Positions 1-64,000 of a stretch of DNA of 64,000 bases are shown here, one piece after another. This DNA comes from an uncultured Candidatus Saccharibacteria bacterium (GTDB lineage: Bacteria; Patescibacteriota; Minisyncoccia; Phycocordibacterales; UBA2100): positions 42,065 to 106,064 of the forward strand of contig CAZPGE010000002.1 in assembly GCA_964586255.1 (NCBI GenBank), in the 5' to 3' direction. The translations under genes were made by a program, and so were the position numbers. The notes beneath the pieces were generated by a model. That model had not been told where the DNA came from. It saw nothing but the letters and a program-made list of their open reading frames with translations, and did no database searches. The number at the start of each line of letters is the position of its first letter. Position 1 is the stretch's first letter.

Positions 1-1239
1 CCCGACACGGGCGCCGAGGAGACTCGCCCTTCAGTCGACGACGGGCCGTTTGCCGCGCTGGTCTTCAAGCTCCAGACCGACCCATTCGTGGGCGCGCTCA
101 CCTTCTTCCGTGTCTACTCTGGCTCTATCAACACGGGCGATACGGTATACAACTCCGCCAACAACAAGCGCGAGCGCATCGGCCGCATGGTGCGCCTTCA
201 GGCGGACAAGCGCGAGGAAATAAAGTCGGTCTACGCCGGTGAAATCGCTGCTGTCGTCGGTATGAAGGAGGTGAAAATCGGTCACACGCTCTGCGATGCA
301 GACCACCCGATTGCACTCGAATCGATCGTGTTCCCTGAACCGGTTGTCTCGATGCGCGTCGAGCCGAAGACAAAGGCCGACCAAGAGAAGATGGGCATCG
401 CGCTCAGCAAACTTTCCGACGAAGACCCGACATTCCGCGTGCACTCCGACCCCGAGACGATGGAAACTATCATCTCAGGCATGGGCGAGCTCCATCTCGA
501 CATCATCGTCGACCGCATGAAGCGCGAGTTCGCGGTGGAAGCGACGACCGGTAAGCCGCAGGTCGCGTACCGCGAGACGATTCAGGGCACTTCCGATGTG
601 GAATACAAGCACATCAAGCAGACAGGTGGTCGCGGTCAGTACGGTCACGTGAAAATCAAGGTGAAGCCGCTTGAGCCAATCGTGGAAGGCGAAAAGATAA
701 AGAACAATGTTGACCGCGAAGATCACTTCGAGTTCGTCAACAACATCAAGGGTGGCGTCATTCCTCAGGAATACATTCCGGCAGTCAAAAAGGGCCTCAA
801 AGAGGGAATGGAGCGCGGCGTGCTCGCCGGCTTCCCACTCGTCGATGTATCGGTAGACCTCTACGATGGTAGCTACCACGATGTGGACTCTTCGGAAATC
901 GCTTTCAAGCTCGCTGCTCTCTATGCATTCCAGGAGGGTTTACAGAAAGCCAAGCCCGTCATCCTTGAGCCAATCATGAAGCTGGAAGTCGTCATGCCGG
1001 AGAAGTTCATGGGTGATGTGACCGGCATGATCAACTCGAAACGCGGCACCATCGAAGCGATGGGAGAGCGCGGCCAGGCGCGCGTAGTCACCGCAAAGGT
1101 CCCGCTCTCGGAAATGTTCGGATTCACTACGCAGCTCCGCTCTCTCACTGAGGGTCGCGGCGTCCCAAACCTCGAGTTCTCTCACTACGCCGTCGTCCCG
1201 CGCAACGTCCAGGATGAGATCGTCGCTTCCAGAAAGTAA
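1..1239 (+). CDS. fusA: Elongation factor G, C-terminal ~410 aa (5' end lies upstream of the window; frame 1 is open from base 1)
   Basis: Translation [41 protein letters not shown]... matches EF-G domains II-V. Ends TAA at 1237-1239. A GC hairpin follows. Confidence 0.95.
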
Positions 1240-1260
1240 TACCACTCAGCATACGGAGTG

Positions 1261-1285
1261 CGCGACCCCGCTGTGCGGGGTCGCG
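1261..1285 (+). terminator. Perfect GC-rich hairpin CGCGACCCCG-ctgt-GCGGGGTCGCG followed by a T-rich tract; likely fusA terminator
   Basis: Inverted repeat read directly. A TATACT -10-like hexamer (1286-1291) lies just upstream of the next ATG (1299). Confidence 0.5.
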
Positions 1286-1298
1286 CTATACTGTTTTC

Positions 1299-3968
1299 AT
1301 GTTTAAAAAAGCCGCAGGAGCTCTTGCGATGTTCGCTCTCCTCGCTCCATCCTTAGCGTCTGCCGAGTGTCCCACGCTTTCCCTTGGTTCCACCGGCGCA
1401 CACGTAACAGCAGTACAAGCAGTGCTGCAAAGTGCATATACCAACTTCCCGACGCCGACTGGGTACTTTGGTCCTCTTACGCTCGCTGCAGTTAAGCAAT
1501 GGCAAGAAGAGCATGGCATTGAGCCAGTAGGCGCGGTGGGACCAAAGACTGCCACTGCGATGAAGCTCTCGTGCACCACAGAGACACCAGTCACTTCTCC
1601 TACCGCGACTGCACCAAGCAATCCTGCGGCCACCCCTTCGGCAAGCCCAGAACAAGTTCGCACTCTCGTGCGTGGTCTCTCGGGTTCTGACGTCCTTACA
1701 CTCCAACAGTTCCTCATCGCACAGAAGCTCCTTACTGCCGAGAATGCCACGGGCTTCTTCGGCGCACTCACAGAAGCGGCGGTGAAAGCATTCCAATCTC
1801 AAAACAAGCTCGTCTCAATCGGCGCGCCAAGTACGACCGGCTATGGGGCGGTGGGGCCGAGGACACGGGGTGCGATGGCCCTCACAAGCACGGGGAACGG
1901 GGAAAAAGTATCAGGTAATACGACAACGACTGCGTACCTTCTTCCCACGTCGACCACATACGTACCGCCAACACCGCCAATCGTTCCACTAACACCAACC
2001 TCGCCAATCGTCCCGCAGGCTCCATCTTCATGCAGCTTTAACGGTCAATCGATTGCATCCGGAGCCACAGTGAGCGCATATCAATCAGCCTCCGTTGCTT
2101 CCGGGAGTCAGTGCGTCTCGCAAGCGCGTACTTGTACGAACGGGACGCTTAGTGGCTCGTATACAAACGCGGGTTGTACGGTTGCAGGATTACCGGCACC
2201 AAGCTGCACCATTTCCTACACACCGTCTAGTGTGTCGAGCGGCCAGCCCTACGTGATTAACTGGACCTCACAAAACGCCACCTCGCGCCTCTATTCCGTG
2301 AAGAAGCCCGACGGAACATATCTGGTACAAAACGGCGGCGTGAGCGTAGGTACCGGAAGCTATACAGACACGACTGCAAGCGCGCAACTCTCGCCCGGCA
2401 CCTATACTCGTACTGATACTGTGACGGGAGCCGGTGGAACTGCCACGTGTACTGCGACCATCGCCGTCGCTGCCTCCGCGTCCGCAAATTCATGCACGCT
2501 CAACGGTCAAACCGTCGCGCATGGAGCGAGCGTAATTGCATATCAAGCCCCGTCCGTCGCATACGGGAATCAATGCGTGTCCCAAACGCGCACATGCGCA
2601 AACGGTACACTCAGCGGGTCGTATGCCAATGCGGCTTGCACGGTGGCGGCAGCCCCTCAATTGCCAATCGTAGTCCAGACCTCATCATCAGCAACAGGAT
2701 ACCCCGCCAGCAATATGCTCGACGGCTCTGCTTCGACCGCATGGGTCGCATCGCTTCAGCCTATAGGCGTAAATAACTTTGCATGGATCCAACTCGATTT
2801 GGGCTCGCGACGCTATGTAGATAAGGTTGAATGGACGTCAGCATCACAGCCGTACCCCGCGAGCGTTCTCAAAAATTACGTAATTAAAGTATCCGACGAC
2901 GGCGCCGTATGGACACCAATCGTCGCGCATTTCGAACCGCACACTGCGGCGCCTGCGTACGTGCAAAAAAAATCGATAGGCAAAAACGCGCGCTATATCA
3001 GAATCGAGACGACCAAGGTCAACGATGGGACTGGCTGGGCAGCAAGTATCGCCGAACTTTCAATCACGAGTGAGCCACAAAAAGATCTGTCATACACGTG
3101 CGATATTACGATCACACCGTCAGAGGATTACATCACTCGTATCGGTTCTCTTCGTGGGGGTACCGCGGAGCGTTGGACAAACGTGTGTTTGCAACCCGGC
3201 ACGTACACCAGCGCCGTGCGCATCCATGATGCACAATATCTTCGGATCTTGGCACCAAGTGGCGGAGTCACTTTCACTGCCTCTGTTAGGTACGTTGCGG
3301 GCAACTCGGCACCTTTCAATGTATGGGATTCGCACGACATACATATACAGGACATCAAGATAATAAACACCTATGCGTACACCACGACTGCCGATTCAAC
3401 CTCGCAATGGTCGCATGCGCTGAGAATTGCTCGCACCAACAATCTGACCTTGGAGAAGGTTGATTTGGTTTCAAACGGGAAGCAGGCGGTCTATATGGAA
3501 AGCAGCGATAATATACTCTTCAATGGCGGCTCTATTAAAGGCTACTACTTCCTCTTTAGTCCTGCGGATAAGAATTCCATCTACACCTACAACACCACTT
3601 TCACAACCGACGGCAGTGTGCAAATACCTGGCGATGAACATTCGATGCTTTGGATCGACGCCGGGGATGTCGTTTTGGATAGTAGCTATTTCAACATGAT
3701 TACCGGCAAAGGTTTATTTACCGGCGGCGGCGGCACACATAGCCGACTCGTAATAACGGGTGCGACACGAGCATCGGGTCTCAGTCACTGGGCAGATAAC
3801 CATCAAAATTACAGCAACATGCACGTCTACGTGACCGGAGCGTATCCGGCGCTAACTCCTTTCTACAATTATGCCGACGGGGGGAATGCGGCGAATTCCT
3901 TTGTGTGCACGTATTCTGGCGCTTCAGCCCCGCTGAGCGCAATAGGATGTTCGTATCCACTCAGATAA
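1299..3968 (+). CDS. Secreted multidomain protein (889 aa)
   Basis: N-terminal signal peptide MFKKAAGALAMFALLAPSLASA. Two PG_binding_1-like repeats (...GYFGPLTLAAVKQWQEEHGIEPVGAVGPKT...). Thr/Pro-rich linker. Two internal Cys-containing repeats (CSFNGQSIASGATVSAYQ...CTNGTLSGSYTNAGCTV / CTLNGQTVAHGASVIAYQ...CANGTLSGSYANAACTV). An F5/8-type-C (discoidin)-like segment (...SNMLDGSASTAWVAS...NNFAWIQLDLG...). C-terminal beta-helix-like region. Confidence 0.75.
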   Translation: MFKKAAGALAMFALLAPSLASAECPTLSLGSTGAHVTAVQAVLQSAYTNFPTPTGYFGPLTLAAVKQWQEEHGIEPVGAVGPKTATAMKLSCTTETPVTSPTATAPSNPAATPSASPEQVRTLVRGLSGSDVLTLQQFLIAQKLLTAENATGFFGALTEAAVKAFQSQNKLVSIGAPSTTGYGAVGPRTRGAMALTSTGNGEKVSGNTTTTAYLLPTSTTYVPPTPPIVPLTPTSPIVPQAPSSCSFNGQSIASGATVSAYQSASVASGSQCVSQARTCTNGTLSGSYTNAGCTVAGLPAPSCTISYTPSSVSSGQPYVINWTSQNATSRLYSVKKPDGTYLVQNGGVSVGTGSYTDTTASAQLSPGTYTRTDTVTGAGGTATCTATIAVAASASANSCTLNGQTVAHGASVIAYQAPSVAYGNQCVSQTRTCANGTLSGSYANAACTVAAAPQLPIVVQTSSSATGYPASNMLDGSASTAWVASLQPIGVNNFAWIQLDLGSRRYVDKVEWTSASQPYPASVLKNYVIKVSDDGAVWTPIVAHFEPHTAAPAYVQKKSIGKNARYIRIETTKVNDGTGWAASIAELSITSEPQKDLSYTCDITITPSEDYITRIGSLRGGTAERWTNVCLQPGTYTSAVRIHDAQYLRILAPSGGVTFTASVRYVAGNSAPFNVWDSHDIHIQDIKIINTYAYTTTADSTSQWSHALRIARTNNLTLEKVDLVSNGKQAVYMESSDNILFNGGSIKGYYFLFSPADKNSIYTYNTTFTTDGSVQIPGDEHSMLWIDAGDVVLDSSYFNMITGKGLFTGGGGTHSRLVITGATRASGLSHWADNHQNYSNMHVYVTGAYPALTPFYNYADGGNAANSFVCTYSGASAPLSAIGCSYPLR

Positions 3969-4061
3969 TCCACTCAATACGTCATGCGCCCATCGTCGTT
4001 TCATATTGAAATCTATTGCCACGTTTCTTCTGCGCGGCCTTTGCGGTGATACTATAAAAGA

Positions 4062-4649
4062 ATGTCGCTTCGCTCAGTGATTCTCTTGGTGCTCGCAGTC
4101 GCATTTGTTCCGCAGCTCACTTTTGCTGTGCTCAAAATCAACGATGCGGTCACCATCAACGGCGACCTTACGGTGACGGGCGCCCTGAGCAAGAGCTCCG
4201 GCTCATTTGTCATCGACCACCCCCTCGACCCGAAGAATAGACTGCTCTATCACTCGTTTGTCGAATCAGAAGATGTGATGAACACGTATGCCGGTCGCGC
4301 AACGCTCGACGCAGACGGCAGTGCGACGATACGCCTCCCGAGCTACTTTATGTCGCTCAACAAAGATTTTCGCTACTTTGCAACGCCGGTCGGGCAATCG
4401 ATGCCAAATTTGCACCTCTCTATAGGGGTCAAGCCGCAGTTTCTCGGACTCTTCGGCGAGCCGATATTCTCAATCTCAGGCGGGAACGCTGGTGGACAAG
4501 TAAGCTGGATGGTGACCGGTATCCGCCACGATCCGTATATTCTTGCAAACCCAATCATCCCTGAAGTCCAAAAAGGTTTGAGCGCGCCCTACTCACAGGG
4601 GATGTATGTGCACCCCGAGCTCTATGCGCCGTCTGCACAGCAAGAATAG
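4062..4649 (+). CDS. Secreted protein with a conserved ~150-aa domain (paralog 1 of 3)
   Basis: Signal peptide present. Domain ...IDHPLDPKNRLLYHSFVESEDVMNTY...MPNLH...SWMVTGIRHDPYILANPIIPEV... is shared with the next two genes. Confidence 0.7.
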   Translation: MSLRSVILLVLAVAFVPQLTFAVLKINDAVTINGDLTVTGALSKSSGSFVIDHPLDPKNRLLYHSFVESEDVMNTYAGRATLDADGSATIRLPSYFMSLNKDFRYFATPVGQSMPNLHLSIGVKPQFLGLFGEPIFSISGGNAGGQVSWMVTGIRHDPYILANPIIPEVQKGLSAPYSQGMYVHPELYAPSAQQE

Positions 4650-4650
4650 T

Positions 4651-5199
4651 ATGAGGAAATTCTTGGTATTCAGCGTTGTTATCTTCGTCGCGCTCGCAAG
4701 TGCGCCGCTTGCACGCGCGGCGCTCACTATCAACGCAAATTTTCTGGCAAAGAGCACTTTCTCAATCACGGGCTCAGTCTCAAAGGGTGCGGGGACGCTG
4801 GTCATCGACCATCCGCTCGACCCAAAAAACAAACTGCTCTACCACTCATTCGTCGAGTCGCCGGATGCCATGAATCAATACAACGGCATTGCGGCTCTCG
4901 ATGAGAATGGCGAAGCAACCATTCAGCTACCGGATTATTTCGAAGCGCTCAATATGAAATTTACCTATCAATTTTTCCCGATGCATGAGGCAATGCCGAA
5001 CCTGCACATTAAACAAAAGATTCAGGACAACGCGTTTACTATCGGGGGCGGGATCCCTGGTGGTGAGATTTCTTGGATGGTCACCGGTATTCGCCACGAC
5101 CCGTACATCCTCGCGAACCCAATTATTCCCGAGGTAGAGAAGGGCCCGGACCAGCTTGTCGACAAGGGTGAGTGTATTTTTGCTCCACTATGCAAATAA
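4651..5199 (+). CDS. Secreted protein, paralog 2 of the same domain family (likely start MRKFLVFS at 4651; the ORF-track start 4606 overlaps the upstream gene)
   Basis: Signal peptide MRKFLVFSVVIFVALASAPLARA. ...IDHPLDPKNKLLYHSFVESPDAMNQY...EISWMVTGIRHDPYILANPIIPEVEKGPDQLV... Confidence 0.7.
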   Translation: MRKFLVFSVVIFVALASAPLARAALTINANFLAKSTFSITGSVSKGAGTLVIDHPLDPKNKLLYHSFVESPDAMNQYNGIAALDENGEATIQLPDYFEALNMKFTYQFFPMHEAMPNLHIKQKIQDNAFTIGGGIPGGEISWMVTGIRHDPYILANPIIPEVEKGPDQLVDKGECIFAPLCK

Positions 5200-6578
5200 A
5201 ATACTTCAGCACGATCTTCGCGATGTTTTTTCTTGCCATACCGGTATCCGCTTCTGCAACCACTATTTTTCTTACCTCCGGCAGCAGTTGGACTGTCCCT
5301 TCCGATTGGGGCACGCCTAATTCCGTCGAATGTATCGCCGCCGGCGGAGGAGGCGGTCGCGGCGGAGGAGGCGCAGGCGGTGGTTACGCCAAAGCGGTAA
5401 ACATATCTCTTACGGCAGGCAGTAGCGTCAGCATAAGTGTGGGCACTGGCGGCGCAGGCAATCTGGGCGGCACGGGTGGTACGGGTGGAACAACATCATT
5501 CGGCAGTGCATGTAGTGCAGGCGGCGGAACGGGCGGGCTGGACGGTTACAACAACACTGGCGCAGGCGGTACCGGAGGCAGTGGAACCGTCGGTTCAACT
5601 TTGCGCACAGGCGGTAATGGTGGTGCGTACGGTGCAGGTTTACCGGGGACCGGAGGTGGTGGCGGTGGCGCAGCGGGAGCTAGTACTAACGGCACCTCAG
5701 GTAGTGCTGGTGTTGGCTTCGCTACCTCTGGTGGCAATGGTGGCGCTGGCGGAGGAGGATCTGGTGGTAGCGGAGGTGCAGGTGCCACTACTATAGGTGC
5801 CGCTGGTGCTGCTGGCGGTACCGGGACTAACTACGATGCCTCTCATGGCTCAGGTGGCGGCGGGGGCGGGGGTCAGGGAAGCTATTGGAGTCCCGGTTAC
5901 AATGCAGGTAACGGCGGCGCCGGCGGCTCGTATGGCGGCGGGGGCGGAGGCGGAGGTCAGGGTTATACCATTGACGGCACAGGCGGGAATGGAGGTGCGG
6001 GACTTATTATCGTCACCTATACACCAAGGTTGCCCTCAGCAAGTCGCGATCTCACGGTGAATGATTCGGTCTCTGTTGCGGGCAATGTCACGGTGGTCGC
6101 CAATCTTGCGAAGGGCTCTGGCACGTTCCTCATCGACCATCCGGCAGATCCCGCCAACAAACTTCTCTATCACTCTTTTGTAGAATCTCCTGATGCGCTC
6201 AATGAGTACGCAGGCACAGCTGAGGTCGGGAAGAATGGTGACGTGGCCATACGACTTCCGGATTATTTTGAAGCGCTCAATGGCAATCCGCAGTATTTTA
6301 TTCGAGCGCTCGATATGCCGATGCCCAATCTCTTCGTCAAACAAGAAGTAAAAGATAATGAATTTGTAGTTGGAGGCGGAAGTCCTGGCGGCGAGATTTC
6401 TTGGATGGTCACCGGTATTCGCCACGACCCGTACATTCTGGCCAATCCCATCATTCCCGAAGTTGAGAAAGGCCCGGACCAGCTCGTTGGCAAAGGGGAG
6501 TATGTGTTTGCGGGGAATGCGCCGACGTGTTCGACGCTCGCTCGTTGTGTGTGGGATTTCATGAGACGGTTCTTCTAG
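5190..6578 (+). CDS. Glycine-rich secreted protein ending in paralog 3 of the 150-aa domain
   Basis: Signal peptide. ...SGSSWTVPSDWGTPNSVECIAAGGGGGRGGGGAGGGY... Long GGxGG low-complexity region. C-terminal ...IDHPADPANKLLYHSFVESPDALNEY...EISWMVTGIRHDPYILANPIIPEVEKGPDQLV. ATG 5190 overlaps the upstream stop. Confidence 0.7.
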   Translation: MQIKYFSTIFAMFFLAIPVSASATTIFLTSGSSWTVPSDWGTPNSVECIAAGGGGGRGGGGAGGGYAKAVNISLTAGSSVSISVGTGGAGNLGGTGGTGGTTSFGSACSAGGGTGGLDGYNNTGAGGTGGSGTVGSTLRTGGNGGAYGAGLPGTGGGGGGAAGASTNGTSGSAGVGFATSGGNGGAGGGGSGGSGGAGATTIGAAGAAGGTGTNYDASHGSGGGGGGGQGSYWSPGYNAGNGGAGGSYGGGGGGGGQGYTIDGTGGNGGAGLIIVTYTPRLPSASRDLTVNDSVSVAGNVTVVANLAKGSGTFLIDHPADPANKLLYHSFVESPDALNEYAGTAEVGKNGDVAIRLPDYFEALNGNPQYFIRALDMPMPNLFVKQEVKDNEFVVGGGSPGGEISWMVTGIRHDPYILANPIIPEVEKGPDQLVGKGEYVFAGNAPTCSTLARCVWDFMRRFF

Positions 6579-6603
6579 ACGCACCTGTACCCAATCGTGC
6601 GCA

Positions 6604-6625
6604 AAATCCCTCTTGCGAGGGATTT
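6604..6625 (+). terminator. Hairpin AAATCCCTC-ttgc-GAGGGATTT
   Basis: Inverted repeat directly after the 6578 stop. Followed by TATACT and the next start. Confidence 0.45.
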
Positions 6626-6639
6626 GGTGATTTATACTA

Positions 6640-7122
6640 GTGTGTATGGATGATCGACGAGAGCTCCTCATCGGCATGGCTGCAATCGCAATATTTGCGG
6701 TCTGCATATACCTGCTCGCAAACATGGGCAAAGCTCCCGCTTCTCCCGCTGATACGATTCCTGCAGCGACACCGATTCCTCCGTACACTGAAAAGATAGA
6801 AGCCGCGCTCGCAAAGAGTGAGGGCTTCGAGATGTTTGTTTCCTACACCGACCGTGGATTCGAGCCTATGAGTACTACAATAAAAAAGGGGGACACGGTG
6901 CGCTTCACCAACAATTCGCCGCGCAAGCTCTGGATAGCGGCGAGCTCCGAAGGTGGCGTGAAGCTCTATCCGGGTACATCGGAGTGCGGCGCAAGCGCAT
7001 TTGGCACCTGCGAACCACTCGAGCCACAAGAATTCTGGGAATTTACATTTACAGAGACTGGTACGTGGAAGTATCACAACAGTCTCAACAAGAGTGATGC
7101 CGCCTCCATACGGGTCCAATGA
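6640..7122 (+). CDS. Small membrane-anchored protein with a possible cupredoxin-like beta domain
   Basis: N-terminal TM helix. ...KKGDTVRFTNNS...WEFTFTETGTWKYHN... resembles a cupredoxin/EfeO-like fold, but the ligand set is unclear. Stop overlaps the next start (ATGA). Confidence 0.45.
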   Translation: MCMDDRRELLIGMAAIAIFAVCIYLLANMGKAPASPADTIPAATPIPPYTEKIEAALAKSEGFEMFVSYTDRGFEPMSTTIKKGDTVRFTNNSPRKLWIAASSEGGVKLYPGTSECGASAFGTCEPLEPQEFWEFTFTETGTWKYHNSLNKSDAASIRVQ

Positions 7123-9080
7123 GAAAATATCTTTTTGTTTTTTTTCTCATATTTTTCCCGCAAATCGCATTTGCGGGTTCGCAGACGTATTCATCGCAAG
7201 GGTCATACACGTTTACGGTGCCAGCTAGTACGTACAGTGTCACCATGCAGATGTGGGGCGGCGGTGGTGGGGCCGGGGGATATGATGCATTGGACCCAGG
7301 ATCGGGCGGGGGCGGAGCCTATACGACCGGTGCCATCACGGTGGTGCCTGGGCAACAAATAACTGTTGTTGTCGGCGGACCAGGGGGTGGAGGCGTGAGT
7401 TGCGCTGCAGGCGGGCCAGGAGGTGCGGGCGGATACAACGGCGGTGCTTCTGGCGGTGCGTCAGGCCCCTATGGCTGTTCTGGTGCCGGCGGCGGTGGGG
7501 GAGGTGCCAGCAGTGTAATCGTAAATGGCGTCACAACTCTTGTAGCCGGTGGCGGTGGCGGAGGTGGAGGTGGTGGCTGGCATGCAGTCGGCGGAGCTGG
7601 CGGTGTTGGTGGAGCGAGCGGTGCAAGCGGCAATGTCACGACTGGCGGAGCAGGAGAGGCACATTCGTTTGACGGTGGTGGCGGCGGCGGAGGAGGTGGA
7701 GGCATAGCTGCTGGCGGCGGCGGAGGAATTGCGGGATGCGACTGCGGTGGTACCGGTGGTACCGGTGGTTCATCGCTCGGCACCGTGACACAAGGCTCAG
7801 GTATATACCCTGGAAATTATGGCAGCTCAGGTGGTTATGGATATGGGGGGCAGACGTATGGTCAATCCGGAACGTCGGGTAGAATCGACGTCACGTGGAC
7901 AGTGACCGCCCCCACCTGCTCCGTCACTCTCACACCCTCCACCATCGGATACGGTTCTTCCTCCACGCTCACCTACTCTTCTACCAACGCGACCACTCTC
8001 TATATAAACAACATCGGGTACGTGAGCACGAGTGGGGGAAGCACATCAGTCTCGCCATCGTCAACGACAAATTATTCATGCACAGCCACCGGTCCGGGGG
8101 GCACGGGCACGCAAGCGGCATCGCTCACCGTGACAGCACCGTCTGTCCCATCCGCCACCATCACCGCAAGTTCTTCTGCTATATACGTCGGACAATCGAC
8201 AGGTATCCGTGCGACATTTGCTGCCGGTTCCGGTGACACACTCACCGGAGACAACATAGATTCGCCAGTCGGCACCGGTCTCGGTGCGTCGACCAACCCC
8301 GACGCCAACAAGTGGTACACATTCACGCCATCTTCCGCGGGCACGTACACGTTCTACGCTCGCGCAAAGAGTGCGTACTACACGTCGTGGACCACATACG
8401 GCACCGTAGCGGTCACCGTGACGGCGGCACCCGCGTGCACACTCTCGCTCACTCCCTCCACCGTCGCACAGGGAAATTCATCTACACTCGCATACTCGTC
8501 GAGCAACGCGACTACATTCTCTGTGAGTAGCATTGGCTCTCTCACGCCCAACATCTCCGGGAGCACCAGTGTGTCTCCGAGTGTCTCCACCACCTACACG
8601 GGTAGTGCCACCGCCGGGGGAGTCACCAATACCTGCTCCGCCACCCTCTCTGTCTCCTGCACCGCCGCATACTCCTGCTCAAGTCAGACCATCCAGTACA
8701 CTGACGCCGCGTGTGCAGTCTCCGACGTCACCACCTGTGCCTCTCCGGCATTCTGCTCGAGCGGCTCCGCGACCTGTCTCTACGCACCCGTCGAGTACGT
8801 CGCAAGCGGAAGCCTCACTGGTCACCTCCAAGCAGCACCACAAATCGTCACGCAAGGAACAGCCACGAGGCTCTACTGGAATCTCAGCAACGTAGAGAGC
8901 TGTACCGTCACCGGTACCAACGGTGACTCATACTCCGGTGCTGCTTCTCCCACAGGAGGACGACAGACCTCCACGATTGAGCAACAGACCATCTACACCC
9001 TTTCCTGTGCTGGCTCCGACGGCTCCAGTGTGCAGGAGACACAGACCGTGAATATACTGCCGGTGTTTAATGAGCAATGA
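7119..9080 (+). CDS. Glycine-rich surface protein with tandem Ig-like domains (653 aa)
   Basis: Signal peptide MRKYLFVFFLIFFPQIAFAGSQTYSSQGSYTFTVPASTYSVTMQMWGGGGGAGG... C-terminal 389 aa are identical to the next gene. Ig-like repeats (..TLTPSTIGYGSSSTLTYSSTNAT..YSCTATGPGG..). Ends ...NILPVFNEQ. Confidence 0.7.
   Translation: MRKYLFVFFLIFFPQIAFAGSQTYSSQGSYTFTVPASTYSVTMQMWGGGGGAGGYDALDPGSGGGGAYTTGAITVVPGQQITVVVGGPGGGGVSCAAGGPGGAGGYNGGASGGASGPYGCSGAGGGGGGASSVIVNGVTTLVAGGGGGGGGGGWHAVGGAGGVGGASGASGNVTTGGAGEAHSFDGGGGGGGGGGIAAGGGGGIAGCDCGGTGGTGGSSLGTVTQGSGIYPGNYGSSGGYGYGGQTYGQSGTSGRIDVTWTVTAPTCSVTLTPSTIGYGSSSTLTYSSTNATTLYINNIGYVSTSGGSTSVSPSSTTNYSCTATGPGGTGTQAASLTVTAPSVPSATITASSSAIYVGQSTGIRATFAAGSGDTLTGDNIDSPVGTGLGASTNPDANKWYTFTPSSAGTYTFYARAKSAYYTSWTTYGTVAVTVTAAPACTLSLTPSTVAQGNSSTLAYSSSNATTFSVSSIGSLTPNISGSTSVSPSVSTTYTGSATAGGVTNTCSATLSVSCTAAYSCSSQTIQYTDAACAVSDVTTCASPAFCSSGSATCLYAPVEYVASGSLTGHLQAAPQIVTQGTATRLYWNLSNVESCTVTGTNGDSYSGAASPTGGRQTSTIEQQTIYTLSCAGSDGSSVQETQTVNILPVFNEQ
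7911..9077 (+). repeat. Copy 1 of a perfect 1167-bp direct repeat (offset 1808 bp)
   Basis: Nucleotide identity from cccacctgctccgtcactctc... to the last sense codon. All internal six-frame ORFs are duplicated with identical translations. Divergence only at the stop (TGA vs TAG). Confidence 0.9.
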
Positions 9081-10888
9081 AAAAGTATCTCTTCATTCTT
9101 TTGTGCGTGTTTCTTCCGCAGGTTGCACTTGCGGGTTCGCAAACGTATTCGACTCCCGGCAGCTACTCTTTTACCGTGCCGTCGCATGGGACGCTTACAG
9201 TTACGGTGTGGGCCGGTGGTGGAGGAGCCAGCAACTATTATGCCGCCAACTATCCTGGACAAGCCGGTGGAACGTCATCTTTCAATGGAAGTGTAGTGGC
9301 ATACGGAGGCGCAACGAGCGACGTGTGCGGTTTCGGCGCTGGCGCGGGAGGAACCGCCTCGGGAGGAGACAGTAATTATACGGGTGGTGCGGGTGGTGCG
9401 GGCTCCGGGAAATCAGTCGGAGGAGTTGGAGGAAATGGCGCAAACGGTGGTGGAGCCGGGGGAGCTTATGATTACTCTACACTCAATGGTCTCCCTGGAA
9501 GCGCGCCAGGTGGCGGTGGAGCGGGACGCGCGGGCTGTGACGGCGCTGGCGGTGGCGGCGCTTCGGTTAAGACATACACATCTGGCCAACTCACCGTAGG
9601 CGGCTCCGTGTCTGTGGTTGTCGGTGCCGGTGGAGTCGCGGGGGTTGCCCCTATTTCATTGTCGGCTGGTGCCGGAGCGCCTGGTCAGGTCACCATCACC
9701 TGGACTGACCCACCTGTACCCACCTGCTCCGTCACTCTCACACCCTCCACCATCGGATACGGTTCTTCCTCCACGCTCACCTACTCTTCTACCAACGCGA
9801 CCACTCTCTATATAAACAACATCGGGTACGTGAGCACGAGTGGGGGAAGCACATCAGTCTCGCCATCGTCAACGACAAATTATTCATGCACAGCCACCGG
9901 TCCGGGGGGCACGGGCACGCAAGCGGCATCGCTCACCGTGACAGCACCGTCTGTCCCATCCGCCACCATCACCGCAAGTTCTTCTGCTATATACGTCGGA
10001 CAATCGACAGGTATCCGTGCGACATTTGCTGCCGGTTCCGGTGACACACTCACCGGAGACAACATAGATTCGCCAGTCGGCACCGGTCTCGGTGCGTCGA
10101 CCAACCCCGACGCCAACAAGTGGTACACATTCACGCCATCTTCCGCGGGCACGTACACGTTCTACGCTCGCGCAAAGAGTGCGTACTACACGTCGTGGAC
10201 CACATACGGCACCGTAGCGGTCACCGTGACGGCGGCACCCGCGTGCACACTCTCGCTCACTCCCTCCACCGTCGCACAGGGAAATTCATCTACACTCGCA
10301 TACTCGTCGAGCAACGCGACTACATTCTCTGTGAGTAGCATTGGCTCTCTCACGCCCAACATCTCCGGGAGCACCAGTGTGTCTCCGAGTGTCTCCACCA
10401 CCTACACGGGTAGTGCCACCGCCGGGGGAGTCACCAATACCTGCTCCGCCACCCTCTCTGTCTCCTGCACCGCCGCATACTCCTGCTCAAGTCAGACCAT
10501 CCAGTACACTGACGCCGCGTGTGCAGTCTCCGACGTCACCACCTGTGCCTCTCCGGCATTCTGCTCGAGCGGCTCCGCGACCTGTCTCTACGCACCCGTC
10601 GAGTACGTCGCAAGCGGAAGCCTCACTGGTCACCTCCAAGCAGCACCACAAATCGTCACGCAAGGAACAGCCACGAGGCTCTACTGGAATCTCAGCAACG
10701 TAGAGAGCTGTACCGTCACCGGTACCAACGGTGACTCATACTCCGGTGCTGCTTCTCCCACAGGAGGACGACAGACCTCCACGATTGAGCAACAGACCAT
10801 CTACACCCTTTCCTGTGCTGGCTCCGACGGCTCCAGTGTGCAGGAGACACAGACCGTGAATATACTGCCGGTGTTTAATGAGCAGTAG
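9077..10888 (+). CDS. Glycine-rich surface protein, paralog with a different N-terminal domain and identical C-terminal half (603 aa)
   Basis: MKKYLFILLCVFLPQVALAGSQTYSTPGSYSFTVPSHGTLTVTVWAGGGGA... ATGA overlap with the upstream stop. The 3' 1167 bp are identical to 7911..9077. Confidence 0.7.
   Translation: MKKYLFILLCVFLPQVALAGSQTYSTPGSYSFTVPSHGTLTVTVWAGGGGASNYYAANYPGQAGGTSSFNGSVVAYGGATSDVCGFGAGAGGTASGGDSNYTGGAGGAGSGKSVGGVGGNGANGGGAGGAYDYSTLNGLPGSAPGGGGAGRAGCDGAGGGGASVKTYTSGQLTVGGSVSVVVGAGGVAGVAPISLSAGAGAPGQVTITWTDPPVPTCSVTLTPSTIGYGSSSTLTYSSTNATTLYINNIGYVSTSGGSTSVSPSSTTNYSCTATGPGGTGTQAASLTVTAPSVPSATITASSSAIYVGQSTGIRATFAAGSGDTLTGDNIDSPVGTGLGASTNPDANKWYTFTPSSAGTYTFYARAKSAYYTSWTTYGTVAVTVTAAPACTLSLTPSTVAQGNSSTLAYSSSNATTFSVSSIGSLTPNISGSTSVSPSVSTTYTGSATAGGVTNTCSATLSVSCTAAYSCSSQTIQYTDAACAVSDVTTCASPAFCSSGSATCLYAPVEYVASGSLTGHLQAAPQIVTQGTATRLYWNLSNVESCTVTGTNGDSYSGAASPTGGRQTSTIEQQTIYTLSCAGSDGSSVQETQTVNILPVFNEQ
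9719..10885 (+). repeat. Copy 2 of the 1167-bp direct repeat
   Basis: Same as copy 1. Confidence 0.9.
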
Positions 10889-11124
10889 GGTTGGGGCCTC
10901 TGCGGAGAGGTTTTCTTGACGCTCACACCTCGTTTGCTAGTATGTGCCCACGCACGCTCTGTGCGTTTCTTTCTTGTCCTGCGTAGCCTTGCGCGAAGCA
11001 GGATGCCGAAACTTCTTTCGTGCAGACTAGCAAACTGCGCCAAGCGATAGAAGAAGGAGGGGGAGAATACCGGAGCACCCAAACGCGTTGGCATTATAAA
11101 TTACTAGGCTAATACTATATTTGT

Positions 11125-12327
11125 ATGGCAGCAGAAGAATTCAATCGAACAAAGCCGCACGTGAACGTCGGTACGATTGGTCACGTCGACCACGGAAAGA
11201 CCACGCTCACTGCAGCAATCCTCACGGTGCTCTCGAAGGCCGGCCAAGGCTACGGTGCTACGGTGAAGGGCGTCGATGACATCGACAAGGCGCCGGAAGA
11301 AAAGGCGCGCGGTATTACCATCTCGCTCTCGCACTCCGAGTACGAGACGCCGACGAGACACTACGCTCACGTCGACGCTCCTGGTCACGCCGACTACATT
11401 AAGAACATGATCACCGGTGCCGCCCAGATGGACGGCGCAATCCTCGTCATCGCAGCGTCGGACGGCGTCATGCCTCAGACACGCGAACACGTCCTCCTCG
11501 CCAAGCAGGTCGGCGTGCCAAAGATGATCGTCTTCCTCAACAAGGTAGACCAGGTGGACGACAAAGACCTCATCGACCTCGTCGAAGAGGAAGTCCGCGA
11601 CTTGCTCGAGAAGCAGGGCTTCGACGGCAAGAACACTCCGATAATCCGCGGCTCAGGCCTCAAGGCTCTCGAGAATCCGGAGCAGGGCAACGAGTGGTCG
11701 GACAAGGTCATGGAGCTCATCAAGGCGCTCGATGAATACATCCCAACACCGGAGCGCGACACCGCAAAGCCATTCCTCATGGCTATCGAAGACGTCTTCT
11801 CAATCGAAGGCCGCGGCACCGTCGTCACGGGCCGCATCGACCGCGGTATCGTGAAGGTCGGCGAAGAAGTTGAAATCATCGGTATTCACGACACAGCCAA
11901 GACGACTGTGACGGGTGTCGAAATGTTCAACAAGTCTCTCCAGCAGGGGCAGGCCGGCGACAACGCAGGCATCTTGCTCCGCGGTACCAAGAAAGACGAC
12001 GTCCACCGCGGACAGATTCTCGCGAAGCCGGGCTCTGTGAAGCCGCACACTGAATTCGAGGCAGAGGTATACATCCTCTCCAAGGAAGAAGGCGGTCGTC
12101 ACACTCCGTTCTTCTCGGGCTACAAGCCACAGTTCTACGTCCGCACCACGGACGTGACGGGCGAAGTGACCCTCAATGAGGGCGTAGAGATGGTGATGCC
12201 GGGCGACACCGTGACCTTCAAGGTCAAGCTCGTCGCTCCCATCGCCCTCGAAGACCAGATGCGCTTCGCAATCCGCGAAGGCGGCAAGACCGTCGGCGCA
12301 GGCGTCGTGACCAAAATCACCGCCTAA
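11125..12327 (+). CDS. tuf: Elongation factor Tu
   Basis: [18 protein letters not shown] and NKVD motifs. Full-length 400 aa. Confidence 0.97.
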
Positions 12328-12355
12328 GCCAAGCTTCCCCTCTGGGAAACCAAAG

Positions 12356-12383
12356 AAAACCCGCCGCAAGGCGGGTTTTCTTG
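12356..12383 (+). terminator. Rho-independent terminator AAAACCCGCC-gcaa-GGCGGGTTTTCTTG
   Basis: Perfect stem plus U-tract immediately after tuf. Confidence 0.7.
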
Positions 12384-12457
12384 ATTATGCACAATGCGCC
12401 GGACAAATAGGGCTTTCTCAGAGGATATGCACAGCATCGAGTGCACACACTTGCTTA

Positions 12458-12488
12458 TGTGCACAATTCGTGACAATATATGTGCACA
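12458..12488. promoter_or_regulatory. Two copies of palindromic TGTGCACA (12458-12465, 12481-12488) plus related TGCACA motifs upstream of the fic gene; candidate operator
   Basis: Seen directly: tatgtgcacaattcgtgacaatatatgtgcacataa. Confidence 0.35.
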
Positions 12489-13594
12489 TAAGATTTATGG
12501 TATTTAACCCCCAGACACCCTTTCAAGAGCTTCCAAATATTCCACCAGAGGAAGAGCTTTTTAACGATATTTCGATATTGAAGCTAGTGAATAAGGCCAA
12601 CAGTTCATTACACGAACTGAAGGGAGCTGCGCACGTGCTCCCGAATCGTTTTATGCTCATGTCCCCATTTTCGATTCGCGAAAGCGTGGCGAGCAACAGT
12701 ATAGAGAACATTCACACGACAGTAGCTGACGCCTTGAAGGCAGATGCTCTTTACAAAGAGTCAACAGTTAAAGGGGCGAACAAGGAAACGTTGAATTATC
12801 GAGACGCGCTCATGGCAGGCTACCGACGACTAACAGAGAATGGTTTTCTCAATACAAATGACTTCATACATATACAATCGATACTCGAACCCCAGAAACA
12901 GGGAATACGCAACGTTCCAGGCGTTGCTATAAGAAATTCTGTCACGAAAGCAGTGATATATACGCCACCTGAGGGGCCTGAGCTACTCCGATCGAAACTC
13001 AAGAATCTTGAGGATTATTTCAACAGCAAGAATGGTTTTGATGACGTGGATCCGCTTATTCGAGCGGCCATTTTGCATTATCAGTTCGAGGCGATACATC
13101 CATTTCTGGACGGAAATGGAAGAACAGGAAGAATAATCCTTGTGCTGTACCTGATTGCTGTCGGAGGGCTCGATTTGCCCGTGCTCTTCCTCAGTAAATA
13201 CCTTCTAGACCACCGTGAAGATTATTACCGGCTACTTCTGAAGGTCAGCGCGGAGAATGACTGGAAAGAATGGGTCACTTTCATGCTTAAGGCTATTGAC
13301 GAGCAAGCTAAGGAAACAAGACAAAGAATCATGCAAATCAAACGCTTGATGGAGGAGTATAGGCACATTGAAGAAAGGCGAGGGTCGGCGATTATGACGG
13401 CGAAAATGATGAACTACCTCTTCGCAAACCCCTACTACACTGTCAAAACAATGACAGAAACACTGGGTGTGCATCGCAACACAGCTCGACACTATTTCGA
13501 CGAGTTACAGAGGTTGGAAATCGTCAAGAAGTTTAAGGATGGGAGAGAAAACGTTTACTACAATCAGAAATTCCTGGACATACTGAATAGCTAA
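12470..13594 (+). CDS. Fic/Doc family protein (AMPylation-type), C-terminal wHTH-like region; alternative start 12497
   Basis: Canonical Fic motif HPFLDGNGRTGR. Confidence 0.85.
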   Translation: MTIYVHIRFMVFNPQTPFQELPNIPPEEELFNDISILKLVNKANSSLHELKGAAHVLPNRFMLMSPFSIRESVASNSIENIHTTVADALKADALYKESTVKGANKETLNYRDALMAGYRRLTENGFLNTNDFIHIQSILEPQKQGIRNVPGVAIRNSVTKAVIYTPPEGPELLRSKLKNLEDYFNSKNGFDDVDPLIRAAILHYQFEAIHPFLDGNGRTGRIILVLYLIAVGGLDLPVLFLSKYLLDHREDYYRLLLKVSAENDWKEWVTFMLKAIDEQAKETRQRIMQIKRLMEEYRHIEERRGSAIMTAKMMNYLFANPYYTVKTMTETLGVHRNTARHYFDELQRLEIVKKFKDGRENVYYNQKFLDILNS

Positions 13595-13628
13595 GCATTT
13601 TGCACGGCGGATTCGGGCGGTCAAACTT

Positions 13629-13661
13629 AAAAAACGGCTTAAAAACCCCAAGAAATCAAAA
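13629..13661. repeat. Linker repeat aaaaacggcttaaaaaccccaagaaatca (copy 1; also at 16217 and degenerate at 17887)
   Basis: Exact 29-nt match with 16217..16245. Confidence 0.7.
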
Positions 13662-13747
13662 GCCCGCGGAGTTTGACCTTTGCCCTCGGGTGAGGAAAGA
13701 TACCTGCGGAGACATCTCCACAGTGGTCAACAAAAGGGGAGGACCTC

Positions 13748-13975
13748 ATGGCGCCCATTCTTCGTTCCCGACTGCAGAACCCCAAGGCGTGGTCGCACTG
13801 GTTCGCGTGGCACCCGGTGTGGACCGTGAAGTACGATGGCAACCAACGCCCGGGTCGCTGGCGTCTGGCATGGTTTCGCGAGGTGCTGTGCCGCCGGAAG
13901 CATCGCGTGACTATCGGCCCGATTTCGTTCACGCGGTGGGACTACCAGGTTGGCATGCCCGTCGGGGGCACCTGA
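13748..13975 (+). CDS. Small Trp-rich hypothetical protein (75 aa)
   Basis: Strong RBS GGGGAGGA 5 nt upstream of the ATG. Flanked by repeat elements. No recognisable homology. Confidence 0.3.
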   Translation: MAPILRSRLQNPKAWSHWFAWHPVWTVKYDGNQRPGRWRLAWFREVLCRRKHRVTIGPISFTRWDYQVGMPVGGT

Positions 13976-14005
13976 TCCGCATCGTTCTCTGGAAGCCGAC
14001 ATCAG

Positions 14006-14055
14006 CGGCCGCGTTCGCGCGGCCGTTTTGCTTTGTATAAAAAACGGCTAAGAAA
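14006..14055 (+). repeat. Recurring terminator-like element CGGCCGCGTTCGCGCGGCCG+TTTTGCTTTGTATAAAAAACGGCT (copy 1 of 4)
   Basis: GC hairpin plus T-run. Near-identical copies at 16184, 16802 and 17798, each downstream of a small gene. Confidence 0.7.
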
Positions 14056-14142
14056 TTTATCCCGTTAGAGGCGAAAGCTCTCTAATGGGACCCCAAGAAT
14101 TCATGGCGATGGATTTGGTGCCGGGAATGATATCGTAATCCT

Positions 14143-14730
14143 ATGGAATCGATATTAGATTTACCCGGGAGATTCATTATTTACGATACCGAGTACACTA
14201 CGTGGGAAGGGGCTCCGGAAAGAAAATGGAGTGGTCCCGGAGAACATAGGGAGCTCGTACAAATCGGTGCGATTGTCGTAGATGGAATCGAGATGCGCGA
14301 ACTTGAATCCTTTGAAATCTTGATGAGGCCTCGTTTAAATCCCGCGTTATCTGGTTTCTTTGTATCGCTCACTGGTATCACCCAAGAACAAGTCGATAGA
14401 TACGGTGTCGAATTCCCTCAAGCGTGGGATATATTCTCGAAGTGGCTGCATGGTCTTCCCGCATATTCTTATGGCCGTGGTGACCTGGAAGTTTTGAAAG
14501 AAAACTGCGGTATATGGCATCTCGAATTCAGACTTGATGAGAGTTTTTTTAGAGACATCTGCCCTGTCTTTGACGGAAACGGCATCGATACAAGTCAGTA
14601 CCATTCCTCTACCATTGTGACTGCATTCGGAAGCACTCCGAGAAAGGAGTCACACACCGGACTGAGTGATTCCCGGTCTATATTGGATGCGCTGAAGCTC
14701 CTGCGGGCGGTACAGCAGCACAAGTCATAA
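14143..14730 (+). CDS. DEDDh-type 3'-5' exonuclease (DnaQ-like)
   Basis: Exo I IYDTEYT. Exo III H-x4-D (HTGLSDS). Confidence 0.7.
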   Translation: MESILDLPGRFIIYDTEYTTWEGAPERKWSGPGEHRELVQIGAIVVDGIEMRELESFEILMRPRLNPALSGFFVSLTGITQEQVDRYGVEFPQAWDIFSKWLHGLPAYSYGRGDLEVLKENCGIWHLEFRLDESFFRDICPVFDGNGIDTSQYHSSTIVTAFGSTPRKESHTGLSDSRSILDALKLLRAVQQHKS

Positions 14731-14801
14731 ATTCTTGCCGCAGGAAGTGTACTGTGATATCGAGGGGGTAGGCACATTGAAACTCTAGTGAGGAGGATGA
14801 G

Positions 14802-15248
14802 ATGGTGGGAAAAGTCCGTTTTTTACCGCCGCCAAAAGGTTGTCCTGAACATCTCTCGCGTCAAGCGGAGTTGATGCACGCATTAAGGCGTTGGGCCAAT
14901 ATTGTGTACGCGCAGTACGGAGTGCCCGTGTATCTCTGCGGCTCCGTGTTGAAACATGATGTAAATGATCCTCGCGATTGGGACGTGAGGATTCGCTTAC
15001 CGAAGGCTCAGTTTGCGGTACGGTACGGATCACCTGAAGTTTGGTGGGAAGAGGGTCAAACCGGCTTCTGGTCCTCTATTAGATGGCGCTGGGTAGATGA
15101 CTGCAAGAAGCAAGCACGCAGAGGTGCAAAGTACACGGGGCTCAACATAGACTTCGAAGTACATCCGCCGATGTTTTGGGATCGTCACCGAAGCGAACCA
15201 AAGCTTCGCATCGATACTAGGAGGGAAAGATGGAAGAGAAGAACATAG
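14802..15248 (+). CDS. Putative minimal nucleotidyltransferase-fold protein
   Basis: LCGSVLKHDVNDPRDWDVRI resembles the GS...DxD NTase motif. Weak. Confidence 0.35.
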   Translation: MVGKVRFLPPPKGCPEHLSRQAELMHALRRWANIVYAQYGVPVYLCGSVLKHDVNDPRDWDVRIRLPKAQFAVRYGSPEVWWEEGQTGFWSSIRWRWVDDCKKQARRGAKYTGLNIDFEVHPPMFWDRHRSEPKLRIDTRRERWKRRT

Positions 15249-16177
15249 CACTCATCAGCAGCGCGCGTCCATCAATGCTCAGGCTCAGTCTAACTTGCGT
15301 ACTTGAGCAGACATTGCCATTCCATCGAGTTGTCGTAGTGGCATGGGGTCAAGATTTGGAGAGCGTAAGGCGTGAAGCAGAGACGCATAGTCGTGTAGAA
15401 GTGGTCACAGCGGGGAGTGTCGGCTCAGCATCAAAGCACAGAAATCTTGGTCTAGCGTACGCGAGTAAGTTCAAGCCCAAGCACGTAGCCTTCATCGATG
15501 ACGACACCTTTCTCGATAAAGCGTGGCACTTCTCAGTTGCGCGCGCCGCACAGATGTCGAAAGGTCAATGCAGTGTCGGCGGAATCGTGATGTTTGCTTC
15601 AGACTGGTCGAAGATCCAAAGTGGCGGACATGTTTTTACGTCGTATCGACCAAGAGACATTGGGTACGGAGCAGATGCGAGCGAGGACTTGTCTCCTCAG
15701 GTGCAGTACGACGATCCAGATACTTTTACCTGTCCCTGTGCAAACTCAGCATTTGTCTCTTGGACTGCACTCGAGACGATTCGACGTATCGATGGAGCAT
15801 ACTGGGATGAACGTTTCCCTCGACTGACATGCTTTGAACTAGGCTTTAAACTTCATCGCCTCGGCCAAGGATATGTAATTGCTCCAGGTGCTCTTGCAGC
15901 GCATGATGGATACCTCCATCGTAAAGCGCTTCGAAAACATGACGCGGTTGAGCAGCTGTTGTCGCGCATGCTCTTGTACCGCAAGTTCCTCCCCGCTGCA
16001 CGAGCCATAGAGGCACTGCAAGATCTGGATGCGAGGGTTGTTCGTTGGGCAACACACGGGTACCCCAGTTCTCGGCTGAATAGCAGAGAAGTCGTGGATG
16101 CTTACAACGAAGCTTTGGCATTGGCTGAGCAGTGCACATTCGACGAAAAGTGGCGCACCTTAATAGCCACGGAATGA
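15230..16177 (+). CDS. Family 2 glycosyltransferase (GT-A)
   Basis: N-terminal GT2 signature plus DxD (FIDDDTFL). Confidence 0.6.
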   Translation: MEEKNIALISSARPSMLRLSLTCVLEQTLPFHRVVVVAWGQDLESVRREAETHSRVEVVTAGSVGSASKHRNLGLAYASKFKPKHVAFIDDDTFLDKAWHFSVARAAQMSKGQCSVGGIVMFASDWSKIQSGGHVFTSYRPRDIGYGADASEDLSPQVQYDDPDTFTCPCANSAFVSWTALETIRRIDGAYWDERFPRLTCFELGFKLHRLGQGYVIAPGALAAHDGYLHRKALRKHDAVEQLLSRMLLYRKFLPAARAIEALQDLDARVVRWATHGYPSSRLNSREVVDAYNEALALAEQCTFDEKWRTLIATE

Positions 16178-16183
16178 TGGAAA

Positions 16184-16247
16184 CGGTCGCGTTCGCGCGG
16201 CCGTTTTGCTTTGTATAAAAAACGGCTTAAAAACCCCAAGAAATCAG
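16184..16247 (+). repeat. Hairpin/linker repeat copy 2 (cggTcgcgttcgcgcggccg ttttgctttgtataaaaaacggcttaaaaaccccaagaaatca)
   Basis: Direct sequence match to 14006.. and 13629.. Confidence 0.7.
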
Positions 16248-16324
16248 GGCAATAGATTCGGTGCTCGCGTGTGTTGATTTTCCGCGATTGTCGGGGCATA
16301 GTCTGCCGACGTCGGCATTAACCC

Positions 16325-16786
16325 ATGGGGGAGGCGATGATGTTGAACTTCGACGAGTTCCTTGGCATGTTCGATCCCAAGAATCCGTTCACGCCGCGTG
16401 CCGTTCGGCAGATGCGGACCTTCAACGCGGACGACTCGATGCTCTTCAAGAAAAAAAGCAACGATCTCGTAGAGGTCGTGGAGGACTTTTGCTCACGAAA
16501 GGCGTTCCCGATCGTGGACAAGCGTCTCGGTGTCGTGCTCGGTGTTGGCGATGGGTATCATCGGCTCGTGCGTGCGCTGCTGTTCAACTACAACACCAGT
16601 GACCCCAAGGAGCCCGATGTACCGCCCGCGAGTATTGAAAACGCCTCGACATGGTACCTGATGAACGGTAGCGGATACTTCATCTCCGCTATGCGCCCGA
16701 GGGTCATCGTCGCTGGCCATGAATATCGGGAAGATCGGTTCGACAAAGATCTATTCCAGCTCTACGAGGTGGACAGGACTATTTGA
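16325..16786 (+). CDS. Hypothetical protein (153 aa)
   Basis: ORF bounded by repeat elements. No recognisable motif. Confidence 0.35.
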   Translation: MGEAMMLNFDEFLGMFDPKNPFTPRAVRQMRTFNADDSMLFKKKSNDLVEVVEDFCSRKAFPIVDKRLGVVLGVGDGYHRLVRALLFNYNTSDPKEPDVPPASIENASTWYLMNGSGYFISAMRPRVIVAGHEYREDRFDKDLFQLYEVDRTI

Positions 16787-16801
16787 CGTCTCTGTCAGAA
16801 T

Positions 16802-16852
16802 GGCCGCGCGAGCGCGGCCGTTTTGCTATTACATAGAACAGTTCTCTGTAAG
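16802..16852 (+). repeat. Hairpin repeat copy 3 (GGCCGCGCGAGCGCGGCC ttttgctattacatagaacagttctctgtaa)
   Basis: Shares the catagaacNgttctctgtaa motif with 17872..17891. Confidence 0.65.
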
Positions 16853-16858
16853 TGCAAT

Positions 16859-16882
16859 CCTCATATCCTTAAGGATATGAGG
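16859..16882. promoter_or_regulatory. Perfect 24-bp palindrome CCTCATATCCTTAAGGATATGAGG
   Basis: Exact reverse-complement symmetry. Lies upstream of the 17005 small ORF. Confidence 0.5.
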
Positions 16883-17004
16883 ATATCGCATGCCCGTCTG
16901 GCGAGGGTGAAAGCAGGTCTCAATGCGGTAGTCAGGGTTTCTGTTGACAAAGCTTCGGGCAGACCGCATATTCATCGCGGCATTCCGCCGCAAGGAATAG
17001 AGAG

Positions 17005-17268
17005 ATGACTGACTTTCCGTTCGGAATCAACCCGGGGCTCCCTCTCCCGGGGAGTCTCGCACATGCGAGCGTCGAGATCGAAGGAGTAGGCGGCATGAGT
17101 TTCGCGGACCCTCAGGAATCGGTCGGCGGGCTCGTGGCGCAGGTGCTCGCAATGAGCACGGGCGAATCTCGCAACGGCGGTGTGGACTTCTTCGCGGTCA
17201 CCGCGTGGGACGCTGAAGCAGGTCACCTCACCGTCAAGTTGAACGACACCGAGGTGCGCGCCGCGTGA
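17005..17268 (+). CDS. Hypothetical small protein (87 aa)
   Basis: ORF followed by a perfect hairpin terminator. Confidence 0.3.
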   Translation: MTDFPFGINPGLPLPGSLAHASVEIEGVGGMSFADPQESVGGLVAQVLAMSTGESRNGGVDFFAVTAWDAEAGHLTVKLNDTEVRAA

Positions 17269-17300
17269 AGCGAGAATGCGCATGTACGTGCGCGAAGGCC

Positions 17301-17329
17301 GGAGCTCAGCTCCGGTCTTTTGATTTTGT
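17301..17329 (+). terminator. CCGGAGCT-c-AGCTCCGG hairpin plus TCTTTTGATTTTG
   Basis: Direct inspection. Confidence 0.5.
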
Positions 17330-17431
17330 AACACTCTAGAAGTTCGGGAGTTATGCATGTCACCGACACGGTCGTTGTTAAGGGAGTGTAGGTAGTGGGC
17401 AATTCTTGCGTCTGTCGAGCCGCGTGGCATA

Positions 17432-17770
17432 GTGCCGCTCAGGAACAACGTGCGAGGACATTCCATGCCGAAACATTTCGAGGCCGCTAAGGTCACCGAT
17501 GAAGAGTGGTCGCAAATTGAAGCAGCGTTTGCGACCAGTGCACTGGTCCGAGTTGTGAAACAGATGCGCTCTCTGAACAACGCCCCGCAGAAAGCGGGCG
17601 ACATCTTCCCGCCACATCAGGACAATTACGGACACGAGCTCGTGAATACGTTTTTGCGCAAAGGAAAGCTGTCCTTTCGGTTCACCAGGACCGAGCCGCA
17701 AAAGCAGGAGCACCGGTCCGACCGCAAGCTCGCATTTGTCCGTTGGGGCGACGCGGAGCAGGCTCCGTAA
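17432..17770 (+). CDS. Hypothetical small protein (likely start MPKHFEA at 17465)
   Basis: ORF followed by hairpin repeat copy 4. Confidence 0.3.
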   Translation: MPLRNNVRGHSMPKHFEAAKVTDEEWSQIEAAFATSALVRVVKQMRSLNNAPQKAGDIFPPHQDNYGHELVNTFLRKGKLSFRFTRTEPQKQEHRSDRKLAFVRWGDAEQAP

Positions 17771-17797
17771 GCCAAGGCTGTACATGCCTGCCGAAAG

Positions 17798-17936
17798 CGG
17801 CCGCGTTCGCGCGGCCGTTTTGTTTTTTTGCTATAGCGATGCCTCGCTGCCTACGTTTTTTCATAGAACGGTTCTCTGTAAATACCGGAAAAACGGCCTA
17901 ATCCGCCAGGTGGTGGATCCAAGAAATCAAAAGGCC
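17798..17936 (+). repeat. Composite repeat copy 4 (hairpin + catagaacggttctctgtaa + degenerate linker)
   Basis: cggccgcgttcgcgcggccg identical to the copy at 14006. Confidence 0.65.
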
Positions 17937-17984
17937 ACGCAGGTGCGTGGTCTTTCTATTTCGGCGTAAATACTGTACGTTCTT

Positions 17985-19436
17985 GTGATGCCAGGTAAAG
18001 AAACAGTTGTCCGCTTCGAAGATGTCACCTTCGAGCATGGGCCCAAGCGGCCCATTCTTGATGAAGTGAGTTTCGGTGTGAAAAAAGGCGCGAAGCTCAC
18101 GCTCATGGGACAAAACGGCGCGGGGAAGAGCACCATATTCGGTCTCATCACCAAACACCTGCATCCAGAGGAGGGCGTCATCCATGTCTCACATGGGCTC
18201 TCGATAGCCACGGCGCGGCAGGTTATCCCGCGCGCGGAGCTCGCGCTTACCGTGCGCGAATTCTTTGAGAAGATGTTTCCGAAGAAGATATACGACATCG
18301 ACCCGCGTATCGACAAGGTGCTCGAGGTGGTGCATCTCCATGCACCCAAAGAGCGCACGGTGGGCTCTTTTTCGGGCGGGCAGCAGGCAAGGCTCCTGCT
18401 TGCTTCGGCGCTCATCCAGGAGCCCGACCTCCTCCTCCTCGACGAGCCGACCAACAATCTCGACAAAGAGGGAATCGCGCACCTGACTGATTTCCTCGTG
18501 AAGTACGACAAGACCGTCATTGTGATTTCGCACGATGCCGACTTCCTCAACGCATTCACACACGGAGTCCTCTATCTCGATGTGTTTACGCGCAAGGTAG
18601 AGCAATACGTGGGCAACTACTTCGATGTGATGGACCAAATAGCCGACCGCATCGAAAAGGAAAACATGAAGAACGCGCAGTTGGCCAAGACAATTATCGA
18701 AAACAAGGAGAAAGCCAACTTTTTTGCACACAAAGGCGGGCAGATGCGCCTCGTGGCTAAGCGTATGCGCGCAAAGGCCGAGGAAGCGGAGGAAAATATG
18801 GTGGATGTGCGCAAAGAAGACAAGACCATCAAGGATTTCAAGATACCCGTGCAAGACGGTCTCTCGGGCGAGCTCATATCCATCACGTCATTCAAAGTGA
18901 TTCGCGACCACAAGCCGCACATTAAAAAGAAATCAGTCGCACTCCGAAAGAATCAGCACCTTCTGCTCTCCGGTCCCAACGGTATCGGCAAATCGACGCT
19001 GCTTGAATCTCTCGCGAGTGGTACCGCGGAAGGTGCAGTCATCGCGCCGGGCGTCAAAGTGGGCTACTACCGCCAAGATTTCTCAAATCTCGATTTCGAT
19101 GCGACGGTGCACGACATCCTCTGGCACACGATGCCAAAGGGATATGAGGAAGAGCTGCGCGCTACCGCCGCGAGCTTCTTGCTTACCGGTGATCTCGTCC
19201 ACACCAAAATTGGCCATCTCTCGGAGGGGCAGAAGGGGCTGGTCGCATTTGCGCGTCTCGTGCTTCTGAAGCCTGGCCTCCTCATCCTCGACGAGCCGAC
19301 CAACCATATCAACTTCCGCCATCTTCCTGTCATCGCCAAAGCACTCGATGCCTATGAGGGCGCCATGATACTGGTCTCGCACGTACCAGAATTCGTCTCT
19401 CAAATCCGTATCGACGAGAAGCTCGAGCTCGCTTAG
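17985..19436 (+). CDS. ABC-F family ATPase (two ABC domains, no TMD; EttA/Uup-like)
   Basis: Two Walker A motifs (GQNGAGKST, GPNGIGKST). Two signature/Walker B motifs (LSGGQQ...LLLLDEPTNNLD, LSEGQKG...LLILDEPTNHIN). Confidence 0.85.
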   Translation: MMPGKETVVRFEDVTFEHGPKRPILDEVSFGVKKGAKLTLMGQNGAGKSTIFGLITKHLHPEEGVIHVSHGLSIATARQVIPRAELALTVREFFEKMFPKKIYDIDPRIDKVLEVVHLHAPKERTVGSFSGGQQARLLLASALIQEPDLLLLDEPTNNLDKEGIAHLTDFLVKYDKTVIVISHDADFLNAFTHGVLYLDVFTRKVEQYVGNYFDVMDQIADRIEKENMKNAQLAKTIIENKEKANFFAHKGGQMRLVAKRMRAKAEEAEENMVDVRKEDKTIKDFKIPVQDGLSGELISITSFKVIRDHKPHIKKKSVALRKNQHLLLSGPNGIGKSTLLESLASGTAEGAVIAPGVKVGYYRQDFSNLDFDATVHDILWHTMPKGYEEELRATAASFLLTGDLVHTKIGHLSEGQKGLVAFARLVLLKPGLLILDEPTNHINFRHLPVIAKALDAYEGAMILVSHVPEFVSQIRIDEKLELA

Positions 19437-19494
19437 GCGAAAGGGGCGGGGATATTGCCTTTTTTGGGGCTTTAGTGCATACTCTGCGGGTTCT

Positions 19495-19857
19495 ATGACA
19501 GCGGAATCGACAGCGAAAAAGACTCGCTCTAAGGCGAAGAAGGCCGATGGAGCAAGTCGCCTGCGCATCAAAGTGCGTGCTTATGAGCACGGTGTCCTCG
19601 ATGGTGCGGTCAAGCAGATAATCGATGTCGCCGCTCGTCACAATGCCGAAGTTATCGGCCCTGTCCCGCTCCCCATCGACATCAAGAAATACACCGTCAA
19701 CCGCGCCTCTTTCATCGACAAGGATTCGCGCGAACAGTTTGAAATGCGCATCCACAAGCGCATGATTGATATCCTCAATCCTGCTGCGAAAGTGATCGAG
19801 GCTCTCACCAATATCGACCTGCCATCCGGCGTCTCGATAGACGTGAAGATGATGTAA
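19495..19857 (+). CDS. rpsJ: 30S ribosomal protein S10 with N-terminal Lys-rich extension
   Basis: ...RLRIKVRAYEH...KQIIDVAARHNAEVIGPVPLP...EMRIHKRMIDI... Confidence 0.93.
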   Translation: MTAESTAKKTRSKAKKADGASRLRIKVRAYEHGVLDGAVKQIIDVAARHNAEVIGPVPLPIDIKKYTVNRASFIDKDSREQFEMRIHKRMIDILNPAAKVIEALTNIDLPSGVSIDVKMM

Positions 19858-19866
19858 ATCCAAAAT

Positions 19867-19910
19867 CAAAAGGCCCGCGTCCGTCGACTGACGGAGCGGG
19901 CCTTTTGATT
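19867..19910. terminator. Bidirectional terminator hairpin between rpsJ (+) and the convergent methyltransferase (-)
   Basis: AAAAGGCCCGC...GCGGGCCTTTTGATTT. Confidence 0.6.
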
Positions 19911-19919
19911 TGCGTGGCC

Positions 19920-20600
19920 CTATCGTTGCTCGCGCTTGGTGCGACAGAGGATTGTCGTGAATCCGCATGATGTGTCGAGTATCTCAGGCTGGAAATCAAG
20001 TTTCTTGAGTGTCTCCGTATACCACTCGAGTGGTCGCGTGGTAAGGACGCCCACAAGTGCGGCTGCTTTTGCCGCGATTGCTTCTTCAGACAGGCCTTGT
20101 GCGCGTTTAAAATCGACATACTGCGCTTCGATATCCGGCGGGGAGGTCATTTTGTCGGTGAGGATGAATATGCCGCCAGGCTTGAGCGCGCTCCGGATGT
20201 CGCGCATATAGCTTTCGCGCTCCTCGACAAAATGCAGCGTCCAGTTAGCGAGCACGAGGTCAAAGGGTCCGAGGTGAGAAGGGAAGACGTCCGATTCAAT
20301 CAGATTCTCCTTCACACGCGAGTGCGCGAGCATGGCACGTGAGCTGTCCACACCCCACACATCGGTGAATCCTGCCATGCGGAGCTTCTCGAGTGTGTAG
20401 CCGGTGGCTGAGCCCACGTCGATAATGCGCGCATCTTTCGGCAGTGTACGCGCGACCTCTATACACTTCTCAATCACTTCCTCGTAGTGAGGAATATGTA
20501 TATGCGCCTCTTCGTCAAAGCGTGCCGCCACTTCCTCACCAAACTGCCACGTGCCTGCATTCATGGGTAGCATAGTGGCATACAGCAGACGCGTGTCCAT
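19920..20600 (-). CDS. Class I SAM-dependent methyltransferase
   Basis: Motif I IIDVGSATGY. Post-I ...VWGVDSS. Motif ...LKPGGIFILTD. Confidence 0.75.
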   Translation of the reverse strand: MDTRLLYATMLPMNAGTWQFGEEVAARFDEEAHIHIPHYEEVIEKCIEVARTLPKDARIIDVGSATGYTLEKLRMAGFTDVWGVDSSRAMLAHSRVKENLIESDVFPSHLGPFDLVLANWTLHFVEERESYMRDIRSALKPGGIFILTDKMTSPPDIEAQYVDFKRAQGLSEEAIAAKAAALVGVLTTRPLEWYTETLKKLDFQPEILDTSCGFTTILCRTKREQR

Positions 20601-20694
20601 GCACCGCTCTTGTCTTGCACAAGGGTACCGTACTCAAAAAATACACCCCGCCGATTTCTCGGCGGGGTTCTTTGTTGAGAGCGAGTTCGTCAGC

Positions 20695-22242
20695 TCACAC
20701 GACCATCGCGCTCTTCACGCGTTGCCGCGTAAGAGCAGTCGAGATCAGGACGATGACGCCGGAAGCAGCCATGGTCGTGACCGCTCCGACGATGGGCAAA
20801 TAGAGCGCCATCTGCCCGAGCGTTACCGCACCAAAGGACTGGCTGAGCGCCATCGTGATTGGCGCCATCCATTCCGTCGGATTGGCGAGGAAGTATCCGA
20901 CGACAGCCATCGGCCACCCCACAGTGAGGGAAATGACGATACCCCAGAACATTCCGCTTTCGCTAATCGTAGTTGTTCGACGTGCGAAAAGCGTGATGAC
21001 AGTCGGTAGGAACGTTGCCGCACCCAAAGAGCCGTAGATCAGAAAGAGGTGAATGATCTTCAGCCCAGGGATGACAGCGATGAGCACGCCGATGACGGGA
21101 ACCGCGAACATCGCGATACGTCCCGCACGAATCTGGTGCGCTTCGGAGTCGTGTGGTCGGAAGCGACGGAAGATGTCGCTTCCGAAGAGTGTTGCGACCG
21201 AGACGACGTGTGAATCAAGCGTCGAAATCAGTCCGAGCACCAAGCACATGGTGAACGCGACCGCCACAGGCCAGGGCAGAAGTTGCTGCACCAGCTCGAT
21301 GCCGACGTACTGCGGATTCGTAATCACGAACCCGCTTATCGTGTGGATTGCCCCAGCGGCGATGATGCCGAGGAGGGAGAGGGCCAGCACGACAACGGCG
21401 AAGATAGGTGCCGCGAGGAGAAACTGATTCCGCCTCGCTTTGCGCTCGCCCGCGTAGGCAAGCTGCCAGAAGCTCTGGTCTCGCCAGGGTCCCGCGAGCC
21501 AATTGAGCGACGCGGGAATGCCGAACGTGAGCATCAGGATATACGCTTTCTCGCCGACAAAGGGATTCACATAGTCCGCGTTCTTGCCGTAGAGACCTGC
21601 CGCGAGATTCTCCCAGCCACCCGCTTTCACGAATACCCACGGCAAGACGATTGCGAGCATCGTGATGAGCATCCAGCCCTTCGCGTTGTCGCTCAAGATG
21701 GAGGCCCGCATTCCGCCGAAGGCTGTGTAGATCATCGGTGCGAATGCGATTCCGATAGCTGCGTAGAGTTTTGGTATCGGGGTCAGATACGCAACCACCT
21801 CGGCGCCGGCAAGTACCTGCACCGCGAACGCCGACACCCCGAGAGCGCCGAGAGCGAGAAGGTAGAGACTCTCTACGCGCTTTGAATAGCGTCGCCCCAT
21901 GTATTCAGGGAGCGTGATTCCGAGCGGATAGAGTGAGGTGATGCGGTACGCTGCAAACGCGAAGAGCGCGAGACACAGCGCATTGATTGGCGTGTACCAA
22001 AACGGGCCAATCCAACCGTATTGGTACCCGAACATCGAAGAGATGAAGTAGGCCGGAGCCCAGGTCCACGCCGCGAAGCTGGCGACAGCTCCCATCAATG
22101 TCGAGGTTGCGCGATTGTTGAGGTAGTAGCTCGCCTTGGTCGTTTGCACGGCCGCAGAGCCGTACATGCTGATCCCGGTAATCATAGCGAGAAAAAGCAC
22201 CGCAAGACCAATGAATTGCGGTCCGGTCAGAAGATGTTCCAT
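20695..22242 (-). CDS. Sodium:solute symporter family-like transporter (about 13 TM)
   Basis: Polytopic membrane protein with SSS-like topology. Family assignment from general sequence resemblance only. Confidence 0.55.
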   Translation of the reverse strand: MEHLLTGPQFIGLAVLFLAMITGISMYGSAAVQTTKASYYLNNRATSTLMGAVASFAAWTWAPAYFISSMFGYQYGWIGPFWYTPINALCLALFAFAAYRITSLYPLGITLPEYMGRRYSKRVESLYLLALGALGVSAFAVQVLAGAEVVAYLTPIPKLYAAIGIAFAPMIYTAFGGMRASILSDNAKGWMLITMLAIVLPWVFVKAGGWENLAAGLYGKNADYVNPFVGEKAYILMLTFGIPASLNWLAGPWRDQSFWQLAYAGERKARRNQFLLAAPIFAVVVLALSLLGIIAAGAIHTISGFVITNPQYVGIELVQQLLPWPVAVAFTMCLVLGLISTLDSHVVSVATLFGSDIFRRFRPHDSEAHQIRAGRIAMFAVPVIGVLIAVIPGLKIIHLFLIYGSLGAATFLPTVITLFARRTTTISESGMFWGIVISLTVGWPMAVVGYFLANPTEWMAPITMALSQSFGAVTLGQMALYLPIVGAVTTMAASGVIVLISTALTRQRVKSAMVV

Positions 22243-22387
22243 CGTCTGAGTCCTTTGTGTTAGTCAGAGAACAGGTGTACAGATGCGACCGAGCGTCGCA
22301 TTCGCGCTCATCTTACATCACCAGTCTTTTCCCGCGTATTGACAGTGCGCCCCCCTCAGGGTTTGCGTACGTGGGGGGAGACGGGGT

Positions 22388-23494
22388 CTAAGAGAGTCCG
22401 ATGAAGTCGTTCTGCGGGTCGTAACAGACGCTCGGGTCGAGGTCCTTGTAGTAGTGGAAGTCCTCATCAATAAAATCGTACGATGCCTGCTGCATGATGA
22501 CATTGTGCAGAGAGCCGCGCTTCATCTTGTTGTCGCGATAATCCGCATCTTTCGTGAAATTGTATATTGCCTCCTTGCACACCCACTTGTACGTGCGCCA
22601 CTCATCTTTGATTCTTTTGTCCATATTATTCAGACTCCAGAGTTGGAATTCTTCCGTCCCGTAAAAAGATGCGTTGCGCGTGCGCACGTACTCAGGAGTT
22701 ATTTTATCGACATTGCGTGCTGCCACGGTCGTGAGCGTACGTAGGTAGGTGTTCTGCCATTTTTGCGAGAAGTTAATCCACCAGAGGTAATCGAAGTGCG
22801 TCTCGATGGGGACGGGCGCTTTTTCTATAGTGCGCTCGAAGAGGTCGAGAAAGAGATTGGTCGCTGCATCGTTCTGGATTGTCTCGTTCCAGAAGGTAAA
22901 GAAAGTCTCGCGCTTGCGCGGCGTATGAATGATTGCGGGCCCAAAGCGAGACATGAGTCTTCCGACTGAATCGAAGCCAAACAGCTGGTCGTTCTGCTCT
23001 CCGTTGGTCACGATGGAGTTACCGCCGAGAAGATAGGGATACATCATCGACGACCCCGCGCGAAGTTTTCCGCGCACGTATGTCTCGTAGAACAGCGGGT
23101 ATTCTGCGATAGATTCTTCTGTCATAAGTACGACGATGCGCTTCCTCTGCTCCGCAGTCGCGTTTTTTAGAAGTGAGGTGAGCACGAGTGTGGAATCGAT
23201 ACCGCCGGACCACAAGGTGTGGATGTCAGCGTCAAAAGAATCCGCGCGCGCGAGAAGCTCCAGCGCTCTCTCGTCGCACAGCTGTTCAAACGTCTTCTTC
23301 ATCGGTCGCATGGCGGGGATAGGGGTGATGAGCCTGGTCTTAATCGGCCAGCGAATGGAGCCGGTACGGTCAGTGGGAGCGAGTCCGACGGAAAACATCT
23401 TTCCTAGCAAGCGAAACGAGTTCACGCCGGGCAGTTCTGCATAGGGTGAGCGCGCGAGTACCAACGTGTTGTATTGGATGATTTCTTTTGCCAT
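22388..23494 (-). CDS. PP-loop ATP pyrophosphatase superfamily protein (AsnB C-terminal/QueC/TilS-like)
   Basis: SGGIDST PP-loop motif (..IHTLWSGGIDSTLVLTS..). Confidence 0.6.
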   Translation of the reverse strand: MAKEIIQYNTLVLARSPYAELPGVNSFRLLGKMFSVGLAPTDRTGSIRWPIKTRLITPIPAMRPMKKTFEQLCDERALELLARADSFDADIHTLWSGGIDSTLVLTSLLKNATAEQRKRIVVLMTEESIAEYPLFYETYVRGKLRAGSSMMYPYLLGGNSIVTNGEQNDQLFGFDSVGRLMSRFGPAIIHTPRKRETFFTFWNETIQNDAATNLFLDLFERTIEKAPVPIETHFDYLWWINFSQKWQNTYLRTLTTVAARNVDKITPEYVRTRNASFYGTEEFQLWSLNNMDKRIKDEWRTYKWVCKEAIYNFTKDADYRDNKMKRGSLHNVIMQQASYDFIDEDFHYYKDLDPSVCYDPQNDFIGLS

Positions 23495-23499
23495 AGAGA

Positions 23500-24204
23500 C
23501 TAGACGAGTTGTTTCGAATGACAGTCCAACATGAATTGTCGGACTATCTCAGGTATCTTATCGGATTCCGTTTCTCGTTTGATACGGTCAAAGTACCTAA
23601 GCCTCAGCGTCTCTGTCTTGGAGAGAAATGCATCATCCAACTCCGCATTAAAAAGAATACTGTCAGCTGCTTCGCGCAGCGAGACATTCGTGAGGTCTGC
23701 GTACTGCACCACGTAGGGGATGCTCATGAGCATGGACTCATCGTACCCGGACAGTTTGAATTTCTCGGCCTGCATCTTTTTCGTGAGGTAAATCGTCTCT
23801 TGAAAGGCCAGCCCTGTCCCTATCTTCGTGCGCAACCAATTGATTTCTGCGATAACTTGGGTCACGGCTTCGATGCGAGCTACAGCGAGCTTGGCCCGAG
23901 CGGGCAGACTTGGATCGACATCGTGTGGTTGTAGTCTCACGAACGCATGAAACTTTTGCTTGTACCCCCACTCGGGAAGTCGCACCGGATCCATAGAAGC
24001 AAGCGAAAGGCCTGTGTTATCGATAGCTGAGGTGCGAGGGGTAAATTGTGCGTCGGGTATGGAATCCGCGACAACCGCTACGGCTGCGACGTGGGGATGC
24101 AGCGCGAGAAGCGCAAATGTAGGTGGACCGACGAACAGTGCCCCGTAATTCACCGCCGCGCCCCTTGATTCTGTGCCACCGAACACCTTCTTTATGAGAG
24201 ACAT
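23500..24204 (-). CDS. Hypothetical protein (start trimmed to Met133 of the long ORF to remove the 330-bp overlap with the upstream gene)
   Basis: ORF in operon context. No motif recognised. Confidence 0.35.
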   Translation of the reverse strand: MSLIKKVFGGTESRGAAVNYGALFVGPPTFALLALHPHVAAVAVVADSIPDAQFTPRTSAIDNTGLSLASMDPVRLPEWGYKQKFHAFVRLQPHDVDPSLPARAKLAVARIEAVTQVIAEINWLRTKIGTGLAFQETIYLTKKMQAEKFKLSGYDESMLMSIPYVVQYADLTNVSLREAADSILFNAELDDAFLSKTETLRLRYFDRIKRETESDKIPEIVRQFMLDCHSKQLV

Positions 24205-24266
24205 CGAATCGATTATATCGGATGCGCCATCGATTGCGAACGGATGGGCATTTTCTGACGTATCGC

Positions 24267-25148
24267 TTACACGCGTGGAGTGAGTTGAGCTGTAAATTCT
24301 GGAATCGAAAGTGTATACCTCAGCACATGCTCGTCGGCTCTTTTTTTCAGCGCGTCTTTCAGCGCAGTCAAATCTGGAGAGATATTTTTCAAGCCGCGTG
24401 ATTTCGGACGATGCGCAAGGGTAGGCCAATATTGCTGAGACACGAGTCGTCTGAGCAGGGAAGCGTTTGCCGGATGATTGAATACATCCGGATGGTCGAG
24501 CGCGAAATCTATAAGCGGTATGCGTAGGTACGATAGACAAAGCTCGGGGGTGCTGTACAGAAAGTACGGTTCGTGTGAGGTGTTGTTTCTCTGGAGCCAT
24601 TCGAGTGGGACACCAAGTCCCGAGTTACATTCGAGGAATACGTCACTCCGAGACGGGTGCGCGCGCCCTGAATCAATTTTGTAGAGCTGTTTTCCCGCCG
24701 CTATGACTGCGTAGCCCTCCATCGCATCGACGGTCTCCATAAGTGCAATCTGCATATATCGTAGAAGATCAGAAGAGATGTAGTCTTGTTCCGTGTAGAG
24801 CAGCACCTGTTTTTCCAAGAAGCCACGCATGTCTAGGCGGACGATTTTTTGGTGCACTCCGTGTTTTTGACACCAGGTGCGGGCATGCTCGACCTCGTGC
24901 TCATTTGTTCCGTCGCCATACGCAATCGTCAGGACAGAGAAATTAATGCCCTGGTCAAAAAAAGAGTGGCACATTATCTCACTGTCGAGACCTCCGGAGG
25001 AGCAGAGCCAGAGGGGCTTCTGAGCTTTTGAAGCGATAGAGCGTGCCGCAGCGTAGAGTTCTTCTTTCCAGGTCAGTGGCTCTCGTGTACATGCGTGGAA
25101 CGTCACGGAGAATTTTCCAGCTTTGGTCTCACAGTGCATCGCGCTCAT
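24267..25148 (-). CDS. Second PP-loop ATP pyrophosphatase superfamily protein (start trimmed; the Arg-rich N-terminal extension of the ORF is probably not translated)
   Basis: CSSGGLDSEIMC PP-loop motif. Confidence 0.55.
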   Translation of the reverse strand: MSAMHCETKAGKFSVTFHACTREPLTWKEELYAAARSIASKAQKPLWLCSSGGLDSEIMCHSFFDQGINFSVLTIAYGDGTNEHEVEHARTWCQKHGVHQKIVRLDMRGFLEKQVLLYTEQDYISSDLLRYMQIALMETVDAMEGYAVIAAGKQLYKIDSGRAHPSRSDVFLECNSGLGVPLEWLQRNNTSHEPYFLYSTPELCLSYLRIPLIDFALDHPDVFNHPANASLLRRLVSQQYWPTLAHRPKSRGLKNISPDLTALKDALKKRADEHVLRYTLSIPEFTAQLTPRV

Positions 25149-25314
25149 GGAGGTACTATACGACAGAATCATCGGCCTACATGCGGTGACTTTATGCCAG
25201 GCAGGCAACCCGCGACGCTTGACAAGGTGCATGGAGCGATGGATAGTAGAGGTCGGAAGGAGCCGCGCATGCGCTTGGCATGTGTTCGGTGCGCCTGTCC
25301 CCATGGAGATAGCT

Positions 25315-25593
25315 ATGAGAAAGACTTTCTGGGGTCTTACTGGCCTCGCTCTTGCATTCGTCGTGGCACCGTCGCTGGTGCCGCTGCCGACAATGACCGC
25401 GGCCGGCCTCGAAATGAGGATCGACACGGCCGAAGCTCGTTGCGGCGACGAATGCCAGCGGCGTTGCCGCGTCTCGATTGCACAGGGCGAGTACAAGAAC
25501 ATGCGCGCCTGCATCGCGGTCTGGGGACCGCGCAATGATGAGCGGCATCGGCAGATCCGCGCCAACAGGCGCGCGTTCGGTCAGGCTCGCTGA
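25315..25593 (+). CDS. Small secreted Cys-containing protein (92 aa)
   Basis: GGAG RBS. Signal peptide MRKTFWGLTGLALAFVVAPSLVPL... Four Cys in the mature part. Followed by a hairpin. Confidence 0.4.
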   Translation: MRKTFWGLTGLALAFVVAPSLVPLPTMTAAGLEMRIDTAEARCGDECQRRCRVSIAQGEYKNMRACIAVWGPRNDERHRQIRANRRAFGQAR

Positions 25594-25617
25594 TTCGCCA
25601 GCCGCGCAGATATACAA

Positions 25618-25640
25618 CCCCTCGGTTCTCGGACCGAGGG
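25618..25640. terminator. CCCCTCGGT-tctcgg-ACCGAGGGG hairpin between convergent genes
   Basis: Direct inspection. Confidence 0.5.
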
Positions 25641-25648
25641 GTGCAATT

Positions 25649-27295
25649 TTATGATTTCCGTTTTAGACAGTACATCTCATTAGCAACGGTTCGGGCGAAA
25701 AGATGTTTCGTAGTCTCATTGCACGCAATTTTACTCATCATACGCTCGCTTGCCTGGAAATGGCCGCGATGTGTTCCTCGTTCTCTATCCAATTCGTACA
25801 AGCGTCCGTCGTTGGATCCAATAAAAAGTGAGTCGCCAATTGCGATAGGGGAGCCAAACACGCGGCCGTTGGTCTCAAACGCCCAGCGACGTTTCTTGGT
25901 GTCGATGTCTATCGCATAGACGGATTTGTCGAGCGACGCGACATATACCGTATCCCCCTGGACAAGAGGAATCGAATAGATGGCGCCGCCGGTTTCGTAT
26001 GCAAATACGGGTTCGCCAGTATCAGCGGCGAGAGCGTACAACTTTCCGTCCATCGAAGCAACAAACACGAGTCTTCTCTTTGCATCATACGCGGGTGCGG
26101 TCTTTATATCTCCGTCAGTCTTGTATCGCCACATGAGCGCGCCCGTATTTGCTTCGTAGGCGTAGCAGATGCCATCGTTGCTCCCAATCACCACCATCCC
26201 TTCTTCTTTTATATAGAGAGGAGTCCCGTGTGTGAGTGAGGAGGTGATGTCTTGCCAGCGTTTTTCGCCTGTATGCATATCGAGCGCGACAATACCGCCG
26301 CGCTTACCGAATAGCCCAAACTCAAGTCCGATGTAGAGAAGCCCAAGATCCGGCGCAATAGAAGGAGACGAGCCAACCCAATCAGCATCGTCGTATCCCC
26401 ATTTCTTCACCCCCGTCTTTGTATCAAGTGCGTACACGACTCCATCGTACGCACCAAAATAGAGCACTCCCTTGTGGAGTGCAGGTGTAGAGAGAATCCC
26501 CTTACCTTCAGGGTGCTTGCCGACCGTGAATTCCCAGATGATTGCACCAGTCCTCTGGTCGAGCGCCCGCATAGTGCCATCGTCGCATCCGAGAAAGACG
26601 AGCGTATCATCGAGCACCGGCGCAGATTTCTGTACGACAAGGTGGAGGCTGGGGTGCGGCCCCGTATAGCGCCACACAGTCTCAAACTCAGAGTTCTTAT
26701 TCGGCTGCACTTTCTTCAGAAGAGGTATCCCAAAATCTTCGAGGGTAAAAAGATGATTCACCGCGATGCTTCTGTCCTCGAGTGATTTGTATGCATCGCG
26801 CGCCCTGAAGGCGAGCATGGCAAATACATCCGTGACTTTTCTCCCCGTGTCGGCGAGTACTGCGAGCTGTTTCTCAAATGTCGAACCGGTGTTGATAAGA
26901 TCGTCGACGAGAATGACGGGGTGCTCGTCGAGCGTGCCCTCAATCTGGCGCATGAGCCCCTGACGTTTGCGTGACTTTCTTATATAGAAACCATTCACCG
27001 GTGTGCCACGCTCTATGCCCTTCATCACGATGGCGGCTACTAATGCTATGGCGGCCGTTTCCATCGCACCGACCTGGAAAGGGTATTTCGGTGCGTATCG
27101 TTCCCAAAATATCTCGGCGTAGCGATTGAGCCAGTATGGCTGGAGCATGAGAGCGCGAAAATCAAAGAGCCACGACTCGCGCCTCCCCGTACTTTCCGAC
27201 GCGACGATGACCGCACCCGATGATCGTCGCGCAAGGGCGACAGACTCTATTGTTCGGTGTAGGTCGCTATATTTATTGTCCATGCGAATCGTCAT
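25649..27295 (-). CDS. Fusion protein: type I phosphoribosyltransferase domain + PQQ-like beta-propeller repeats
   Basis: PRPP-binding motif VILVDDLINTGSTF. At least six repeats of xDGxxYAxDxxTGxxxW type in the C-terminal 350 aa. Confidence 0.7.
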   Translation of the reverse strand: MTIRMDNKYSDLHRTIESVALARRSSGAVIVASESTGRRESWLFDFRALMLQPYWLNRYAEIFWERYAPKYPFQVGAMETAAIALVAAIVMKGIERGTPVNGFYIRKSRKRQGLMRQIEGTLDEHPVILVDDLINTGSTFEKQLAVLADTGRKVTDVFAMLAFRARDAYKSLEDRSIAVNHLFTLEDFGIPLLKKVQPNKNSEFETVWRYTGPHPSLHLVVQKSAPVLDDTLVFLGCDDGTMRALDQRTGAIIWEFTVGKHPEGKGILSTPALHKGVLYFGAYDGVVYALDTKTGVKKWGYDDADWVGSSPSIAPDLGLLYIGLEFGLFGKRGGIVALDMHTGEKRWQDITSSLTHGTPLYIKEEGMVVIGSNDGICYAYEANTGALMWRYKTDGDIKTAPAYDAKRRLVFVASMDGKLYALAADTGEPVFAYETGGAIYSIPLVQGDTVYVASLDKSVYAIDIDTKKRRWAFETNGRVFGSPIAIGDSLFIGSNDGRLYELDRERGTHRGHFQASERMMSKIACNETTKHLFARTVANEMYCLKRKS

Positions 27296-27304
27296 TCGAC
27301 TGAC

Positions 27305-28018
27305 CTATCCTTTACACACGGTAATCGCAAGCACCGTCTGTTCCTGCTCCTCGTCGAGGTCGAGGAGCTCGGAGATACGTTCGTCGTTGAATCCTGCGTA
27401 CGGTCTGACGTTAAGATCGAGTGCGCATCCAACAAGCAAGATATTCTCACTCATGTGTCCCGCCTCGAGGAGTCCGTGCGTGTATGAGATGTCTCCATAT
27501 TTTGCGGAGGAGCGAGCCCATACGCTCGTGAAGACGATAAGAGTCGAGAGCGGGAGCGGCTCAGGGTACTTTGCCAGACTCTTCATATCGAAATCTTGGG
27601 GCAGATTCCAGAGCTGTTCCAGTGAATGTTCAGTCGGATTGTAGTGAAATACTGCTGGGGCCTGTGACTCGAGCGCCGTTGAGATGACGTATGTCTCTAT
27701 TGGATAGAGCCCGCCTCCGGAGGGGTAGTTTCGATAGTGTGCTCCGGGTCGCTTCTGAAGGGCGAGACCGAGGAGGGTGCCACACTCCTGAAGTGTAAGG
27801 TCGATACTTGGATTACCACTCAAAGCCGAATGACGCTTCTTGATTGCATCGGGCAGGGTGATACTGAGACCTTCTGGCTGCGGGAGAGGCACCTTCTGCA
27901 TCCGCGAATACACCTTGTGTACTCCTCGAGGCACGTCCTCCGGGCGGTGCGTGGCGCCCCTCTTTGTAAGCAGAGCACGGCGCAGTTCGGTATGTAAATG
28001 CGATATAAATGATGTCAT
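27305..28018 (-). CDS. SagB-type dehydrogenase (nitroreductase superfamily; TOMM azoline oxidase-like)
   Basis: YPSGGGLYPIETYV matches the PSAGGLYP signature of McbC/SagB dehydrogenases. Start overlaps the YcaO stop (ATGA). Confidence 0.75.
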   Translation of the reverse strand: MTSFISHLHTELRRALLTKRGATHRPEDVPRGVHKVYSRMQKVPLPQPEGLSITLPDAIKKRHSALSGNPSIDLTLQECGTLLGLALQKRPGAHYRNYPSGGGLYPIETYVISTALESQAPAVFHYNPTEHSLEQLWNLPQDFDMKSLAKYPEPLPLSTLIVFTSVWARSSAKYGDISYTHGLLEAGHMSENILLVGCALDLNVRPYAGFNDERISELLDLDEEQEQTVLAITVCKG

Positions 28019-29508
28019 GAAAATGGATGGGGCCTATCAGCAAACGGCTTGCTCAAGGGAGTATATCCGAGTGCTTTAGGGATGTCGTGCCATCTCGTGC
28101 CGCCAAATTGTTGGACCCACTCGTTGAGGTACGTCGGCTGCAGCTTCGGCATGATGACCATCTCAATGTGCAGAGATGAGGGATTTTTTGCCGATGAGGT
28201 GAGAGGGACCGAGATGCATTCAAGATGTGAGTCTTTGCACCACTGCACCACTCTCTCATAGTGTTCCTCCACAGTATCGATGTCCCACGCTTTGTCACCA
28301 ATCTCGATTTCAGGACCGCGAATCATAAACTCAAGATGCTTCGCGTTTTCAGGTACGCCCCAATAGTACAGGCGCTCGCGGTGGCCGATTTTTTCCGAGG
28401 GGGTGCGCATATCCCAGACGTTTCCCGCGCCAGTCCACAGGCTGTGCGCGCGATATGCCCGGAGCGCCTCAGTCATGGCTTTCTCGATGGCGTAGGGAAG
28501 TGACTGATGTGCCTTGAGGCCGACCACAAAGCGTGGCGCATTGCCACCAATGTCTTCGATGACCACCGCCACGGCGTGTGTCGGCGCGTCAGTGGGAAGC
28601 TGCAGTACGTGCGTTTTGAATTGGTACCTTTCGCACTGTGCGATAGCCCTGGCAAGCGATGGGTATTTCGCGCAGAGAGGGTCGAGTGCAAGGCGGGGAA
28701 GCGTCAATTGGTTAAACCACATCATCATATAGGCATCTCGCTCGATGACTTCAAGCGCTCCTGCAAGTCGTGCGCCGTTCTGTGTTGGCCATGTGGCGAG
28801 TCCGTTCGTGTTTTGTTGTCGTATGATCGGCTCTTCCGTACCACCTGTCATAGCGCGAGGTCGAACACCGCTCACCGTTTGCGCCGGTACGTATATGCGC
28901 TCTCCACTCACGAGAGAAGTGCCCTGAATCCAGAGGTACTCAGCATCTGGGCGGAGTTGCCGCTGAGGATGGCGTGTCCGTTGCTCATCGGAAAATCCGA
29001 CGAAATCCTCCGGGGCCACACGCGGGCCGATTGCACTGATCGCTTCCGAGGTAGCTCTTTTGGGGCTCATGAAATAGTCGTCCTGCGTCATCCAGATGTA
29101 TCGCTCAAGGGCCTCTGCGAGCGCGGCGTAGAGGGCACTCTCGTCATCTTCCCACGAAGTTCCTCCTACGTTGTGACTTGTGGGGTCGTTGCAGATAGCG
29201 TACCAACCTTTGGTTCGCGGTAAATCCGGCCAGAGATTTTTCACTGGTCCGAATGATTGTATGACCCCGTGCTTTTTCAGTAGTGCAGCCAGTGTGAGCG
29301 GTTCGAGTATATCAAGACGAGAAAAGGGTATGCTCCGCAAGTCCTTCACGACTTTGACACCAAGGCTTTTTTCGAGATACTCCGAGAGAGCCCCGAGCGC
29401 TCTCGCTTTAATATCGGAGCTGGAGAGTGTCTCACGGAACGGCACGGCGTCAAAAATCATGCGCCAATCATAGCAGTACCCATACCTCCCAGAAAGCATT
29501 CGCTCCAT
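28015..29508 (-). CDS. YcaO domain protein, paralog 1 (start set at MERMLSG with GGAG RBS; the longer ORF to 29952 carries a Pro/Gln low-complexity antisense artefact)
   Basis: GGTSWEDDESALYAALAEALERYIW and GALEVIERDAYMMMW motifs typical of the YcaO ATP-binding region. 60% identity to the 33278 paralog. Confidence 0.75.
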   Translation of the reverse strand: MERMLSGRYGYCYDWRMIFDAVPFRETLSSSDIKARALGALSEYLEKSLGVKVVKDLRSIPFSRLDILEPLTLAALLKKHGVIQSFGPVKNLWPDLPRTKGWYAICNDPTSHNVGGTSWEDDESALYAALAEALERYIWMTQDDYFMSPKRATSEAISAIGPRVAPEDFVGFSDEQRTRHPQRQLRPDAEYLWIQGTSLVSGERIYVPAQTVSGVRPRAMTGGTEEPIIRQQNTNGLATWPTQNGARLAGALEVIERDAYMMMWFNQLTLPRLALDPLCAKYPSLARAIAQCERYQFKTHVLQLPTDAPTHAVAVVIEDIGGNAPRFVVGLKAHQSLPYAIEKAMTEALRAYRAHSLWTGAGNVWDMRTPSEKIGHRERLYYWGVPENAKHLEFMIRGPEIEIGDKAWDIDTVEEHYERVVQWCKDSHLECISVPLTSSAKNPSSLHIEMVIMPKLQPTYLNEWVQQFGGTRWHDIPKALGYTPLSKPFADRPHPFS

Positions 29509-29524
29509 ACTCCACTCCAGAGCA

Positions 29525-29920
29525 TTGAACATCGTCGGCATTGTTGCGATAATGACTGGTATGGCGATGTTTGAAAAGATGAGTCGTGGCGTGCAAGGCA
29601 TTGTTGGGAAAATCGGGAGTGTAGCGCTCATCATGTTCGGATTTTTGCTGGTGTTTTCTTCCACGCATTCGAAAGCGGGGACTGCCCAGTCGCAGGATGG
29701 AATATTTGGCGCCGACGTCGCCCACGCAGATGCTCCGTATGACCCCAACAGCTGCACTACGGGCGACTGCGTCGCGTGTGCAGCCTGCACGAGTGACGGA
29801 GGGGCGGGTTGCGGCACCGGCGGTTGCACGGGCGGCGCCGATGGAAGTGGTGCTGGAGGAAGCTGTGCCGGCGATTGCGACAGCGGCGACGGCGGCTGCG
29901 GCTGCGGTGCCAGCGGCTGA
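29525..29920 (+). CDS. Candidate RiPP precursor-like peptide 1: hydrophobic N-terminal segment + Cys/Gly/Ser/Thr-rich C-terminus (alternative start 29579)
   Basis: ...DVAHADAPYDPNSCTTGDCVACAACTSDGGAGCGTGGCTGGADGSGAGGSCAGDCDSGDGGCGCGASG*. Divergent from YcaO-1. Confidence 0.5.
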   Translation: MNIVGIVAIMTGMAMFEKMSRGVQGIVGKIGSVALIMFGFLLVFSSTHSKAGTAQSQDGIFGADVAHADAPYDPNSCTTGDCVACAACTSDGGAGCGTGGCTGGADGSGAGGSCAGDCDSGDGGCGCGASG

Positions 29921-29943
29921 TTGCTGCGCATGGCAATGAATAC

Positions 29944-31044
29944 ATGTCTCATTCACTAAAACTCGTTGGTTGGCTCATTGCTTTGCTTGTCATTCCCGCG
30001 GGGTTGTATGCTCTGTATACATATATTTTCTATGACCCGAATCCTAGTCAGTTGACGCGGGATTTGGAGCAGCTCGTCGATGCAAAAGTACGTGGCGATG
30101 ATGCTGCAGCTCTCGCGCAGTACCAGCAGATTCTGAGCGACCCCACATCGACGGCAGAAGAGCGGGCCATAGCCGATGTCTATATAGCCGGTACCGAATT
30201 CAGTCTTTCCGGAGACATGAGCTCGCGACTCAGCGATGTGCGGAAAATGAAGAGGATTGTCGCTGACAGCACACTCTCCGCGACAGTGCGTGCCGCAGCG
30301 ATGAGCGTTCTGGGTAATGCATATGCGGTCTCGGGGGGAGATCCCGCGGTGTTCGCCGAGATCTACAAGGGCGCACCATTTGACTCCTACCTTGTCCCGG
30401 ATAGACCTCAGCTCTCTGCCATCAATCTACTGAAAGAGTCATACGCCATGCAGCCATCGTCGTTTGCGGCGAGCAAAGTGGCCGAGCTTGCTTCAGGTCG
30501 GTATTTTGCGAATCCGCAGCAGGACGCAACTACGACAGCGGCCTACGTCGCACTGGCGGAAGAGTACTTGAACAAGGCGGACATCGCGGCTCTTAGTGAG
30601 GCGCAGCAAAGACCTGCCACATACGCCAGTAGCGATCGATATATTTTGTATAGACTATCGAGAGCGATAACCGTCGGTCGTCTGGCAATACAAAAAGGAG
30701 AGCCATACAAAAATTCCTACCGTAAGGAATTCAATAACTTCATTGCACTTGCGCAATCAATACAGAGCACTCTCGCACACAATGTGGTGTTCAATGCGCG
30801 CTTCCAATACGCGAGGATTCTCGAGGCAGATGGGGATACGACAGCCGAGAAAACACAGCTCGACATACTTGCGCGAGAGTTGGATAGACTCTCCAATCCA
30901 AACACCATTCCGTTCGTGCTCTCCTTGAGAAATGCACGCGCACAGCCGACCGAAGCGATGTGGCTCTCAGTGCAAAGAATGTCGTCGACTTCGCCGGAGT
31001 TTAAGACCGCAATCGACAAGCTCACGGCCGCTTCATCGAGCTAA
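29944..31044 (+). CDS. TM-anchored alpha-helical protein, paralog A (366 aa)
   Basis: N-terminal TM LVGWLIALLVIPAGLYALYTYIF. Homologous to 35098..36231 (KGAPFDSYLV vs KDPPYSTFFV). Confidence 0.55.
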   Translation: MSHSLKLVGWLIALLVIPAGLYALYTYIFYDPNPSQLTRDLEQLVDAKVRGDDAAALAQYQQILSDPTSTAEERAIADVYIAGTEFSLSGDMSSRLSDVRKMKRIVADSTLSATVRAAAMSVLGNAYAVSGGDPAVFAEIYKGAPFDSYLVPDRPQLSAINLLKESYAMQPSSFAASKVAELASGRYFANPQQDATTTAAYVALAEEYLNKADIAALSEAQQRPATYASSDRYILYRLSRAITVGRLAIQKGEPYKNSYRKEFNNFIALAQSIQSTLAHNVVFNARFQYARILEADGDTTAEKTQLDILARELDRLSNPNTIPFVLSLRNARAQPTEAMWLSVQRMSSTSPEFKTAIDKLTAASSS

Positions 31045-31083
31045 AAGGAGAAAGATTCGTCGGCGTACGATACAAAAAAGAAT

Positions 31084-31104
31084 GGGCGGCACAACGTGCC
31101 GCCC
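31084..31104. terminator. GGGCGGCAC-aac-GTGCCGCCC hairpin between convergent genes
   Basis: Direct inspection. Confidence 0.5.
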
Positions 31105-31131
31105 TGTATTCGTGAGCGGCGCAGGCCGCTG

Positions 31132-31728
31132 TTATTTCGGAACCTTGTCGTTCGGGACAATGTCTCCGATCCTGGTCGCGAAGTCGACCCGCATCTGCGC
31201 GATCTGCAGCCGGGTAAACATATCCTTCTTGAACATCGGCCACCACTTCTCGGCCGAATGCAGAACCAGCATCGGCCCCAGATCACCTTGGATGACGCGA
31301 GCGCTCCTCGGATCGCCGGGAGCCTGGAGCCGACCCCACGATGCGCCGAGGGCGCATCTTCCGCCGGCGAACGGCAGATAGGAGTTTTCGCCATCCTTGT
31401 CGGTCTCGGCGAGAAACTTCTTCAGGTTTGCCGCTGACTTGAAACACCAGGTGACGCCCTTCAGCCTCGTCTGGTATTTGTCGCAGTCGGCGACGTCGGG
31501 CTGCCCGCCCTTCTCGGCGTTCAGCCAGGCCGATACGACGTCGTAATCGACCCGCGCACCCTTCTCGTGTTTTTTCCACGAGAATGCCACGCCGTCGTTG
31601 ACGACGATTTCGGTCAGAGGCTTCTTGTCCTCCTTCGCGACTGCGGGCTTCGCCACCTCCTGCGCGAGGCCAGCGCGGGAAAAACATGCCGCGAGGATGC
31701 CCGCGGCAACCAACAAAAGCTTTCTCAT
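31132..31728 (-). CDS. Putative lipoprotein (lipobox LAAC)
   Basis: MRKLLLVAAGILAACFS. No domain recognised. Confidence 0.5.
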   Translation of the reverse strand: MRKLLLVAAGILAACFSRAGLAQEVAKPAVAKEDKKPLTEIVVNDGVAFSWKKHEKGARVDYDVVSAWLNAEKGGQPDVADCDKYQTRLKGVTWCFKSAANLKKFLAETDKDGENSYLPFAGGRCALGASWGRLQAPGDPRSARVIQGDLGPMLVLHSAEKWWPMFKKDMFTRLQIAQMRVDFATRIGDIVPNDKVPK

Positions 31729-31843
31729 TGAGTCAATTCCTCTGGGTTCGAGGGGGCACTGGTACCCACCTGTGCGTATTGGAGACTATTTTCCCGACTT
31801 ATGCAAACGAATGTCACATTGGCCCGATATACAAAAAGGAAGA

Positions 31844-31889
31844 GGCGGTCACTGGAGACTCGAGAGTCAGTGCCGCCTTTTCTTTTTTT
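31844..31889 (+). terminator. Strong rho-independent terminator GGCGGTCACTGGAGACTCGAGAGTCAGTGCCGCC+TTTTCTTTTTTT with no confident upstream CDS
   Basis: Long hairpin plus 12-nt T-run. Possible 3' end of a small RNA. Confidence 0.5.
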
Positions 31890-32429
31890 GCGCCTGAGCG
31901 CAAAGGAGCATGGTCATTGCAGCGACCCGCTACCTGTAAAAAACATACTATGCTTCGCATGAAGGAGCAAGGAAGTCGGCGGGCGGTCACCCGCCCGCCG
32001 CCCCGGATGCTGCTTACGAGCTACTACACCCTAGTCGTACACGTGCCTACCGTGTGGTCACAAACACTGACCGGTGGTGGGGCACCTGTTGCACTTTGGT
32101 GCTTCCGACTTGCTGGCCGAAGCCACTTTCGTCGGATGGCTTGCACGAGTGCCTGCGAGGGCGCTCGTTGATGCAAACACGACTGCAATCGTGCCTGCAA
32201 GCAGCATCATCACTGCGTTTCGCATATGAGTCTCCGATATGCGATGAAGACGGAGGTTTACACGGGAATGTCCGCCAGTCTCCTAGGAGCTCGTCTACGC
32301 AATACTTGAAGAACGATCCCGCGCAGACCTTAGCGCGGTGGAGTGAGTGAGTCAATTTTTGATACTGCTGGTACGATCGCGTGGAGGAATTCCTTGATGT
32401 ATCCCAATAAATATGTACTAGTTCCGGTA

Positions 32430-32481
32430 GTCGGGATGAAATCCAGATGCCTCTGGGTACCCGTCGGCATGGGAGAGAAAC
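32430..32481 (+). promoter_or_regulatory. Conserved 5' leader (GTCGGGATGAAAyC-hairpin-GGTACCCGyC) upstream of small secreted Cys-rich peptide gene, copy 1
   Basis: Aligns with 32888..32928. The internal hairpins covary (CCAGAtgccTCTGG vs CCGGGagCCCGG). Confidence 0.4.
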
Positions 32482-32730
32482 ATGCACAAGAATATCGTGA
32501 TTGCGGCACTCGTAGTGTTCGGAGTCGCCGCCTCGTCGCCCTCGCAGGCGGGGAAGGCATCGGCTCGCACCTGCAGTGGGCAGCACAGCATCTGCCTCAA
32601 CTTCTGCAGCACATCGGGGCGGGGCGGGGACTGTACCAGTGATTGCGCCGGTCGTCAGGCCACGTGCCTGCAGACTGGAACCTACATGTGGATCAACAGT
32701 CCCACGATTAGGGGACTGGTTCGCAAGTAA
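32482..32730 (+). CDS. Small secreted Cys-rich peptide (82 aa, 6 Cys)
   Basis: Signal peptide MHKNIVIAALVVFGVAASSPSQA. Mature part GKASARTCSGQHSICLNFCSTSGRGGDCTSDCAGRQATCLQTG... Confidence 0.45.
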   Translation: MHKNIVIAALVVFGVAASSPSQAGKASARTCSGQHSICLNFCSTSGRGGDCTSDCAGRQATCLQTGTYMWINSPTIRGLVRK

Positions 32731-32887
32731 GGCGACTTGTGCGCCAAAGGGTACGAGACGTGCCAGGCAAACGCCCGCGATGCAGTAGCGTCCGGGCGTT
32801 TTTTTGCGCTACCCCTTTTTGGTTTCAGCGAGACGGTTGCTGAGAGCACCTTGACTCATGGCAATAAAAGTGTAGTAATACAGTCAG

Positions 32888-32928
32888 TCGGGATGAAACC
32901 GGGAGCCCGGGTACCCGCCTTGGAGGCA
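32888..32928 (+). promoter_or_regulatory. Conserved 5' leader, copy 2
   Basis: gtcgggatgaaaccgggagcccgggtacccgccttggaggcaatg. Confidence 0.4.
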
Positions 32929-33174
32929 ATGATGAAAAAGATCCTTCTCGGTACCGTCGTGGGTACCGCCCTGCTTGCGATGTTCGCGCTTACGCCGGCG
33001 TCGGCGCAGGGAACGAACTATGCCGGTCAGTGCTCGAGTTACTCGGCACCGGCGGACTGTCTGAAATGCTGCGGAACATTTCACAAGAGCTCGTACCTGA
33101 GCGCGGAATGCACGAACTCGTGCAAGATCAGCAACTTCCGCGATTCGAGGAACATGTCGCCGAAGCGCAAGTAG
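32929..33174 (+). CDS. Small secreted Cys-rich peptide (81 aa, 6 Cys)
   Basis: GGAGG RBS. Signal peptide MMKKILLGTVVGTALLAMFALTPASA. Mature part ...GQCSSYSAPADCLKCCGTFHKSSYLSAECTNSCKIS... Confidence 0.45.
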   Translation: MMKKILLGTVVGTALLAMFALTPASAQGTNYAGQCSSYSAPADCLKCCGTFHKSSYLSAECTNSCKISNFRDSRNMSPKRK

Positions 33175-33277
33175 TCGCGCGTATCAAGGCGCGCGTCGGA
33201 TGCGTCGGAGAGAAGTCTCCGACGCATTTTTTATTTTCGACGCTTTTTCGCGTAGATGCTTGAGAGGAGGAGAGGTA

Positions 33278-34783
33278 TTAGGCGAATGGGTGTGGCTCGT
33301 CCGTAAACGGCTTCTCACGAGGGGTGATGTCGAAGTGCTGCGGTACGCTTTTCCAGCGCTCTCCGCCCAGTTGCTGGAATTTCTCACTGAGATGCATCGG
33401 TTGAAGCTCCGGTATGACCACCATCTCTATCGACCATGGGGTGGGATTCTTTTTGGAGGTGCCAAGAGAGACCGACACACATTCGTATCCCGAATCTCGA
33501 CACCAGCTCACGATGCGTTGGAGGTGCTCATCCGGCGTGTCGTTTTCCCATTCGGCAAGCGGCACCTCGATTTCTTTTCCCTGCAGAAGCACTTCAAGCT
33601 TTTTTGCATTCTCCGGTGCGCCCCAATACAGAATACGGTCGTAGTGTCCGACCTCGCTTTTCGAGACAGAGGGGTCCCATCGTTTTCCTGCGAGGTCCTG
33701 TCGTCGACACGAAAAGCGCGCGCGGAGTGCTTCTGTCGTTGCTCTCTCTACAGCATGTGTCAATGATCGATGCGCTTTCATACCGAAAGAAAATCGTGGC
33801 ACGTGTCCACTTTCGTCTTCGAGGATGACACACACGGCGTGTGCGGGTGCATCGGTCAGGAGCTGCAGAGCATGCACCTTGAGGCGATAGCGCGCACATG
33901 TACCCACGAATTCCGAGAGCGTCGTGCTGCGTGCGCAAAGACCCTCAAGTGATATCCGGGGCAAGGCGAGTTGATTGAGCCACATAATCATGTACGCATC
34001 GCGCTCGACTACCTCGAGAGCACCGGCAAGTCGTGCGCCGCTTTGCGTGGGCCATGTGGCGAGCCCGGTGGTATTGCGATGCCGAATAAGTGGTTCTTCA
34101 GAATTCCCCAGATCTTGAACGGCGGTTATCGTCTGAGCGGGCACATACGTCGGGTTTCCCGAGACAAGCGAGATTCCTCGCGTCCAGAGAAACGTACTCG
34201 AGGAGTCGAGTCTCCATCCCGGATTCTTTTCGCGTTGCTCCGGGGAGAATGCGACGAAGCGCTCGGGCGCAATCGATGCGCCGTATTTTTGTATAACGTT
34301 ATGCGTCGCCTGCACTGGCGCTACAAAATAGTCTCGCTCCTCAAGCCAAATATACCGCTCAAGCGCTTCTGCAAGAGCGGCTGTAAGGGCGTTCGCATCG
34401 CTCTTCCACGCACTTCCACCGACAGGATTGTTTCTCTTGTCGCCACACACCGCATTCCACTGCGCAATTCGGGGCTCATCAGCAAGATGCGGAGCTCGTA
34501 CAATGGACGCTATCACCCCGCTCTGTTTTAGTTTCTTTGCCAACTCAAATGAATCCAAAAGCTCCGGACGATTAAATGGAATCTGATTCGCATCGAATGC
34601 GATGGTGACGCGCAATTTTCTTTCCAATATATTGAGAATCGAATAGATCGCTCTTTCTTGGAATCCTCCGCGGATTGGGGAGTAGAAATGAGCGAAGGGA
34701 ATGCCTTCAAATATCATGTGGGGATGATAGCAGTCATGCTCAAGGCGAGGAAGCTTCAAGATGCGCGGACTATTATTATCCAC
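33278..34783 (-). CDS. YcaO domain protein, paralog 2 (501 aa)
   Basis: GGSAWKSDANALTAALAEALERYIW and GALEVVERDAYMIMW motifs. Shares the distinctive C-terminal region with YcaO-1 (...YWGAPENAKKLE...PHPFA). Confidence 0.75.
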   Translation of the reverse strand: MDNNSPRILKLPRLEHDCYHPHMIFEGIPFAHFYSPIRGGFQERAIYSILNILERKLRVTIAFDANQIPFNRPELLDSFELAKKLKQSGVIASIVRAPHLADEPRIAQWNAVCGDKRNNPVGGSAWKSDANALTAALAEALERYIWLEERDYFVAPVQATHNVIQKYGASIAPERFVAFSPEQREKNPGWRLDSSSTFLWTRGISLVSGNPTYVPAQTITAVQDLGNSEEPLIRHRNTTGLATWPTQSGARLAGALEVVERDAYMIMWLNQLALPRISLEGLCARSTTLSEFVGTCARYRLKVHALQLLTDAPAHAVCVILEDESGHVPRFSFGMKAHRSLTHAVERATTEALRARFSCRRQDLAGKRWDPSVSKSEVGHYDRILYWGAPENAKKLEVLLQGKEIEVPLAEWENDTPDEHLQRIVSWCRDSGYECVSVSLGTSKKNPTPWSIEMVVIPELQPMHLSEKFQQLGGERWKSVPQHFDITPREKPFTDEPHPFA

Positions 34784-34830
34784 ACATTTCGTTTTTATAT
34801 GACACCCGCAGGGTGAATAATGGGGGAATC

Positions 34831-35091
34831 ATGGTCGCCGTACATATTGCGTATTCGCGAACGCGCGCCATATTTCGCGGAATATCGACCGTATTCCTCA
34901 TGGTATCGGGCTTTTTCTTGATTTTCTTTAGCGCACCTCGCGTCCCGGGCATGTCGGATATTTCTGATGTCGGAGTAGCACATGCCGATGCTCCTGTGGA
35001 TCCTAACGCCTGTACCGACGGCACCGTCCCTGTCGATTATTTTGTCTATGTCGACCCTGGCTGTGGCTGTGGCTGTGGCTGTGGCATCTAA
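34831..35091 (+). CDS. Candidate RiPP precursor-like peptide 2 (86 aa from MVAVHIAY; a possible internal start MSDISDVG would give a 46-aa peptide)
   Basis: GGGGG RBS. ...FLMVSGFFLIFFSAPRVPGMSDISDVGVAHADAPVDPNACTDGTVPVDYFVYVDPGCGCGCGCGI*. Divergent from YcaO-2, 48 bp between starts. Confidence 0.5.
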   Translation: MVAVHIAYSRTRAIFRGISTVFLMVSGFFLIFFSAPRVPGMSDISDVGVAHADAPVDPNACTDGTVPVDYFVYVDPGCGCGCGCGI

Positions 35092-35097
35092 CATAGT

Positions 35098-36231
35098 ATG
35101 GAGCCAGAAAACAACGGACCGCAGAGCCACTTTGCTGGCATAGTGCTTGTCGTACTCGGCGTCCTGGTCGCAGCTCTCATTGGAGGATTCTTCTATATCT
35201 ACGACCGAGTTAAAAACCAGGAGAACGTGACCGACTATACCGTGACAAACACACCCTTCACCGTACTAACTCGAGATAATCAATACTTCGCACAGGCCAG
35301 CGCGGCGGCTCGCGCCGGGAATTATGAGCAGGCAATACAGCTGTACGAGCAAGCGCTCACGCTCGCAGAGGATTCCGCTCAAGCAAGCCAGATACAATTT
35401 ACAATCGCATTGCTTGAAGATCGATACGGGAGCGCGCCTCGAGCAATCGACCTTTACAAGCAGATTGTCATCAGCTCTACCAACGACAACCATCCGCTTC
35501 TGAAAGCGAATGCCATAGCGAATATGGTCGAGCTCTACTATAGAAATGGTGACTCAGCGGTGACGGAACAGATATTTAAAGACCCTCCATATTCGACCTT
35601 TTTTGTTTCCAATGATTTGAGTCTTTCATACCGACGCCTCGCAGAATATGCGGTATCTTTTTACCCGCTCGCTCTTCCTGAGCTGCGCATCGCGAGCTGG
35701 TATGCATATCGCTTGACGGATGTAAGTCGAATCGCAACAGGAGAGGCCACAAGTACCTATCCGGGCATAATCCAGAATGCAATTCTGCGTGCGGACCAAG
35801 ACATAGACCGCATGCGGGCGAACACCGACGACGCGCAGCTCATCCCGAACATCCTCACGCGCAAAAGTGCACTCTATCTCAATATGCATGACGCGGGTCT
35901 CGCGACCGCGCAGGAAACCGAAGAAGTCAACAAAGCTGCGCTCACGATTTACTCCGCGATTGGTGCGCCAGATGCTATCGACGGCTTTGCGAGATACTAC
36001 TACGCGGTGTTTCTCGCAGAACAGGGGTCCTCACGCGCGACCGATTTGCAGGCGGTTGTCTCACCGTTCTATGACAATCCTGGCTACAAAGGTTCGCTCG
36101 CCCTCGCTTTCTTTGCGAGCGAGAAAACCAACGCTCTCAGCCAGAAGTCACGTTTGGTGAAAATCGCTAATGCCGATCCCAAATTCAAGGCGCTCCTGAT
36201 ATCGCTCGGTTGGAATGAAAAAGATCTCTAG
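35098..36231 (+). CDS. TM-anchored alpha-helical/TPR-like protein, paralog B (377 aa)
   Basis: N-terminal TM HFAGIVLVVLGVLVAALIGGFFYIY. Homologous to 29944..31044. Confidence 0.55.
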   Translation: MEPENNGPQSHFAGIVLVVLGVLVAALIGGFFYIYDRVKNQENVTDYTVTNTPFTVLTRDNQYFAQASAAARAGNYEQAIQLYEQALTLAEDSAQASQIQFTIALLEDRYGSAPRAIDLYKQIVISSTNDNHPLLKANAIANMVELYYRNGDSAVTEQIFKDPPYSTFFVSNDLSLSYRRLAEYAVSFYPLALPELRIASWYAYRLTDVSRIATGEATSTYPGIIQNAILRADQDIDRMRANTDDAQLIPNILTRKSALYLNMHDAGLATAQETEEVNKAALTIYSAIGAPDAIDGFARYYYAVFLAEQGSSRATDLQAVVSPFYDNPGYKGSLALAFFASEKTNALSQKSRLVKIANADPKFKALLISLGWNEKDL

Positions 36232-36928
36232 TGTGTCTGATGCCTTTTGGCATCGTTCGGCTACATTTTACCTGTGGCTCTGTCTCGGTGTCTTGTTGGT
36301 GATAGGGCTATCGGTGATTGCACTTGAGAAACACGTCGCGTCGAAAGGGAGCGCCAAGACAGATAGTGAGTCGCTCATCGTGCGCCGCATTACAGAAGAC
36401 GACCATGTCTTGGGCGCAGTCTCAGCTCCAGTACAGGTGATCGTGTACGCGGATTTATCATGCCCGTACTGCAAAAGCTTTTTTCAATCTACGCTCCCAA
36501 AGCTCCGCGCAGCATACGGGGACAAGATTGTTGTGGCGTATAGGCATTTGCCGCTTGCGCAGCATCCCGCGAGCCGTCTTGAAGCGAACGCAGCCGAATG
36601 CGTGGCGCAAGCGGCAGGCAACGATGCATTCTGGCGATTTGTGCAAAAGGTGTATGAACACCCTAAATTTAGGGACGGACTTGCTCTGTCAGATCTCGTC
36701 TCTCTTGCGCAGGGCGATGGCATATCACGGGTACGCATGTCTGCGTGCATAGAGTCTGAAGAATATGGTGACCGAGTACGTACCGATGCGCTTGAAGCAT
36801 CGGTCGCGGGTATTTCCGTGACTCCCGGCGTCGTGCTCAAGTCATCTACACGCGCTCTGATTGTGCAGGGCGATTACCACCGTGAGATTGACGCAGGAAT
36901 TGAATACCTGCTTCAGAGCGGCATTTGA
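36215..36928 (+). CDS. Membrane-anchored DsbA-like thiol:disulfide oxidoreductase (thioredoxin fold)
   Basis: CPYC active-site motif (..VYADLSCPYCKSFF..). N-terminal TM. Confidence 0.65.
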   Translation: MKKISSVSDAFWHRSATFYLWLCLGVLLVIGLSVIALEKHVASKGSAKTDSESLIVRRITEDDHVLGAVSAPVQVIVYADLSCPYCKSFFQSTLPKLRAAYGDKIVVAYRHLPLAQHPASRLEANAAECVAQAAGNDAFWRFVQKVYEHPKFRDGLALSDLVSLAQGDGISRVRMSACIESEEYGDRVRTDALEASVAGISVTPGVVLKSSTRALIVQGDYHREIDAGIEYLLQSGI

Positions 36929-37004
36929 TTTTCGATACTTTTCTGTCCCCAAGTCGGAAGAGAGAACGAGAAATCGAGAAAACACGACCTGTATACTGTC
37001 TTGC

Positions 37005-37478
37005 ATGGAAATGCGCCCTACCTTCATTCTCTCAATCGCGGTGGCGATTGTCGCGACGGCGCTCTTGATTTATTTGACCCCCTTGAGGCACGTTACGCTT
37101 GTGCCGCCAGGTATGCATGAGATGGACCCAAAGGAGTTTTACGATGATTTCAAAGCGAATCCCGACAAATATCTTCTCGTAGACGTCCGTTCGCCGAGTA
37201 TTTTCACATCTGCGCACGCGCAGGGGGCTATCAGCATCCCAATAGAGAATCTCTACGATGAGAAGAACTCGTTGCCGAGAAGCGGAAAGAGGATAGCACT
37301 CATATGTACGACAGGGCGACTCGCAGCAATCGGGTACGGATACTTAGAGAGTCAGGGATTTACGAACCTTATACATATAGAAGGGGGGATGGTGAATTGG
37401 GTGGTCGAGGGGCTCCCGGTCGAAGGTAAGAATGTCGAGCTCGCCGCCTCTACGACCATCCCAGATGAGCATCAGTGA
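37005..37478 (+). CDS. Membrane-anchored single-domain rhodanese (sulfurtransferase)
   Basis: N-terminal TM. Rhodanese fold ...LLVDVRSPSIFTSAHAQGAISIP... with catalytic loop ICTTGRLA. Confidence 0.65.
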   Translation: MEMRPTFILSIAVAIVATALLIYLTPLRHVTLVPPGMHEMDPKEFYDDFKANPDKYLLVDVRSPSIFTSAHAQGAISIPIENLYDEKNSLPRSGKRIALICTTGRLAAIGYGYLESQGFTNLIHIEGGMVNWVVEGLPVEGKNVELAASTTIPDEHQ

Positions 37479-37485
37479 GAAAAGT

Positions 37486-38298
37486 ATGAGTCCTCACGTG
37501 AGGTTCGTGCGCTCAAGAATGGGCATCGGTGCTGTGAGTGCGTCGGTGGTCCTCGTCTCCCTCGCGCTGTTTTTCCTGCGTACTCCGATAGGGAATATAC
37601 AAGAGGACATGGCCTACGCATTATCGCCATCGGCGGAGCGCGCTTTTCAGTACGGTGCGCGACATTTCAGTTCGGATAGGCCCAAGCAGTATGACGTTGA
37701 CCGCGCAGAGTACTTTTTCAATCTTGCCGTGCTCAAAGACCCCACGATTCCATACCTCTACCACCAGCTTGCACGCATCTCTTTCTTGCGCGGCAACTTT
37801 CCGCGTGCGATGACACAGATTAACTACCAAATATCTACGCACGGGGACGCGACGCCAAACTCGTACTACATTCGCGGACTCATCGAAGGGTATATGGGAG
37901 ATTACGAGGACTCTGCGCGCGATTATGAATATTTTCTGCAGTTTGACCCGCGCAACTGGGCGGCGCTCAACGATTATGCGTGGGTGCTCTTGAAAGCAGA
38001 GCGTTTCCGAGACGCTGCCGAAATCACCGCGAGGGGACTTATCGACTTTCCCGACAATCCGTGGCTCCTCAACTCTCACGCCATCGCACTCTTCGAGTTG
38101 AAACAATACGAGGACGCACTCTTGTATGCACAGAAAGCTTCCACGGAAGTCGCAACGTTGAGCGACGCGGAGTGGCTCCATGCATACCCGGGCAATGACC
38201 CTAAGATTGGCGATGAGGGGCTCGCCACCTTCAAGAAGGCCGTCGCGGACAATATGCACACCATCGAACTCGCAATCGCTTCGAGCACGGTACAATAA
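37486..38298 (+). CDS. TM-anchored TPR-repeat protein
   Basis: TM GIGAVSASVVLVSLALFFL then TPR-like helical repeats. Start uncertain (ORF opens at 37432). Confidence 0.5.
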   Translation: MSPHVRFVRSRMGIGAVSASVVLVSLALFFLRTPIGNIQEDMAYALSPSAERAFQYGARHFSSDRPKQYDVDRAEYFFNLAVLKDPTIPYLYHQLARISFLRGNFPRAMTQINYQISTHGDATPNSYYIRGLIEGYMGDYEDSARDYEYFLQFDPRNWAALNDYAWVLLKAERFRDAAEITARGLIDFPDNPWLLNSHAIALFELKQYEDALLYAQKASTEVATLSDAEWLHAYPGNDPKIGDEGLATFKKAVADNMHTIELAIASSTVQ

Positions 38299-38300
38299 GA

Positions 38301-39335
38301 TTGTTTATGACGTATTCGTCTTTCTCTCAGATTGTTCGTCCACATATCCGCGCGCGCCTGTATCTCGTCGTGCTCCTCGCGCTCACCGCAATGCTTGTTG
38401 CGGGTCTCAGTGCTCACAATACAAGCGAGACGTTTGCATCTGCCGAAGTCGAATTCACCGACATTTCTGCACGCGGCATGCACATAGTCCCGGCGTCGTG
38501 CCCTTCGGACCAGCACTACGTGGGGGAGTGCGGCCCGGCTACATGCACGCCGCCCTACACTGGCACCTATCCCAACTGTGTCTACGTACCTCCGGGTACG
38601 GGCGGTCCTGGCGGTGGCGGTGGTGGAATCCCGGGTGTCTCTGGAAATGCGTGCGTTATCGTGCTGAGTCCATCCACGATTACCCTCGGAGGGAGTTCTG
38701 CGATGTCGTGGAATTCAAGTTATTCAGTATTCGGCATTCCGTTTGCCATGAGCGGTACCATCTCTCCCACTCCTGGCGCTGTGGCCGCGTCGGGCGCGAC
38801 GACCGTGAGCCCATCGGTGTCTACCACATACATCGGAACGTTTACCTCAACCGGCGAAGGCCGCCTTCTGGGGGACAAGGGTTCGGGTTGGTTTTCGCCC
38901 GTTACATGCAGTGCTCGCCTCACGGTAATTCCTGCGAATGAAGTGCCTGGAAGTTGCAGTGTGTACAACTTTTGTAGAGGATCGGATGTCTACCAACGGA
39001 CAGCTAGCTGCACAGACCAATTTGTCCGAAGCTGTGCATTTGGATGTGCAAACGGCGTGTGTCTTGGCGCCCCTGCGCCCACCGGATTCTTGCGCGCGCA
39101 GCCCTCGCTTGTGCGACAGGGCGACACAACGACAGTGGAGTGGGGTGCAACGCAGGTGAGCTCGTGTACCGTGACTGGTACCAACGGAGACTCATGGAGT
39201 GGTAAAAGCGGGACGCAGACATCGAGGGATATTACTTCGAGGACCACATACACACTTTCGTGCATTGGACTCGATGAATCTGTGCTTGAGATGACCGCGG
39301 TGGTCAATGTTACGCCAATATTCGATGAGCAGTAG
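38301..39335 (+). CDS. Secreted protein with Gly-rich stretch, 6-Cys module and C-terminal Ig-like domain
   Basis: C-terminal ...CTVTGTNGDSWSGKSGTQTSRDITSRTTYTLSCIGLDESVLEMTAVVNVTPIFDEQ* parallels the ...NILPVFNEQ* ends of the 7119 and 9077 proteins. Confidence 0.6.
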   Translation: MFMTYSSFSQIVRPHIRARLYLVVLLALTAMLVAGLSAHNTSETFASAEVEFTDISARGMHIVPASCPSDQHYVGECGPATCTPPYTGTYPNCVYVPPGTGGPGGGGGGIPGVSGNACVIVLSPSTITLGGSSAMSWNSSYSVFGIPFAMSGTISPTPGAVAASGATTVSPSVSTTYIGTFTSTGEGRLLGDKGSGWFSPVTCSARLTVIPANEVPGSCSVYNFCRGSDVYQRTASCTDQFVRSCAFGCANGVCLGAPAPTGFLRAQPSLVRQGDTTTVEWGATQVSSCTVTGTNGDSWSGKSGTQTSRDITSRTTYTLSCIGLDESVLEMTAVVNVTPIFDEQ

Positions 39336-39360
39336 AAGCGAACGGTGATATAATTCTCAT

Positions 39361-39855
39361 ATGAACGTCTCTCTCAAAAGTATCAAAGTAAGCTTCATCA
39401 TAGGTGCGCTTGCCCTGATGTTCTTGAGTGCCACGTTGGGCAGCGTGTTTGCCCAGACACAAGACGATGCACTCAAAAGCACCATACGCGCAGCGATACA
39501 GGCCGATCCACGTTCCCAAGGCATGACGGAGGCAGAAGTCGACGCCATGGTACAAGCACTTTCTCACCAGGCAGAGTCAGTCGGCATGACATCGGAGGAC
39601 ATCGTATGGCGGCCGACTGGAGAAGGGGCAGTAGGTGGAGATGCACCCCTCTGCGATGGGGTGCTCTGCGGACTCAACTACGCCTTCGGTCTCGACGGCT
39701 CAAACTACACGATTCCGATATGGCTCGGCGCTTGCGCGCTCATGCTCATGTTTATCATTGCGGGTATTCTCGAGTACCGACACCTCCACCACAAGAAAGC
39801 CGAAGAAGGGCAGGGGGCAATGTCGCAGGGTACAAACGACGGCGCGCAGCTCTAG
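39361..39855 (+). CDS. Hypothetical membrane protein (signal peptide + C-terminal TM)
   Basis: Hydrophobicity pattern only. Confidence 0.4.
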   Translation: MNVSLKSIKVSFIIGALALMFLSATLGSVFAQTQDDALKSTIRAAIQADPRSQGMTEAEVDAMVQALSHQAESVGMTSEDIVWRPTGEGAVGGDAPLCDGVLCGLNYAFGLDGSNYTIPIWLGACALMLMFIIAGILEYRHLHHKKAEEGQGAMSQGTNDGAQL

Positions 39856-39964
39856 AGTTGCAAAATAATACCTGAGTGTGTATAGTGCCTCGACCCATGT
39901 CCCCATAGGGACCACTGGCGAGGCACGAGGTGTGTCCCGCTAGCGCGGGATTTTTTCTTACAAT

Positions 39965-40588
39965 ATGAAATTCAGCAATAAGTTTATCTTGGGCACCAAG
40001 GGTCGCATGACCCAGGTCTTCGACGAGAAAGGCGTCGTCTCCGCAGCCACACTTATCTCTGCTGCGCCGATGACGGTGACCCAGGTAAAGACTAAGGAGA
40101 AGGATGGGTACGAAGCTGTGCAGATCGGTATGGGTACCCGTGCTCCAAAGAATATCAATGCACCTCAAAAGGGTCACCTCAAGGACCTCCCGAACGCTCG
40201 CACTATGCGCGAATTCCCGCTTACCGGTGAAGCAAAGCGCGGAGACACCATGGATATTTCGGTGTTCGTCCCAGGCGATATCGTCACCGTCTCGGCCATT
40301 TCGAAAGGTAAGGGCTTCCAGGGTGTCGTAAAGCGCCATGGCTTTGCTGGCGGGCCTCGTTCGCACGGTCAGAAGAACAAAGAGCGCGCTCCAGGCTCCA
40401 TCGGTGGAGGTGGTCGTGCGGGTGGTCGCGTGGTAAAGGGTATGCGCATGGCCGGCCGTATGGGCGGTGAGCGCATCACGGTGGAGAACCTCCGCGTCTT
40501 GCAGGTTGATGTCGAGAACAACGCGATGCTTATCTCCGGTGCCATCCCTGGTCGCCCTGGTACACTCGTCGAAATCCGAGCAAAATAA
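39965..40588 (+). CDS. rplC: 50S ribosomal protein L3
   Basis: Family-typical sequence. Position at the head of the S10-type operon. Confidence 0.95.
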   Translation: MKFSNKFILGTKGRMTQVFDEKGVVSAATLISAAPMTVTQVKTKEKDGYEAVQIGMGTRAPKNINAPQKGHLKDLPNARTMREFPLTGEAKRGDTMDISVFVPGDIVTVSAISKGKGFQGVVKRHGFAGGPRSHGQKNKERAPGSIGGGGRAGGRVVKGMRMAGRMGGERITVENLRVLQVDVENNAMLISGAIPGRPGTLVEIRAK

Positions 40589-40589
40589 T

Positions 40590-41273
40590 ATGAAAACAGA
40601 CATTTACAACATCCAGGGTAAGAAGGCAGGCTCCATCGAGCTTCCGGAGAACATCTTCGGGGTCGCGTGGAACAACTCGCTCATGTACCAGGTCGTGACT
40701 GTCATGCAGGCCAACGCCCGCACGCCAGTCGCGCACACGAAAGATCGCGGCGACGTTCGCGGCGGCGGTAAGAAGCCGTGGCAGCAGAAGGGAACAGGCC
40801 GCGCTCGTCATGGCTCCATACGCTCTCCTATATGGAAAGGTGGAGGTGTCACTCATGGTCCGCGCGCTGAGAAGGTCTACGCTCGCGAGCTTCCGAAGAA
40901 GATGCGTGCAAAGGCACTCTTCATTGCGCTCTCAAAGAAGTTCAAAGACGGTGAGCTTATTTTCGTCGATACGTTCGGACTCAATGCTCCGAAGACCTCA
41001 GATGCTAAGAAAGCACTCGCCGCACTTTCAAAGGTAGACGCGTTTAAGCGCCTCGGTGCTCGGCACAATGCGGCACTCGTCGCGGTCACCGAGAAGACAG
41101 ATGCGACAGAGAAGAGCTTCCGCAACATTGGATCGGTCGGATTCGAGACGGTCGCCAATCTCAACCCTGCGCTCGTTCTCAAATACAAGTTCATCATTAT
41201 CGAGAACCCTGAGGAGGCCATCAAGATTGTCGCGAAAAGGGCAGAAAAGAAATCTAAGAAGCTCGCTAAATAA
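40590..41273 (+). CDS. rplD: 50S ribosomal protein L4 (start MKTDIYNIQGKK; the upstream part of the ORF overlaps rplC)
   Basis: L4 sequence and synteny. Confidence 0.92.
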   Translation: MKTDIYNIQGKKAGSIELPENIFGVAWNNSLMYQVVTVMQANARTPVAHTKDRGDVRGGGKKPWQQKGTGRARHGSIRSPIWKGGGVTHGPRAEKVYARELPKKMRAKALFIALSKKFKDGELIFVDTFGLNAPKTSDAKKALAALSKVDAFKRLGARHNAALVAVTEKTDATEKSFRNIGSVGFETVANLNPALVLKYKFIIIENPEEAIKIVAKRAEKKSKKLAK

Positions 41274-41279
41274 CCTCGT

Positions 41280-41660
41280 ATGGCACTCTTCGGCAAAAAA
41301 AAGAATACAGAAAAGACTGAGAAGGTCGTTGAAGCGAAGGCTTCGGCAGCGCCTATCTCTCGCAGCACCGGCGGAGGGAGGGATCTTTCCTATGTTCTCA
41401 AGCACGCCCGGATCACGGAAAAGGCGACGATGAGCCAGGGTGCGGGCGTGTATGTATTCGACATCAACGTCGATGCGAGCAAGCGCGACATCATGCAGGC
41501 TATGAAAGCGCTCTACAATGTGATTCCGAGCAAGATTGCAGTGGTCAACGTACCGAGAAAGAACGTCCGCAATGCGCGCACGGGTCGCACTGGTGTGAAG
41601 GGAGGGGGAAAGAAAGCATACGTATACCTCAAGAAGGGCGAAACCATCAACATCGCCTAA
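41280..41660 (+). CDS. rplW: 50S ribosomal protein L23 (with N-terminal extension)
   Basis: Synteny and sequence. Confidence 0.88.
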   Translation: MALFGKKKNTEKTEKVVEAKASAAPISRSTGGGRDLSYVLKHARITEKATMSQGAGVYVFDINVDASKRDIMQAMKALYNVIPSKIAVVNVPRKNVRNARTGRTGVKGGGKKAYVYLKKGETINIA

Positions 41661-41679
41661 AGGCATAATTTATAGATAT

Positions 41680-42528
41680 ATGGCTATCAAAACCTACAAA
41701 CCAACATCAAAGTCGCAGCGTCAGCATACGTCTATCGACTACCGTAAGGCGCTCTCCGGTCACAAGCCGCTCAAGAGTCTCCTCAAGGGAAAGAAGCGCA
41801 TGGGCGGACGCAACAGCTTCGGCCGCATCACCGTGCGTCACCAGGGTGGCGGGCACAAAAAGCGCCTCCGCGATGTCGACTTCACGTTTGAGAAGAAGAA
41901 CATTCCTGCAAAGATAACCTCTATCGAGTACGACCCATTCCGCTCAGCATTCATCGGTCTTGCAGTCTATGCAGACGGTGCAAAGACCTACATCGTGCTC
42001 CCGCAGAAGGTCAAAGTCGGAGATACGTTTATCGTGAGCGAGACCGCACCGATAAAACTTGCCAATCGTTTGCCGCTCGCAAACATGCCGGTCGGTACAT
42101 TCGTATACAACATTGAGCTCAAGCCAGGCGCGGGAGGCCGTATCGCACGATCTGCCGGCAACTACGCGGAAGTCGTCGCACAGGATGCCGGATACACGCA
42201 CCTCAAGATGCCTTCAACAGAAATTCGCCGCGTCATCGGTACCTCATGGGCGTCCGTCGGGGAAGTCTCCAACGAAGAACACCGCCTCGAGAATTGGGGT
42301 AAGGCAGGCCGCACGCGCTGGAAGGGTATCCGCCCGACTGTCCGCGGTACTGCGATGAACCCTGTCGACCACCCGCACGGCGGAGGTGAAGGTAAGCAGG
42401 GTCGCGGTCACCGCAGGCAGCGCACCATGTGGGGCAAGCCATCCGGTAAGGGCCAAAAGACGCGCCGTCCAAAGAAGTACAGCAATGTCTTCATTGTCAC
42501 GCGTCGAAAAGTGGGTAAACGAAAATAA
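41680..42528 (+). CDS. rplB: 50S ribosomal protein L2
   Basis: ...HQGGGHKKRLR...GTAMNPVDHPHGGGEG... Confidence 0.96.
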   Translation: MAIKTYKPTSKSQRQHTSIDYRKALSGHKPLKSLLKGKKRMGGRNSFGRITVRHQGGGHKKRLRDVDFTFEKKNIPAKITSIEYDPFRSAFIGLAVYADGAKTYIVLPQKVKVGDTFIVSETAPIKLANRLPLANMPVGTFVYNIELKPGAGGRIARSAGNYAEVVAQDAGYTHLKMPSTEIRRVIGTSWASVGEVSNEEHRLENWGKAGRTRWKGIRPTVRGTAMNPVDHPHGGGEGKQGRGHRRQRTMWGKPSGKGQKTRRPKKYSNVFIVTRRKVGKRK

Positions 42529-42680
42529 CATAATAAAAGGCCCGGTCTGCCAGTTGGCAGACCGGGCCTTTTTGTTGTCTGTGGCGTGGTGCTATATGCA
42601 AAAAATTGACAGAAAGGGCGCGTTCGTATACATTGTGCCCACTCCCGCAGAAGCGGGTTTTCAATTGCAAAGCAAGAATT

Positions 42681-43022
42681 ATGGCACGATCACTTAAAAA
42701 GGGCCCATACGTCGACGAAAAGTTGATGAAGAAAGTTCAGTCCCGCAAGTCGGGAGCTGGCTCTATTAAGACGTGGGCACGTCGCTCGCAGATTGCCCCG
42801 GAATTCGTGGGCTACACGTTTGCGGTCCACACCGGCAAGAATTTCGATGACGTCCTCGTGACCGAAGACATGGTAGGTCACCGTCTCGGTGAATTTGCTC
42901 CTACGACCAAGTTCGTACGTCACGGAGGTAAGATGCAAAAGGAAATAGAGCAGGCCAAGGCTCAGTCTGAGATTGCAGCCGCACAGGCCGCTAAGGCTAC
43001 GACGGCAGCCGCCAAGAAATAA
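42681..43022 (+). CDS. rpsS: 30S ribosomal protein S19 (with C-terminal Ala/Lys-rich tail)
   Basis: [15 protein letters not shown]... Confidence 0.92.
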
Positions 43023-43025
43023 TCT

Positions 43026-43454
43026 ATGAAAGCGTTGCTCACCAACTATCACCAGTCTCCGCAAAAAGTCCGCCTGATTGCGAATCTCATTCGCGGCAAG
43101 TCGGTGCTCGCTGCGCACTCAGCGCTCTCGTACGCTCCTCAGAAATCTTCGGAAGCCATCCGCAAACTTCTCGAATCTGCTGTCGCAAATGCGCGCGAGA
43201 AGGGAGCAGAGCCGGAGGAACTCATCGTGAAGACGATTACGGTCAACAAGGGCTCGGTCCTTCGTCGTTTTATGCCGAAGGCCCGCGGTCGCGCGGCCAA
43301 GTACGCCAAGACCATGAGCATCATCGCCCTTGAGCTTGGCGTCAACCCTGCTACCCCGAAGGCTGCGAAGAATCCGCCAGCTGGCGGAGCAAAGAAAGCG
43401 GTGAAGAAGGCTGCTAAGAAAGCCGCGAAGCCTGCGGAAGCAAAGACCGAGTAA
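43026..43454 (+). CDS. rplV: 50S ribosomal protein L22 (C-terminal Lys/Ala tail)
   Basis: Sequence and synteny. Confidence 0.92.
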   Translation: MKALLTNYHQSPQKVRLIANLIRGKSVLAAHSALSYAPQKSSEAIRKLLESAVANAREKGAEPEELIVKTITVNKGSVLRRFMPKARGRAAKYAKTMSIIALELGVNPATPKAAKNPPAGGAKKAVKKAAKKAAKPAEAKTE

Positions 43455-43462
43455 ATATATAT

Positions 43463-44155
43463 ATGACACACACCGTACATCCATACGCACATCGTCTCGG
43501 TATCATCCGTGATTGGAAGAGCCGCTGGTTTGCCAAGACACCTGCGGAATACCGCATGAACGTCATGATTGACTCTGCGATTCGTCGTTTCCTCAAGAAG
43601 CGCCTCCGCGGCATGTTCATCACATCGACTGAGATTGAGCGCAGTCAGAACACCATCCGCATCCTCCTCAAGACTTCGCGCCCTGGTCTCGTCATCGGTC
43701 GCGGTGGGGAAGGCAGCACCAAGCTCTCAAAGGAAATCGAAAAGATTGTAAGCGGGGTAAAGGGCGCACCGAAGATGGCGATTCGTCTCGATATCGAGGA
43801 AGTCCGTTCTCCTGAGAGCCAGGCGCCAGTCGTCGCGTACATGGTCGCTGAGGGTCTCGAGAAGCGCCAGACGTTCCGACGCGTACTCAAGCAGACAGTG
43901 GAGAAAGTGATGGCCAACCGCGACGTGCAGGGTGTGCGTATCGGTATCGCAGGTCGCCTCGGTGGCGCAGAAATGTCACGCACCGAAGAAATCAAGCGCG
44001 GTCGCGTGCCTCTGCAGACGCTTCGCGCCGATATCGACTTCGCTCGTGAGCAGGCGTACCTTCCGTACGGTGTGATTGGCATCAAGGTCTGGATATACCG
44101 CGGCGATGTTTTCGATAAGAAAGAGGAGAAGCGCACCTCCAGTCAAAACGCATAA
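43463..44155 (+). CDS. rpsC: 30S ribosomal protein S3
   Basis: KH domain plus S3 C-terminal domain. Confidence 0.95.
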   Translation: MTHTVHPYAHRLGIIRDWKSRWFAKTPAEYRMNVMIDSAIRRFLKKRLRGMFITSTEIERSQNTIRILLKTSRPGLVIGRGGEGSTKLSKEIEKIVSGVKGAPKMAIRLDIEEVRSPESQAPVVAYMVAEGLEKRQTFRRVLKQTVEKVMANRDVQGVRIGIAGRLGGAEMSRTEEIKRGRVPLQTLRADIDFAREQAYLPYGVIGIKVWIYRGDVFDKKEEKRTSSQNA

Positions 44156-44160
44156 TCTCT

Positions 44161-44580
44161 ATGTTGGCACCAAAGAAAACAAAATATCGAAAGTGGCAGA
44201 ACGATCGCCAGAGTGGCGCAAGGCGCACACGTCCGGAGACCCGCGGCATTACGGTCGCTTTCGGAAGCTTCGGTCTGAAGGCGATGACACAGGCTCGCAT
44301 CACGTCGAATCAGATAGAATCCGCTCGCCGCGCACTCTCTCGCGCAGCAGGTAAGAGCGCCAAGATTTGGATCCGTATCTTCCCGGATAGACCATTCACC
44401 CGTAAGCCTTCTGAAGTACGCATGGGTTCTGGTAAGGGAGATCTCGCAGGCTACGTGATGGACGTGCGTCCGGGCCGCATTCTCTTTGAAGTCGACGGCG
44501 CTCCCGAAGCTATGGCACGTGAGGCACTGCGCAAGGCGGGCACCAAGCTTCCGGTAAAGGTCCGCGTCATCGCACGATAA
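44161..44580 (+). CDS. rplP: 50S ribosomal protein L16
   Basis: Sequence and synteny. Confidence 0.95.
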   Translation: MLAPKKTKYRKWQNDRQSGARRTRPETRGITVAFGSFGLKAMTQARITSNQIESARRALSRAAGKSAKIWIRIFPDRPFTRKPSEVRMGSGKGDLAGYVMDVRPGRILFEVDGAPEAMAREALRKAGTKLPVKVRVIAR

Positions 44581-44584
44581 TTGT

Positions 44585-44788
44585 ATGGCTGACTTAAAGA
44601 AACTCGATACCACGGAACTCGTAAAGAATGTCGCAGACAAGCGCGAGGCTCTTCGCAGCATGCGCTTCAACGCAGCAGGCAGCCGCTCCCGCAACGTGCG
44701 AGAGGGCAGGATGCTTCGCAAGGAGATCGCACAGATGCTCACCGAGCTCCGCGAGCGAGAGATTGCGGTAGAGCCAAAAAAAGCGTAG
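44585..44788 (+). CDS. rpmC: 50S ribosomal protein L29
   Basis: Size and synteny. Confidence 0.85.
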   Translation: MADLKKLDTTELVKNVADKREALRSMRFNAAGSRSRNVREGRMLRKEIAQMLTELREREIAVEPKKA

Positions 44789-44806
44789 AGTGGCGCATCT
44801 AAGTAT

Positions 44807-45049
44807 ATGGAAAAAGAAATCAACACAGGAAAGACTTTCGAGGGCGTCGTCGTGAAATCGGCGATGAAAGATACTGCTACCGTATCCGTGGAGCGCTACG
44901 TGAAGCATCCGAAGTACAAGAAGTACATGAAGCTTTCCAAGAAATTCCTCGTGCACGATGTGGGTAACACCGCGGAAGTCGGCAGCAAGGTCACCATCAA
45001 AGAAACCCGTCCTATATCGAAGCGAAAGCGCTTCATCATCGTGAAATAA
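44807..45049 (+). CDS. rpsQ: 30S ribosomal protein S17
   Basis: Sequence and synteny. Confidence 0.9.
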   Translation: MEKEINTGKTFEGVVVKSAMKDTATVSVERYVKHPKYKKYMKLSKKFLVHDVGNTAEVGSKVTIKETRPISKRKRFIIVK

Positions 45050-45053
45050 CTAT

Positions 45054-45425
45054 ATGTTGCAAGATAGAAGCATAGTCAAAATAGCGGATAACTCGGGCGG
45101 CCAGATTGGACGCGTGTTCAAAATTCTCGGCGGTTCGAAAAAGCGCTACGCAGAAATAGGCGACGAGGTCGTCCTCTCTATCCAGACCGCTCAGCCTCGC
45201 AAGTCCGTAAAGAAGAAGGATGTGCACCGCGCCGTGGTCGTGCGTCAGAGAAAGCCTTTCCGCCGCAAGGATGGCAGCTACATTCGCTTCGATGAGAATG
45301 CAGTTGTGCTCGTAGAGAAGGACAAGAAGGAGCCAAAGGCAAATCGTGTGTTCGGCCCTATCCCACGCGAAGTCATCGAACGCGGCTATCAGAAAATCGG
45401 CTCGCTTGCGCCGGAAGTCGTGTAG
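45054..45425 (+). CDS. rplN: 50S ribosomal protein L14
   Basis: Sequence and synteny. Confidence 0.95.
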   Translation: MLQDRSIVKIADNSGGQIGRVFKILGGSKKRYAEIGDEVVLSIQTAQPRKSVKKKDVHRAVVVRQRKPFRRKDGSYIRFDENAVVLVEKDKKEPKANRVFGPIPREVIERGYQKIGSLAPEVV

Positions 45426-45438
45426 GTATTTTTTCTAT

Positions 45439-45750
45439 ATGAAACTCAAAAAAGGAGACAAAGTAGTGGTGATAGCGGGTAAGTCCAAAGGTGAGACGGG
45501 CACTATCGCGCGCGTCCTCATCAAGGAAAACCAGGTTCTCATCGACGGCGTAAACCTCGTCAAAAAGCATATGCGCAGGACTCAGCAGAATCGAAAGGGT
45601 CAGATAGTAGAAAAGCCGATGCCGCTCCACGCTTCCAATGTGATGCTCGCTGACCCCAAGGGTGGCAAGCCGACCCGCATCAAGATAGTGCGCGGTAAGG
45701 ACGGCGAGAGGCAGCGCGTAGCGGTAAAGAGCGGAGAGACCCTCAAATAA
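45439..45750 (+). CDS. rplX: 50S ribosomal protein L24 (start MKLKKGDKVVVIAGKSKG)
   Basis: KOW motif. Confidence 0.9.
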   Translation: MKLKKGDKVVVIAGKSKGETGTIARVLIKENQVLIDGVNLVKKHMRRTQQNRKGQIVEKPMPLHASNVMLADPKGGKPTRIKIVRGKDGERQRVAVKSGETLK

Positions 45751-45755
45751 ATCGT

Positions 45756-46289
45756 ATGAACGCAACAGCAACAAAGAAAAACGCAGCATTCGAAGCCCTC
45801 AAAGGTGAGTTTGGCTACACGAGCGACATGCAGACCCCAAAGGTGCAGAAAGTCGTCGTCTCGGTAGGTGTCGGCTCACTCAAAGATAAGAAAAAGGCTG
45901 AGCTCATCGTGGAGCGCCTCAAGCGTATCACCGGTCAGGCTCCCGCAGCGCGTCCTACAAAGAAATCTATCGCCAACTTCAAGACTCGTGTCGGCGACCT
46001 GTCTGGATACCAGGTCACGCTCCGCGGTGCTCGCATGCAGTCTTTCCTCGAAAAGCTCGTGCATGTCGTATTCCCGCGTGTAAAGGACTTCCGTGGAATC
46101 CGCACAACCTCTATCGATGAAATGGGCAACATCTCAATCGGTATCAAGGAGCACACGGTCTTCCCAGAGACCACCGACGAAGACGCAAAGGACGTCTTCG
46201 GGCTCGGTATCAACATCACCACCACCGCAAAGAACAAGAAAGAAGCTGAAGCATTCCTCAAACACATCGGCCTCCCTTTCAAAGCCTAG
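45756..46289 (+). CDS. rplE: 50S ribosomal protein L5
   Basis: Sequence and synteny. Confidence 0.95.
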   Translation: MNATATKKNAAFEALKGEFGYTSDMQTPKVQKVVVSVGVGSLKDKKKAELIVERLKRITGQAPAARPTKKSIANFKTRVGDLSGYQVTLRGARMQSFLEKLVHVVFPRVKDFRGIRTTSIDEMGNISIGIKEHTVFPETTDEDAKDVFGLGINITTTAKNKKEAEAFLKHIGLPFKA

Positions 46290-46425
46290 CTCAAAATACA
46301 CCCCATCTGCTTCGTTGCGGAGCCTCTGCGTCCTCCTCATCGTACGAAAGTACGTCTCGGAGTCCGCTTTCTCCGCGCCTCGCATCTGGGGCATCTTTTG
46401 AAGCCAGGCACGGTAGAATTGCAAT

Positions 46426-47127
46426 ATGGATCAAAAAGAATTTTGGAATAGAGAATACAAGACGAGCGAGCACCTCGCGCTCTCTACCGAATCCTCGGAA
46501 GACTTGGAGAAATTCACTCGCTGGCTTGAGCGGCAGTACAAGAGAGAATTCCTCAATCCGCTCGCCAAAGCGCTCGACCTCGGCTGCGGCAACGGTCGCA
46601 ATCTCATCTACCTCGCCGAGCACTATGGTATCCGGGGCATCGGCTACGACATCTCCGAAGCGGCGATAGACCACGCCGAGGCGGCATCGAAAGACCTCCC
46701 CATCACGTACGAAGCCCGCTCCATCGCGGAGCCGCTCCCGCTTCCCGACAATTCGCAGACAATTGTCCTCGATATGATGACTTCGCATTTCCTCAAGAAG
46801 GCGGAGCGTGAGGCACTTCGCGCAGAAATACTCCGTGTGTTGAAGCCGGGTGGCTGGCTCTTCTTCAAATCATTCCTCGCCGACGAAGACCTCCACACCA
46901 AGCGACTGCTCAAAGAGCACCCGGCCGATGAAGAGGGCGCCTACCTGCACCCCAAGCTCGGTTTCTACGAGTACACATGGACGGAAGAGGGGGTGTACGA
47001 ATTCTTCAAAGAGGATTTCGAGCTGCACAAATTCAACAAATCGCACCGCCACATCAATAGGGGAAAGATAGGCGAAGCCCGCGCCGGCAAACGTCGCACC
47101 TTCTCGGCGTACATCCAGAAGTTTTAG
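46426..47127 (+). CDS. Class I SAM-dependent methyltransferase inserted in the r-protein operon
   Basis: LDLGCGNGRNLIYLAE motif I. ...LKPGGWLFF. Confidence 0.7.
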   Translation: MDQKEFWNREYKTSEHLALSTESSEDLEKFTRWLERQYKREFLNPLAKALDLGCGNGRNLIYLAEHYGIRGIGYDISEAAIDHAEAASKDLPITYEARSIAEPLPLPDNSQTIVLDMMTSHFLKKAEREALRAEILRVLKPGGWLFFKSFLADEDLHTKRLLKEHPADEEGAYLHPKLGFYEYTWTEEGVYEFFKEDFELHKFNKSHRHINRGKIGEARAGKRRTFSAYIQKF

Positions 47128-47130
47128 CGT

Positions 47131-47565
47131 ATGAAGGTGCTTTTTGTCTGTGAAGGAAACGTGGGACGCAGCCAAATGGCGGAAGGTATCTTTCGCGAAC
47201 TTTCGGATGGGGAGTATAAGGCATTCTCTGCTGGGACGCTCGTAATACAGGGTGACGACCACAGTCGCGTGGGCAAGAAGCTTGGCGATACCGTCGGAGC
47301 TGAGAATGTGCTCGCTGTTTTGAAAGAAATTGGAATTGACGCGTCGGAATACGTGCGAAAACCTGTCACGCAAGAACTCGTCGAGACTGCCGATAAGGTG
47401 GTGGTCATGGCTACGGAAGCAACGGTCCCTGAATATTTGAAAGAGAGTCAGAAGGCAATCTTCTGGGATGTGGCGGACCCCTTTGAGCAATCGGTCGAAT
47501 GTACACGCGACATCCGCAACCAAATCCTGGTTCAAATAGAAGAGCTTGTCACGTCGATGAAATAA
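47131..47565 (+). CDS. Low-molecular-weight protein-tyrosine phosphatase/ArsC-like
   Basis: P-loop VCEGNVGRSQMAE (CX5R). Confidence 0.7.
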   Translation: MKVLFVCEGNVGRSQMAEGIFRELSDGEYKAFSAGTLVIQGDDHSRVGKKLGDTVGAENVLAVLKEIGIDASEYVRKPVTQELVETADKVVVMATEATVPEYLKESQKAIFWDVADPFEQSVECTRDIRNQILVQIEELVTSMK

Positions 47566-47569
47566 TTGA

Positions 47570-47592
47570 ACGACCGCCATGAAGGCGGTCGT
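47570..47592. terminator. Perfect hairpin CGACCGCC-atgaa-GGCGGTCG between convergent genes
   Basis: Direct inspection. Confidence 0.5.
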
Positions 47593-47616
47593 CGAGTAGT
47601 GGCGCTGGCGATATCG

Positions 47617-47928
47617 TCAGCCGATGTAGGTCTGCGGAGCTCGTGATTTCTTCACTGAGGCGTAGATTTTCCGATAGAGCGTCGAGCGGCTAATGCCGAG
47701 AGATCGGGAAGAAGCCGACAGACATCCATTGTGGTGCTCGACGTGGAAGCGAATCACATCGTCCACGACCTCCTCGATGGACTTCAGTTCGCCCTCGTCG
47801 TCGAGAAGGTGGACAGTCGGCGGAAGTGCGGGCAACTCAATGCACTCAAATGCATCGGGAAGGGGATGGTGCTGGTAGCGCATGGGCAGTCCTCCTGGCT
47901 GCCGACATCCTAATACGGATGGGACCAT
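47617..47928 (-). CDS. Small Fis-type HTH DNA-binding protein
   Basis: C-terminal ...LGISRSTLYRKI resembles the Fis/NtrC-type HTH. Confidence 0.45.
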   Translation of the reverse strand: MVPSVLGCRQPGGLPMRYQHHPLPDAFECIELPALPPTVHLLDDEGELKSIEEVVDDVIRFHVEHHNGCLSASSRSLGISRSTLYRKIYASVKKSRAPQTYIG

Positions 47929-48150
47929 GAAGCCATCGATGTTTGACTTTGGGGAGTATCTCGCCTATATTGTGCAGGCCTCGCAGGGGGCCTTGTTTTT
48001 TAGAGTGATTCCGACCTATGGGTAGGAATATCGCAAGAACAGAGGCCACGCCCGCCGTCGCTAAAGCTAAGGCGGGCAAGCAGGGAAACGATAACCAGGA
48101 TCGAAAGGTCAGGTGCACGTTCCCAGCTACTCCTTTCCGGGCATTCATTC

Positions 48151-48336
48151 ATGGCAAAGAAATCAATGATAGTGAAGGCAAACCGCACCCCGAAGTTCAA
48201 ATCTCGGGTTGTTCGTCGTTGCTTCAAGTGCGGCCGCCCACGTGGCTTCATGCGTGATTTCAACCTGTGCCGCATTTGCTTCCGCGAGGAGGCTCTTGAG
48301 GGCAACATCCCGGGTATTAAGAAGTCATCTTGGTAA
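48151..48336 (+). CDS. rpsZ: 30S ribosomal protein S14 type Z (zinc-binding)
   Basis: 61 aa. CFKCG...CRIC. Confidence 0.9.
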
Positions 48337-48340
48337 TTCT

Positions 48341-48736
48341 ATGGTAAATGACCCTGTCGGTGACCTCATAAATCGTCTCAAGAACGCTGGTGCAGTGAAG
48401 CACGCGAGCGTGTCTGTTCCGTTTTCCAACTTCAAGCTCGCCATCGCAGAGAAGCTCAAGGAGGCTGGCTATGTGACGGCGGTGGAGAAGAAGGGCAAGA
48501 AGGTCAAGAAGACTCTCGATATCGTCATCAAGTACACGGAAGCAGGGAAGCCTGTTATCCAAGGCGTGAAGCGCATCTCGAAGCCTGGTCGCCGACTCTA
48601 CAAGAGCGTGCACGACATCACTTCGGTCAAATACGGTCACGGCGCACTCATGCTCTCGACACCGAGCGGCATCAAAACAGATAAAGAAGCTCGCAAAGAG
48701 CGCCTCGGAGGGGAAGCCCTCTTTGAGATTTGGTAA
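48341..48736 (+). CDS. rpsH: 30S ribosomal protein S8
   Basis: Start MVNDPVGDLINRLKNA. Confidence 0.92.
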   Translation: MVNDPVGDLINRLKNAGAVKHASVSVPFSNFKLAIAEKLKEAGYVTAVEKKGKKVKKTLDIVIKYTEAGKPVIQGVKRISKPGRRLYKSVHDITSVKYGHGALMLSTPSGIKTDKEARKERLGGEALFEIW

Positions 48737-48741
48737 TTCAT

Positions 48742-49278
48742 ATGTCACGCACTGGAAAAAGAGACATACAGGTACCCGCTGGCACAGAGATTAAGATCTC
48801 GGGCGGTGAGCTTACCGTAAAGGGTAAGAACGCTACGCTCGTGCGCGCGATGCATCCTGCAGTCGAGATTACCGTCGATGGCACTGTTGCGAAGGTCTCA
48901 CCAAAGAACAACACGCGACTCGCGAAAGCTCTCTGGGGCACGTACGCAGCACACCTCCGCAACATGATTTCCGGTGTGAATACTCCGTTTGTGAAGAAGC
49001 TCCAGGTAGAAGGTATCGGCTACAAGGCTGAAATGGCCGGCAAGCAGGTAAAGCTCATCGTCGGCTACTCGCACCCGGTCTTCGTGGATATCCCGGAGGG
49101 ACTCACCGTTGTTATCGAGAAGAACATCATCACGATTTCTGGTGCAGACAAAGAAGTTCTCGGAGAATTTGCAGCGACAGTCCGCGCCGTGAGGAAGCCT
49201 GAGCCGTACAAGGGCAAAGGTATCCGCTACGAGGGCGAGGTCGTCCGCATGAAGCAGGGTAAGAAGGTCGCCGCATAA
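48742..49278 (+). CDS. rplF: 50S ribosomal protein L6
   Basis: Sequence and synteny. Confidence 0.92.
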
Positions 49279-49283
49279 AGCGT

Positions 49284-49631
49284 ATGAATACACCAAACAA
49301 ACAAGCAGCACGTCAGGTTCGCCATCGCCGCGTTCGCGCGAAGGTCGTCGGCACAGAAGCGCGTCCGCGTCTCTGCATCTACCGCTCCAACACCCGCATC
49401 ACCGCGCAGATAATCGACGACGGCAAGGGTGTGACGCTCGCCGCAGTCTCTTCGTCTGAGGAAAAGGGAAAGACGCCGCGCGAGAGGGCAGAGCAGGCAG
49501 CAGGCACGCTCGCAAAGCGCGCCGGTGAGAAAGGAGTCAAGGCCGTGGTCTTCGATCGAGGAGGCTTCCAGTACATTGGTACGGTAAAGGCTTTTGCCGA
49601 TGCCGCACGCGCTGCAGGACTCGAATTTTAA
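49284..49631 (+). CDS. rplR: 50S ribosomal protein L18
   Basis: Sequence and synteny. Confidence 0.9.
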
Positions 49632-49635
49632 TTAT

Positions 49636-50262
49636 ATGACTGATACTAACGAAACGAATATGGAGCAGGTCATCGCTACAGACGCACCGGCCGCCCTCGC
49701 TGTTGCGGCACCCGCAGAAGCAGCACGCCCTCAGCGCCGTGCTTCCGACAGAGACCGTCGCGGAGGTGGTGGTCAGCGCGGTGGCCAAAGGGGCCGCGGT
49801 CCGCAGCGCGACGAACGCCGCTCCGAATTTGATTCAAAGATGATTGGTATCCGCCGCGTCGCCCGTGTCATGGCAGGAGGCCGTCGCTTCAATTTCTCGG
49901 CAGCACTCGTGCTTGGCGACAAAAAGGGTCGTGTCGGTGTGGGAGTAGGGAAAGCTGCAGACACCGCGCTCGCTATCGAGAAGGCGACACGTCACGCAAA
50001 GCGTCACATGATACAGCTCAATCTCACCAAAAATCGCTCAATCGCACACAACGTCGAAGCCAAATACTGCGCGTCCGTCGTCGAGATTCGCCCTTCACCG
50101 GGTCGCGGTCTCGTCGCAGGTTCCTCTGTGCGCACCGTGCTTGAGCTCGCAGGCGTCTCCGACGTCACGGCCAAGCTCCTCTCTCGCAGCAAGAATCCGA
50201 TAAACAACGCACGCGCTGCAATCGCAGCATTGCAAAGTGTTTCCGGCTCAAAGAAGAAATAA
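49636..50262 (+). CDS. rpsE: 30S ribosomal protein S5 with Arg/Gly-rich N-terminal extension
   Basis: ...MIGIRRVARVMAGGRRFNFSALVLGDKKG... Confidence 0.92.
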   Translation: MTDTNETNMEQVIATDAPAALAVAAPAEAARPQRRASDRDRRGGGGQRGGQRGRGPQRDERRSEFDSKMIGIRRVARVMAGGRRFNFSAALVLGDKKGRVGVGVGKAADTALAIEKATRHAKRHMIQLNLTKNRSIAHNVEAKYCASVVEIRPSPGRGLVAGSSVRTVLELAGVSDVTAKLLSRSKNPINNARAAIAALQSVSGSKKK

Positions 50263-50263
50263 T

Positions 50264-50770
50264 ATGGCTACTCTCAACATACTCAAGCGAACAGGGAAGC
50301 GTCCGTATCGCCGCGTAGGCAGGGGTCAGTCTTCGACACGCGGCAAGCAGTCGGGTCGCGGAGGCAAGGGCCAGACAGCGCGCGCCGGTAACAAGCGCCG
50401 CCCTGAAATGCGCGACATCATCAAGAAGCTCCCGAAGCGCCGCGGATACGGCAAGAACCGTGCGCACACGGTCAAATCCATGCAGCGCGTAATCGTCGCG
50501 GTATCACTCACGAAGCTCGACAAATACTTTGATAGCGGAGCCGAGGTATCTCGCACGGCACTCATTGCTTCCGGTCTCATCGGACGCCGCGACGGCGCCA
50601 AGATAGTGGGAGGAGAGAGCTCGAAGAAGTTCACCATCAAGGACTGCGCCGTTACCGCATCCGCGAAATCCGCGATAGAGAAATCTGGCGGAAGCATTGT
50701 CGCATCTGCACCTAAGGAGAAGAAAGCTCCAAAGCCGAAGAAAGAGGCCAAAAAGGCCAAGAAAGCCTAA
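50264..50770 (+). CDS. rplO: 50S ribosomal protein L15 (directly follows rpsE; no L30 gene)
   Basis: MATLNILKRTGKRPYRRVGRGQSS... Confidence 0.9.
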   Translation: MATLNILKRTGKRPYRRVGRGQSSTRGKQSGRGGKGQTARAGNKRRPEMRDIIKKLPKRRGYGKNRAHTVKSMQRVIVAVSLTKLDKYFDSGAEVSRTALIASGLIGRRDGAKIVGGESSKKFTIKDCAVTASAKSAIEKSGGSIVASAPKEKKAPKPKKEAKKAKKA

Positions 50771-50779
50771 CAAACCCGT

Positions 50780-52054
50780 ATGTTTGAAACATTCTTGAGG
50801 AAAACAAAGCTCGTCTTCGGAGACGAGACGTTGCGCAAGCGCATTCTATTTGTACTCGGCGCGCTCGTCGTCTTCCGACTCCTTGCAGCTATTCCTATAC
50901 CGGGTGTTAGCATCGCGTCTCTTGAGGCGCTTCTCGCCAACAATCAATTCCTCGGTCTTCTCAACATCTTCTCGGGAGGTGGTTTCTCAAATCTCTCGAT
51001 AGTGATGCTCGGCGTCGGTCCGTACATCACTGCATCCATTGTGATGCAACTCATGACCGTGCTTATCCCGAAGCTCAAAGAGATGTACCAGGAAGAGGGA
51101 GACGCGGGTCGTCAGCGCTTTGCGATGTACTCTCGCTACCTCACCATACCGCTCGCATTCATTCAGGCGTTCGGTTTCTTGCTTCTCCTCCAGCAAAATG
51201 GCATCGTCCCTGCGCTCACGCCGCTCGGATTTGCGACCAACATGGTCGTCATTGCTGCTGGCTCGATACTCCTCATGTGGATAGGCGAGCTCATCACGGA
51301 ATTCGGTGTTGGCAACGGTGTGTCGCTCATCATCTTTGCGGGTATCGTGTCCGCCATTCCCTCGCAGATTGCGCAGGCGCTCTTCGCCTTCGACATCTCA
51401 CAGCTCCCGACCTACATCGGCTTCATCGCCGCAGCCCTCGTCATCATGGCCGGCGTGGTATTTATCACTGAGTCTGAGCGTCCGATACCTGTGACCTATG
51501 CGCGCCGTGTCCGCGGCAACAAAGTCCTCGGTGGTATCTCCACGTACTTGCCGCTCCGCGTAAACCAGGCGGGTGTCATGCCAATCATCTTCGCGCTCTC
51601 GTTCCTGCTCTTCCCGCAGATGATTGCCACATTCCTCGCTCAGTCGAGTGTTGCGTGGCTCTCCAGCGGCGCGACCGCAGTCGTCAATGGACTCGCGAAT
51701 CAGTGGGTGTACGGCTCGCTCTACTTCTTCCTCGTCGTCATCTTCACGTACTTCTACACCGCGATTACGTTTGAGCCGCACCAGATTGCGAAGAACCTGC
51801 AGAAGAACGGCGCGTTTATCCCTGGTGTCCGACCGGGAGGCACGACCTCTGAGTACTTGGGCAACATCATCACGCGCATCACACTCGTCGGCGCACTTTT
51901 CCTCGGCTTCCTTGCGGTGCTTCCGATAATCCTCCAGGGAATCACAGGCATCACTGCGCTCACCATAGGTGGCACCGCGCTCCTCATCGTCGTCTCAGTC
52001 GTGCTCGACTTGGTTAAGAAAGTCGACGCGCAAACGTCCATCCGCGAGTACTAA
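50780..52054 (+). CDS. secY: Preprotein translocase SecY
   Basis: 10-TM protein. Synteny. Confidence 0.95.
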   Translation: MFETFLRKTKLVFGDETLRKRILFVLGALVVFRLLAAIPIPGVSIASLEALLANNQFLGLLNIFSGGGFSNLSIVMLGVGPYITASIVMQLMTVLIPKLKEMYQEEGDAGRQRFAMYSRYLTIPLAFIQAFGFLLLLQQNGIVPALTPLGFATNMVVIAAGSILLMWIGELITEFGVGNGVSLIIFAGIVSAIPSQIAQALFAFDISQLPTYIGFIAAALVIMAGVVFITESERPIPVTYARRVRGNKVLGGISTYLPLRVNQAGVMPIIFALSFLLFPQMIATFLAQSSVAWLSSGATAVVNGLANQWVYGSLYFFLVVIFTYFYTAITFEPHQIAKNLQKNGAFIPGVRPGGTTSEYLGNIITRITLVGALFLGFLAVLPIILQGITGITALTIGGTALLIVVSVVLDLVKKVDAQTSIREY

Positions 52055-52112
52055 ACAAAGAAGCCTCTCTAGGGGCTTCTTTGTTTAGCAGGGAAGTGAT
52101 ACATTTCGCACA

Positions 52113-52694
52113 ATGTCTAAACAAGTAATCGTAATCGCAGGTCCAAGTGGAAGCGGCAAGAATGCAATCATCAGCAAGATTCTCGAGCGCTACCATAACG
52201 GCGTGCGACTCGTGACGGCGACCACGCGCGTGATGCGTCCGGGCGAAGTCGACGGTGTCGATTACCATTTCTTTACGCAGGAGCGGTTCGACCAAGAGCT
52301 CTCAGCGGGACACATCCCAGAGCACCGCTTCGTGCCAGCGCTTGGTACGTATTACGGCATCTACACACCCGATCTCGATAAACACATCAAGGCGGGGAAA
52401 ATAGTGTACGCCCAGGTCGACATCGAAGGTGCCCGCTTGCTCAAGGAGCGGTACAGTGCGACGACGATATTCATCATGCCTGAATCCATCGAGCAATTTC
52501 GTGGTCGGTTGCGCTCCAGAAATCCAGAGTGGTCTCAAAAAGAGCTCGATGCGCGCATGAAAATCACCGAAAACGAACTCCGTGTGCATGCGCCGGAGTA
52601 CGACTACCGCGTTGTGAATGCGGACGGTAAGCTCAGTGAGACCATCGACGATGTCATAGAAATAATGCGCAAGGAGGGCTATACTCTCTCGTAA
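52113..52694 (+). CDS. gmk: Guanylate kinase
   Basis: GPSGSGK P-loop plus TTRVMRPGEVDGVDYHF signature. Confidence 0.7.
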   Translation: MSKQVIVIAGPSGSGKNAIISKILERYHNGVRLVTATTRVMRPGEVDGVDYHFFTQERFDQELSAGHIPEHRFVPALGTYYGIYTPDLDKHIKAGKIVYAQVDIEGARLLKERYSATTIFIMPESIEQFRGRLRSRNPEWSQKELDARMKITENELRVHAPEYDYRVVNADGKLSETIDDVIEIMRKEGYTLS

Positions 52695-52697
52695 TAT

Positions 52698-53291
52698 ATG
52701 GAGCCCCTTACTGTTGCATTCTTTGGTATATCCGGCTCAGGCAAAGGCACACAAGCCGAGCTTTTGGAGAAATATTTGAAAGAGAGCGATGCCGCGCACG
52801 GCGTCGTCCGCCCCGAGATGGGGAATCTGCTTCGCGGGTTTATGCAGAGCGGTACGTCGCTCGCACAAAAGACTGGGGAGATAGTGTCTTCAGGTGGGCT
52901 CGTACCATCGTTCATGCCGATATATTTGCTCACGGGCATGCTCAACGAATCTTTCGACGGTGGCCAGCATGTGATCCTCGACGGCACCTGCCGCAGACCC
53001 GATCAGTCGCGTGCAGCCGATGACATGATGCGTCTGTGGGGCCGCACAAATCTTCACGTACTCTCTCTTGAGCTCACGCCGGCAAGTGCCAAAGAGCGCC
53101 TTATTGCCCGAGGACGCGCCGACGATGCAAAAGACGAAGCCATCGCCAATAGATTTGCATGGTACGAAGAGTACGTGGTCCCCGCTATGAAGACGCTCGA
53201 AGAGTGCGGATGGGCAATTCACCGTATCGACGGTGAGCCAGATGTAGAGACCATTCATCAAAATATTCTCACCACACTTAAGCTCACATGA
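52698..53291 (+). CDS. adk: Adenylate kinase (short form, no lid zinc motif)
   Basis: GISGSGKGTQA. Position after secY. Confidence 0.72.
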   Translation: MEPLTVAFFGISGSGKGTQAELLEKYLKESDAAHGVVRPEMGNLLRGFMQSGTSLAQKTGEIVSSGGLVPSFMPIYLLTGMLNESFDGGQHVILDGTCRRPDQSRAADDMMRLWGRTNLHVLSLELTPASAKERLIARGRADDAKDEAIANRFAWYEEYVVPAMKTLEECGWAIHRIDGEPDVETIHQNILTTLKLT

Positions 53292-54040
53292 TTGCACGCA
53301 CGCAGGAAGAGATAGAGATACTGCGCGAAGGTGGCAGGCGGCTCGCACGCCATGTGCGCATACTCTCAGAGATGGTGAAGCCTGGAGTAACGGGCGAGGA
53401 GCTTGAGGCAAAAGCGAGAGAGATGGTAGAGGCAGACGGCGACATCATGGCATTTCACGGCTACGGGAAATTTCCTTCGGGCCTCTGCCTCTCGGTCAAC
53501 GATGTCATCGTACATTCTCCTGCTGGCCAAAATGGTTCGGTCATACAAGACGGCGACGTGGTCTGCCTCGATTTTGGTATTAAACACAGAGGTCTCTACA
53601 CAGACCATGCGGTCACGGTGATTGCGGGAGAAGCGCAGAGCAAAGACGACAAACGGCTGGTGCACGGGGTTTTTGAAGCGCTCGCACTCGGTATCGCGCA
53701 GGCGCGCGTAGGTAACACTACGGGCGATATCGGCTATGCGGTGGAGCGTTATGCGAAAAAAGAAGGCTTCGGCTATCCGAAGAATCTCTCCGGACACGGC
53801 GTCGGCAAGAAGGTTCACGAAGAACCGCATGTACCCAATTTCGGCGCGCCGAAAAGCGGCGAGAAGCTTGTAGAGGGTCTCGTTATCGCAATTGAGCCGA
53901 TGTTCACGCTCGGAAGCGGGGAGCTCTATGTCGACAAAGATGGTCACTCATACCGGACAAAAGACGGCTCAAGAAGCGCGCATGCTGAGCACACAGTCAT
54001 CGTCACAAAGGACGGTCCGGAAATAATCACCAAAGAGTAA
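53288..54040 (+). CDS. map: Methionine aminopeptidase type I
   Basis: Pita-bread fold residues. Synteny. Confidence 0.93.
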   Translation: MIARTQEEIEILREGGRRLARHVRILSEMVKPGVTGEELEAKAREMVEADGDIMAFHGYGKFPSGLCLSVNDVIVHSPAGQNGSVIQDGDVVCLDFGIKHRGLYTDHAVTVIAGEAQSKDDKRLVHGVFEALALGIAQARVGNTTGDIGYAVERYAKKEGFGYPKNLSGHGVGKKVHEEPHVPNFGAPKSGEKLVEGLVIAIEPMFTLGSGELYVDKDGHSYRTKDGSRSAHAEHTVIVTKDGPEIITKE

Positions 54041-54041
54041 T

Positions 54042-55307
54042 ATGGACGTACTCCTCATCGGTGGTGGGGGAAGAGAGCATGCGCTCGCGTGGAAACTCAA
54101 GCAATCACCGAACCTGGGAAAGCTTTTTATCGCGCCGGGAAATGCCGGCACGCGAGAGCTCGGTGAGAACATCGCGATTGCGGCGACCGACATCCCTGCG
54201 CTCATACAATTTGCCCAGAAAAACGCGGTAGGGCTCACTATCGTCGGGCCTGATGACCCGCTGGCACTCGGTATTGTCGATGAATTTCGTAAGCGCGGCC
54301 TGCGCATCTTCGGGCCAACCAAGGCTTCCGCTCAGATAGAGTCCTCGAAAGCATATGCCAAGGCTCTCATGAAAGAAGCCAAAATTCCCACTGCGGATTT
54401 TGAGACATTTACCGACTATGAAGCGGCGCTCGCCTATGTGCGGCGCAAGGGTGCGCCCATCGTCGTGAAAGCTAGCGGGCTCGCGCTGGGTAAGGGCGTG
54501 TCTGTGTGCACCACGCTCGAAGAAGCTGAAGCTGCGCTCAATGAAATCATGGTGCAGCACATCCATAAAGATGCGGGCAACGAGGTGGTCATTGAGGAGT
54601 TTCTTGTGGGCCAAGAGATATCCATTCATGTACTCAGCGACGGTATCGACTTCAAAATGTTCCCGCCCGCCCAGGACCACAAACGCGCACTCGACGACGA
54701 TCAAGGAAAGAATACAGGCGGGATGGGTACTATAGCGCCAGTGCCGTGGGTGACACCGGAGATGATGTACTCAATAGAGAGAACCATTGTGCGCCCCACG
54801 CTTGAGGCGCTCGCATTTAAATCAGGACCGTTTTCCGGCATGCTGTTTCCCGGCATCATCATGACTATGAATGGGCCAAAGGTTCTCGAATTCAACGCGC
54901 GATTTGGTGACCCGGAGACGCAGGTGTACATGCGACTCATGAGAAACGACCTCCTCGATGTTTTGAATGCCGTCGTAGATAAGTCACTCGGCCACATCAA
55001 CATGGAGTGGCTCCCTATGCACGCGGCCAATGTCGTACTTGCTTCGGGCGGATACCCCGACGCGTATGAGAAAGGATTTGAAATAACGGGGCTTGCAGAG
55101 GCGGGGAAGATGGAGGAAATCGTAGTTTTTCATGCGGGCACGACGCAAGAGGGCGGCACGATAAAGACTGCGGGTGGGAGAGTGCTCGGTGTCTCATCGC
55201 TCGGTAGTCCTCTTAAGAGTGCGCTCGCTCGCGCGTACGCTGCCGCAGACAAGATTCAATTCCAGGGCAAGCACATGCGTCGTGACATCGGTGCAAAATC
55301 TATATAG
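54042..55307 (+). CDS. purD: Phosphoribosylamine--glycine ligase
   Basis: MDVLLIGGGGREHALAWKL... ATP-grasp. Confidence 0.9.
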   Translation: MDVLLIGGGGREHALAWKLKQSPNLGKLFIAPGNAGTRELGENIAIAATDIPALIQFAQKNAVGLTIVGPDDPLALGIVDEFRKRGLRIFGPTKASAQIESSKAYAKALMKEAKIPTADFETFTDYEAALAYVRRKGAPIVVKASGLALGKGVSVCTTLEEAEAALNEIMVQHIHKDAGNEVVIEEFLVGQEISIHVLSDGIDFKMFPPAQDHKRALDDDQGKNTGGMGTIAPVPWVTPEMMYSIERTIVRPTLEALAFKSGPFSGMLFPGIIMTMNGPKVLEFNARFGDPETQVYMRLMRNDLLDVLNAVVDKSLGHINMEWLPMHAANVVLASGGYPDAYEKGFEITGLAEAGKMEEIVVFHAGTTQEGGTIKTAGGRVLGVSSLGSPLKSALARAYAAADKIQFQGKHMRRDIGAKSI

Positions 55308-55321
55308 GGGAGTGATATACT

Positions 55322-58135
55322 TTGCCCATGCAACCGCGCATTGAGAGGCCGCGCGCACCTGGGCCCGAAAAATTCAAATCCGCAGAGGAGGAGCTCGCGT
55401 ATTTGCGCGAGATGGTAAAAGAGAAAGAGCGTGAGCTTGATGCGCCGGCAAATGCGTTTGAGACCGAGCGTATCGCCAAACGCGAGATAGCGGCGTACTC
55501 CGATGTACCCGCTGCACGAGTGCTGCACGAGACTATCGTCATGCCGGAGCACGAGACCGTGCGTCACATCCTCAACCTCGAGCCGGAGGCTCACGACAAA
55601 CAGCTCGACGGCCTCCTGGAGATAGTGGCGCAAAGAGGTATTCGCAATGCGCTTTCGGTCGCGGCACGCATGAAGAATCCGCATCTAGAAGACGACCTTC
55701 ATCGCGCACTTGTGCGATACATCGCCGAAGGTCTCCCGCAAAAGGGGCTTCCATTGCCTGAAAAAGTAAAACACGCGCTCGAGCTCGTGCTCTTCGAGAT
55801 ACAGCCCCAGGCTCATGGAGAAGGCACCAAGGAAGAGTCGAGACAAGTCAAACTCGAGCAGCTTCTCGCCTCATCGGAGCAGCTCTACGCAGGGCTCTCG
55901 GCACTCGTGAGACATGGTGAGGGCTTTGCGCTCGAGATTGCCGTCTCCGATGGTACGGAATCGGCAGCGCTCTTCCTCGCGGTGCCTCGCAGCAAAAAGA
56001 CGCTTGCGGAGCGGCTCATATCTTCGGTCTTCCCAAATTCAAGAATCACCGAGAGTCGGGGTGACTACAACATATTCAACTACGAGGGTGCTCATGCGGG
56101 GGCATACGCCACACTCGCCGACCATCCGGCATTTCCCTTGAAGACGCCGGATATGTTTGAGCACGATCCGATGAACGTTGCGCTCGCAGCGTTTGCAAAG
56201 ATTGCCAAGCACGGCGAGGGGGCAGCAATGCAGATCATGGTCTCCAATGAAGGCGACCGCTACAATCATCATTACAAAAAGATGCTTCGTGAACTCGAGA
56301 AGGGAAAAAACTTGCACCAAGCACTCAAGGTGTCGGAGACGGCTCTAGGCGAAGCGCTTCACGCGGCGGCAAAGCAGATATTTATGCCAGAGCAGCATCA
56401 AAAGGAGCTCGACAACGAGTTTCGTCGCAATTCCGACCAGGTCGCCACTGAAGAGATAAGCAGAAAGATAAAATCGCGCATTGTACCCGCAAGCATCCGT
56501 CTCGTGACATCTGCAAAAGATGAGCGGCGCGCAAAAGAGCTGCTCGAGAATCTTATCGCATCGTTTAGCCAATACGAAAATCCGCGCGGCAACTCACTGC
56601 ACTTCAAACACGTAGGAAGTTGGAGCATCTCAAACTTCTTGCGTGATTTTACCTACCGCACGTTTGACGCATCAATAGCGATGCCGCTCTCGTTAGGGGA
56701 GATAACCGCCATGTTTCACCTCACTGCTGAGCGTGTTACCACATCGCGTGAACTCAAGCGCTCGATGGCCAAGCAGGCGGCTGCGCCGGTCGAGATGGCA
56801 GGTGAGGGTATCACAATTGGCATCAATCGATATGGTGCCGATGAGACTCCGGTACACTTCGCACCCGCCGACCGCTTGCGCCACTGCTACGTCATCGGTC
56901 AGACCGGCACCGGTAAGACAGGCCTCATCAAGAACATGATTATCCAAGACATCAAAAACGGGGAAGGCATCGCATTCATAGATCCGCACGGCAACGATAT
57001 CGAAGACGTGCTCGCATCTATCCCGCCGGAGAGGATGAAAGACGTCATCTACTTCGACCCTGCGTACACGGCTCGACCGATGGGCCTCAACATGCTCGAG
57101 TATGACCGCTCGAAGCCCGAGATGAAGACATTTGTCGTCGACGAAGTGTATGGCATCTTCCGCAAGCTCTATGCCGATGTGCCCGAAGCATTTGGTCCGA
57201 TGTTCGAGCAGTACTACCGCAACGCGGTGCAGCTTGTCGTCGAAGACCCGGATTCCGGCTCCACATTCGTCGAGATACCGCGTGTGTTTGCCGACAAAGC
57301 ATTTCGCGATCTCAAGCTCTCTCGATGCCCCAACCCCATCATCGTGCAGTTTTGGCGCAAGATTGCAGAGCAGGCACAAGGCGACGCATCGCTCGGCGAC
57401 ATCGCGCCGTATATCACGAGCAAATTCGATGTCTTCTTGGCCAACGACATCATGCGTCCCATCGTGTCGCAGGAGAAATCGGCGTTTGATTTCCGAGAAA
57501 TCATGGATTCAAAGAAAATATTCCTTGCCAATCTCTCGAAAGGGCGCCTCGGCGAGCGCAACACTTCACTCCTTGGCCTCATCCTCGTATCGAAATTCTT
57601 GCAGGCTGCATTCTCTCGCGTCGACACACGGGGCGATTTGCCGGTCTTTTACATGTACATCGACGAATTCCAGAACTTTGCGACGCCATCTATCGCCACG
57701 ATTCTCTCCGAGGCGCGTAAATACAAACTCTCACTCACGATTGCGCACCAATTCATCGCGCAACTCGAGGAGAATATTCGCGACGCGGTCATCGGCAACG
57801 TGGGCACCAAGATATCGATGCGCATTGGTACGACCGATGCGGAGTTCCTGGAGAAGCAGTTTGCGCCCACATTTACCGCGCAGGATTTGGAGAATCTTCC
57901 CAACAGAAACGCCGTCGCGGCTCTGCTTGTCGGAGGCACCCCGGCGCGCCCGTTTACCATCGAGACGCAGAATCTCCCGCACTTCGACTTCTCGCATATC
58001 GACGAGCTGAAGGCGCTTTCGTATCAGCGGTACGGCAAAAACCGCGAAGAGGTAGAAGCGGAGATACGACGAAAGTTTGGACAGGGGGCGGCGAAGCCTC
58101 TCGAAGCGGGTCTCCCGTCGCCGTACTTCCAATAA
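55322..58135 (+). CDS. Large P-loop NTPase of the VirD4/TraG-HerA/FtsK (DUF87-like) type (937 aa)
   Basis: Walker A GQTGTGKTG. Walker B ...FYMYIDEFQNF. About 500-aa helical N-terminal region. Confidence 0.5.
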   Translation: MPMQPRIERPRAPGPEKFKSAEEELAYLREMVKEKERELDAPANAFETERIAKREIAAYSDVPAARVLHETIVMPEHETVRHILNLEPEAHDKQLDGLLEIVAQRGIRNALSVAARMKNPHLEDDLHRALVRYIAEGLPQKGLPLPEKVKHALELVLFEIQPQAHGEGTKEESRQVKLEQLLASSEQLYAGLSALVRHGEGFALEIAVSDGTESAALFLAVPRSKKTLAERLISSVFPNSRITESRGDYNIFNYEGAHAGAYATLADHPAFPLKTPDMFEHDPMNVALAAFAKIAKHGEGAAMQIMVSNEGDRYNHHYKKMLRELEKGKNLHQALKVSETALGEALHAAAKQIFMPEQHQKELDNEFRRNSDQVATEEISRKIKSRIVPASIRLVTSAKDERRAKELLENLIASFSQYENPRGNSLHFKHVGSWSISNFLRDFTYRTFDASIAMPLSLGEITAMFHLTAERVTTSRELKRSMAKQAAAPVEMAGEGITIGINRYGADETPVHFAPADRLRHCYVIGQTGTGKTGLIKNMIIQDIKNGEGIAFIDPHGNDIEDVLASIPPERMKDVIYFDPAYTARPMGLNMLEYDRSKPEMKTFVVDEVYGIFRKLYADVPEAFGPMFEQYYRNAVQLVVEDPDSGSTFVEIPRVFADKAFRDLKLSRCPNPIIVQFWRKIAEQAQGDASLGDIAPYITSKFDVFLANDIMRPIVSQEKSAFDFREIMDSKKIFLANLSKGRLGERNTSLLGLILVSKFLQAAFSRVDTRGDLPVFYMYIDEFQNFATPSIATILSEARKYKLSLTIAHQFIAQLEENIRDAVIGNVGTKISMRIGTTDAEFLEKQFAPTFTAQDLENLPNRNAVAALLVGGTPARPFTIETQNLPHFDFSHIDELKALSYQRYGKNREEVEAEIRRKFGQGAAKPLEAGLPSPYFQ

Positions 58136-58172
58136 GTACCGCTCGCGCGCGGATTGTGTTACACTCGCGCGC

Positions 58173-58793
58173 ATGACACACACAGAGAAGTCGCATCCAA
58201 GCAAGGAGCGCACACTCATCATTATTAAGCCGGACGGCGTCCAACGCGGCCTCGTCGGTGAGATTATCAAGCGATACGAGAATGTCGGTCTTAAGATGGT
58301 CGGCATGAAAATGCTCGTCCCAGACCCAGCGCACGTTGAGGCGCACTACACGCTCGACCCAGAGTGGCGCCGCGTCACAGGAGAGAAGACTATCAAGGGA
58401 TACAAAGACAAGGGTCTCACGCCGCCATCGGAAGACCCGATGGAAATTACCGCCAAAATCCTCGGCAACCTGAAGAAATATCTCAGCAGCGGACCGGTCA
58501 TAGCGATGGTCTGGCAGGGAGCTCATGCGGTCAAGATTGTCCGCAAGATTACCGGTGGCACGGAACCGCTTACATCAGACGTCGGCACCATCCGCGGCGA
58601 CTTTGTGCTCGATTCCTATCAGATGTCCGACCCCGACAATCGCGCGGTGCGCAATCTCATCCACGCATCGGGCTCAGTCGATGAGGCTAACGCCGAAATC
58701 AAGCACTGGTTCAAGCCGGAAGAAATGACGAACTACCGCATGATTCACGAGGAGATACTATACGACGTCAACCTCGACGGCATCCTTGAGTAG
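58173..58793 (+). CDS. ndk: Nucleoside diphosphate kinase (long form with insertion)
   Basis: ERTLIIIKPDGVQRGLVGEIIKRYE...NLIHASGS. Confidence 0.85.
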   Translation: MTHTEKSHPSKERTLIIIKPDGVQRGLVGEIIKRYENVGLKMVGMKMLVPDPAHVEAHYTLDPEWRRVTGEKTIKGYKDKGLTPPSEDPMEITAKILGNLKKYLSSGPVIAMVWQGAHAVKIVRKITGGTEPLTSDVGTIRGDFVLDSYQMSDPDNRAVRNLIHASGSVDEANAEIKHWFKPEEMTNYRMIHEEILYDVNLDGILE

Positions 58794-59058
58794 CCATTAA
58801 AATCGCGCATTGCATCGTTGTGGGTCCCAAAGAAATCACTCACCGTATAGTTCATACGGCTCGTGATTTCTTCCTCCCGCGCCTTGCACTGCGCGATTTT
58901 AACCGTCTACTCATCTTATTTGGTATACTCTAATGTAGCGGCTGGTACTAATACCTGCTTGGCTCAATTAGGGCATGCTTACATCGTCGCGAGTTTTGGC
59001 TTGCGTACTGCGGCAACCCACCTGGCGTCAAACCCAGGCTTGCCGTACCTGCCGCAAC

Positions 59059-59087
59059 TAAAAACACCTCGCAAGAGGTGTTTTTAG
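59059..59087. terminator. Symmetric terminator AAAAACACCTC-gcaag-GAGGTGTTTTT
   Basis: Direct inspection. Confidence 0.6.
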
Positions 59088-59133
59088 TTATGCGAATCGC
59101 GGGGAATCCGGACGGAAATGGTAGAATCGTGCA

Positions 59134-59484
59134 ATGCATCGGCGACGTATTCTTTTGGCGCTTGTTGTCGCCGCAGCTGTACTCTACGCAGCGCAGCTTA
59201 TCGGTATTTCTTTCTTTGAACAGAAGGAAGCTAATTGGTATTTCACTCCTGCACACATTATCGGCGGTGTGTGCGCAGCGCTTGCATACATGTACGCAGT
59301 CGAGAGTCTCGCGTTGCGCCCGGCACTGCTCCACTGTCTCGCGGCGGTGCTCTTCGTGGGTGTCTCGTGGGAGATATGGGAGTACGCGACAGTGCCGGGG
59401 CTTCAAAGTCTCGATACGGCGAGCGATATCGTAGCCGATTTGGTGGGCGGATACGTCACTTTCAAGGTAGTGTATAGAGCATGA
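59134..59484 (+). CDS. Small integral membrane protein (3-4 TM)
   Basis: Hydrophobicity only. Overlaps the next start. Confidence 0.4.
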   Translation: MHRRRILLALVVAAAVLYAAQLIGISFFEQKEANWYFTPAHIIGGVCAALAYMYAVESLALRPALLHCLAAVLFVGVSWEIWEYATVPGLQSLDTASDIVADLVGGYVTFKVVYRA

Positions 59485-60842
59485 TGAAGAGCACTGTTAC
59501 ATTTCACGGCGGGGTAGGGACGGTGACGGGTGCGAATTTCCTTTTGGATACCGGCTCGCAGAAGATACTCGTGGATTGCGGTATCCTGCAGCAGGAAAAT
59601 GCGTGCAGTGAGGAGAATTTTGCGCCCTTTTCATATGATGTAAGCGCTGTCGATGCGCTCCTTGTCACTCACGCGCACGCAGACCACATTGGTCGCATCC
59701 CAAAGCTCGTACACGATGGATACAAAGGTCCCATCTACTCTACGCCGGCTACGAAGGACCTCGCGGCCCTTATGTTCGACGACGCGCTCCGTGTCATGAA
59801 AGAGCGCGATGAGAAACAAGGTTGTGGGATGCTCTATGAGAAAGAAGATGCGGAGCGCGCACTCGCCGTATGGCAGGTACATGAATACCGTGCGCCATTC
59901 TCGCTCGGCGACATGTCTGTCGAGTTTACGGACGCAGGTCACATCTTAGGCGCTGCAATCGTGCGTATATCGCGCGCGGGGAGAAGTATCGTCTTTAGCG
60001 GCGACGTCGGCAATTCGCCGGAGCCGCTGCTCAACGACACCGAGATGCCTCGCGACGCCGACTATATGGTAGTGGAGAGCGTATACGGTGACCGCGTGCA
60101 CGAAGGCAAAGAGGGGAGGAAGGAAATGCTTCGCGCTGCAGTGGAGGAGACGAGAAAAAACGTGGGGACGCTACTCATCCCTTCTTTCTCTATAGAGCGT
60201 ACACAGATACTTCTCTATGAGCTCAACGAAATGGTCGAGGGTGGCTCGATGGCTCCAATACCCGTCTTTCTCGACTCTCCGCTCGCGATACGCGTGACCG
60301 ATGTATTCCGGCGGTACAAAGAGCTCCTCAATCCTGCTCTTCGGGCACACTTTGAAGGCGGTGACGACCCGTTTAGCTTCCCGGGCCTCAAGGTGACGCC
60401 CAACATCGGCCAGTCTCGCGATATACACAAAGAGTCCGACCCGAAAATCATCATCGCTGGTGCTGGCATGTCTGGCGGCGGGCGTATACGCGAGCACGAG
60501 CGAGAGTATTTGCCAATGAAAAATGCGACGCTCCTCTTTGTGGGATACCAAGCGCCGGGAAGTCTTGGAAGACGGATCCAAGACGGGGAGAAACACGTCG
60601 TAATCGATGGAGAACACATCCGCATCAAGGCCACGGTCTCCGCTCTTACAGGCTATTCAGGTCACGCAGACCGCGACCAGCTTCTTTCTTTCGTGGAGAG
60701 TGGTGGAGAGAAGCTCAAAAAAGTGTTTGTCACCATGGGAGAGCCAAAGTCTTCTCTCTTTCTTGCGCAGCGCATCAAAGATTTTCTTGGCGTAGAAGCA
60801 ATCGTGCCGGAAAAAGGGGATTCGATTGAGATTGAACTCTAA
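59481..60842 (+). CDS. MBL-fold beta-CASP family hydrolase (RNase J/CPSF73-like RNA-metabolising)
   Basis: HxHxDH (LVTHAHADHIGRIP). Downstream Asp/His motifs. ...GYSGHADRDQLL beta-CASP motif. Confidence 0.8.
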   Translation: MMKSTVTFHGGVGTVTGANFLLDTGSQKILVDCGILQQENACSEENFAPFSYDVSAVDALLVTHAHADHIGRIPKLVHDGYKGPIYSTPATKDLAALMFDDALRVMKERDEKQGCGMLYEKEDAERALAVWQVHEYRAPFSLGDMSVEFTDAGHILGAAIVRISRAGRSIVFSGDVGNSPEPLLNDTEMPRDADYMVVESVYGDRVHEGKEGRKEMLRAAVEETRKNVGTLLIPSFSIERTQILLYELNEMVEGGSMAPIPVFLDSPLAIRVTDVFRRYKELLNPALRAHFEGGDDPFSFPGLKVTPNIGQSRDIHKESDPKIIIAGAGMSGGGRIREHEREYLPMKNATLLFVGYQAPGSLGRRIQDGEKHVVIDGEHIRIKATVSALTGYSGHADRDQLLSFVESGGEKLKKVFVTMGEPKSSLFLAQRIKDFLGVEAIVPEKGDSIEIEL

Positions 60843-60864
60843 GTTGGTGATATACTAATTTCAA

Positions 60865-61548
60865 ATGGGCAAAAGAGTACTCCATCCAAATCACACGGCG
60901 GTGCCGCGCAATTTTTGCAGACTCCCTGATGGATATGGCGTCGTGAAAATCGGCGTCTCGGGTGCTGCGGATACCAAGCACGTCGGACTCGATGCATTCG
61001 AAAAAGGTAAAGAACTCGGACGCGAAATAGCAAAGCAGGGTGGCATCATTACGTCGGGTGCGACCACAGGGTTCCCTATGTACGCGGCTATGGGCGCAAA
61101 AGACGAGTGCGGCTTCTCGATAGGCTTTTCGCCTGCGGCGACGGAACGCGAACACATCGAGACATATAAACTGCCGCTCGATTATATGGATGTCGTAGTC
61201 TACACGGGTTTTGGCTATTCCGGCCGCGATTTACTCTTCGTCCGCTCAAGCGATGCGATGATAATCGGTCCTGGAAGAATAGGCACCATCAACGAATTTG
61301 CTGTCGCGTTTGAAGATAAGCGCCCGCTTGGCATCCTCCAGGGCGAATCGGACACCGACGAACTCCTCTCGCTCCTCATCGATGCGGCACATCGCCCGAA
61401 CCCCAATATCGTATTTGATACCGACCCGAAGAGACTTGTCGAGAAACTCATTGAAATGGTCCACAAACAGAAGTCAGAGGCGATGCTCGTATACAACAAT
61501 CACGATGGGTGGAGTGGGACGGGGAAGGGGGCTGAAGTTATCCTGTAG
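60865..61548 (+). CDS. LOG/TIGR00725-like Rossmann-fold nucleotide-binding protein
   Basis: ...IIGPGRIGTINEF... resembles the PGGxGTxxE motif. Confidence 0.55.
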   Translation: MGKRVLHPNHTAVPRNFCRLPDGYGVVKIGVSGAADTKHVGLDAFEKGKELGREIAKQGGIITSGATTGFPMYAAMGAKDECGFSIGFSPAATEREHIETYKLPLDYMDVVVYTGFGYSGRDLLFVRSSDAMIIGPGRIGTINEFAVAFEDKRPLGILQGESDTDELLSLLIDAAHRPNPNIVFDTDPKRLVEKLIEMVHKQKSEAMLVYNNHDGWSGTGKGAEVIL

Positions 61549-61670
61549 ATCGGGCAAGACTTTTTGGGTCGCTGTCTGGCGCTGCTGCGCCAGCGCTCCC
61601 TCTCGGCCCGTCGGCCTGCGCAACACTCCAAAAGAGAATTAAAAAATCGGGATGAGAGTGATAGGAAAGG

Positions 61671-61700
61671 AAAAAGTCCCGCTTGTGGCGGGACTTTTTC
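61671..61700. terminator. AAAAAGTCCCGC-ttgtg-GCGGGACTTTTTC bidirectional terminator after rplT
   Basis: Direct inspection. Confidence 0.6.
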
Positions 61701-61712
61701 TTGGGAAGACTC

Positions 61713-62057
61713 TTATTTGAGAGTTTCGGCGAGGCGCTTGAATGCCTCTGGGTAGTCTTTGGCGAGTGCCGAGAGGACTTTGCGGTCGATGACATTGCCG
61801 GACTTCTTGAGAGCACTTATGAGCTTCGAGTATGAGAAGCCATTTTCGCGCGCAGCCGCATTGATGCGGATAGTCCAGAGATTGCGGAAGACACGCTTCT
61901 TCTTGCGTCGGTCGCGGAACGCATGAGCACCTGCGTGGTGGATTGCTTCCTTTGCGACGCGCTCTTTGTTCTTACGACCGAAGCGATACCCCTTGGTCTG
62001 GGCCAGAATATTCTTACGGCGCTTATTTTTCGTTGTACCTCGTTTTACGCGTGCCAT
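61713..62057 (-). CDS. rplT: 50S ribosomal protein L20
   Basis: MARVKRGTTKNKRRKNIL... Confidence 0.93.
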   Translation of the reverse strand: MARVKRGTTKNKRRKNILAQTKGYRFGRKNKERVAKEAIHHAGAHAFRDRRKKKRVFRNLWTIRINAAARENGFSYSKLISALKKSGNVIDRKVLSALAKDYPEAFKRLAETLK

Positions 62058-62063
62058 ACAGTA

Positions 62064-62252
62064 TTAGTTGGGGAGAAAGCGGCTGCGGAGCTGTGCAGTC
62101 ATAGTAATAGAACCGGCGCGGCGCTTCTGCTGTCTCTGGGTTCCGGAGTCCTTTGTGTTGAAATGGTTCTGGCCCGGAGCGCGGGAGACAATCTTGCCCT
62201 TTTTGGTTACGCGAAGGCGCTTGCTGAATGATTTGTTGGTTTTCATATTCAA
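62064..62252 (-). CDS. rpmI: 50S ribosomal protein L35
   Basis: MKTNKSFSKRLRVTKKGK... Confidence 0.85.
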   Translation of the reverse strand: MNMKTNKSFSKRLRVTKKGKIVSRAPGQNHFNTKDSGTQRQQKRRAGSITMTAQLRSRFLPN

Positions 62253-62303
62253 ACGATAAGGCCCGCATGAGGCCTTGGCGGCACTATACTTTAAACCCCT
62301 GTT

Positions 62304-62933
62304 TTAATCAAGGTTTTCGGCCTCCGGGGCGTCTTCGGCGGTTCCCGAGGGGGTATCGTGCCGCGAGGTGGCCTTAGCCTGGGCTTTCTTGGAGATGTCG
62401 CGTTCGATGCTCACCGAGAGGCCCTTGGGGCTCTTTTTGATGTCTTCTGCAATCTTGAAGGCTTCCGGGATGATGGCCAAGAAGCGCTCGAGGCGATCTT
62501 TGAGGAATTCAAACTCCATGTACTTGTAGCGGCCCCAGAGGAAGAGGTCGATTTTGACGCGATGACCCTCCCTGAGCCACTCGGCAATCTTGCTTGCCTT
62601 GATGTTCATGTCGTTGGAGCTCGTGCCAATCTTTACCTGGGCCTCTTTCGTCTCGGTGACTTTGGCCTTCGACTTGATGTCCTTGTCCTTCTTCTTCTGT
62701 TCGTAATTAAACTTTCCGTAGTCGGTTATTTTGCATACCGGCGGGGTGGCGTTGGGGGATATCTCGATGAGGTCGAGGCCGAGCTCCTGCGCCTTCGCGA
62801 GAGCGTCGCGTATAGAGAGGACACCGAAGTTCTCGGCGTCGGGTCCTATCACGCGCACTTCCTTGGCGCGGATGCTTTCGTTCATGCGGACGTGTTCCTT
62901 TTCCGCTTGCGACGTGTACTTCGTGAATCCCAT
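62304..62933 (-). CDS. infC: Translation initiation factor IF-3 (true start probably internal or non-ATG)
   Basis: ...IRAKEVRVIGPDAENFGVLSIRDALAKAQELGLDLIEISPNATPPVCKI... Confidence 0.9.
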   Translation of the reverse strand: MGFTKYTSQAEKEHVRMNESIRAKEVRVIGPDAENFGVLSIRDALAKAQELGLDLIEISPNATPPVCKITDYGKFNYEQKKKDKDIKSKAKVTETKEAQVKIGTSSNDMNIKASKIAEWLREGHRVKIDLFLWGRYKYMEFEFLKDRLERFLAIIPEAFKIAEDIKKSPKGLSVSIERDISKKAQAKATSRHDTPSGTAEDAPEAENLD

Positions 62934-62975
62934 TTGTCGCGAAACTATACCACAATCGGGTGTGTATACAATGAG

Positions 62976-64000
62976 CTACTCGATGTATTCAGGATTTCCT
63001 TCTCCAGCGCGGATGCGGGAAACCTGGAATGGCTTGAGGTATTCGAGTACCCACAGGAGCACTTTTTTCATGTTTTCGAGCAGGGCAAAGAGCGTCGAGC
63101 TGTTTCGGGTGGTGGAAACCGGCTGGCCGACCTCGTTGAGGTTGGGAGACGTAAATGTTTGCTGTGCGCCGACGAGCTGCAAGCTGGCGACACTGCCAGT
63201 CGCAAGGAGTGCCACCGTTCGGCTCGTGCCCTGACTTGTGGTGGAAGCCTGATTTTGCGAGAGACCTAGAATAAGCTGCAAAGGTGTGGAGGTACCCACC
63301 GATGTCGAGGTGGCGCTCACGCCACCGAGCTCACCAATGATATCGATAGTAGATGTGGCATTCGTGTTGGTATTTGTACTCTCGCTCGATGTGGCAGCTA
63401 TGCATGCACCATTCCGGCATCCTGCGGAGCACATCTGCGAGACTTGTGTTGCGCAGAAAGAGTTTTGATAGAGCAGCGTGTTGCCGGAGCATTTGTACTC
63501 GGGCATGCAGAACTGCGATTGTGTCGGCAGCGGGAGTTCGGATGTGGTGGGGGAAGGTGCGGGCGTGACATTGGAAGTAGGAATCGACGGTTGCTGCGGT
63601 TGTTGCGGCTGCATGCCAAGCGCTTGACGCACCTGGTTCGCAAGACCTCCCGTAGGTGTGCCGGGCCCGGGAATGTTTGATGTGTCAGGTGTAATGCTGA
63701 AATCCCCACCACAGCCCCTTGTCTCCTGGGTGCAGTTCGCTTTCAGATTTTCCACGCACTGGAGGTGCCGGTATCCTGCATGTTCCGCATACGCGGAGTG
63801 GATACCGAAAGGAGAGTTGGCGTTTTGTCTACCGAGTGTTGCGAGTATCCAGTTGAGGCACTGCGTACTTCCGCCCACATCGACCGCGAGACCATACTGG
63901 TGACACGATCTTCCCTGCGCGGCACATGCGCCCCCGTTGGGATTGCACTTCTGAACCGGACGCATGGCACTATTGATGGTGAGGCGACAGCCTTTTGTCT
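62976..64000 (-). CDS. Secreted protein with M15-like HxxGxAxD motif, Gln/Pro linker and 6-Cys module; 5' end probably beyond the window
   Basis: HQYGLAVDV. ...CMPEYKCSGNTLLYQNSFCATQVSQMCSAGCRNGACIA parallels the Cys module in the 38301 protein. Confidence 0.45.
   Translation of the reverse strand, partial: TKGCRLTINSAMRPVQKCNPNGGACAAQGRSCHQYGLAVDVGGSTQCLNWILATLGRQNANSPFGIHSAYAEHAGYRHLQCVENLKANCTQETRGCGGDFSITPDTSNIPGPGTPTGGLANQVRQALGMQPQQPQQPSIPTSNVTPAPSPTTSELPLPTQSQFCMPEYKCSGNTLLYQNSFCATQVSQMCSAGCRNGACIAATSSESTNTNTNATSTIDIIGELGGVSATSTSVGTSTPLQLILGLSQNQASTTSQGTSRTVALLATGSVASLQLVGAQQTFTSPNLNEVGQPVSTTRNSSTLFALLENMKKVLLWVLEYLKPFQVSRIRAGEGNPEYIE

Follow-up and report, generated by a model that had tools for sequence, protein, structure and literature searches.

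Hairpin-spacer modules at the borders of small gene units between tuf and rpsJ in a Paceibacteria genome

Between tuf and rpsJ in a member of the Paceibacteria (Parcubacteria), several small, unrelated genes are followed by the same GC-rich hairpin (H1) and an A-rich spacer (L). What is this re-used 3' boundary element, and how did the genes around it come together? A first-pass annotation saw a resemblance to integron attC-like cassettes or MITE-propagated terminators within a defence-type island. Here, we analyzed 64 kb of the source genome (the window, meaning the whole stretch of DNA) with up to 20 kb from each relative, the genomes being roughly 1 Mb. For spacer searches, the window and 11 loci gave 181 kb, of which about 135 kb is flanking DNA.

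Genes and predicted transcription units

The genes and predicted signals of the interval and its flanks are as follows.

11125..12327, +: tuf (EF-Tu), conserved, bordering the variable interval on the left (ORF and Pfam domains, identical ENA contig)
12356..12382, +: predicted terminator of tuf itself, AAAACCCGCCGCAAGGCGGGTTTTCTT, stem unrelated to H1
12470..13594, +: SoFic-type Fic defence gene (Pfam Fic, Fic_N, SoFic-like_C; PADLOC SoFic E = 2.4e-106)
13671..13723, +: putative promoter module P (TTGACC 13673-13678, 17 nt, AAAGAT), upstream of the 75-aa gene
13748..13975, +: 75-aa Trp-rich ORF
14143..16177, +: low-GC three-gene unit (GC 0.47-0.52), flanked by direct H1-L repeats
14143-14730, +: its RNase_T/DEDDh exonuclease (Pfam, PADLOC)
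14802-15248, +: its second gene, a 148-aa ORF
15230-16177, +: its third gene, a GT2-like 315-aa ORF
16274..16304, +: candidate promoter upstream of the 153-aa ORF (TTGATT, 17 nt, CATAGT)
16325..16786, +: 153-aa ORF, with distant 149-aa homologues in the L006 and L047 arrays
16944..16972, +: predicted promoter of the 87-aa gene (TTGACA, 17 nt, CATATT)
17005..17268, +: 87-aa ORF
17294..17328, +: predicted terminator of the 87-aa gene (GGCCGGAGC...), stem unrelated to H1
17406..17435, +: candidate promoter upstream of the 101-aa ORF (TTGCGT, about 17 nt, CATAGT)
17465..17770, +: 101-aa ORF (gene caller, identical contig)
17985..19857, +: conserved right flank, ABC-F ATPase (17988-19436) and rpsJ (19495-19857)

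The tuf locus is 95% identical in nucleotide sequence to the orthologous locus L006, and the tuf terminator is conserved 3' of tuf in L006 and L034. The right flank is orthologous in L047, L049, L050 and L051. Searches of the region found no tRNA and no phage or plasmid match.

The Fic and DEDDh exonuclease labels of the first-pass annotation are solid. The Fic gene is a full-length SoFic (gene-caller start 12497) with a low GC of 0.445, and it occupies the first, most variable slot, where relatives hold other genes. The "GT2" match scores 20.3 bits, under the Pfam cut-off of 23.3, and "NTase-like" finds no database support. An ORF read as 112 aa from GTG 17432 is a gene, but more likely one of 101 aa from ATG 17465.

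An excess of differences at the third codon position shows that the small ORFs are real genes. By codon position, the differences are 0/0/10 against L034 and 11/10/36 against L006 for the 75-aa ORF (two protein clusters known), 4/6/21 for the 87-aa ORF, and 22/13/54 for the 101-aa ORF against its L037 orthologue (72% amino acid identity). The 153-aa ORF shares 34% amino acid identity with its L006 homologue; the L006 and L047 homologues are 77% identical to each other (25/14/78). The 87-aa ORF is the ancestral resident of the interval: its orthologues adjoin tuf in L040, a distant relative without the repeats.

The predicted 87-aa promoter is the region's best sigma-70 match (10/12) and is conserved in L006, L037 and L040. 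A similar promoter-like sequence to that of the 101-aa gene precedes its L037 orthologue. Module P, a promoter judging by its consensus, is also found ahead of three + strand units in L006 and of one in L037, and contains a 5'-leader hairpin at 13704-13723. A 9-bp inverted repeat noted earlier around the linker does exist, although at 13619-13627 and 13670-13678. It folds no better than shuffled sequence (z = -1.7; 15/200 fold as well), its right arm is the -35 region (GTTTGACC) of the promoter module also seen in relatives, and these lack the left arm. We treated this bracket as fortuitous.

The H1, L and H2 elements

The boundary elements and palindromes are listed below.

13628..13669, +: L copy 1 (TAAAAAACGGCTTAAAAACCCCAAGAAATCA), then a decayed left arm of H2 (AAAAGCCCGCGG)
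14004..14037, +: H1 copy 1 (stem-loop 14006-14025 plus TTTTGCTTTG), -19.4 kcal/mol
14038..14142, +: L copy 2 with a 32-nt hairpin (14059-14090), then CCCCAAGAATTCATGGCGATGG
16180..16215, +: H1 copy 2 (1 mismatch), -19.0 kcal/mol, z = -3.3
16216..16264, +: L copy 3 (31/31 identical to copy 1), then GGGCAATAGATTCGGTGC
16796..16828, +: H1 copy 3 (same stem, loop GCGAGC), -22.2 kcal/mol, z = -4.4
16829..16851, no strand: C palindrome copy 1, TTACATAGAAC A GTTCTCTGTAA (operator-like)
16857..16884, no strand: "Pal" palindrome, 12+4+12, ATCCTCATATCC TTAA GGATATGAGGAT, folding z = -7.5
17794..17830, +: H1 copy 4 (20/20 identical to copy 1), -21.7 kcal/mol
17859..17881, no strand: C palindrome copy 2
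17889..17929, +: L copy 4 with a 16-nt palindrome TCCGCCAGGTGGTGGA (17902-17917)
17929..17961, no strand: H2-type bidirectional hairpin (AAAAGGCCACGCAGGTGCGTGGTCTTTCTATTT), shortly before ABC-F

The hairpin CGGCCGCGTTCGCGCGGCCG recurs as first reported, at 14006 (exact), 16184 (1 mismatch), 16801/16802 (variant loop) and 17798 (exact), and each copy lies just 3' of a gene, 7-31 nt past the stop codons at 13975, 16177, 16786 and 17770. All four fold at -19 to -22 kcal/mol with z scores of -2.6 to -4.4 (for copy 1, 0/200 shuffles fold as well), and a TTTTG(C/T)TTT tract follows every stem (4/4). Copy 3 is a palindrome readable on both strands. In fold, H1 is a textbook intrinsic terminator, and on sequence and folding we infer that it terminates transcription. 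All four copies fall within 4.4 kb (13.6-18 kb) and none in the other 59.6 kb; with up to 3 mismatches allowed, the 64 kb yielded no further copy (0.03 expected by chance). A generic terminator is one possible reading, and in related Paceibacterota (L012, L021) nusB is preceded by a very similar hairpin that they use as an ordinary terminator, so this type of GC palindrome may arise easily within the clade. However, the 20/20 identity, the unrelated stems of the other terminators in the window and the 4/4 clustering point to a common origin of the H1 copies.

The linker AAAAACGGCTTAAAAACCCCAAGAAATCA is exact at two sites (chance expectation 0.00), which lie at 13630 and 16218, one base from where they were first placed. 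A copy called degenerate carries the same motif, but it spans 17889-17929 and is interrupted by the 16-nt palindrome, an insertion that recurs in five L047 copies. A fourth copy, missed earlier, lies at 14040-14103 and is interrupted by the 32-nt hairpin. This variant fronts the exonuclease in the window, whereas L047 has RelB/YafQ behind it and L051 a 101-aa gene. The copy 2 tract is 80% identical to L047 6946-7023, where the RelB/YafQ unit follows, and holds a candidate -10 region ahead of the exonuclease gene. The copy 1 region matches L006 3359-3402 at 95%. Overall, L is conserved at 30/30 positions against L006 and 28/29 against L047, and is still recognizable in L051 (ABC-F 76% nt). This is far past the needs of a U-tail or simple hitch-hiking, and L therefore probably has an additional function.

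The H2 hairpin at 17929..17961 folds on both strands (-25.1 and -21.4 kcal/mol), and an alignment of eight H2 copies keeps the hairpin with 3 compensated pairs. An H2-type hairpin also occupies the same position upstream of ABC-F in L047, which shows the full module between convergent genes. The order is H1 terminator, U-tract, AAAAACGGCTTAA, optional small palindrome, CCCCAAGAA(A/T)TC, then H2 or a promoter. Compared across relatives, H1 and L are parts of one homologous mosaic module, in agreement with the earlier idea of a boundary element re-used across unrelated genes.

The second motif noted earlier, CATAGAACNGTTCTCTGTAA, is an 11+1+11 palindrome that does occur twice, at 16832 and at 17862 rather than 17872. 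This C palindrome is also found in L034 and L037. In Pal variants from L006 and L037, both arms change in concert.

Variation of the interval among relatives

An L profile search of both strands of the 181 kb placed 28/28 hits with E <= 2.4 on the + strand inside the tuf-to-ABC-F interval, and none in the flanking DNA. Every convincing module copy in the 181 kb lies in the tuf-to-ABC-F/rpsJ interval in a single orientation, rather than after unrelated genes everywhere; beyond the DNA analyzed, copies may still be dispersed in the genomes. The interval is a hypervariable hotspot, with gene content that differs strongly among at least seven relatives.

Window: SoFic; 75-aa; exonuclease/148-aa/GT2-like; 153-aa; 87-aa; 101-aa
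L006 (tuf 95% nt): HigB-like/HTH; DUF6941; 245-aa; three - strand genes; 149-aa; 94-aa + 75-aa; 118-aa; 87-aa
L034: SDH protease; 86-aa; 137-aa; 78-aa + 75-aa
L037 and L052: reverse transcriptase; 78-aa + 75-aa; 87-aa; 131-aa; DUF4260; 103-aa; GFA; Cyt-b5
L047: 15 genes, RelB/YafQ among them
L049: glyoxalase; 135-aa
L050: TIR protein
L051: 13 genes
L040: 85-aa; VIT1; 91-aa

The proposed reading of the block as an accessory, defence-type island is supported.

The blocks that genomes have in common extend from promoter to terminator tail and correspond to transcription units (13748-14034, 16936-17330, 17424-17827). Homology with the orthologous 75-aa unit in three relatives stops at H1 copy 1 (14034), and homology with L037 stops at 17330 past the 87-aa gene and at 17827 in H1 copy 4. 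L006 and L037 are 92-97% identical and differ by whole-unit insertions or deletions, one unit being inserted exactly between terminator stem and T-tract. The three-gene exonuclease unit is carried by no relative examined; the repeats flanking it (14006-14055 and 16184-16233) are 94% identical. All four independent assemblies of the strain have the same arrangement, with no deletion variant or circular junction seen.

Within the window, and likewise within L037, the H1 after the 75-aa gene equals that after the 101/103-aa gene, while the same two positions differ between window and L037 in both copies. In L047, the H1 copies after the 183-aa and 149-aa genes are mutually identical. Because hairpins are identical within a genome and different between genomes, this signal, from a few short sites, indicates homogenization by gene conversion. 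For the 75-aa unit, identity is 95.5% with L034 (tuf 3' end 93%) and 77% with L006 (tuf 95%); RelB/YafQ of L047 and L051 are 81% identical (ABC-F 76%). Unit similarity is thus decoupled from the backbone.

Cassette mechanisms and homologous shuffling

The cassette idea holds for the shared boundary element and variable content; its integron and MITE mechanisms are not supported. We found no integrase or recombinase among the annotated genes of related arrays or the scanned window ORFs (those outside 1299-10888 and 55322-58135, about eight of which gave no Pfam hit). H1 is a perfect GC stem with tetraloop and U-tract, unlike the imperfect attC with its R''/R' cores. Units have their own predicted promoters and occur on both strands in relatives, further arguing against integron logic. 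As for a MITE, neither terminal inverted repeats nor target-site duplications were found, and all copies sit at one locus in one orientation.

We consider it somewhat better than an even chance that the boundary elements are composite terminator/spacer/promoter modules at the borders of autonomous units in a hotspot, where they aid homologous shuffling. The tuf to ABC-F/rpsJ interval would be a chromosomal hyperplastic region in which genes of accessory, toxin-antitoxin and anti-phage type collect. Each gene, or each short operon, would be an autonomous transcription unit, running from a sigma-70-type promoter through its ORF(s) to a strong intrinsic terminator. H1 (8-13 bp GC stem, tetraloop, U-tract) would terminate + strand units, and H2 would terminate - strand units with L as its U-rich tail. 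Such modules may insulate the units from one another and from the tuf and S10 operons, which are highly expressed. The modules are 30-110 bp near-identical tracts, all in direct orientation, on which homologous recombination and gene conversion could therefore also act. Exchange at their boundaries could gain, lose, replace or reorder whole units without a dedicated recombinase, and from the patterns above the module probably helps recombination shuffle them. In this reading, the boundary modules are PeSL-like composite terminator/promoter modules.

The H1 hairpin and the units of the island

The GC hairpin H1 recurs within the variable gene block, or island, that runs from tuf (11125-12327) to the ABC-F gene (17988-19436) and rpsJ (19495-19857). 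It is present at the four sites listed in the first-pass annotation, essentially as described there, with the 20-mer CGGCCGCGTTCGCGCGGCCG at 14006, 16184 (one mismatch), 16801/2 (variant loop), and 17798. Allowing up to three mismatches, we found no further copies in the 64-kb window, where 0.03 would be expected by chance. On folding, every copy gives a GC stem of 10-13 pairs with a 4-nt loop (-19 to -22 kcal/mol); a TTTTG(C/T)TTT tail follows directly, and a stop codon lies 7-31 nt before the hairpin. All four thus combine a GC stem of at least 5 bp, a short loop, a U-tract, and a position 3' of an ORF on the coding strand, and in these features H1 has the anatomy of an intrinsic (Rho-independent) terminator. 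The other terminator-like hairpins of the window (after tuf, the 87-aa gene, rpsJ, and about eight more) have stems unrelated to H1. Therefore, the H1 copies are homologous to one another rather than convergent.

Some further hairpins were observed along the way. The terminator of rpsJ (19862-19911) is a perfect bidirectional hairpin between the flanks AAAATCAAAAGG and CCTTTTGATTT. The tail motif CTTTTGATTT is common to several otherwise unrelated terminators, including that of the 87-aa gene and a second, bidirectional hairpin termed H2, which suggests a terminator tail typical of the lineage. In two other Paceibacterota MAGs, a hairpin nearly identical to H1 (ACGGCCGCGCTTGCGCGGCCGTTTTGTTTGCTATACT) stands between an unrelated gene and nusB, outside the tuf locus (L012, 5047-5084; L021, 255-295). 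A TATACT box comes next, making this another terminator-plus-promoter junction, and the hairpin upstream of nusB is probably an ordinary terminator similar to H1.

The 87-aa, 153-aa, and 101-aa genes have predicted sigma-70-like promoters of their own. The promoters that stand in for H2 before + strand genes are of two predicted types. One, the module P, consists of GTTTGACC, 17 nt, and AAAGAT, followed by a leader hairpin. The second type is a TGnTATTGT-type -10 box, which suggests leaderless mRNA as it lies only 6-9 nt before the ATG. Differences between the small ORFs and their orthologues are concentrated at third codon positions, and we therefore take the small ORFs to be genuine genes. 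None belongs to a recognisable family, and searches of Pfam, PHROGs, PADLOC, NCBIfam, and PDB sequences gave no match.

First after tuf is a Fic gene (12470-13594) that encodes a full-length anti-phage defence protein of the SoFic type (PADLOC E = 2.4e-106). At 0.445, its GC content is below the 0.55 of the window and suggests that the gene was acquired recently. There is indeed a gene where a 112-aa ORF had been called (17432-17770), with its start probably at ATG 17465 (101 aa) and not at GTG 17432, because the predicted -10 box GGCATAGTGC (17426-17435) falls within the longer ORF; gene callers run on the identical contig also report 101 aa. An earlier "NTase-like" label for the 148-aa ORF (14802-15248) has no database support, as the protein has no match in any library searched, and an AlphaFold2 model from the single sequence without an alignment was unusable (pLDDT 37). 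By eye, a G-S...D-x-D motif (LCGS...DWDVRI) hints at a minimal nucleotidyltransferase. This ORF and the GT2-like gene have 19 nt in common, a sign that the two may be translationally coupled. Independent assemblies reproduce the 6.9-kb arrangement at 99.985-100% identity, and the island is therefore not an assembly artefact.

The linker module and its palindromes

The A-rich linker 3' of H1, here called L, occurs as an exact 29-nt sequence at 13630 and 16218 (0.00 expected by chance), and two more copies are split by short hairpin insertions (14040-14103 and 17889-17929). The first-pass annotation had recorded the two exact copies and the degenerate one at 17889-17929, all of which we confirmed, and had overlooked the copy at 14040-14103. 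A second motif is located at 16832 and 17862. Orthologous loci from related genomes show that hairpin and linker are parts of a single mosaic module, which is complete between convergent genes in the related locus L047 (GCA_964594735.1).

Parts of the complete module in L047, in order
Part 1: H1 and its U-tract
Part 2: GTATA(C)
Part 3: AAAAAACGGCTTAA
Part 4: an optional 16-nt palindrome, TCCGCCAGCTGGCGGA (H3), or a longer hairpin
Part 5: CCCCAAGAAATCAAAAG
Part 6: the second hairpin, H2, then CTTTCT

H2 has an A-tract on its upstream side and a T-tract on its downstream side and is therefore predicted to be a bidirectional terminator. Genes on the - strand in L006 and L047 are closed by H2, with L, read on the - strand, forming its U-rich tail. 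In an alignment, the H2 hairpin is kept across eight copies with three compensated pairs. Where the next gene is on the + strand, a promoter takes the place of H2. All island genes of the window are on the + strand, and H2 is limited there to one copy before ABC-F (17929-17961) and a remnant at 13658-13669.

L is conserved at 30/30 positions versus L006 and 28/29 versus L047 and is still recognisable in L051, a stronger conservation than that of the adjacent coding DNA. We also observed a ~32-nt hairpin (ATCCCGT.AGA...TCTAATGGG) at the identical insertion point of L in the window (14059-14090), L047 (6965-6995), and L051 (6475-6505). The variant of L that carries it fronts different genes, namely, the exonuclease gene in the window, RelB/YafQ in L047, and a 101-aa ORF in L051.

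Two further palindromes accompany the module. Pal (12+4+12; CTCATAT.CTT..G.AT(A/G)TGAG) is located upstream of unit promoters, and because both of its arms vary together in its three variants, the palindrome is preserved. C (11+1+11; TTACATAGAAC-N-GTTCTCTGTAA) is repeatedly found after a terminator and before the unit that follows it.

Positions of the Pal and C palindromes in the window and at related loci
16857-16884, window: Pal
4580-4612 and 6531-6563, L006: Pal
1031-1064 and 3478-3510, L037: Pal
16829-16851 and 17859-17881, window: C
2587-2609, L034: C
2524-2543 and ~3450, L037: C

Pal may serve paralogous dimeric regulators as an operator, or it may be a hairpin or the core site of a recombinase, and C looks like an operator. 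The 9-bp inverted repeat said to bracket the first linker copy does exist (13619-13627/13670-13678); its fold is insignificant (z = -1.7). As it is also missing from the relatives, we judged it fortuitous as an element. Its right arm is the -35 region of a recurrent promoter.

The best-supported reading of these repeats is that they are composite terminator/spacer/promoter modules, which would mark off autonomous transcription units within a hyperplastic region of the chromosome. The conservation of L, with the palindromes H3, Pal, and C, leaves room for a protein-binding, small-RNA, or recombination-site function. One such possibility is that L, H3, and H2 form a multicopy small-RNA gene that regulates island genes, with the TATAAA box right after H1 as its promoter and CCCCAAGAAAUCAAAAG as a C-rich single-stranded seed. 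Two highly conserved single-stranded blocks between hairpins, a + strand U-tract on H2 as well, the uniform orientation, and a conservation above that of the coding neighbours would suit such a gene. We nevertheless consider it very improbable: no Rfam family was matched at the gathering threshold (matches at E <= 1 were at chance level alone), none of the six H3 pairs shows compensatory changes, the promoter is weak by consensus, and many copies, three of the four in the window included, lack H3 and/or H2 with L still intact.

There is a slim chance that L, perhaps with H3, Pal, and C, is the recognition element of a dedicated system, either recombinase-dependent cassette capture or a multicopy small RNA. 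In the former case, the enzyme may be encoded elsewhere and the cassettes may bring their own promoters; in the latter, an RNA from L to H2 may co-regulate the defence and toxin genes of the island. Both would be genome-plasticity or regulatory devices of a kind not described so far in Patescibacteria.

Turnover of the hotspot among relatives

The source is a Paceibacteria/Parcubacteria-type (CPR) genome, and its closest named relatives are "Parcubacteria group bacterium Athens0416_74" and "Candidatus Pacebacteria" and "Ca. Kaiserbacteria" MAGs. The interval from tuf to ABC-F/rpsJ is an accessory/defence hotspot. The earlier suggestion of a defence-type island holds, as the flanks are constant and the gene sets, defence and toxin-antitoxin genes included, differ among relatives. 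Recognised occupants of this kind are SoFic (E = 2e-106), RVT_1, CAP12-PCTIR_TIR, an HTH antitoxin-like protein, and RelB/YafQ.

Gene content of the interval at related loci
L006 (tuf 95% identical in nucleotides): HigB-like/HTH pair, DUF6941, 245-aa, three - strand genes, 149-aa homologue of the 153-aa gene, 94-aa and 75-aa pair, 118-aa, 87-aa
L034: SDH-type protease, two small genes, then a 78-aa and 75-aa pair
L037 and L052: reverse transcriptase, 78-aa and 75-aa, 87-aa, 131-aa, DUF4260, 103-aa, GFA, Cyt-b5, 137-aa
L047: at least 15 genes, RelB/YafQ among them
L049: two genes
L050: TIR-domain protein
L051: 13 genes, NUDIX and RelB/YafQ among them
L040 (most distant): 85-aa homologue of the 87-aa gene, VIT1, 91-aa gene; repeats absent

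Defence and toxin-antitoxin cargo at related loci
2-919, - strand, L037: reverse transcriptase (RVT_1)
On the - strand, upstream of the L motif at 740-760, L038 (same locus type as L037): reverse transcriptase ORF
5421-6464, L050: CAP12-PCTIR TIR protein
1366-2133, L006: HigB-like/HTH pair
7048-7615, L047, and 5901-6450, L051: RelB/YafQ pairs

This cargo is typical of defence islands and toxin-antitoxin sets in CPR genomes. Since the distant L040 has an 85-aa homologue of the 87-aa gene and no repeats, this gene has long been resident in the interval, whereas the H1/L family is confined to a sub-clade.

A profile search for L on both strands of 181 kb (the window and 11 loci) gave 28 matches at E <= 2.4, all of which are within the variable interval and read on the + strand, even beside - strand genes. 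The ~135 kb of flanking DNA had no match to the profile. The JGI metagenome collection has the L motif on one relevant contig (L037-type, at the orthologous locus), besides one chance match in a coding region. A hairpin scan of GTDB representatives, a set without the source genome, returned 27 chance matches in GC-rich Proteobacteria and others, and three Paceibacterota matches besides, one of which (L006) is the orthologous locus.

This distribution bears on the idea that the module is a non-autonomous mobile mosaic repeat (REP/BIME, BOX, or MITE-like), seeding terminator-like palindromes by means of a transposase encoded elsewhere (e.g., RAYT). The mosaic architecture, in which palindromic units are joined by conserved linkers, is what such a repeat would look like, as are the optional hairpin insertions at fixed points of L and the nearly identical, extragenic copies at gene 3' ends. 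However, the repeat was found in a single orientation at a single locus in 181 kb, and in the metagenome scan at the orthologous locus alone; the many copies in either orientation by which MITE and REP/BIME elements disperse were not seen, in what is a partial test given partial genomes. Neither terminal inverted repeats nor target-site duplications are seen when the copies are aligned, and on this ground, together with the single orientation, the MITE-propagated terminators proposed in the first-pass annotation were rejected; the sole flanking inverted repeat (13619/13670) is the insignificant one. No integrase, transposase (Y1 or other), or other recombinase was identified among the annotated genes of related arrays or among the scanned window ORFs, which are those outside 1299-10888 and 55322-58135 and of which about eight gave no match to Pfam. 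We thus regard a mobile repeat as quite unlikely.

Blocks shared between genomes correspond to single transcription units; in the window these are 13748-14034, 16936-17330, and 17424-17827, each reaching from the promoter to the tail of the terminator. In the close pair L006/L037 (92-97% identical), the differences are insertions and deletions of whole units, and one of these falls exactly between the terminator stem and the T-tract. Indels and replacements between close relatives are bounded by modules, with blocks ending at terminator tails and promoters. The similarity of units is decoupled from that of the backbone: the 75-aa unit is 95.5% identical to L034 and 77% to L006, with tuf at 93% and 95%, respectively, and RelB/YafQ is 81% identical between L047 and L051, with ABC-F at 76%.

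Within the window, the H1 after the 75-aa gene is the same as the one after the 101-aa gene, and the orthologous pair is identical within L037 too. Between the two genomes, the same two positions differ, TTCG/CTCG in the loop and GGCCG/GGTCG in the stem. Two H1 copies after unrelated genes are identical in L047 as well. Because H1 is identical within genomes and differs at the same two positions between them, this homogenisation is the pattern expected from gene conversion, as far as the few sites involved would indicate. Furthermore, the low-GC unit of the exonuclease, 148-aa, and GT2-like genes lies between direct H1-L repeats of 50 nt with 94% identity, and L copies 1 and 3 are identical over 31/31 nt. 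Both tracts are long enough for homologous exchange. Being homologous and co-oriented, the modules would offer homology for the exchange of units, a recombination that we infer from these sequence patterns.

The modules may instead be a passive legacy, that is, ordinary terminators and spacers left by a few old segmental duplications or carried in with the units. They would then mark unit boundaries without any causal part in the shuffling, which would reflect illegitimate recombination or independent insertions in a permissive, non-essential intergenic hotspot. L049, L050, and L040 are equally variable without the H1/L family or with faint traces of it, one well-resolved insertion junction shows just 6 nt of microhomology (CCGGRG), and the structure is identical in all assemblies of the source strain. 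We find this account unlikely, in view of the H1 paralogues homogenised within genomes, the 31-50 nt identical direct repeats flanking the low-GC three-gene unit, which exceed the length for RecA-type exchange, and an L conserved more strongly than its coding neighbours.

Comparison with described systems

Like an integron array, the island holds variable, mostly small genes without known function, each with a structured 3' element, between fixed flanks. The first-pass annotation had accordingly proposed an integron attC-like logic. An attC site is an imperfect palindrome of 57-141 bp with the arrangement R''-L''...L'-R', extrahelical bases, and a GTTRRRY core at the cassette junction. Unlike attC, the element here has the form of a canonical intrinsic terminator: H1 has a perfect 8-bp GC stem, a tetraloop, and a U-tract, and, by reading, the GTTRRRY/RYYYAAC pair is absent at the boundaries. 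There is no intI/attI/Pc platform either, as the array adjoins tuf and ABC-F/rpsJ directly and no Phage_integrase was detected among the scanned ORFs. Promoterless, co-oriented cassettes driven by a Pc are ruled out by the conserved sigma-70-type promoters and by the use of both strands in L006 and L047.

More broadly, an integron-like or other site-specific cassette platform, with the hairpin, Pal, or palindromes of L as sites and an integrase encoded elsewhere, is largely refuted and in our view hardly credible. A recurring boundary element does delimit a variable array beside fixed flanks, and the 12+4+12 layout of Pal is that of serine-recombinase crossover sites. Against this, no intI, tyrosine recombinase, or serine recombinase was present among the scanned window ORFs and the annotated genes of nine arrays, H1 has no R''/L''/L'/R' features, the units have their own promoters and lie on both strands, and the boundary positions vary, with no single fixed nucleotide. 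No tRNA or tmRNA that could serve as an integration target was found in the 64 kb. A phage or plasmid origin was rejected, as blastn against 50,697 phage and 72,556 plasmid records gave no match. In IMG/VR, three of four repeat patterns, that of L among them, had no match, and the six matches to the Pal pattern were in unrelated contexts and due to chance.

The closest described analogue of the module is the promoter-early stem-loop (PeSL), a mobile regulatory cassette found in T4-type phages within their hyperplastic regions (Arbiol et al. 2010, PMC2839356; Comeau et al. 2014, PMC4122927). PeSLs combine a stem-loop terminator, an AT-rich tract, and a sigma-70-like promoter, are present in many copies concentrated among small ORFans between core blocks, and bound indels and replacements between close relatives; homologous recombination between copies has been proposed as their mode of action (PMC2839356, PMC4122927). 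By sequence, the island shows the same composite, with H1, the A-rich L, and then either P (TTGACC-17-AAAGAT) or TGnTATTGT-type -10 boxes at start codons, and the same clustering in a small-ORFan-rich interval between conserved core blocks. However, the element described here is in a cellular CPR chromosome, at one locus in the str/S10 ribosomal neighbourhood, with no phage genes. Its order also differs from that of PeSLs, as the terminator is followed by a long conserved A-rich spacer with optional palindromes and then by an antisense terminator or a promoter. For PeSLs, experiments have shown minicircles as well as activity of the promoters and terminators, whereas promoters and terminators are here predicted from sequence. 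Because the locus is cellular (fusA, tuf, rpsJ, and r-proteins) and gave no phage or viral match, we describe the module as an analogue of PeSLs and not as a member.

Phage "morons" are autonomous promoter-gene-terminator units inserted between unrelated neighbours. The accessory genes of the island are likewise self-contained units with their own predicted promoter and factor-independent terminator. Unlike morons, they lie outside a prophage, and the regulatory sequences around different units are homologous to one another. Enterobacterial REP/BIME and pneumococcal BOX elements are spread over the whole genome in either orientation, their copies numbering tens to hundreds, and REPs have a link to RAYT transposases. 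The island shares with them an extragenic palindrome-linker mosaic at gene 3' ends or between convergent genes, with the potential for termination or mRNA stabilisation, and its sequence of H1, linker, optional H3, linker, and H2 between convergent or tandem genes is a mosaic of the REP-BIME kind. The difference is that the copies here are in one locus and one orientation, with no transposase among the scanned ORFs.

Core defence hotspots, such as the cDHS of Pseudomonas aeruginosa (Johnson et al. 2023, PMC10250203), resemble the island in their fixed core-flanked position, strain-specific defence and toxin-antitoxin sets, and lack of obvious mobile-element hallmarks. Unlike them, the island is within a CPR translation-gene cluster and is punctuated by a homologous terminator/spacer module, and its occupants are mostly tiny lineage-specific ORFs with few recognised defence systems. 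As the module is cellular, single-locus, and co-oriented and has no sequence similarity to these families, it belongs to none of the PeSL, moron, BIME/BOX, or defence-hotspot families.

The genomes of CPR/Patescibacteria are tiny, and these bacteria are thought to live on other cells; their exchange and regulation of accessory genes are poorly known. Here, genes for defence and toxin-antitoxin functions and tiny lineage-specific genes are exchanged in a fixed hotspot inside the most conserved neighbourhood of the genome (fusA-tuf-rpsJ-rplC). Turnover appears to proceed unit by unit, with a shared terminator/spacer/promoter kit at each boundary, a logic described before for T4-type phage hyperplastic regions and not for a cellular chromosome. 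If confirmed, it would be a simple recombinase-free path to modular gene shuffling in streamlined genomes and a ready source of candidate CPR promoters and terminators. The interval from tuf to ABC-F/rpsJ would also be a conserved landmark by which accessory and defence genes specific to a strain could be mined in CPR metagenomes. Island predictors flag tuf and ribosomal-protein genes of Patescibacteria as "horizontally acquired" (PMC12455944), calls that may reflect embedded hotspots of this kind.

The str/S10 translation-gene cluster (window 1-42600) is broken three times by accessory DNA, and the interrupted frame is also seen in the relatives L040 and L051.

Order of blocks in the str/S10 cluster of the window
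88-1239: fusA
a 9.6-kb block of Gly-rich secreted proteins
tuf
the island
ABC-F
19495-19857: rpsJ
a ~20-kb block
39965: rplC

The ~20-kb block encodes a methyltransferase, an SSF transporter, two YcaO proteins, a nitroreductase, a PQQ beta-propeller, a QueC-like protein, TPR proteins, a thioredoxin, and a rhodanese and looks RiPP/TOMM-like. At 4062-6578, three consecutive genes (195, 197, and 468 aa) have a common C-terminal domain with the motif LLYHSFVES...ISWMVTGIRHDPYILANPIIPEV, and their products are a paralogous secreted family. Lastly, the adjacent genes at 7119-9080 and 9077-10888 encode large Gly-rich secreted proteins whose translations have a seemingly identical ~390-aa C-terminal half, spanning ...TCSVTLTPSTIGYGSSSTLTYSS... 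to ...NILPVFNEQ, which is either a recent tandem duplication or an assembly collapse/expansion.

Follow-up and report, generated by a model that had tools for sequence, protein, structure and literature searches.

Two PP-loop genes and a partner gene lie in a variable island

What do two PP-loop enzymes, encoded on the minus strand of a CPR genome with a third protein between them, contribute: housekeeping tRNA modification, tailoring of YcaO-made peptides, or something else? The window, a 64-kb stretch of DNA analysed here as a whole, carries the three genes (A, B and C) in a variable island between rpsJ and rplC. This is a non-housekeeping context that also holds two YcaO loci and the Cys/Gly/Asp-rich 'AHADAP' peptides, and elsewhere in the island lies a rhodanese gene (36861-37478). 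On the minus strand, C (24267..25148; 293 aa) is followed by B (23500..24204; 234 aa) and A (22388..23494; 368 aa), with the B gene positioned 5 nt upstream of A. The PP-loop motifs are SGGIDS in A (23192..23209, minus strand; residues 96-101, WSGGIDST in context) and SGGLDS in C (24981..24998, minus strand; residues 51-56, SSGGLDSE in context), located where a sequence-only reading of the window had placed them. Translating the window in all six frames gives no other SGGxD[ST] match; base-shuffled windows (n = 200) contained 0.34 matches on average and 3 at most. The same reading had trimmed the overlong starts of B and C correctly, as the C family alignment begins at MSA..., but its start for B was one codon too long, the protein having 234 rather than 235 residues in the gene call and in relatives.

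The genes had also been assigned to the same minus-strand string as the YcaO operon. Their orientation is indeed shared, but the string is not continuous. A 500-nt gap separates C from the next minus-strand gene, a context gene encoding a fusion of a PRTase and a PQQ-like beta-propeller (25649..27295), and contains both a small secreted Cys-rich ORF on the plus strand (25303..25593; present in the ORF list and in gene calls on identical contigs) and an 11-pair terminator-like hairpin (25617..25642), which separates the C-B-A unit from the end of the PRTase/PQQ gene. The Cys-rich ORF breaks the minus-strand string and is a boundary marker outside the cassette. Together, ORF and hairpin indicate that C-B-A, with or without the gene that follows it, is probably a transcription unit of its own. 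This following gene encodes a sodium:solute symporter of the SSF family (20695..22242, minus strand; Pfam SSF and TIGR00813), lies 145 nt downstream of A and is probably the last member of the unit; past it, a bidirectional terminator-like hairpin is found (20645..20668; 10 pairs, 8 of them GC). At other loci (L004/L009, L012, L016, L023, L029 and L031) the PRTase/PQQ fusion is located directly upstream of B.

Protein A is predicted to be a free-standing AsnB-type synthetase domain

The predicted fold of A is AsnB-C-terminal-like, making it a candidate stand-alone AsnB-type synthetase domain, that is, a PP-loop adenylating enzyme. The link to AsnB comes from one AlphaFold model (Foldseek E ~1e-3; TM ~0.3 to the same targets). 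Profile searches returned no Pfam match to A at E<=0.1, including PF00733 (Asn_synthase), by which the sequence-only reading had proposed to check it. Neither A nor B matched any Pfam or NCBIfam model, nothing was found for A in PHROG or PADLOC, and hhalign aligned the A family with E. coli AsnB over 25 PP-loop columns and no further. Searches of PDB sequences with the family profiles of A, B, C and an associated cupin gave PP-loop-level or generic cupin matches only. Homologues from cultured organisms are all annotated as 'hypothetical protein', apart from a few automatic 'asparagine synthase' labels.

The SGGIDS motif is invariant in 48 family members, in CPR and non-CPR groups alike, and some 35 positions in A hardly vary in any context (CPR, other phyla and viruses). 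After the fourth strand, A keeps a GE(H/Q)NDQLFG motif that, by our own reading, resembles GEGSDEVFGGY of AsnB; because the profile alignment of A and AsnB stops at the PP-loop, the GE..D..FG correspondence stays a motif reading. The Glu-Tyr dyad conserved in five AS-like enzymes (PMC13060819) appears as Gln170/Asp175 in A, again by motif reading and not by superposition. With its PP-loop starting at residue 96 of 368, A has no N-terminal class II (Ntn, Cys1) glutaminase domain, and no GATase match was obtained for A, B or the neighbouring genes in Pfam and NCBIfam scans.

The nearest known counterparts of A are AsnB-type enzymes of amide and lactam natural-product chemistry, namely the TsnB9 hydroxyamidotransferase (7ylz), beta-lactam synthetase (1jgt) and carbapenam synthetase CarA (1q15), together with E. 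coli AsnB (1ct9). A shares 10-15% identity with these enzymes, is missed by PF00733 and, in contrast to them, has no N-terminal Ntn domain (glutaminase or pseudo-glutaminase), reads Gln/Asp at the Glu/Tyr positions in the motif comparison above and is accompanied by a near-constant separate partner.

Protein B is a near-constant partner of A

This partner is B, which the sequence-only reading had called a hypothetical gene. B is no bystander, as it directly precedes A at 23 of 25 CPR loci and at 65 of 78 viral loci. Its N-terminal half is variable while the C-terminal helical domain is conserved (QE.vY..K..QA ... PyV.QYAD ... AADdIl.KA ... LaktE.lRl.YF). B has no recognisable family, its only match being to a PHROG of unknown function (phrog_8983, E 6e-4); PADLOC gave no match and its fold yielded no functional clue. 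The protein may serve as a specificity or scaffold subunit. A split glutaminase domain was considered for B and rejected, since it lacks Cys1 and an alpha/beta fold and is not matched by any GATase model. The small proteins that precede A in Bacteroidota and other non-CPR phyla show no detectable relationship to B (hhalign probability <2%).

Protein C represents a separate PP-loop family

C belongs to an uncharacterised family of 1,396 clusters (E<=1e-3), most of which are full length at about 290 aa, with some members fused to methyltransferase or GNAT domains. G52, G53, S56 and E57 are invariant in the family alignment. The earlier view that A and C are unrelated outside the motif was essentially right, since the alignable region in a profile-profile comparison of the two families is limited to 99 columns in the PP-loop half (probability 72%, E 3.4e-5). 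C matches the Pfam QueC model with 27.8 bits over its N-terminal 73 residues only. Against TIGR00364 (QueC) it scores 28.2 bits with a cut-off of 150.3, covering model positions 6-76 of 201, and against TIGR02432 (TilS) 15.7 bits with a cut-off of 93.6; A matches neither model. Among the PADLOC defence-system models, C has a weak QueC match (E 4e-4) and A and B have none; a PHROG QueC-like family also matches C at E 4e-4. QueC possesses a C-terminal zinc-binding Cys cluster. In the C family this cluster is absent, conserved Cys residues being found at positions 20, 49, 60 and 93 only. Of the proposed membership in an AsnB-C-terminal/QueC/TilS superfamily, the PP-loop nature of both proteins and the AsnB-like fold of A hold up, whereas orthology to TilS or QueC does not.

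In the defence-associated QueC-like proteins QatC and Cap9, as in QueC itself, similarity to C is confined to the PP-loop, about 70 residues of the QueC models being matched. Both C and QueC would adenylate a carboxylate and form an amide, but deazaguanine pathway genes and Qat or CBASS partners were not seen near C.

The cassette is found in CPR genomes, predicted viral contigs and other phyla

To describe the distribution of the genes we examined 25 CPR loci with A, 159 viral loci and 55 non-CPR bacterial loci. Relatives of A are encoded by 518 of the first 600 viral pattern matches in IMG/VR, whose contigs are predicted viral, and 218 relatives of C occur in viral contigs. A is also present in Bacteroidota, Acidobacteriota, Proteobacteria, Planctomycetota and Chloroflexota. 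A tblastn search of isolate phages and plasmids with three A-family queries gave no match. C directly adjoins A at four loci (L007, L008, L012 and L022) and shares an operon with B-A at six viral loci (L092, L103, L118, L123, L128 and L132). In a further viral locus, L174, the order C-B-A is identical to that in the window and the cassette lies beside an SSF gene. SSF genes likewise adjoin the cassette in viral loci L111, L115 and L169 and are present at 11 of the 25 CPR loci, where they mostly follow closely on A. Single loci can contain several diverged copies of A, B and C (L013/L014, L102 and L195), with four copies together in L013 and L014, which are overlapping stretches of one contig.

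Partners at viral and other loci include cupins, 2OG oxygenases, radical SAM enzymes, GNATs and ACP. Large phage operons combine the cassette with 2OG oxygenases, radical SAM/SPASM proteins, Asp/Asn-hydroxylase-like, desaturase-like and glycosyltransferase-like proteins, GNATs and ACP. Phage cassettes lie among PhoH, deoxyribonucleotidase, dCMP deaminase and exonuclease genes, and the phage genes confirmed beside the cassette are of the DNA-metabolism type only. We are inclined, with slightly better than even confidence, to regard C-B-A as an uncharacterised portable three-gene cassette that is neither a housekeeping set nor a built-in part of the YcaO pathway.

Relation to the YcaO pathway and alternative functions

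A TOMM/LAP context is present in the window, consisting of a YcaO cyclodehydratase (158 bits), a SagB dehydrogenase (TIGR03605, 108 bits; YcaO/SagB at 27305-29541) and Cys/Ser/Thr-rich precursors, with Cys/Ser/Gly-rich precursor peptides encoded at 29525-29920 and 34675-35091. LAP clusters have been reported in 93 CPR genomes (PMC7298704). The window resembles them in its YcaO, SagB-type dehydrogenase and Cys/Ser/Gly-rich precursors, whereas the published description comprises YcaO, nitroreductase and peptidase, without PP-loop enzymes, B, the PRTase-propeller fusion or the rpsJ|rplC location. A YcaO gene is found within 10 kb of A at 10 of the 25 CPR loci; AHADAP-type peptides occur at 13 of the 25. 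At three YcaO-less loci (L018, L021 and L026) the gene for such a peptide immediately precedes B-A and is encoded on the other strand.

The sequence-only reading had allowed that the PP-loop proteins might equally be tRNA-modification enzymes (TilS/QueC). A housekeeping function of this kind (TilS, QueC or a thiolase) would fit the rhodanese gene of the island and the low-scoring matches between the N-terminus of C and models for QueC, TilS_N and ThiI-type PP-loops. We nevertheless consider it extremely improbable and, as far as sequence reaches, refuted: C falls far below the equivalog cut-offs and matches within the PP-loop only, the C-terminal Cys cluster and any match to A are missing, and the distribution is patchy, multi-copy and viral, with the cassette located in a variable island. 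The main idea of the sequence-only reading was that the proteins might act on the Cys-rich peptides, as AsnB-like enzymes do in RiPP pathways. If A, B and C were devoted to tailoring in the linear azol(in)e peptide pathway of YcaO and SagB, they would form amides or rings at Asp/Glu residues or at the C-terminal end of the Cys/Gly-rich precursors. Besides the shared island and orientation, this is supported by the contiguous YcaO-SagB-PQQ-B-A arrangement in L004, L012 and L029, the abundance of Asp/Glu carboxylates in the precursor tails, the established role of AS-like enzymes in RiPP tailoring (PMC13060819, PMC13622209) and the known LAP clusters of CPR genomes (PMC7298704). We nonetheless judge it unlikely, as most CPR loci with A have no YcaO nearby, YcaO, SagB and AHADAP-type peptides are missing from every one of the 159 viral and 55 non-CPR bacterial loci examined even though B-A, often together with C, is found at such loci, L006 combines YcaO, SagB and C without B-A, and the two units of the window are kept apart by a hairpin and a gene on the other strand. 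The absence of AHADAP-type peptides outside CPR, combined with the near-invariant residues of A, favours a common substrate over the hypervariable peptides of the island.

Such a substrate could be a small molecule. In this case the SSF symporter would import a carboxylate or amine solute that A-B, and possibly C, convert, for example by ammonia-dependent amidation, providing salvage or auxiliary metabolism for reduced CPR cells and phages. The frequency of SSF genes next to A in CPR and viral loci, the invariance of many A residues across phyla and viruses, the precursor-free loci outside CPR and the position of phage cassettes among nucleotide-metabolism and auxiliary genes are consistent with this role. 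Diverged copies within single loci argue against it, as do the radical SAM/SPASM, Asp/Asn-hydroxylase-like, GNAT and ACP partners in phage operons, which look more like natural-product tailoring than salvage, and we regard a small-molecule function as rather doubtful. Less probable still is a phage-derived pathway that hypermodifies a conserved macromolecular target, be it the bases of DNA or RNA or the proteins or glycans of the virion or cell surface, with a domesticated or transferred copy in CPR. It would agree with the abundance of the cassette in viral contigs, the adjoining dCMP deaminase, deoxyribonucleotidase and exonuclease genes, the partner genes of the large phage operons and the fact that PP-loop enzymes often act on nucleobases, TilS, QueC, ThiI and MnmA being common examples. 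However, nucleic acids are not known substrates of AsnB-type enzymes, the surroundings showed no DpdA/TGT-like or base-exchange enzyme, and support comes from gene neighbourhood only, with no isolate phage carrying the genes.

Proposed chemistry and comparison with RiPP enzymes

For the portable cassette, the likely chemistry would be ATP-dependent adenylation of a carboxylate followed by amide formation. A would act as the free-standing AsnB-type synthetase domain and C, a member of a separate family of PP-loop proteins, as a second adenylating enzyme. Each would bind ATP at SGGxDS, adenylate the carboxyl (or carbonyl) oxygen of its substrate and release pyrophosphate, after which a nitrogen nucleophile would displace AMP. 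Because no glutaminase domain or subunit is present, free ammonia or an amine is the expected nucleophile. The reaction would yield an amide or, alternatively, a lactam; if a second ATP is spent, a nitrile or amidine could result. Our best guess for the substrate is a carboxylate of the acidic Gly/Cys-rich AHADAP peptides of the island, either an Asp/Glu side chain or the C-terminus; alternatively, it may be a carboxylate or amine solute imported by the SSF symporter. The adjoining symporter gene points to a small molecule, against the peptide guess.

AS-like enzymes are known to amidate, nitrilate or hydrazidate carboxylates of peptides (PMC13060819, PMC13622209), examples being PesC (C-terminal nitrile of nitrilobacillins), FzmA (C-terminal hydrazide of fosfazinomycin), TsrC-type enzymes (C-terminal amidation) and lasso-peptide cyclases. 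The cassette resembles these systems in its AsnB-type adenylation and in the CPR B-A pairs beside acidic-peptide genes. It differs in that the RiPP enzymes are full-length AS homologues, PesC using glutamine-derived ammonia (PMC13060819, PMC13622209 and general knowledge), whereas A has no glutaminase domain, and in that the cassette is not accompanied by an RRE, a leader protease or a B protein of the lasso type and is also found at loci without a detectable precursor peptide. Lasso-peptide cyclase systems, for instance, combine a full-length AsnB with a transglutaminase-like protease and an RRE/PqqD protein. Pfam and NCBIfam scans of the window genes from 19920 to 29952 detected none of these, and a lasso-cyclase reading was rejected because a protease or RRE is missing and no Asp/Glu follows the AHADAP motif at a constant spacing.

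A more speculative proposal, which we put forward with low confidence, is that C-B-A and its partners (cupin, GNAT, 2OG oxygenases, radical SAM enzymes and ACP) constitute a mobile pathway of uncultivated phages, CPR and other phyla that installs an undescribed amide-type modification on a conserved target, for example a virion or cell-surface protein, a nucleic-acid base, a lipid or a glycan. If so, A and B would together make up an AsnB-type ligase of a new, two-subunit kind. New chemistry that leads to amides, nitriles and hydrazides is increasingly being found among adenylating enzymes of the AsnB and QueC types. The architecture seen here is unusual, pairing a glutaminase-less AsnB-type enzyme with a dedicated partner and adding a second large PP-loop family, and none of the three proteins falls into a specific family, C having a partial PP-loop match to QueC only. 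For annotation, A and C should not be named TilS or QueC, and the cassette should not be counted automatically into CPR azole-peptide clusters. Besides CPR and hundreds of predicted phage contigs, carriers include the cultivable genera Tenacibaculum, Aquimarina and Ralstonia, in which genetics is feasible.

C-B-A forms a gene cassette in an island between two ribosomal genes. The host is a Paceibacteria/Kaiserbacteria-type bacterium of the candidate phyla radiation (CPR). Its cassette encodes, on the minus strand, the 293-aa PP-loop protein C (24267-25148), the 234-aa partner protein B (23500-24204) and the 368-aa PP-loop protein A (22388-23494). This island (~20 kb, 19920-39900) separates the genes for ribosomal proteins S10 and L3, rpsJ (19495-19857) and rplC (39965-40588), which are usually adjacent. 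Related CPR genomes have variable versions of it in the corresponding position, close to tuf, rpsJ and rplC/rplD. Upstream of the island, the tuf-rpsJ interval contains a Fic/DOC family protein (12470-13594, plus) and a weak SUKH-4 immunity-like protein (16972-17604, minus).

On the minus strand, the cassette is preceded by genes for YcaO (28015-29952, true start probably internal), a SagB-type nitroreductase (27305-28018) and a PRTase-PQQ fusion (25649-27295), and followed by a sodium:solute symporter family (SSF) gene (20695-22242) and a methyltransferase gene (19920-20600). A and B lie 5 nt apart, B and C 62 nt, and C is separated from the PQQ gene by a gap of 500 nt. Because this last gap holds an opposite-strand ORF encoding a small secreted Cys-rich protein (25303-25593, plus) and a terminator-like hairpin (25617-25642), with a second strong hairpin after the SSF gene (20645-20668), C-B-A-SSF looks like a transcription unit of its own. 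Lying between C and the PQQ gene, the plus-strand ORF breaks the run of minus-strand genes; similar small ORFs with a signal peptide and multiple cysteines are dispersed in the island (32058-32225, minus; 32482-32730 and ~32950-33174, plus). In the PRTase-PQQ fusion, a domain resembling orotate PRTase is joined to a PQQ-type beta-propeller of eight blades; the gene is conserved in CPR relatives, often directly upstream of B-A.

A and C represent distinct PP-loop families. Across six frames of the window, SGGxD[ST] occurs only in A (SGGIDS, residues 96-101) and C (SGGLDS, residues 51-56), compared with a mean of 0.34 matches in the shuffled window. Family alignments bear out the trimmed starts of the sequence-only reading, and profile-profile comparison largely agrees with its view that A and C are unrelated outside the motif, their likeness being limited to the PP-loop half. 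For A, no family was found in Pfam, NCBIfam, PHROG or PADLOC; other PP-loop families score at most 6.7, Foldseek returns the same set of matches weakly, and all 377 relatives at ~50% identity are named hypothetical. The AlphaFold2 model of A has a pLDDT of 94 (alignment of 48 sequences), and a glutaminase domain is absent. GE(H/Q)NDQLFG of A may correspond to the AsnB motif GEGSDEVFGGY, which it resembles, and by the same motif reading the Glu/Tyr pair highlighted for asparagine-synthetase-like (AS-like) enzymes (PMC13060819) appears as Gln/Asp; profile alignment of A to AsnB did not confirm either assignment. No family was found for B, whose model is good for the C-terminal helical half only, with generic helical bundles as the only matches to this half.

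A housekeeping role as TilS or QueC, one option considered earlier, is refuted to the extent that sequence can decide. C falls below both equivalog cut-offs, and its QueC model matches are confined to the PP-loop. The C family is large, with 1,396 clusters (50% identity), of which 173 reach E<=1e-30. Fusions to a methyltransferase domain at the N-terminus or a GNAT acetyltransferase domain at the C-terminus occur in some members (P0231, P0273), and in phage operons C is directly followed by a GNAT-like gene.

The cassette is a portable, self-contained unit in which B goes with A and C is often the third member. Among 25 CPR loci with A, counting genes inside each fetched stretch, B is adjacent in 23, PRTase-PQQ is nearby in 14, an AHADAP-type peptide (a candidate precursor named after a shared motif) in 13, SSF and rpsJ in 11 each, YcaO in 10 and C in 9. 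One CPR locus, L006, has YcaO, SagB and C and lacks B-A. Relatives of A are encoded by 518 of the first 600 IMG/VR pattern matches; no match was found in the isolate phages or plasmids searched. Of 78 viral loci, 65 have a B homologue directly upstream of A, 28 have an adjacent cupin and 15 have C at a distance of up to 8 kb, and viral locus L174 repeats the C-B-A order beside an SSF gene. Viral relatives of C number 218, often as tandem copies. Neighbours include phage-type exonucleases, PhoH, deoxyribonucleotidase and dCMP deaminase.

Several viral lineages carry the cassette within one long operon. Pfam matches in the L092 operon (1265-9104) are limited to desaturase-like (FA-desaturase-like), Asp/Asn-hydroxylase-like and radical SAM/SPASM proteins and one GNAT protein; putative TauD-like, B12-type radical SAM, GNAT-like and glycosyltransferase-like partners were assigned in viral operons by sequence reading, as was a possible ACP-like ORF, in L092 only. 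L128 (1434-16793) is another long phage operon that joins C and B-A with such partners. The long L092 and L128 operons are an uncharacterised viral tailoring pathway.

More distant relatives of A (30-35% identity) are found in Bacteroidota, Acidobacteriota, Proteobacteria, Planctomycetota and Chloroflexota, under RefSeq names that are 'hypothetical' apart from a few automatic 'asparagine synthase' labels. A cupin lies within 1.5 kb of the A homologue in 39 of 55 non-CPR bacterial loci, and small proteins not detectably related to B are encoded upstream. In these loci (L032-L086; e.g. L032 8894-10912, L033 9465-11772), the A homologue is paired with a conserved metal-binding cupin of ~220 aa (motif YIDGCSDSLL...HxHPS) and with the small protein encoded upstream. 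This cupin also comes after B-A in many viral loci and is found close to B-A in some CPR loci.

AS-like enzymes in peptide pathways (PMC13060819, PMC13622209) and linear azol(in)e peptide clusters in CPR (PMC7298704) are already known. New are an AsnB-type enzyme that lacks a glutaminase and has an almost invariable partner protein, another large, uncharacterised family of PP-loop proteins (C), and the fact that both are spread together across predicted phages and distantly related bacterial phyla.

The cassette would act by amide formation on one of several candidate substrates. In the proposed chemistry, a carboxyl group would be adenylated with ATP and then converted to an amide; as a glutaminase is missing, the nitrogen would come from ammonia or an amine. 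A peptide or another tailored product is favoured as substrate by the CPR context and by the oxygenases, radical SAM/SPASM, GNAT and ACP of phage operons. The SSF neighbour and the large number of invariant residues in A speak for a common small molecule, and the phage nucleotide-metabolism neighbourhood would also allow a nucleic-acid target. The proposal that A and C are accessories of YcaO is weakened, although it may still hold for this genome: YcaO accompanies A at only ten of the 25 CPR loci, and no YcaO, SagB or AHADAP peptide was found in the viral or non-CPR loci examined.

The island encodes AHADAP-type candidate precursor peptides. Candidates at 29525-29920 and 34675-35091 (both plus) share a hydrophobic N-terminal anchor, G(I/V)AHADAP and a Gly/Ser/Asp/Cys-rich or Tyr/acidic tail, and further ones occur in L004, L006, L008, L012, L017, L018, L019, L021, L025, L026 and L029. 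The motif is possibly an AxA-like cleavage site, and the L013/L014 member ends two residues past it. At three loci without YcaO (L018, L021, L026), the immediate upstream neighbour of B-A is such a peptide gene, on the opposite strand. A second island YcaO (33278-34783, minus) has its own precursor without an adjacent SagB dehydrogenase and is followed by a DsbA-like thioredoxin (36215-36928, plus) and a rhodanese (36861-37478, plus), which could indicate a different, possibly sulfur-related chemistry. L013 and L014 lie on one contig (CAYYEX010000004.1), where a ~35-kb stretch shows marked paralogue expansion, with four A, three or four B and two C copies; a membrane-anchored protein without known family is present there eight times, and CapK-like adenylate-forming ligases number five.

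Follow-up and report, generated by a model that had tools for sequence, protein, structure and literature searches.

A conserved phosphoribosyltransferase/beta-propeller fusion encoded with YcaO and SagB: a candidate tailoring enzyme of ribosomal-peptide maturation

Why should a phosphoribosyltransferase (PRT) be fused to a PQQ-type beta-propeller, and what could such a protein contribute to an operon that also encodes a YcaO cyclodehydratase and a SagB-type dehydrogenase? The question is raised by one gene in the 64-kb stretch of DNA analysed here (the window), which has the following features:

25649..27295, minus strand: PRT/propeller fusion gene, 548 aa, ATG start, last in the YcaO-SagB-fusion operon (ORF and translation)
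26726..27268, minus strand: OPRT-like type I phosphoribosyltransferase domain, residues ~10-190
26936..26980, minus strand: flexible catalytic-type loop R106-K107-S-R109-K110...E119-G120, aligning with the RKSAKAHGMQRLIEG loop of M. tuberculosis OPRT
26876..26917, minus strand: PRPP-binding loop VILVDDLINTGSTF, residues 127-140, read from the sequence
25658..26686, minus strand: 8-bladed BamB/YxaL-like (PQQ-repeat) beta-propeller, residues 204-546

The coordinates and strand given by the first-pass annotation are correct for what is a single ORF, and the architecture it proposed, a type I PRTase joined to a PQQ-type propeller, is real, as seen from profile matches and from an AF2 model of the whole fusion (pLDDT 94.3, pTM 0.90). 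On the strength of this pTM, the model indicates that the PRT domain packs rigidly on the propeller in a fixed inter-domain arrangement. The explanation that two genes were merged by a frameshift or misassembly is refuted: the 548-aa ORF is uninterrupted, an identical copy of the protein is present on independent contigs, more than 100 full-length homologues found by homology search (536-569 aa, 54-87% identity) span ~99% of it, the two-domain model is confident, and 115 relatives occur in GTDB species genomes, a sample biased to relatives keeping two peptide patterns because it was gathered with those patterns. A signal peptide, also considered at the outset, is absent, and the N-terminus, MTIRMDNKYSDLHRTIESVALARRSSG, is hydrophilic and part of helix 1 of the PRT fold.

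Propeller repeats are recognised well above threshold by both PQQ_2 (158 bits, cutoff 27.6) and Beta-prop_ACSF4 (181 bits, cutoff 133). The initial count of at least six blades can be raised, as the AF2 model contains 8 four-stranded blades, the last of which is closed by the N-terminal strand 204-211 to give a closed 8-bladed propeller. The fusion shares this 8-bladed PQQ-repeat type with BamB and YxaL; it differs from them in being cytoplasmic, in lacking a lipoprotein or signal sequence, and in carrying a PRT domain at its N-terminus. The score for the BamB equivalog TIGR03300 is 169.8 bits against a cutoff of 285.2, and the PQQ-dependent dehydrogenase profiles TIGR03075 (91 vs 480 bits) and TIGR03074 (46 vs 833 bits) are not reached either; identification as a PQQ dehydrogenase was rejected on the TIGR03075 score.

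The PRT domain is a divergent type I PRT subfamily. Residues ~20-190 match the OPRT of M. tuberculosis (PDB 5hkf, E=5.5e-8), the five-stranded alpha/beta core fold is present, and VILVDDLINTGST, at residues 127-139, shows the hydrophobic run, two acidic residues and x4-G-S/T of a PRPP loop. In the Pribosyltran (PF00156) search proposed at the outset, the score is sub-threshold (16.7 vs 26.3 bits), but the PRT fold and PRPP site are clear; some fusion homologues do reach the PF00156 threshold. Across 150 family representatives at 50% identity, conservation is very high in the flexible loop (R106 100%, K107 97%, R109 97%, K110 98%, E119 98%, G120 99%) and in the PRPP loop (D131 and D132 99%, N135 90%, G137 89%, S/T139 92%), and such near-invariance would be unexpected if the domain were purely structural. 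The W/Y-x-F-D-x-R segment typical of OPRTs is also kept (D45 98%, R/K47 99%). However, R164, which aligns with what we take to be the orotate-binding Arg of OPRTs (presumably Arg156 in E. coli numbering), is conserved in just 55% of the family, and the match to TIGR00336 pyrE (E=2.8e-12, 46.7 bits) falls under its 106.8 cutoff; because of both, the acceptor is probably not orotate. The NF001729 score, 33.6 bits, is likewise under its cutoff of 245. A role for the DD motif in PRTases has been described elsewhere (PMC10299916).

The remaining genes of the operon and those downstream of it lie on the same strand:

27305..28018, minus strand: SagB-type FMN dehydrogenase (azoline oxidase), TIGR03605 107.6 bits, cutoff 78.4
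28015..29460, minus strand: YcaO cyclodehydratase, corrected to ~481 aa, Pfam YcaO PF02624 158 bits
25617..25642, no strand assigned: GC-rich hairpin, probable operon end, 6 nt past the fusion stop and shared with a convergent small ORF (terminator scan)
22388..25148, minus strand: three accessory genes downstream of the fusion, as in the next three lines
24267..25148, minus strand: QueC-like PP-loop ATPase (Pfam and NCBIfam QueC, weak)
23500..24204, minus strand: 234-aa protein
22388..23494, minus strand: PP-loop protein

SagB has PDB matches to McbC, BmdC and CyaGox, and the solved structures nearest to YcaO are TruD and LynD. On TIGR03604 SagD, YcaO scores 176.7 bits, below the cutoff of 219. 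The gene model of YcaO had to be corrected, since the Pro-rich N-terminus of its 645-aa ORF, considered as a possible domain, is instead the antisense of a precursor gene; the homologues, in fact, are all ~479 aa, and YcaO is a single-domain protein. The adjacency of SagB and the fusion reported earlier holds, although the stop codon of SagB is separated from the fusion by 9 nt and not 10. With this spacer, the 4-nt overlap (ATGA) of SagB and YcaO upstream, and the hairpin past the stop, co-transcription of the fusion with SagB and YcaO, as first suggested, is very likely judging from the gene layout. Termination on the minus strand would be our inference at this hairpin, because its T-run is on the plus strand only. 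The order YcaO-SagB-fusion is kept in many Patescibacteria, in differing surroundings.

The label "RiPP-like" given to the operon was confirmed, as precursor genes that had been missed earlier are present, the first of them divergent from the operon:

29552..29920, plus strand: precursor 1, with a hydrophobic anchor, VAHADAP and a 60-aa Gly/Cys/Asp/Ser core, divergent from YcaO (leader HMM E=2.8e-21)
29944..31044, plus strand: membrane-anchored protein of cluster C2, 366 aa, directly 3' of precursor 1
33278..34717, minus strand: second YcaO (Pfam YcaO 142 bits), with SagB and fusion not adjacent
34831..35091, plus strand: precursor 2, core VDPNACTDGTVPVDYFVYVDPGCGCGCGCGI (translation; leader HMM E=1.5e-19)
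35098..39855, plus strand: genes 3' of precursor 2, namely a C2 TPR, a DsbA-like protein, a rhodanese, two C4 TPR and C12 (Pfam and tblastn)

Precursors of this type begin with a hydrophobic anchor, carry a (V/I)AHADAP motif and end in a hypervariable Gly/Ser/Asp/Cys tail, and were recovered from 31 related loci in addition to the two in the window; they make up a TOMM-type precursor family that is new and whose leader holds a membrane anchor. Precursor 1 is the sole ORF in the window to pass the tail filter. The stringent tail filter detected a tail ORF in only 44 of 82 loci, many of the misses being truncated contigs. The density of tail ORFs rich in Gly, Asp, Cys and Ser is 8 times as high in the 2.5 kb nearest the fusion as it is 7.5-10 kb away. 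Asp is found in all 35 CPR cores examined, and the residue that follows a tail Asp is typically Gly, Ser or Cys. In Acidobacteriota, relatives of the fusion that lack YcaO adjoin Soli_cterm proteins ending in (GDGG)n, with Asp in all of these tails, and Asp/Gly tails also adjoin YcaO-less relatives in CPR and other loci.

As for the surroundings, the cluster sits between rpsJ (S10) and rplC (L3), the gene row at 35098..39855 (plus strand) continuing into rplC. Cluster C2 is found in 38 of 82 loci, with weak TPR matches in other members and no match in a Pfam search with the copy at 29944..31044. The accessory pair C19-C18 was seen at 10 GTDB loci, in most cases 3' of the fusion, and also follows it on contig P0346. 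Neighbour clusters C5, C7, C14, C19 and C21 have no specific NCBIfam or Pfam family name; for the polytopic membrane protein C5, a comparison with HTTM (gamma-carboxylase-like) gave an hhalign probability of 0.4%, from a template in which a single full-length sequence predominates. Domain searches retrieved no E1-like/Ocin-ThiF partner with an RRE among the neighbours in the window or the recurrent neighbour clusters, and a cryptic RRE may be housed in the ~100-residue N-terminus of YcaO. No Rfam family for a riboswitch or other RNA element reached threshold anywhere in the window. A role in anti-phage defence was considered and discarded, as PADLOC yields weak generic PRTase matches alone (E about 1e-3).

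The combination of domains had been called unusual, which is true in that our full-text literature searches found nothing on the PRTase-propeller fusion or its YcaO/SagB system, but not in the sense of rare, as the family falls into 405 or more clusters at 50% identity. The papers on CPR bacteria found to mention YcaO list antiSMASH matches and nothing beyond, and the curated families hold no specific Pfam or NCBIfam name for the fusion. Most of the 150 PRT-subfamily matches listed are 520-580 aa long, the propeller was carried by 20 of 20 variants checked with Pfam, and the PRT domain never occurs without it among the proteins checked. Co-occurrence with YcaO, one of the points raised at the start, is strong in close relatives but does not extend family-wide, so that the link is clade-specific: of the 25 loci with a fusion of 50% identity or more, 24 have YcaO no farther than 10 kb away, as do 20 of the 20 that retain 4 kb or more of sequence upstream, but YcaO is absent from 42 of 79 GTDB loci. 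Sampling in reverse, from the loci of three YcaO homologues, returned the YcaO-SagB-fusion order in two; one of the YcaO-SagB loci sampled encodes a precursor of similar type but no fusion within 8 kb, and the fusion is therefore not obligatory for this precursor type. The idea of an obligate YcaO partner was consequently rejected, and since the family also occurs without YcaO, the fusion is not dedicated to it. Elsewhere, the PRT-propeller core is itself fused to an Asp/Asn beta-hydroxylase (4 cases, N- or C-terminal), to HlyC acyltransferase (4), to Stf0 sulfotransferase, to a formyltransferase and to a C39-ABC exporter. Type I secretion genes neighbour some relatives, and they are present together with HlyC genes on unclassified metagenome contigs that hold the family.

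These data bear on the first-pass suggestion of a cytoplasmic metabolic enzyme captured by the island, that is, a PRTase of salvage or cofactor synthesis acting on orotate or another base, with an indirect or accidental link to the peptide. CPR bacteria depend on salvage, the nearest relatives of the domain in sequence and structure are orotate PRTases, and the W/Y-x-F-D-x-R segment is retained; yet the pyrE cutoffs are missed, the presumed orotate-binding Arg position is unconserved, the propeller is always fused among the proteins checked, and the gene is kept in peptide-maturation operons, joined to protein-modifying and export domains, and tracks tail-encoding genes even where YcaO is absent. 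We consequently regard this explanation as very improbable.

The reading that we tentatively prefer, with a confidence somewhat short of even, is that the fusion is a PRPP-dependent tailoring enzyme of ribosomal-peptide maturation, in which the propeller docks the tail and the PRT domain modifies it. What was observed directly is the two-domain architecture, a PRPP site kept intact across the family, the conserved operon, the precursors, and an association, throughout the family, with Gly/Asp tails and with domains for peptide modification and export. Working in the cytoplasm, the fusion would act on the product of the divergent precursor gene, a small protein with its anchor, (V/I)AHADAP motif and Gly/Ser/Asp/Cys tail. 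YcaO and SagB would convert Cys and Ser of this tail to azol(in)es, and the fusion would work on the same tail independently of YcaO: the 8-bladed propeller would dock the Gly/Asp-rich stretch, and the OPRT-derived domain would bind PRPP-Mg and move 5-phosphoribose to a tail side chain with release of pyrophosphate, the likeliest acceptor being an Asp carboxylate, a beta-hydroxy-Asp or a Ser hydroxyl. We infer the use of PRPP, and the transfer proposed, because the PRPP-site residues are intact; the peptide as acceptor, the choice of acceptor residue and the docking of the tail by the propeller are likewise proposals of this model. To our knowledge, no PRPP-dependent peptide modification has been described. 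As counterpoints to this main reading, the basic RKSRKR loop could bind the acidic tail electrostatically rather than pyrophosphate, a precursor of similar type occurs without the fusion, the stringent filter misses a tail ORF in many loci, and the GTDB sample has the bias noted above.

The fusion might, alternatively, be a non-catalytic docking or scaffold subunit, with the propeller, possibly together with the basic PRT loop, presenting the precursor to YcaO/SagB or other tailoring enzymes. It would then replace the missing E1-like/RRE partner of TOMM cyclodehydratases, with a PRT domain that merely senses PRPP, like that of the PurR repressor, or binds the acidic tail. This we consider unlikely, if the strongest of the rivals: family-wide conservation reaches 90-100% in the DD pair, the 5-phosphate loop and the R-K-x-R-K loop, an acidic tail would be repelled by the two adjacent Asp, and the family occurs without YcaO just as YcaO-SagB occurs without the fusion.

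The prominence of Asp in the tails also allows for PRPP to serve as an activating group, with a transient ribose-5-phosphate ester on Asp attacked by the next amide or another nucleophile to give aspartimide or isoaspartate. Asp is present in every CPR core and Acidobacterial tail, typically followed by Gly, Ser or Cys, the Asp-Ser dipeptide is over-represented among CPR cores (z=6.0), and (GDGG)n recurs in Acidobacteriota; Asp-Gly, however, is depleted in CPR cores rather than enriched (z=-3.3), and the proposal is one of chemical reasoning in which PRPP plays a part without precedent, which makes it improbable in our opinion. PIMT-like O-methyltransferases do make aspartimides in RiPPs, so that their enzymatic formation through carboxylate esterification is established (PMC13001092). 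The likeness of these enzymes to the fusion is functional only, lying in the proposed action on Asp carboxylates of a ribosomal peptide; the folds are unrelated, and the cofactor is SAM there and would be PRPP here.

Set against known systems, the preferred reading of a PRPP-dependent tailoring enzyme finds partial counterparts. With TOMM clusters such as McbBCD, SagBCD and the cyanobactin heterocyclases, the locus shares YcaO, nearest to TruD and LynD, a SagB/McbC-type dehydrogenase above the TIGR03605 cutoff, and precursors with Cys/Ser/Thr-rich cores beside the enzymes (29552..29920 and 34831..35091, plus strand), and azol(in)e formation on the tail by YcaO/SagB is predicted. The core of microcin B17, Gly/Ser/Cys-rich, resembles that of the precursor here. 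Unlike in TOMM clusters, no E1-like/RRE partner was found in our searches, the leader combines an AHADAP motif with a hydrophobic helix resembling a membrane anchor, genes for membrane TPR, DsbA and rhodanese proteins follow closely after the precursor on its strand, and the cluster is placed between rpsJ and rplC; a PRT/propeller accessory gene is, as far as we know, absent from TOMM clusters. Compared with PyrE of the short M. tuberculosis type (PDB 5hkf/5hkl), the PRT domain is 22% identical, scores under the pyrE and Pribosyltran cutoffs, varies at the putative orotate-binding Arg, and is propeller-fused in a peptide-maturation context. The CriT domain of the Hib capsule polymerase Bcs3, a PRPP-dependent O-ribofuranosyl-5-phosphate transferase, is distantly related; in CriT the function of the DD pair is divided between two loops, unlike in the fusion, the acceptor is a glycan and not a peptide, and a phosphatase, CrpP, accompanies it, whereas no dedicated CrpP-like phosphatase was seen in the conserved neighbourhood of the fusion.

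In conclusion, the fusion is a real, widely conserved and previously uncharacterised enzyme family that may perform a new peptide modification. If its PRT domain acts on peptide, PRPP would join ATP, SAM, NAD and nucleotide sugars as a modification donor, and we know of no description of PRPP-donor chemistry on ribosomal peptides. It is possible, if rather doubtful, that the family is the first PRPP-dependent peptide or protein modifier, acting on Asp/Ser of Gly/Asp tails and defining a cross-phylum system of tail modification and export; such a system would be common to Patescibacteria (with YcaO/SagB), Acidobacteriota (Soli_cterm, (GDGG)n) and unclassified metagenome contigs. With its clusters, at least 405 in number, the family offers a genome-mining handle for hidden Gly/Asp-tail substrates, which occur in CPR bacteria and soil Acidobacteriota, and is thus relevant to both RiPP and CPR biology, the latter being still mostly unknown. 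In Paceibacteria, placement between rpsJ and rplC suggests a core cell-envelope function of the system in these ultra-small cells rather than an accessory antibiotic, and the conserved S10-L3 position hints that its product is relevant to their basic physiology.

The phosphoribosyltransferase (PRT)/propeller fusion is the last gene of an operon that begins with YcaO and SagB, and the gene models of the operon and of nearby elements are as follows.

22388..23494, minus strand: second PP-loop ATPase, whose homologues carry a YSGGIDS-type motif
24267..25148, minus strand: QueC-like PP-loop ATPase
25617..25642: GC-rich hairpin after the fusion stop codon, common to a convergent small ORF
25649..27295, minus strand: PRT/propeller fusion, 548 aa, ATG start, uninterrupted
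27305..28018, minus strand: SagB-type gene, above the TIGR03605 cutoff, resembling McbC, BmdC and CyaGox
28015..29460, minus strand: YcaO gene as corrected, starting at 29460
29552..29920, plus strand: precursor 1
33278..34717, minus strand: second YcaO, with its own divergent precursor and no SagB or PRT/propeller gene adjoining
34831..35091, plus strand: precursor 2, divergent from the second YcaO

The first-pass annotation placed the fusion 10 bp downstream of SagB on the same strand; the adjacency stands, but the distance from the SagB end to the fusion ATG is 9 nt, and SagB and YcaO share a 4-nt overlap. Because YcaO homologues are uniformly about 479 aa long, the 645-aa YcaO ORF is an overcall, and its Pro-rich N-terminal stretch of about 165 residues (29461..29952, minus strand) is not real, being antisense of precursor 1. 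Among solved structures, this YcaO is closest to TruD and LynD, which form azolines. Between the two PP-loop ATPases (22388..25148, minus strand) sits a 234-aa protein with no family match; 10 GTDB loci, some of them devoid of YcaO, contain the 234-aa/PP-loop pair, which mostly lies downstream of the fusion and immediately follows it in loci L018, L037 and L050. The convergent small ORF (25303..25593, plus strand) has a signal-peptide-like start and several Cys residues, and is called as a gene on an identical Logan contig. A 210-aa ORF (16972..17604, minus strand) gave a weak, sub-cutoff SUKH-4 immunity-protein match (E=4e-4), and an Rfam scan of the whole window (1..64000) returned no family at gathering score.

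Over 100 homologues of 536-569 aa, with about 99% coverage and 54-87% identity, exclude a frameshift artefact, and several independent contigs carry an identical protein; the fusion is hence one genuine gene, and an artefact of any kind is practically out of the question. Its N-terminal 190 residues or so are matched by orotate phosphoribosyltransferases (OPRTs), the top PDB match being that of M. tuberculosis (5hkf, E=5.5e-8, residues 21-190 aligned), in an alignment spanning both the PRPP loop, which lies as previously claimed at residues 127-140 (VILVDDLINTGSTF), and the flexible loop (IRKSRKRQGLMRQIEG in the query vs VRKSAKAHGMQRLIEG). NCBIfam pyrE (TIGR00336) matches at E=2.8e-12, but its 46.7 bits fall short of the 106.8-bit cutoff, and Pfam Pribosyltran is likewise sub-threshold (16.7 vs 26.3 bits). 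PQQ_2 and Beta-prop_ACSF4 recognize the propeller above cutoff (at 158 and 181 bits, respectively), and where at least six blades had been counted, the AF2 model of the full-length protein (pLDDT 94.3, pTM 0.90) has eight four-stranded blades, the last closed by strand 204-211. Designed 8-bladed propellers, YxaL and BamB are its closest structural neighbours; by score it is neither a BamB equivalog (169.8 bits against a cutoff of 285.2) nor a PQQ dehydrogenase (91 against 480). No signal peptide was found, as the N-terminus is hydrophilic and belongs to the PRT fold. Existing annotations of homologues read only "PQQ-binding-like beta-propeller repeat protein" or "BamB/orotate phosphoribosyltransferase", the fusion has no named family in Pfam or NCBIfam, and the literature searched yielded no paper on the family.

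Over 150 family representatives at 50% identity, the conserved positions are those of the PRPP-Mg site and closing loop of type I PRTases: R106 (100%), K107 (97%), R109 (97%), K110 (98%), E119 (98%) and G120 (99%) in the flexible loop; D131 and D132 (99% each), N135 (90%), G137 (89%) and S/T139 (92%) in the PRPP loop; and D45 (98%), R/K47 (99%), Q74 (97%) and E79 (99%) elsewhere. The role of the DD motif in PRTases is summarised in PMC10299916. A phmmer search over 1.84 billion cluster representatives, with the PRT domain as query, gave 405 hits at E<=1e-10, mostly of 520-580 aa among the best 150, and the propeller was present in all 20 variants checked by Pfam. Position R164, which aligns with the putative orotate-binding Arg of OPRT, is conserved at only 55%, so that orotate is probably not the acceptor; that the fusion is a small-molecule PRTase at all seems to us very improbable.

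Further domains are joined to the PRT-propeller in longer variants: an Asp/Asn beta-hydroxylase (at the N-terminus of P0182 and P0236 and at the C-terminus of P0254 and P0264), an HlyC acyltransferase (P0181, P0225, P0241), a Stf0 sulfotransferase (P0152), a formyltransferase domain (P0135), and a full C39-peptidase ABC exporter with HlyC (P0245). All of these partners serve in protein modification or peptide export. Type I secretion membrane-fusion proteins lie near two of the longer variants, one of these contexts adding a separate Asp hydroxylase, a 2OG oxygenase and an acetyltransferase.

Precursor 1, which the first-pass annotation had missed, lies opposite the Pro-rich part of the long YcaO ORF and reads MTGMAMFEKMSRGVQGIVGKIGSVALIMFGFLLVFSS...GADVAHADAP followed by the core YDPNSCTTGDCVACAACTSDGGAGCGTGGCTGGADGSGAGGSCAGDCDSGDGGCGCGASG; the core of precursor 2 is VDPNACTDGTVPVDYFVYVDPGCGCGCGCGI, ending in GCGCGCGCGI. 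A profile of the hydrophobic helix and AHADAP motif matches exactly these two in the window, and finds the family in 31 related loci. Cores are hypervariable, with 12-71 residues except for a 130-residue read-through in L014, and consist of Gly (32%), Ser (19%), Asp (16%) and Cys (12%), Asp being present in 35 of 35. The precursor is a putative YcaO/SagB substrate of a microcin-B17-like type, with an unusual, membrane-anchor-like leader. The one SagB and one fusion of the window may serve both precursors. Downstream of precursor 2, on the same strand, are membrane-anchored DsbA-like thioredoxin (36215..36928) and rhodanese (36861..37478) genes, a pair found again in about a dozen related loci, suggesting that the Cys-rich tail undergoes thiol or sulfur chemistry outside the cytoplasm. 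A 198-aa protein (31132..31728, minus strand), located between the two YcaO modules and having an N-terminal signal peptide and a homologue in L014, gave a weak, sub-cutoff match to the metal-binding type YHS domain (NF041384, E=9.6e-8).

A GTDB scan of one genome per species, gathered by two peptide patterns, yielded 115 relatives of the fusion and 79 retrieved loci; Patescibacteria of Paceibacteria type (Kaiser-, Nomura-, Giovannoni- and Adlerbacteria) make up the majority, and a distinct Acidobacteriota group shows 36-40% identity. Co-occurrence with YcaO, detected by tblastn with window proteins at matches reaching down to about 20% identity, is nearly constant among close relatives and much less frequent among distant ones: YcaO lies within 10 kb in 24 of 25 loci with a fusion at least 50% identical to the query (20/20 where at least 4 kb upstream was available), in 7 of 23 at 41-49%, and in 6 of 31 below 41%. 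Sampling from the YcaO side, the fusion directly follows SagB in two of three distant homologues, and L092 carries YcaO, SagB and a similar precursor without it. By crude ORF calling and neighbour clustering, the recurrent order in CPR loci is L2< L23< L4< L3< C12< C4< C4< C2< precursor< | YcaO> SagB> (C5>) fusion> (C19> C18>), where C2 and C4 are membrane-anchored and carry TPR repeats (weak in C2, strong in C4), C5 is a polytopic membrane protein without family match, and C18, like C23, is a PP-loop ATPase; genes for membrane-anchored DsbA-like and rhodanese proteins are also common. The system, about 20 kb long in the window, is nested there between rpsJ (S10; 19495..19857, plus strand) and rplC (L3; 39965..40588), the precursor-2 gene row leading straight into rplC-rplD-rplW-rplB (39965..42528, plus strand). 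Such nesting is repeated in L004, L091 and L092, and linkage on the L3 side is shared by many other Paceibacteria loci, among them the P0346 contig, whose S10 gene lies outside the stretch shown. This speaks for ancient vertical inheritance and against a mobile island. In CPR locus L006 (3703..6112), an HTTM (vitamin-K-carboxylase-like)/DCC1-like protein and an Asp/Asn beta-hydroxylase, enzymes acting on acidic residues in other systems, adjoin the C2-YcaO-SagB-fusion module.

CPR loci without YcaO retain C2, C4 and C5, and encode small anchored proteins with tails of nearly all Asp and Gly, often with one Cys; additional loci have Asp/Gly runs beside the fusion gene. In 13 Acidobacterial loci, the neighbour of the fusion is a protein of about 400 aa with a Solibacter C-terminal domain (TIGR03437, E=9e-46) and a (GDGG)n tail, followed by an unnamed 372-aa secreted protein. 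Such tail proteins (in L058, L061, L063, L069-L075, L077, L079, L080, L082 and L087) always adjoin the PRT/propeller gene and the 372-aa protein, and in a related locus an Asp-hydroxylase-PRT-propeller fusion precedes the same kind. ORFs passing a stringent tail filter, of which the 64-kb window has only one, have a density of 6.3 per 100 kb at up to 2.5 kb from the fusion, as against 0.8 at 7.5-10 kb. Since tails persist without YcaO and are denser near the fusion, the common denominator of the family is a Gly/Asp-rich C-terminal tail, and not YcaO. A non-catalytic docking subunit replacing the absent E1-like/RRE partner would be consistent with our finding no such partner and with the RRE-like pattern of fusions; because it leaves both the invariant PRPP site and the YcaO-less members unexplained, we consider it rather unlikely.

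The reading we favour, tentatively but as a real possibility suggested by these sequence patterns, is that the propeller would dock the Gly/Asp-rich tail of the precursor in the cytoplasm, before export, and the PRT domain would phosphoribosylate a tail side chain with PRPP as donor. Asp would be the best acceptor candidate, since no other residue with a side chain is shared by all tails; with a fused or neighbouring hydroxylase it would be beta-hydroxy-Asp, and in CPR cores Ser is an alternative. By analogy with PIMT-like RiPP enzymes (PMC13001092), PRPP might instead activate Asp towards aspartimide, which we judge improbable. In the clade of the query, the Cys/Ser residues of this tail would be the targets of YcaO and SagB. 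The anchor helix and AHADAP, an A-x-A-like motif, would fit a later insertion into the membrane followed by cleavage, and the extracytoplasmic TPR, DsbA and rhodanese partners would point in the same direction. The cluster is a TOMM/LAP variant whose precursor type and accessory enzyme are both new; we are fairly confident that the fusion gene is a dedicated component of a tail-maturation system, and its family extends well beyond TOMM clusters.
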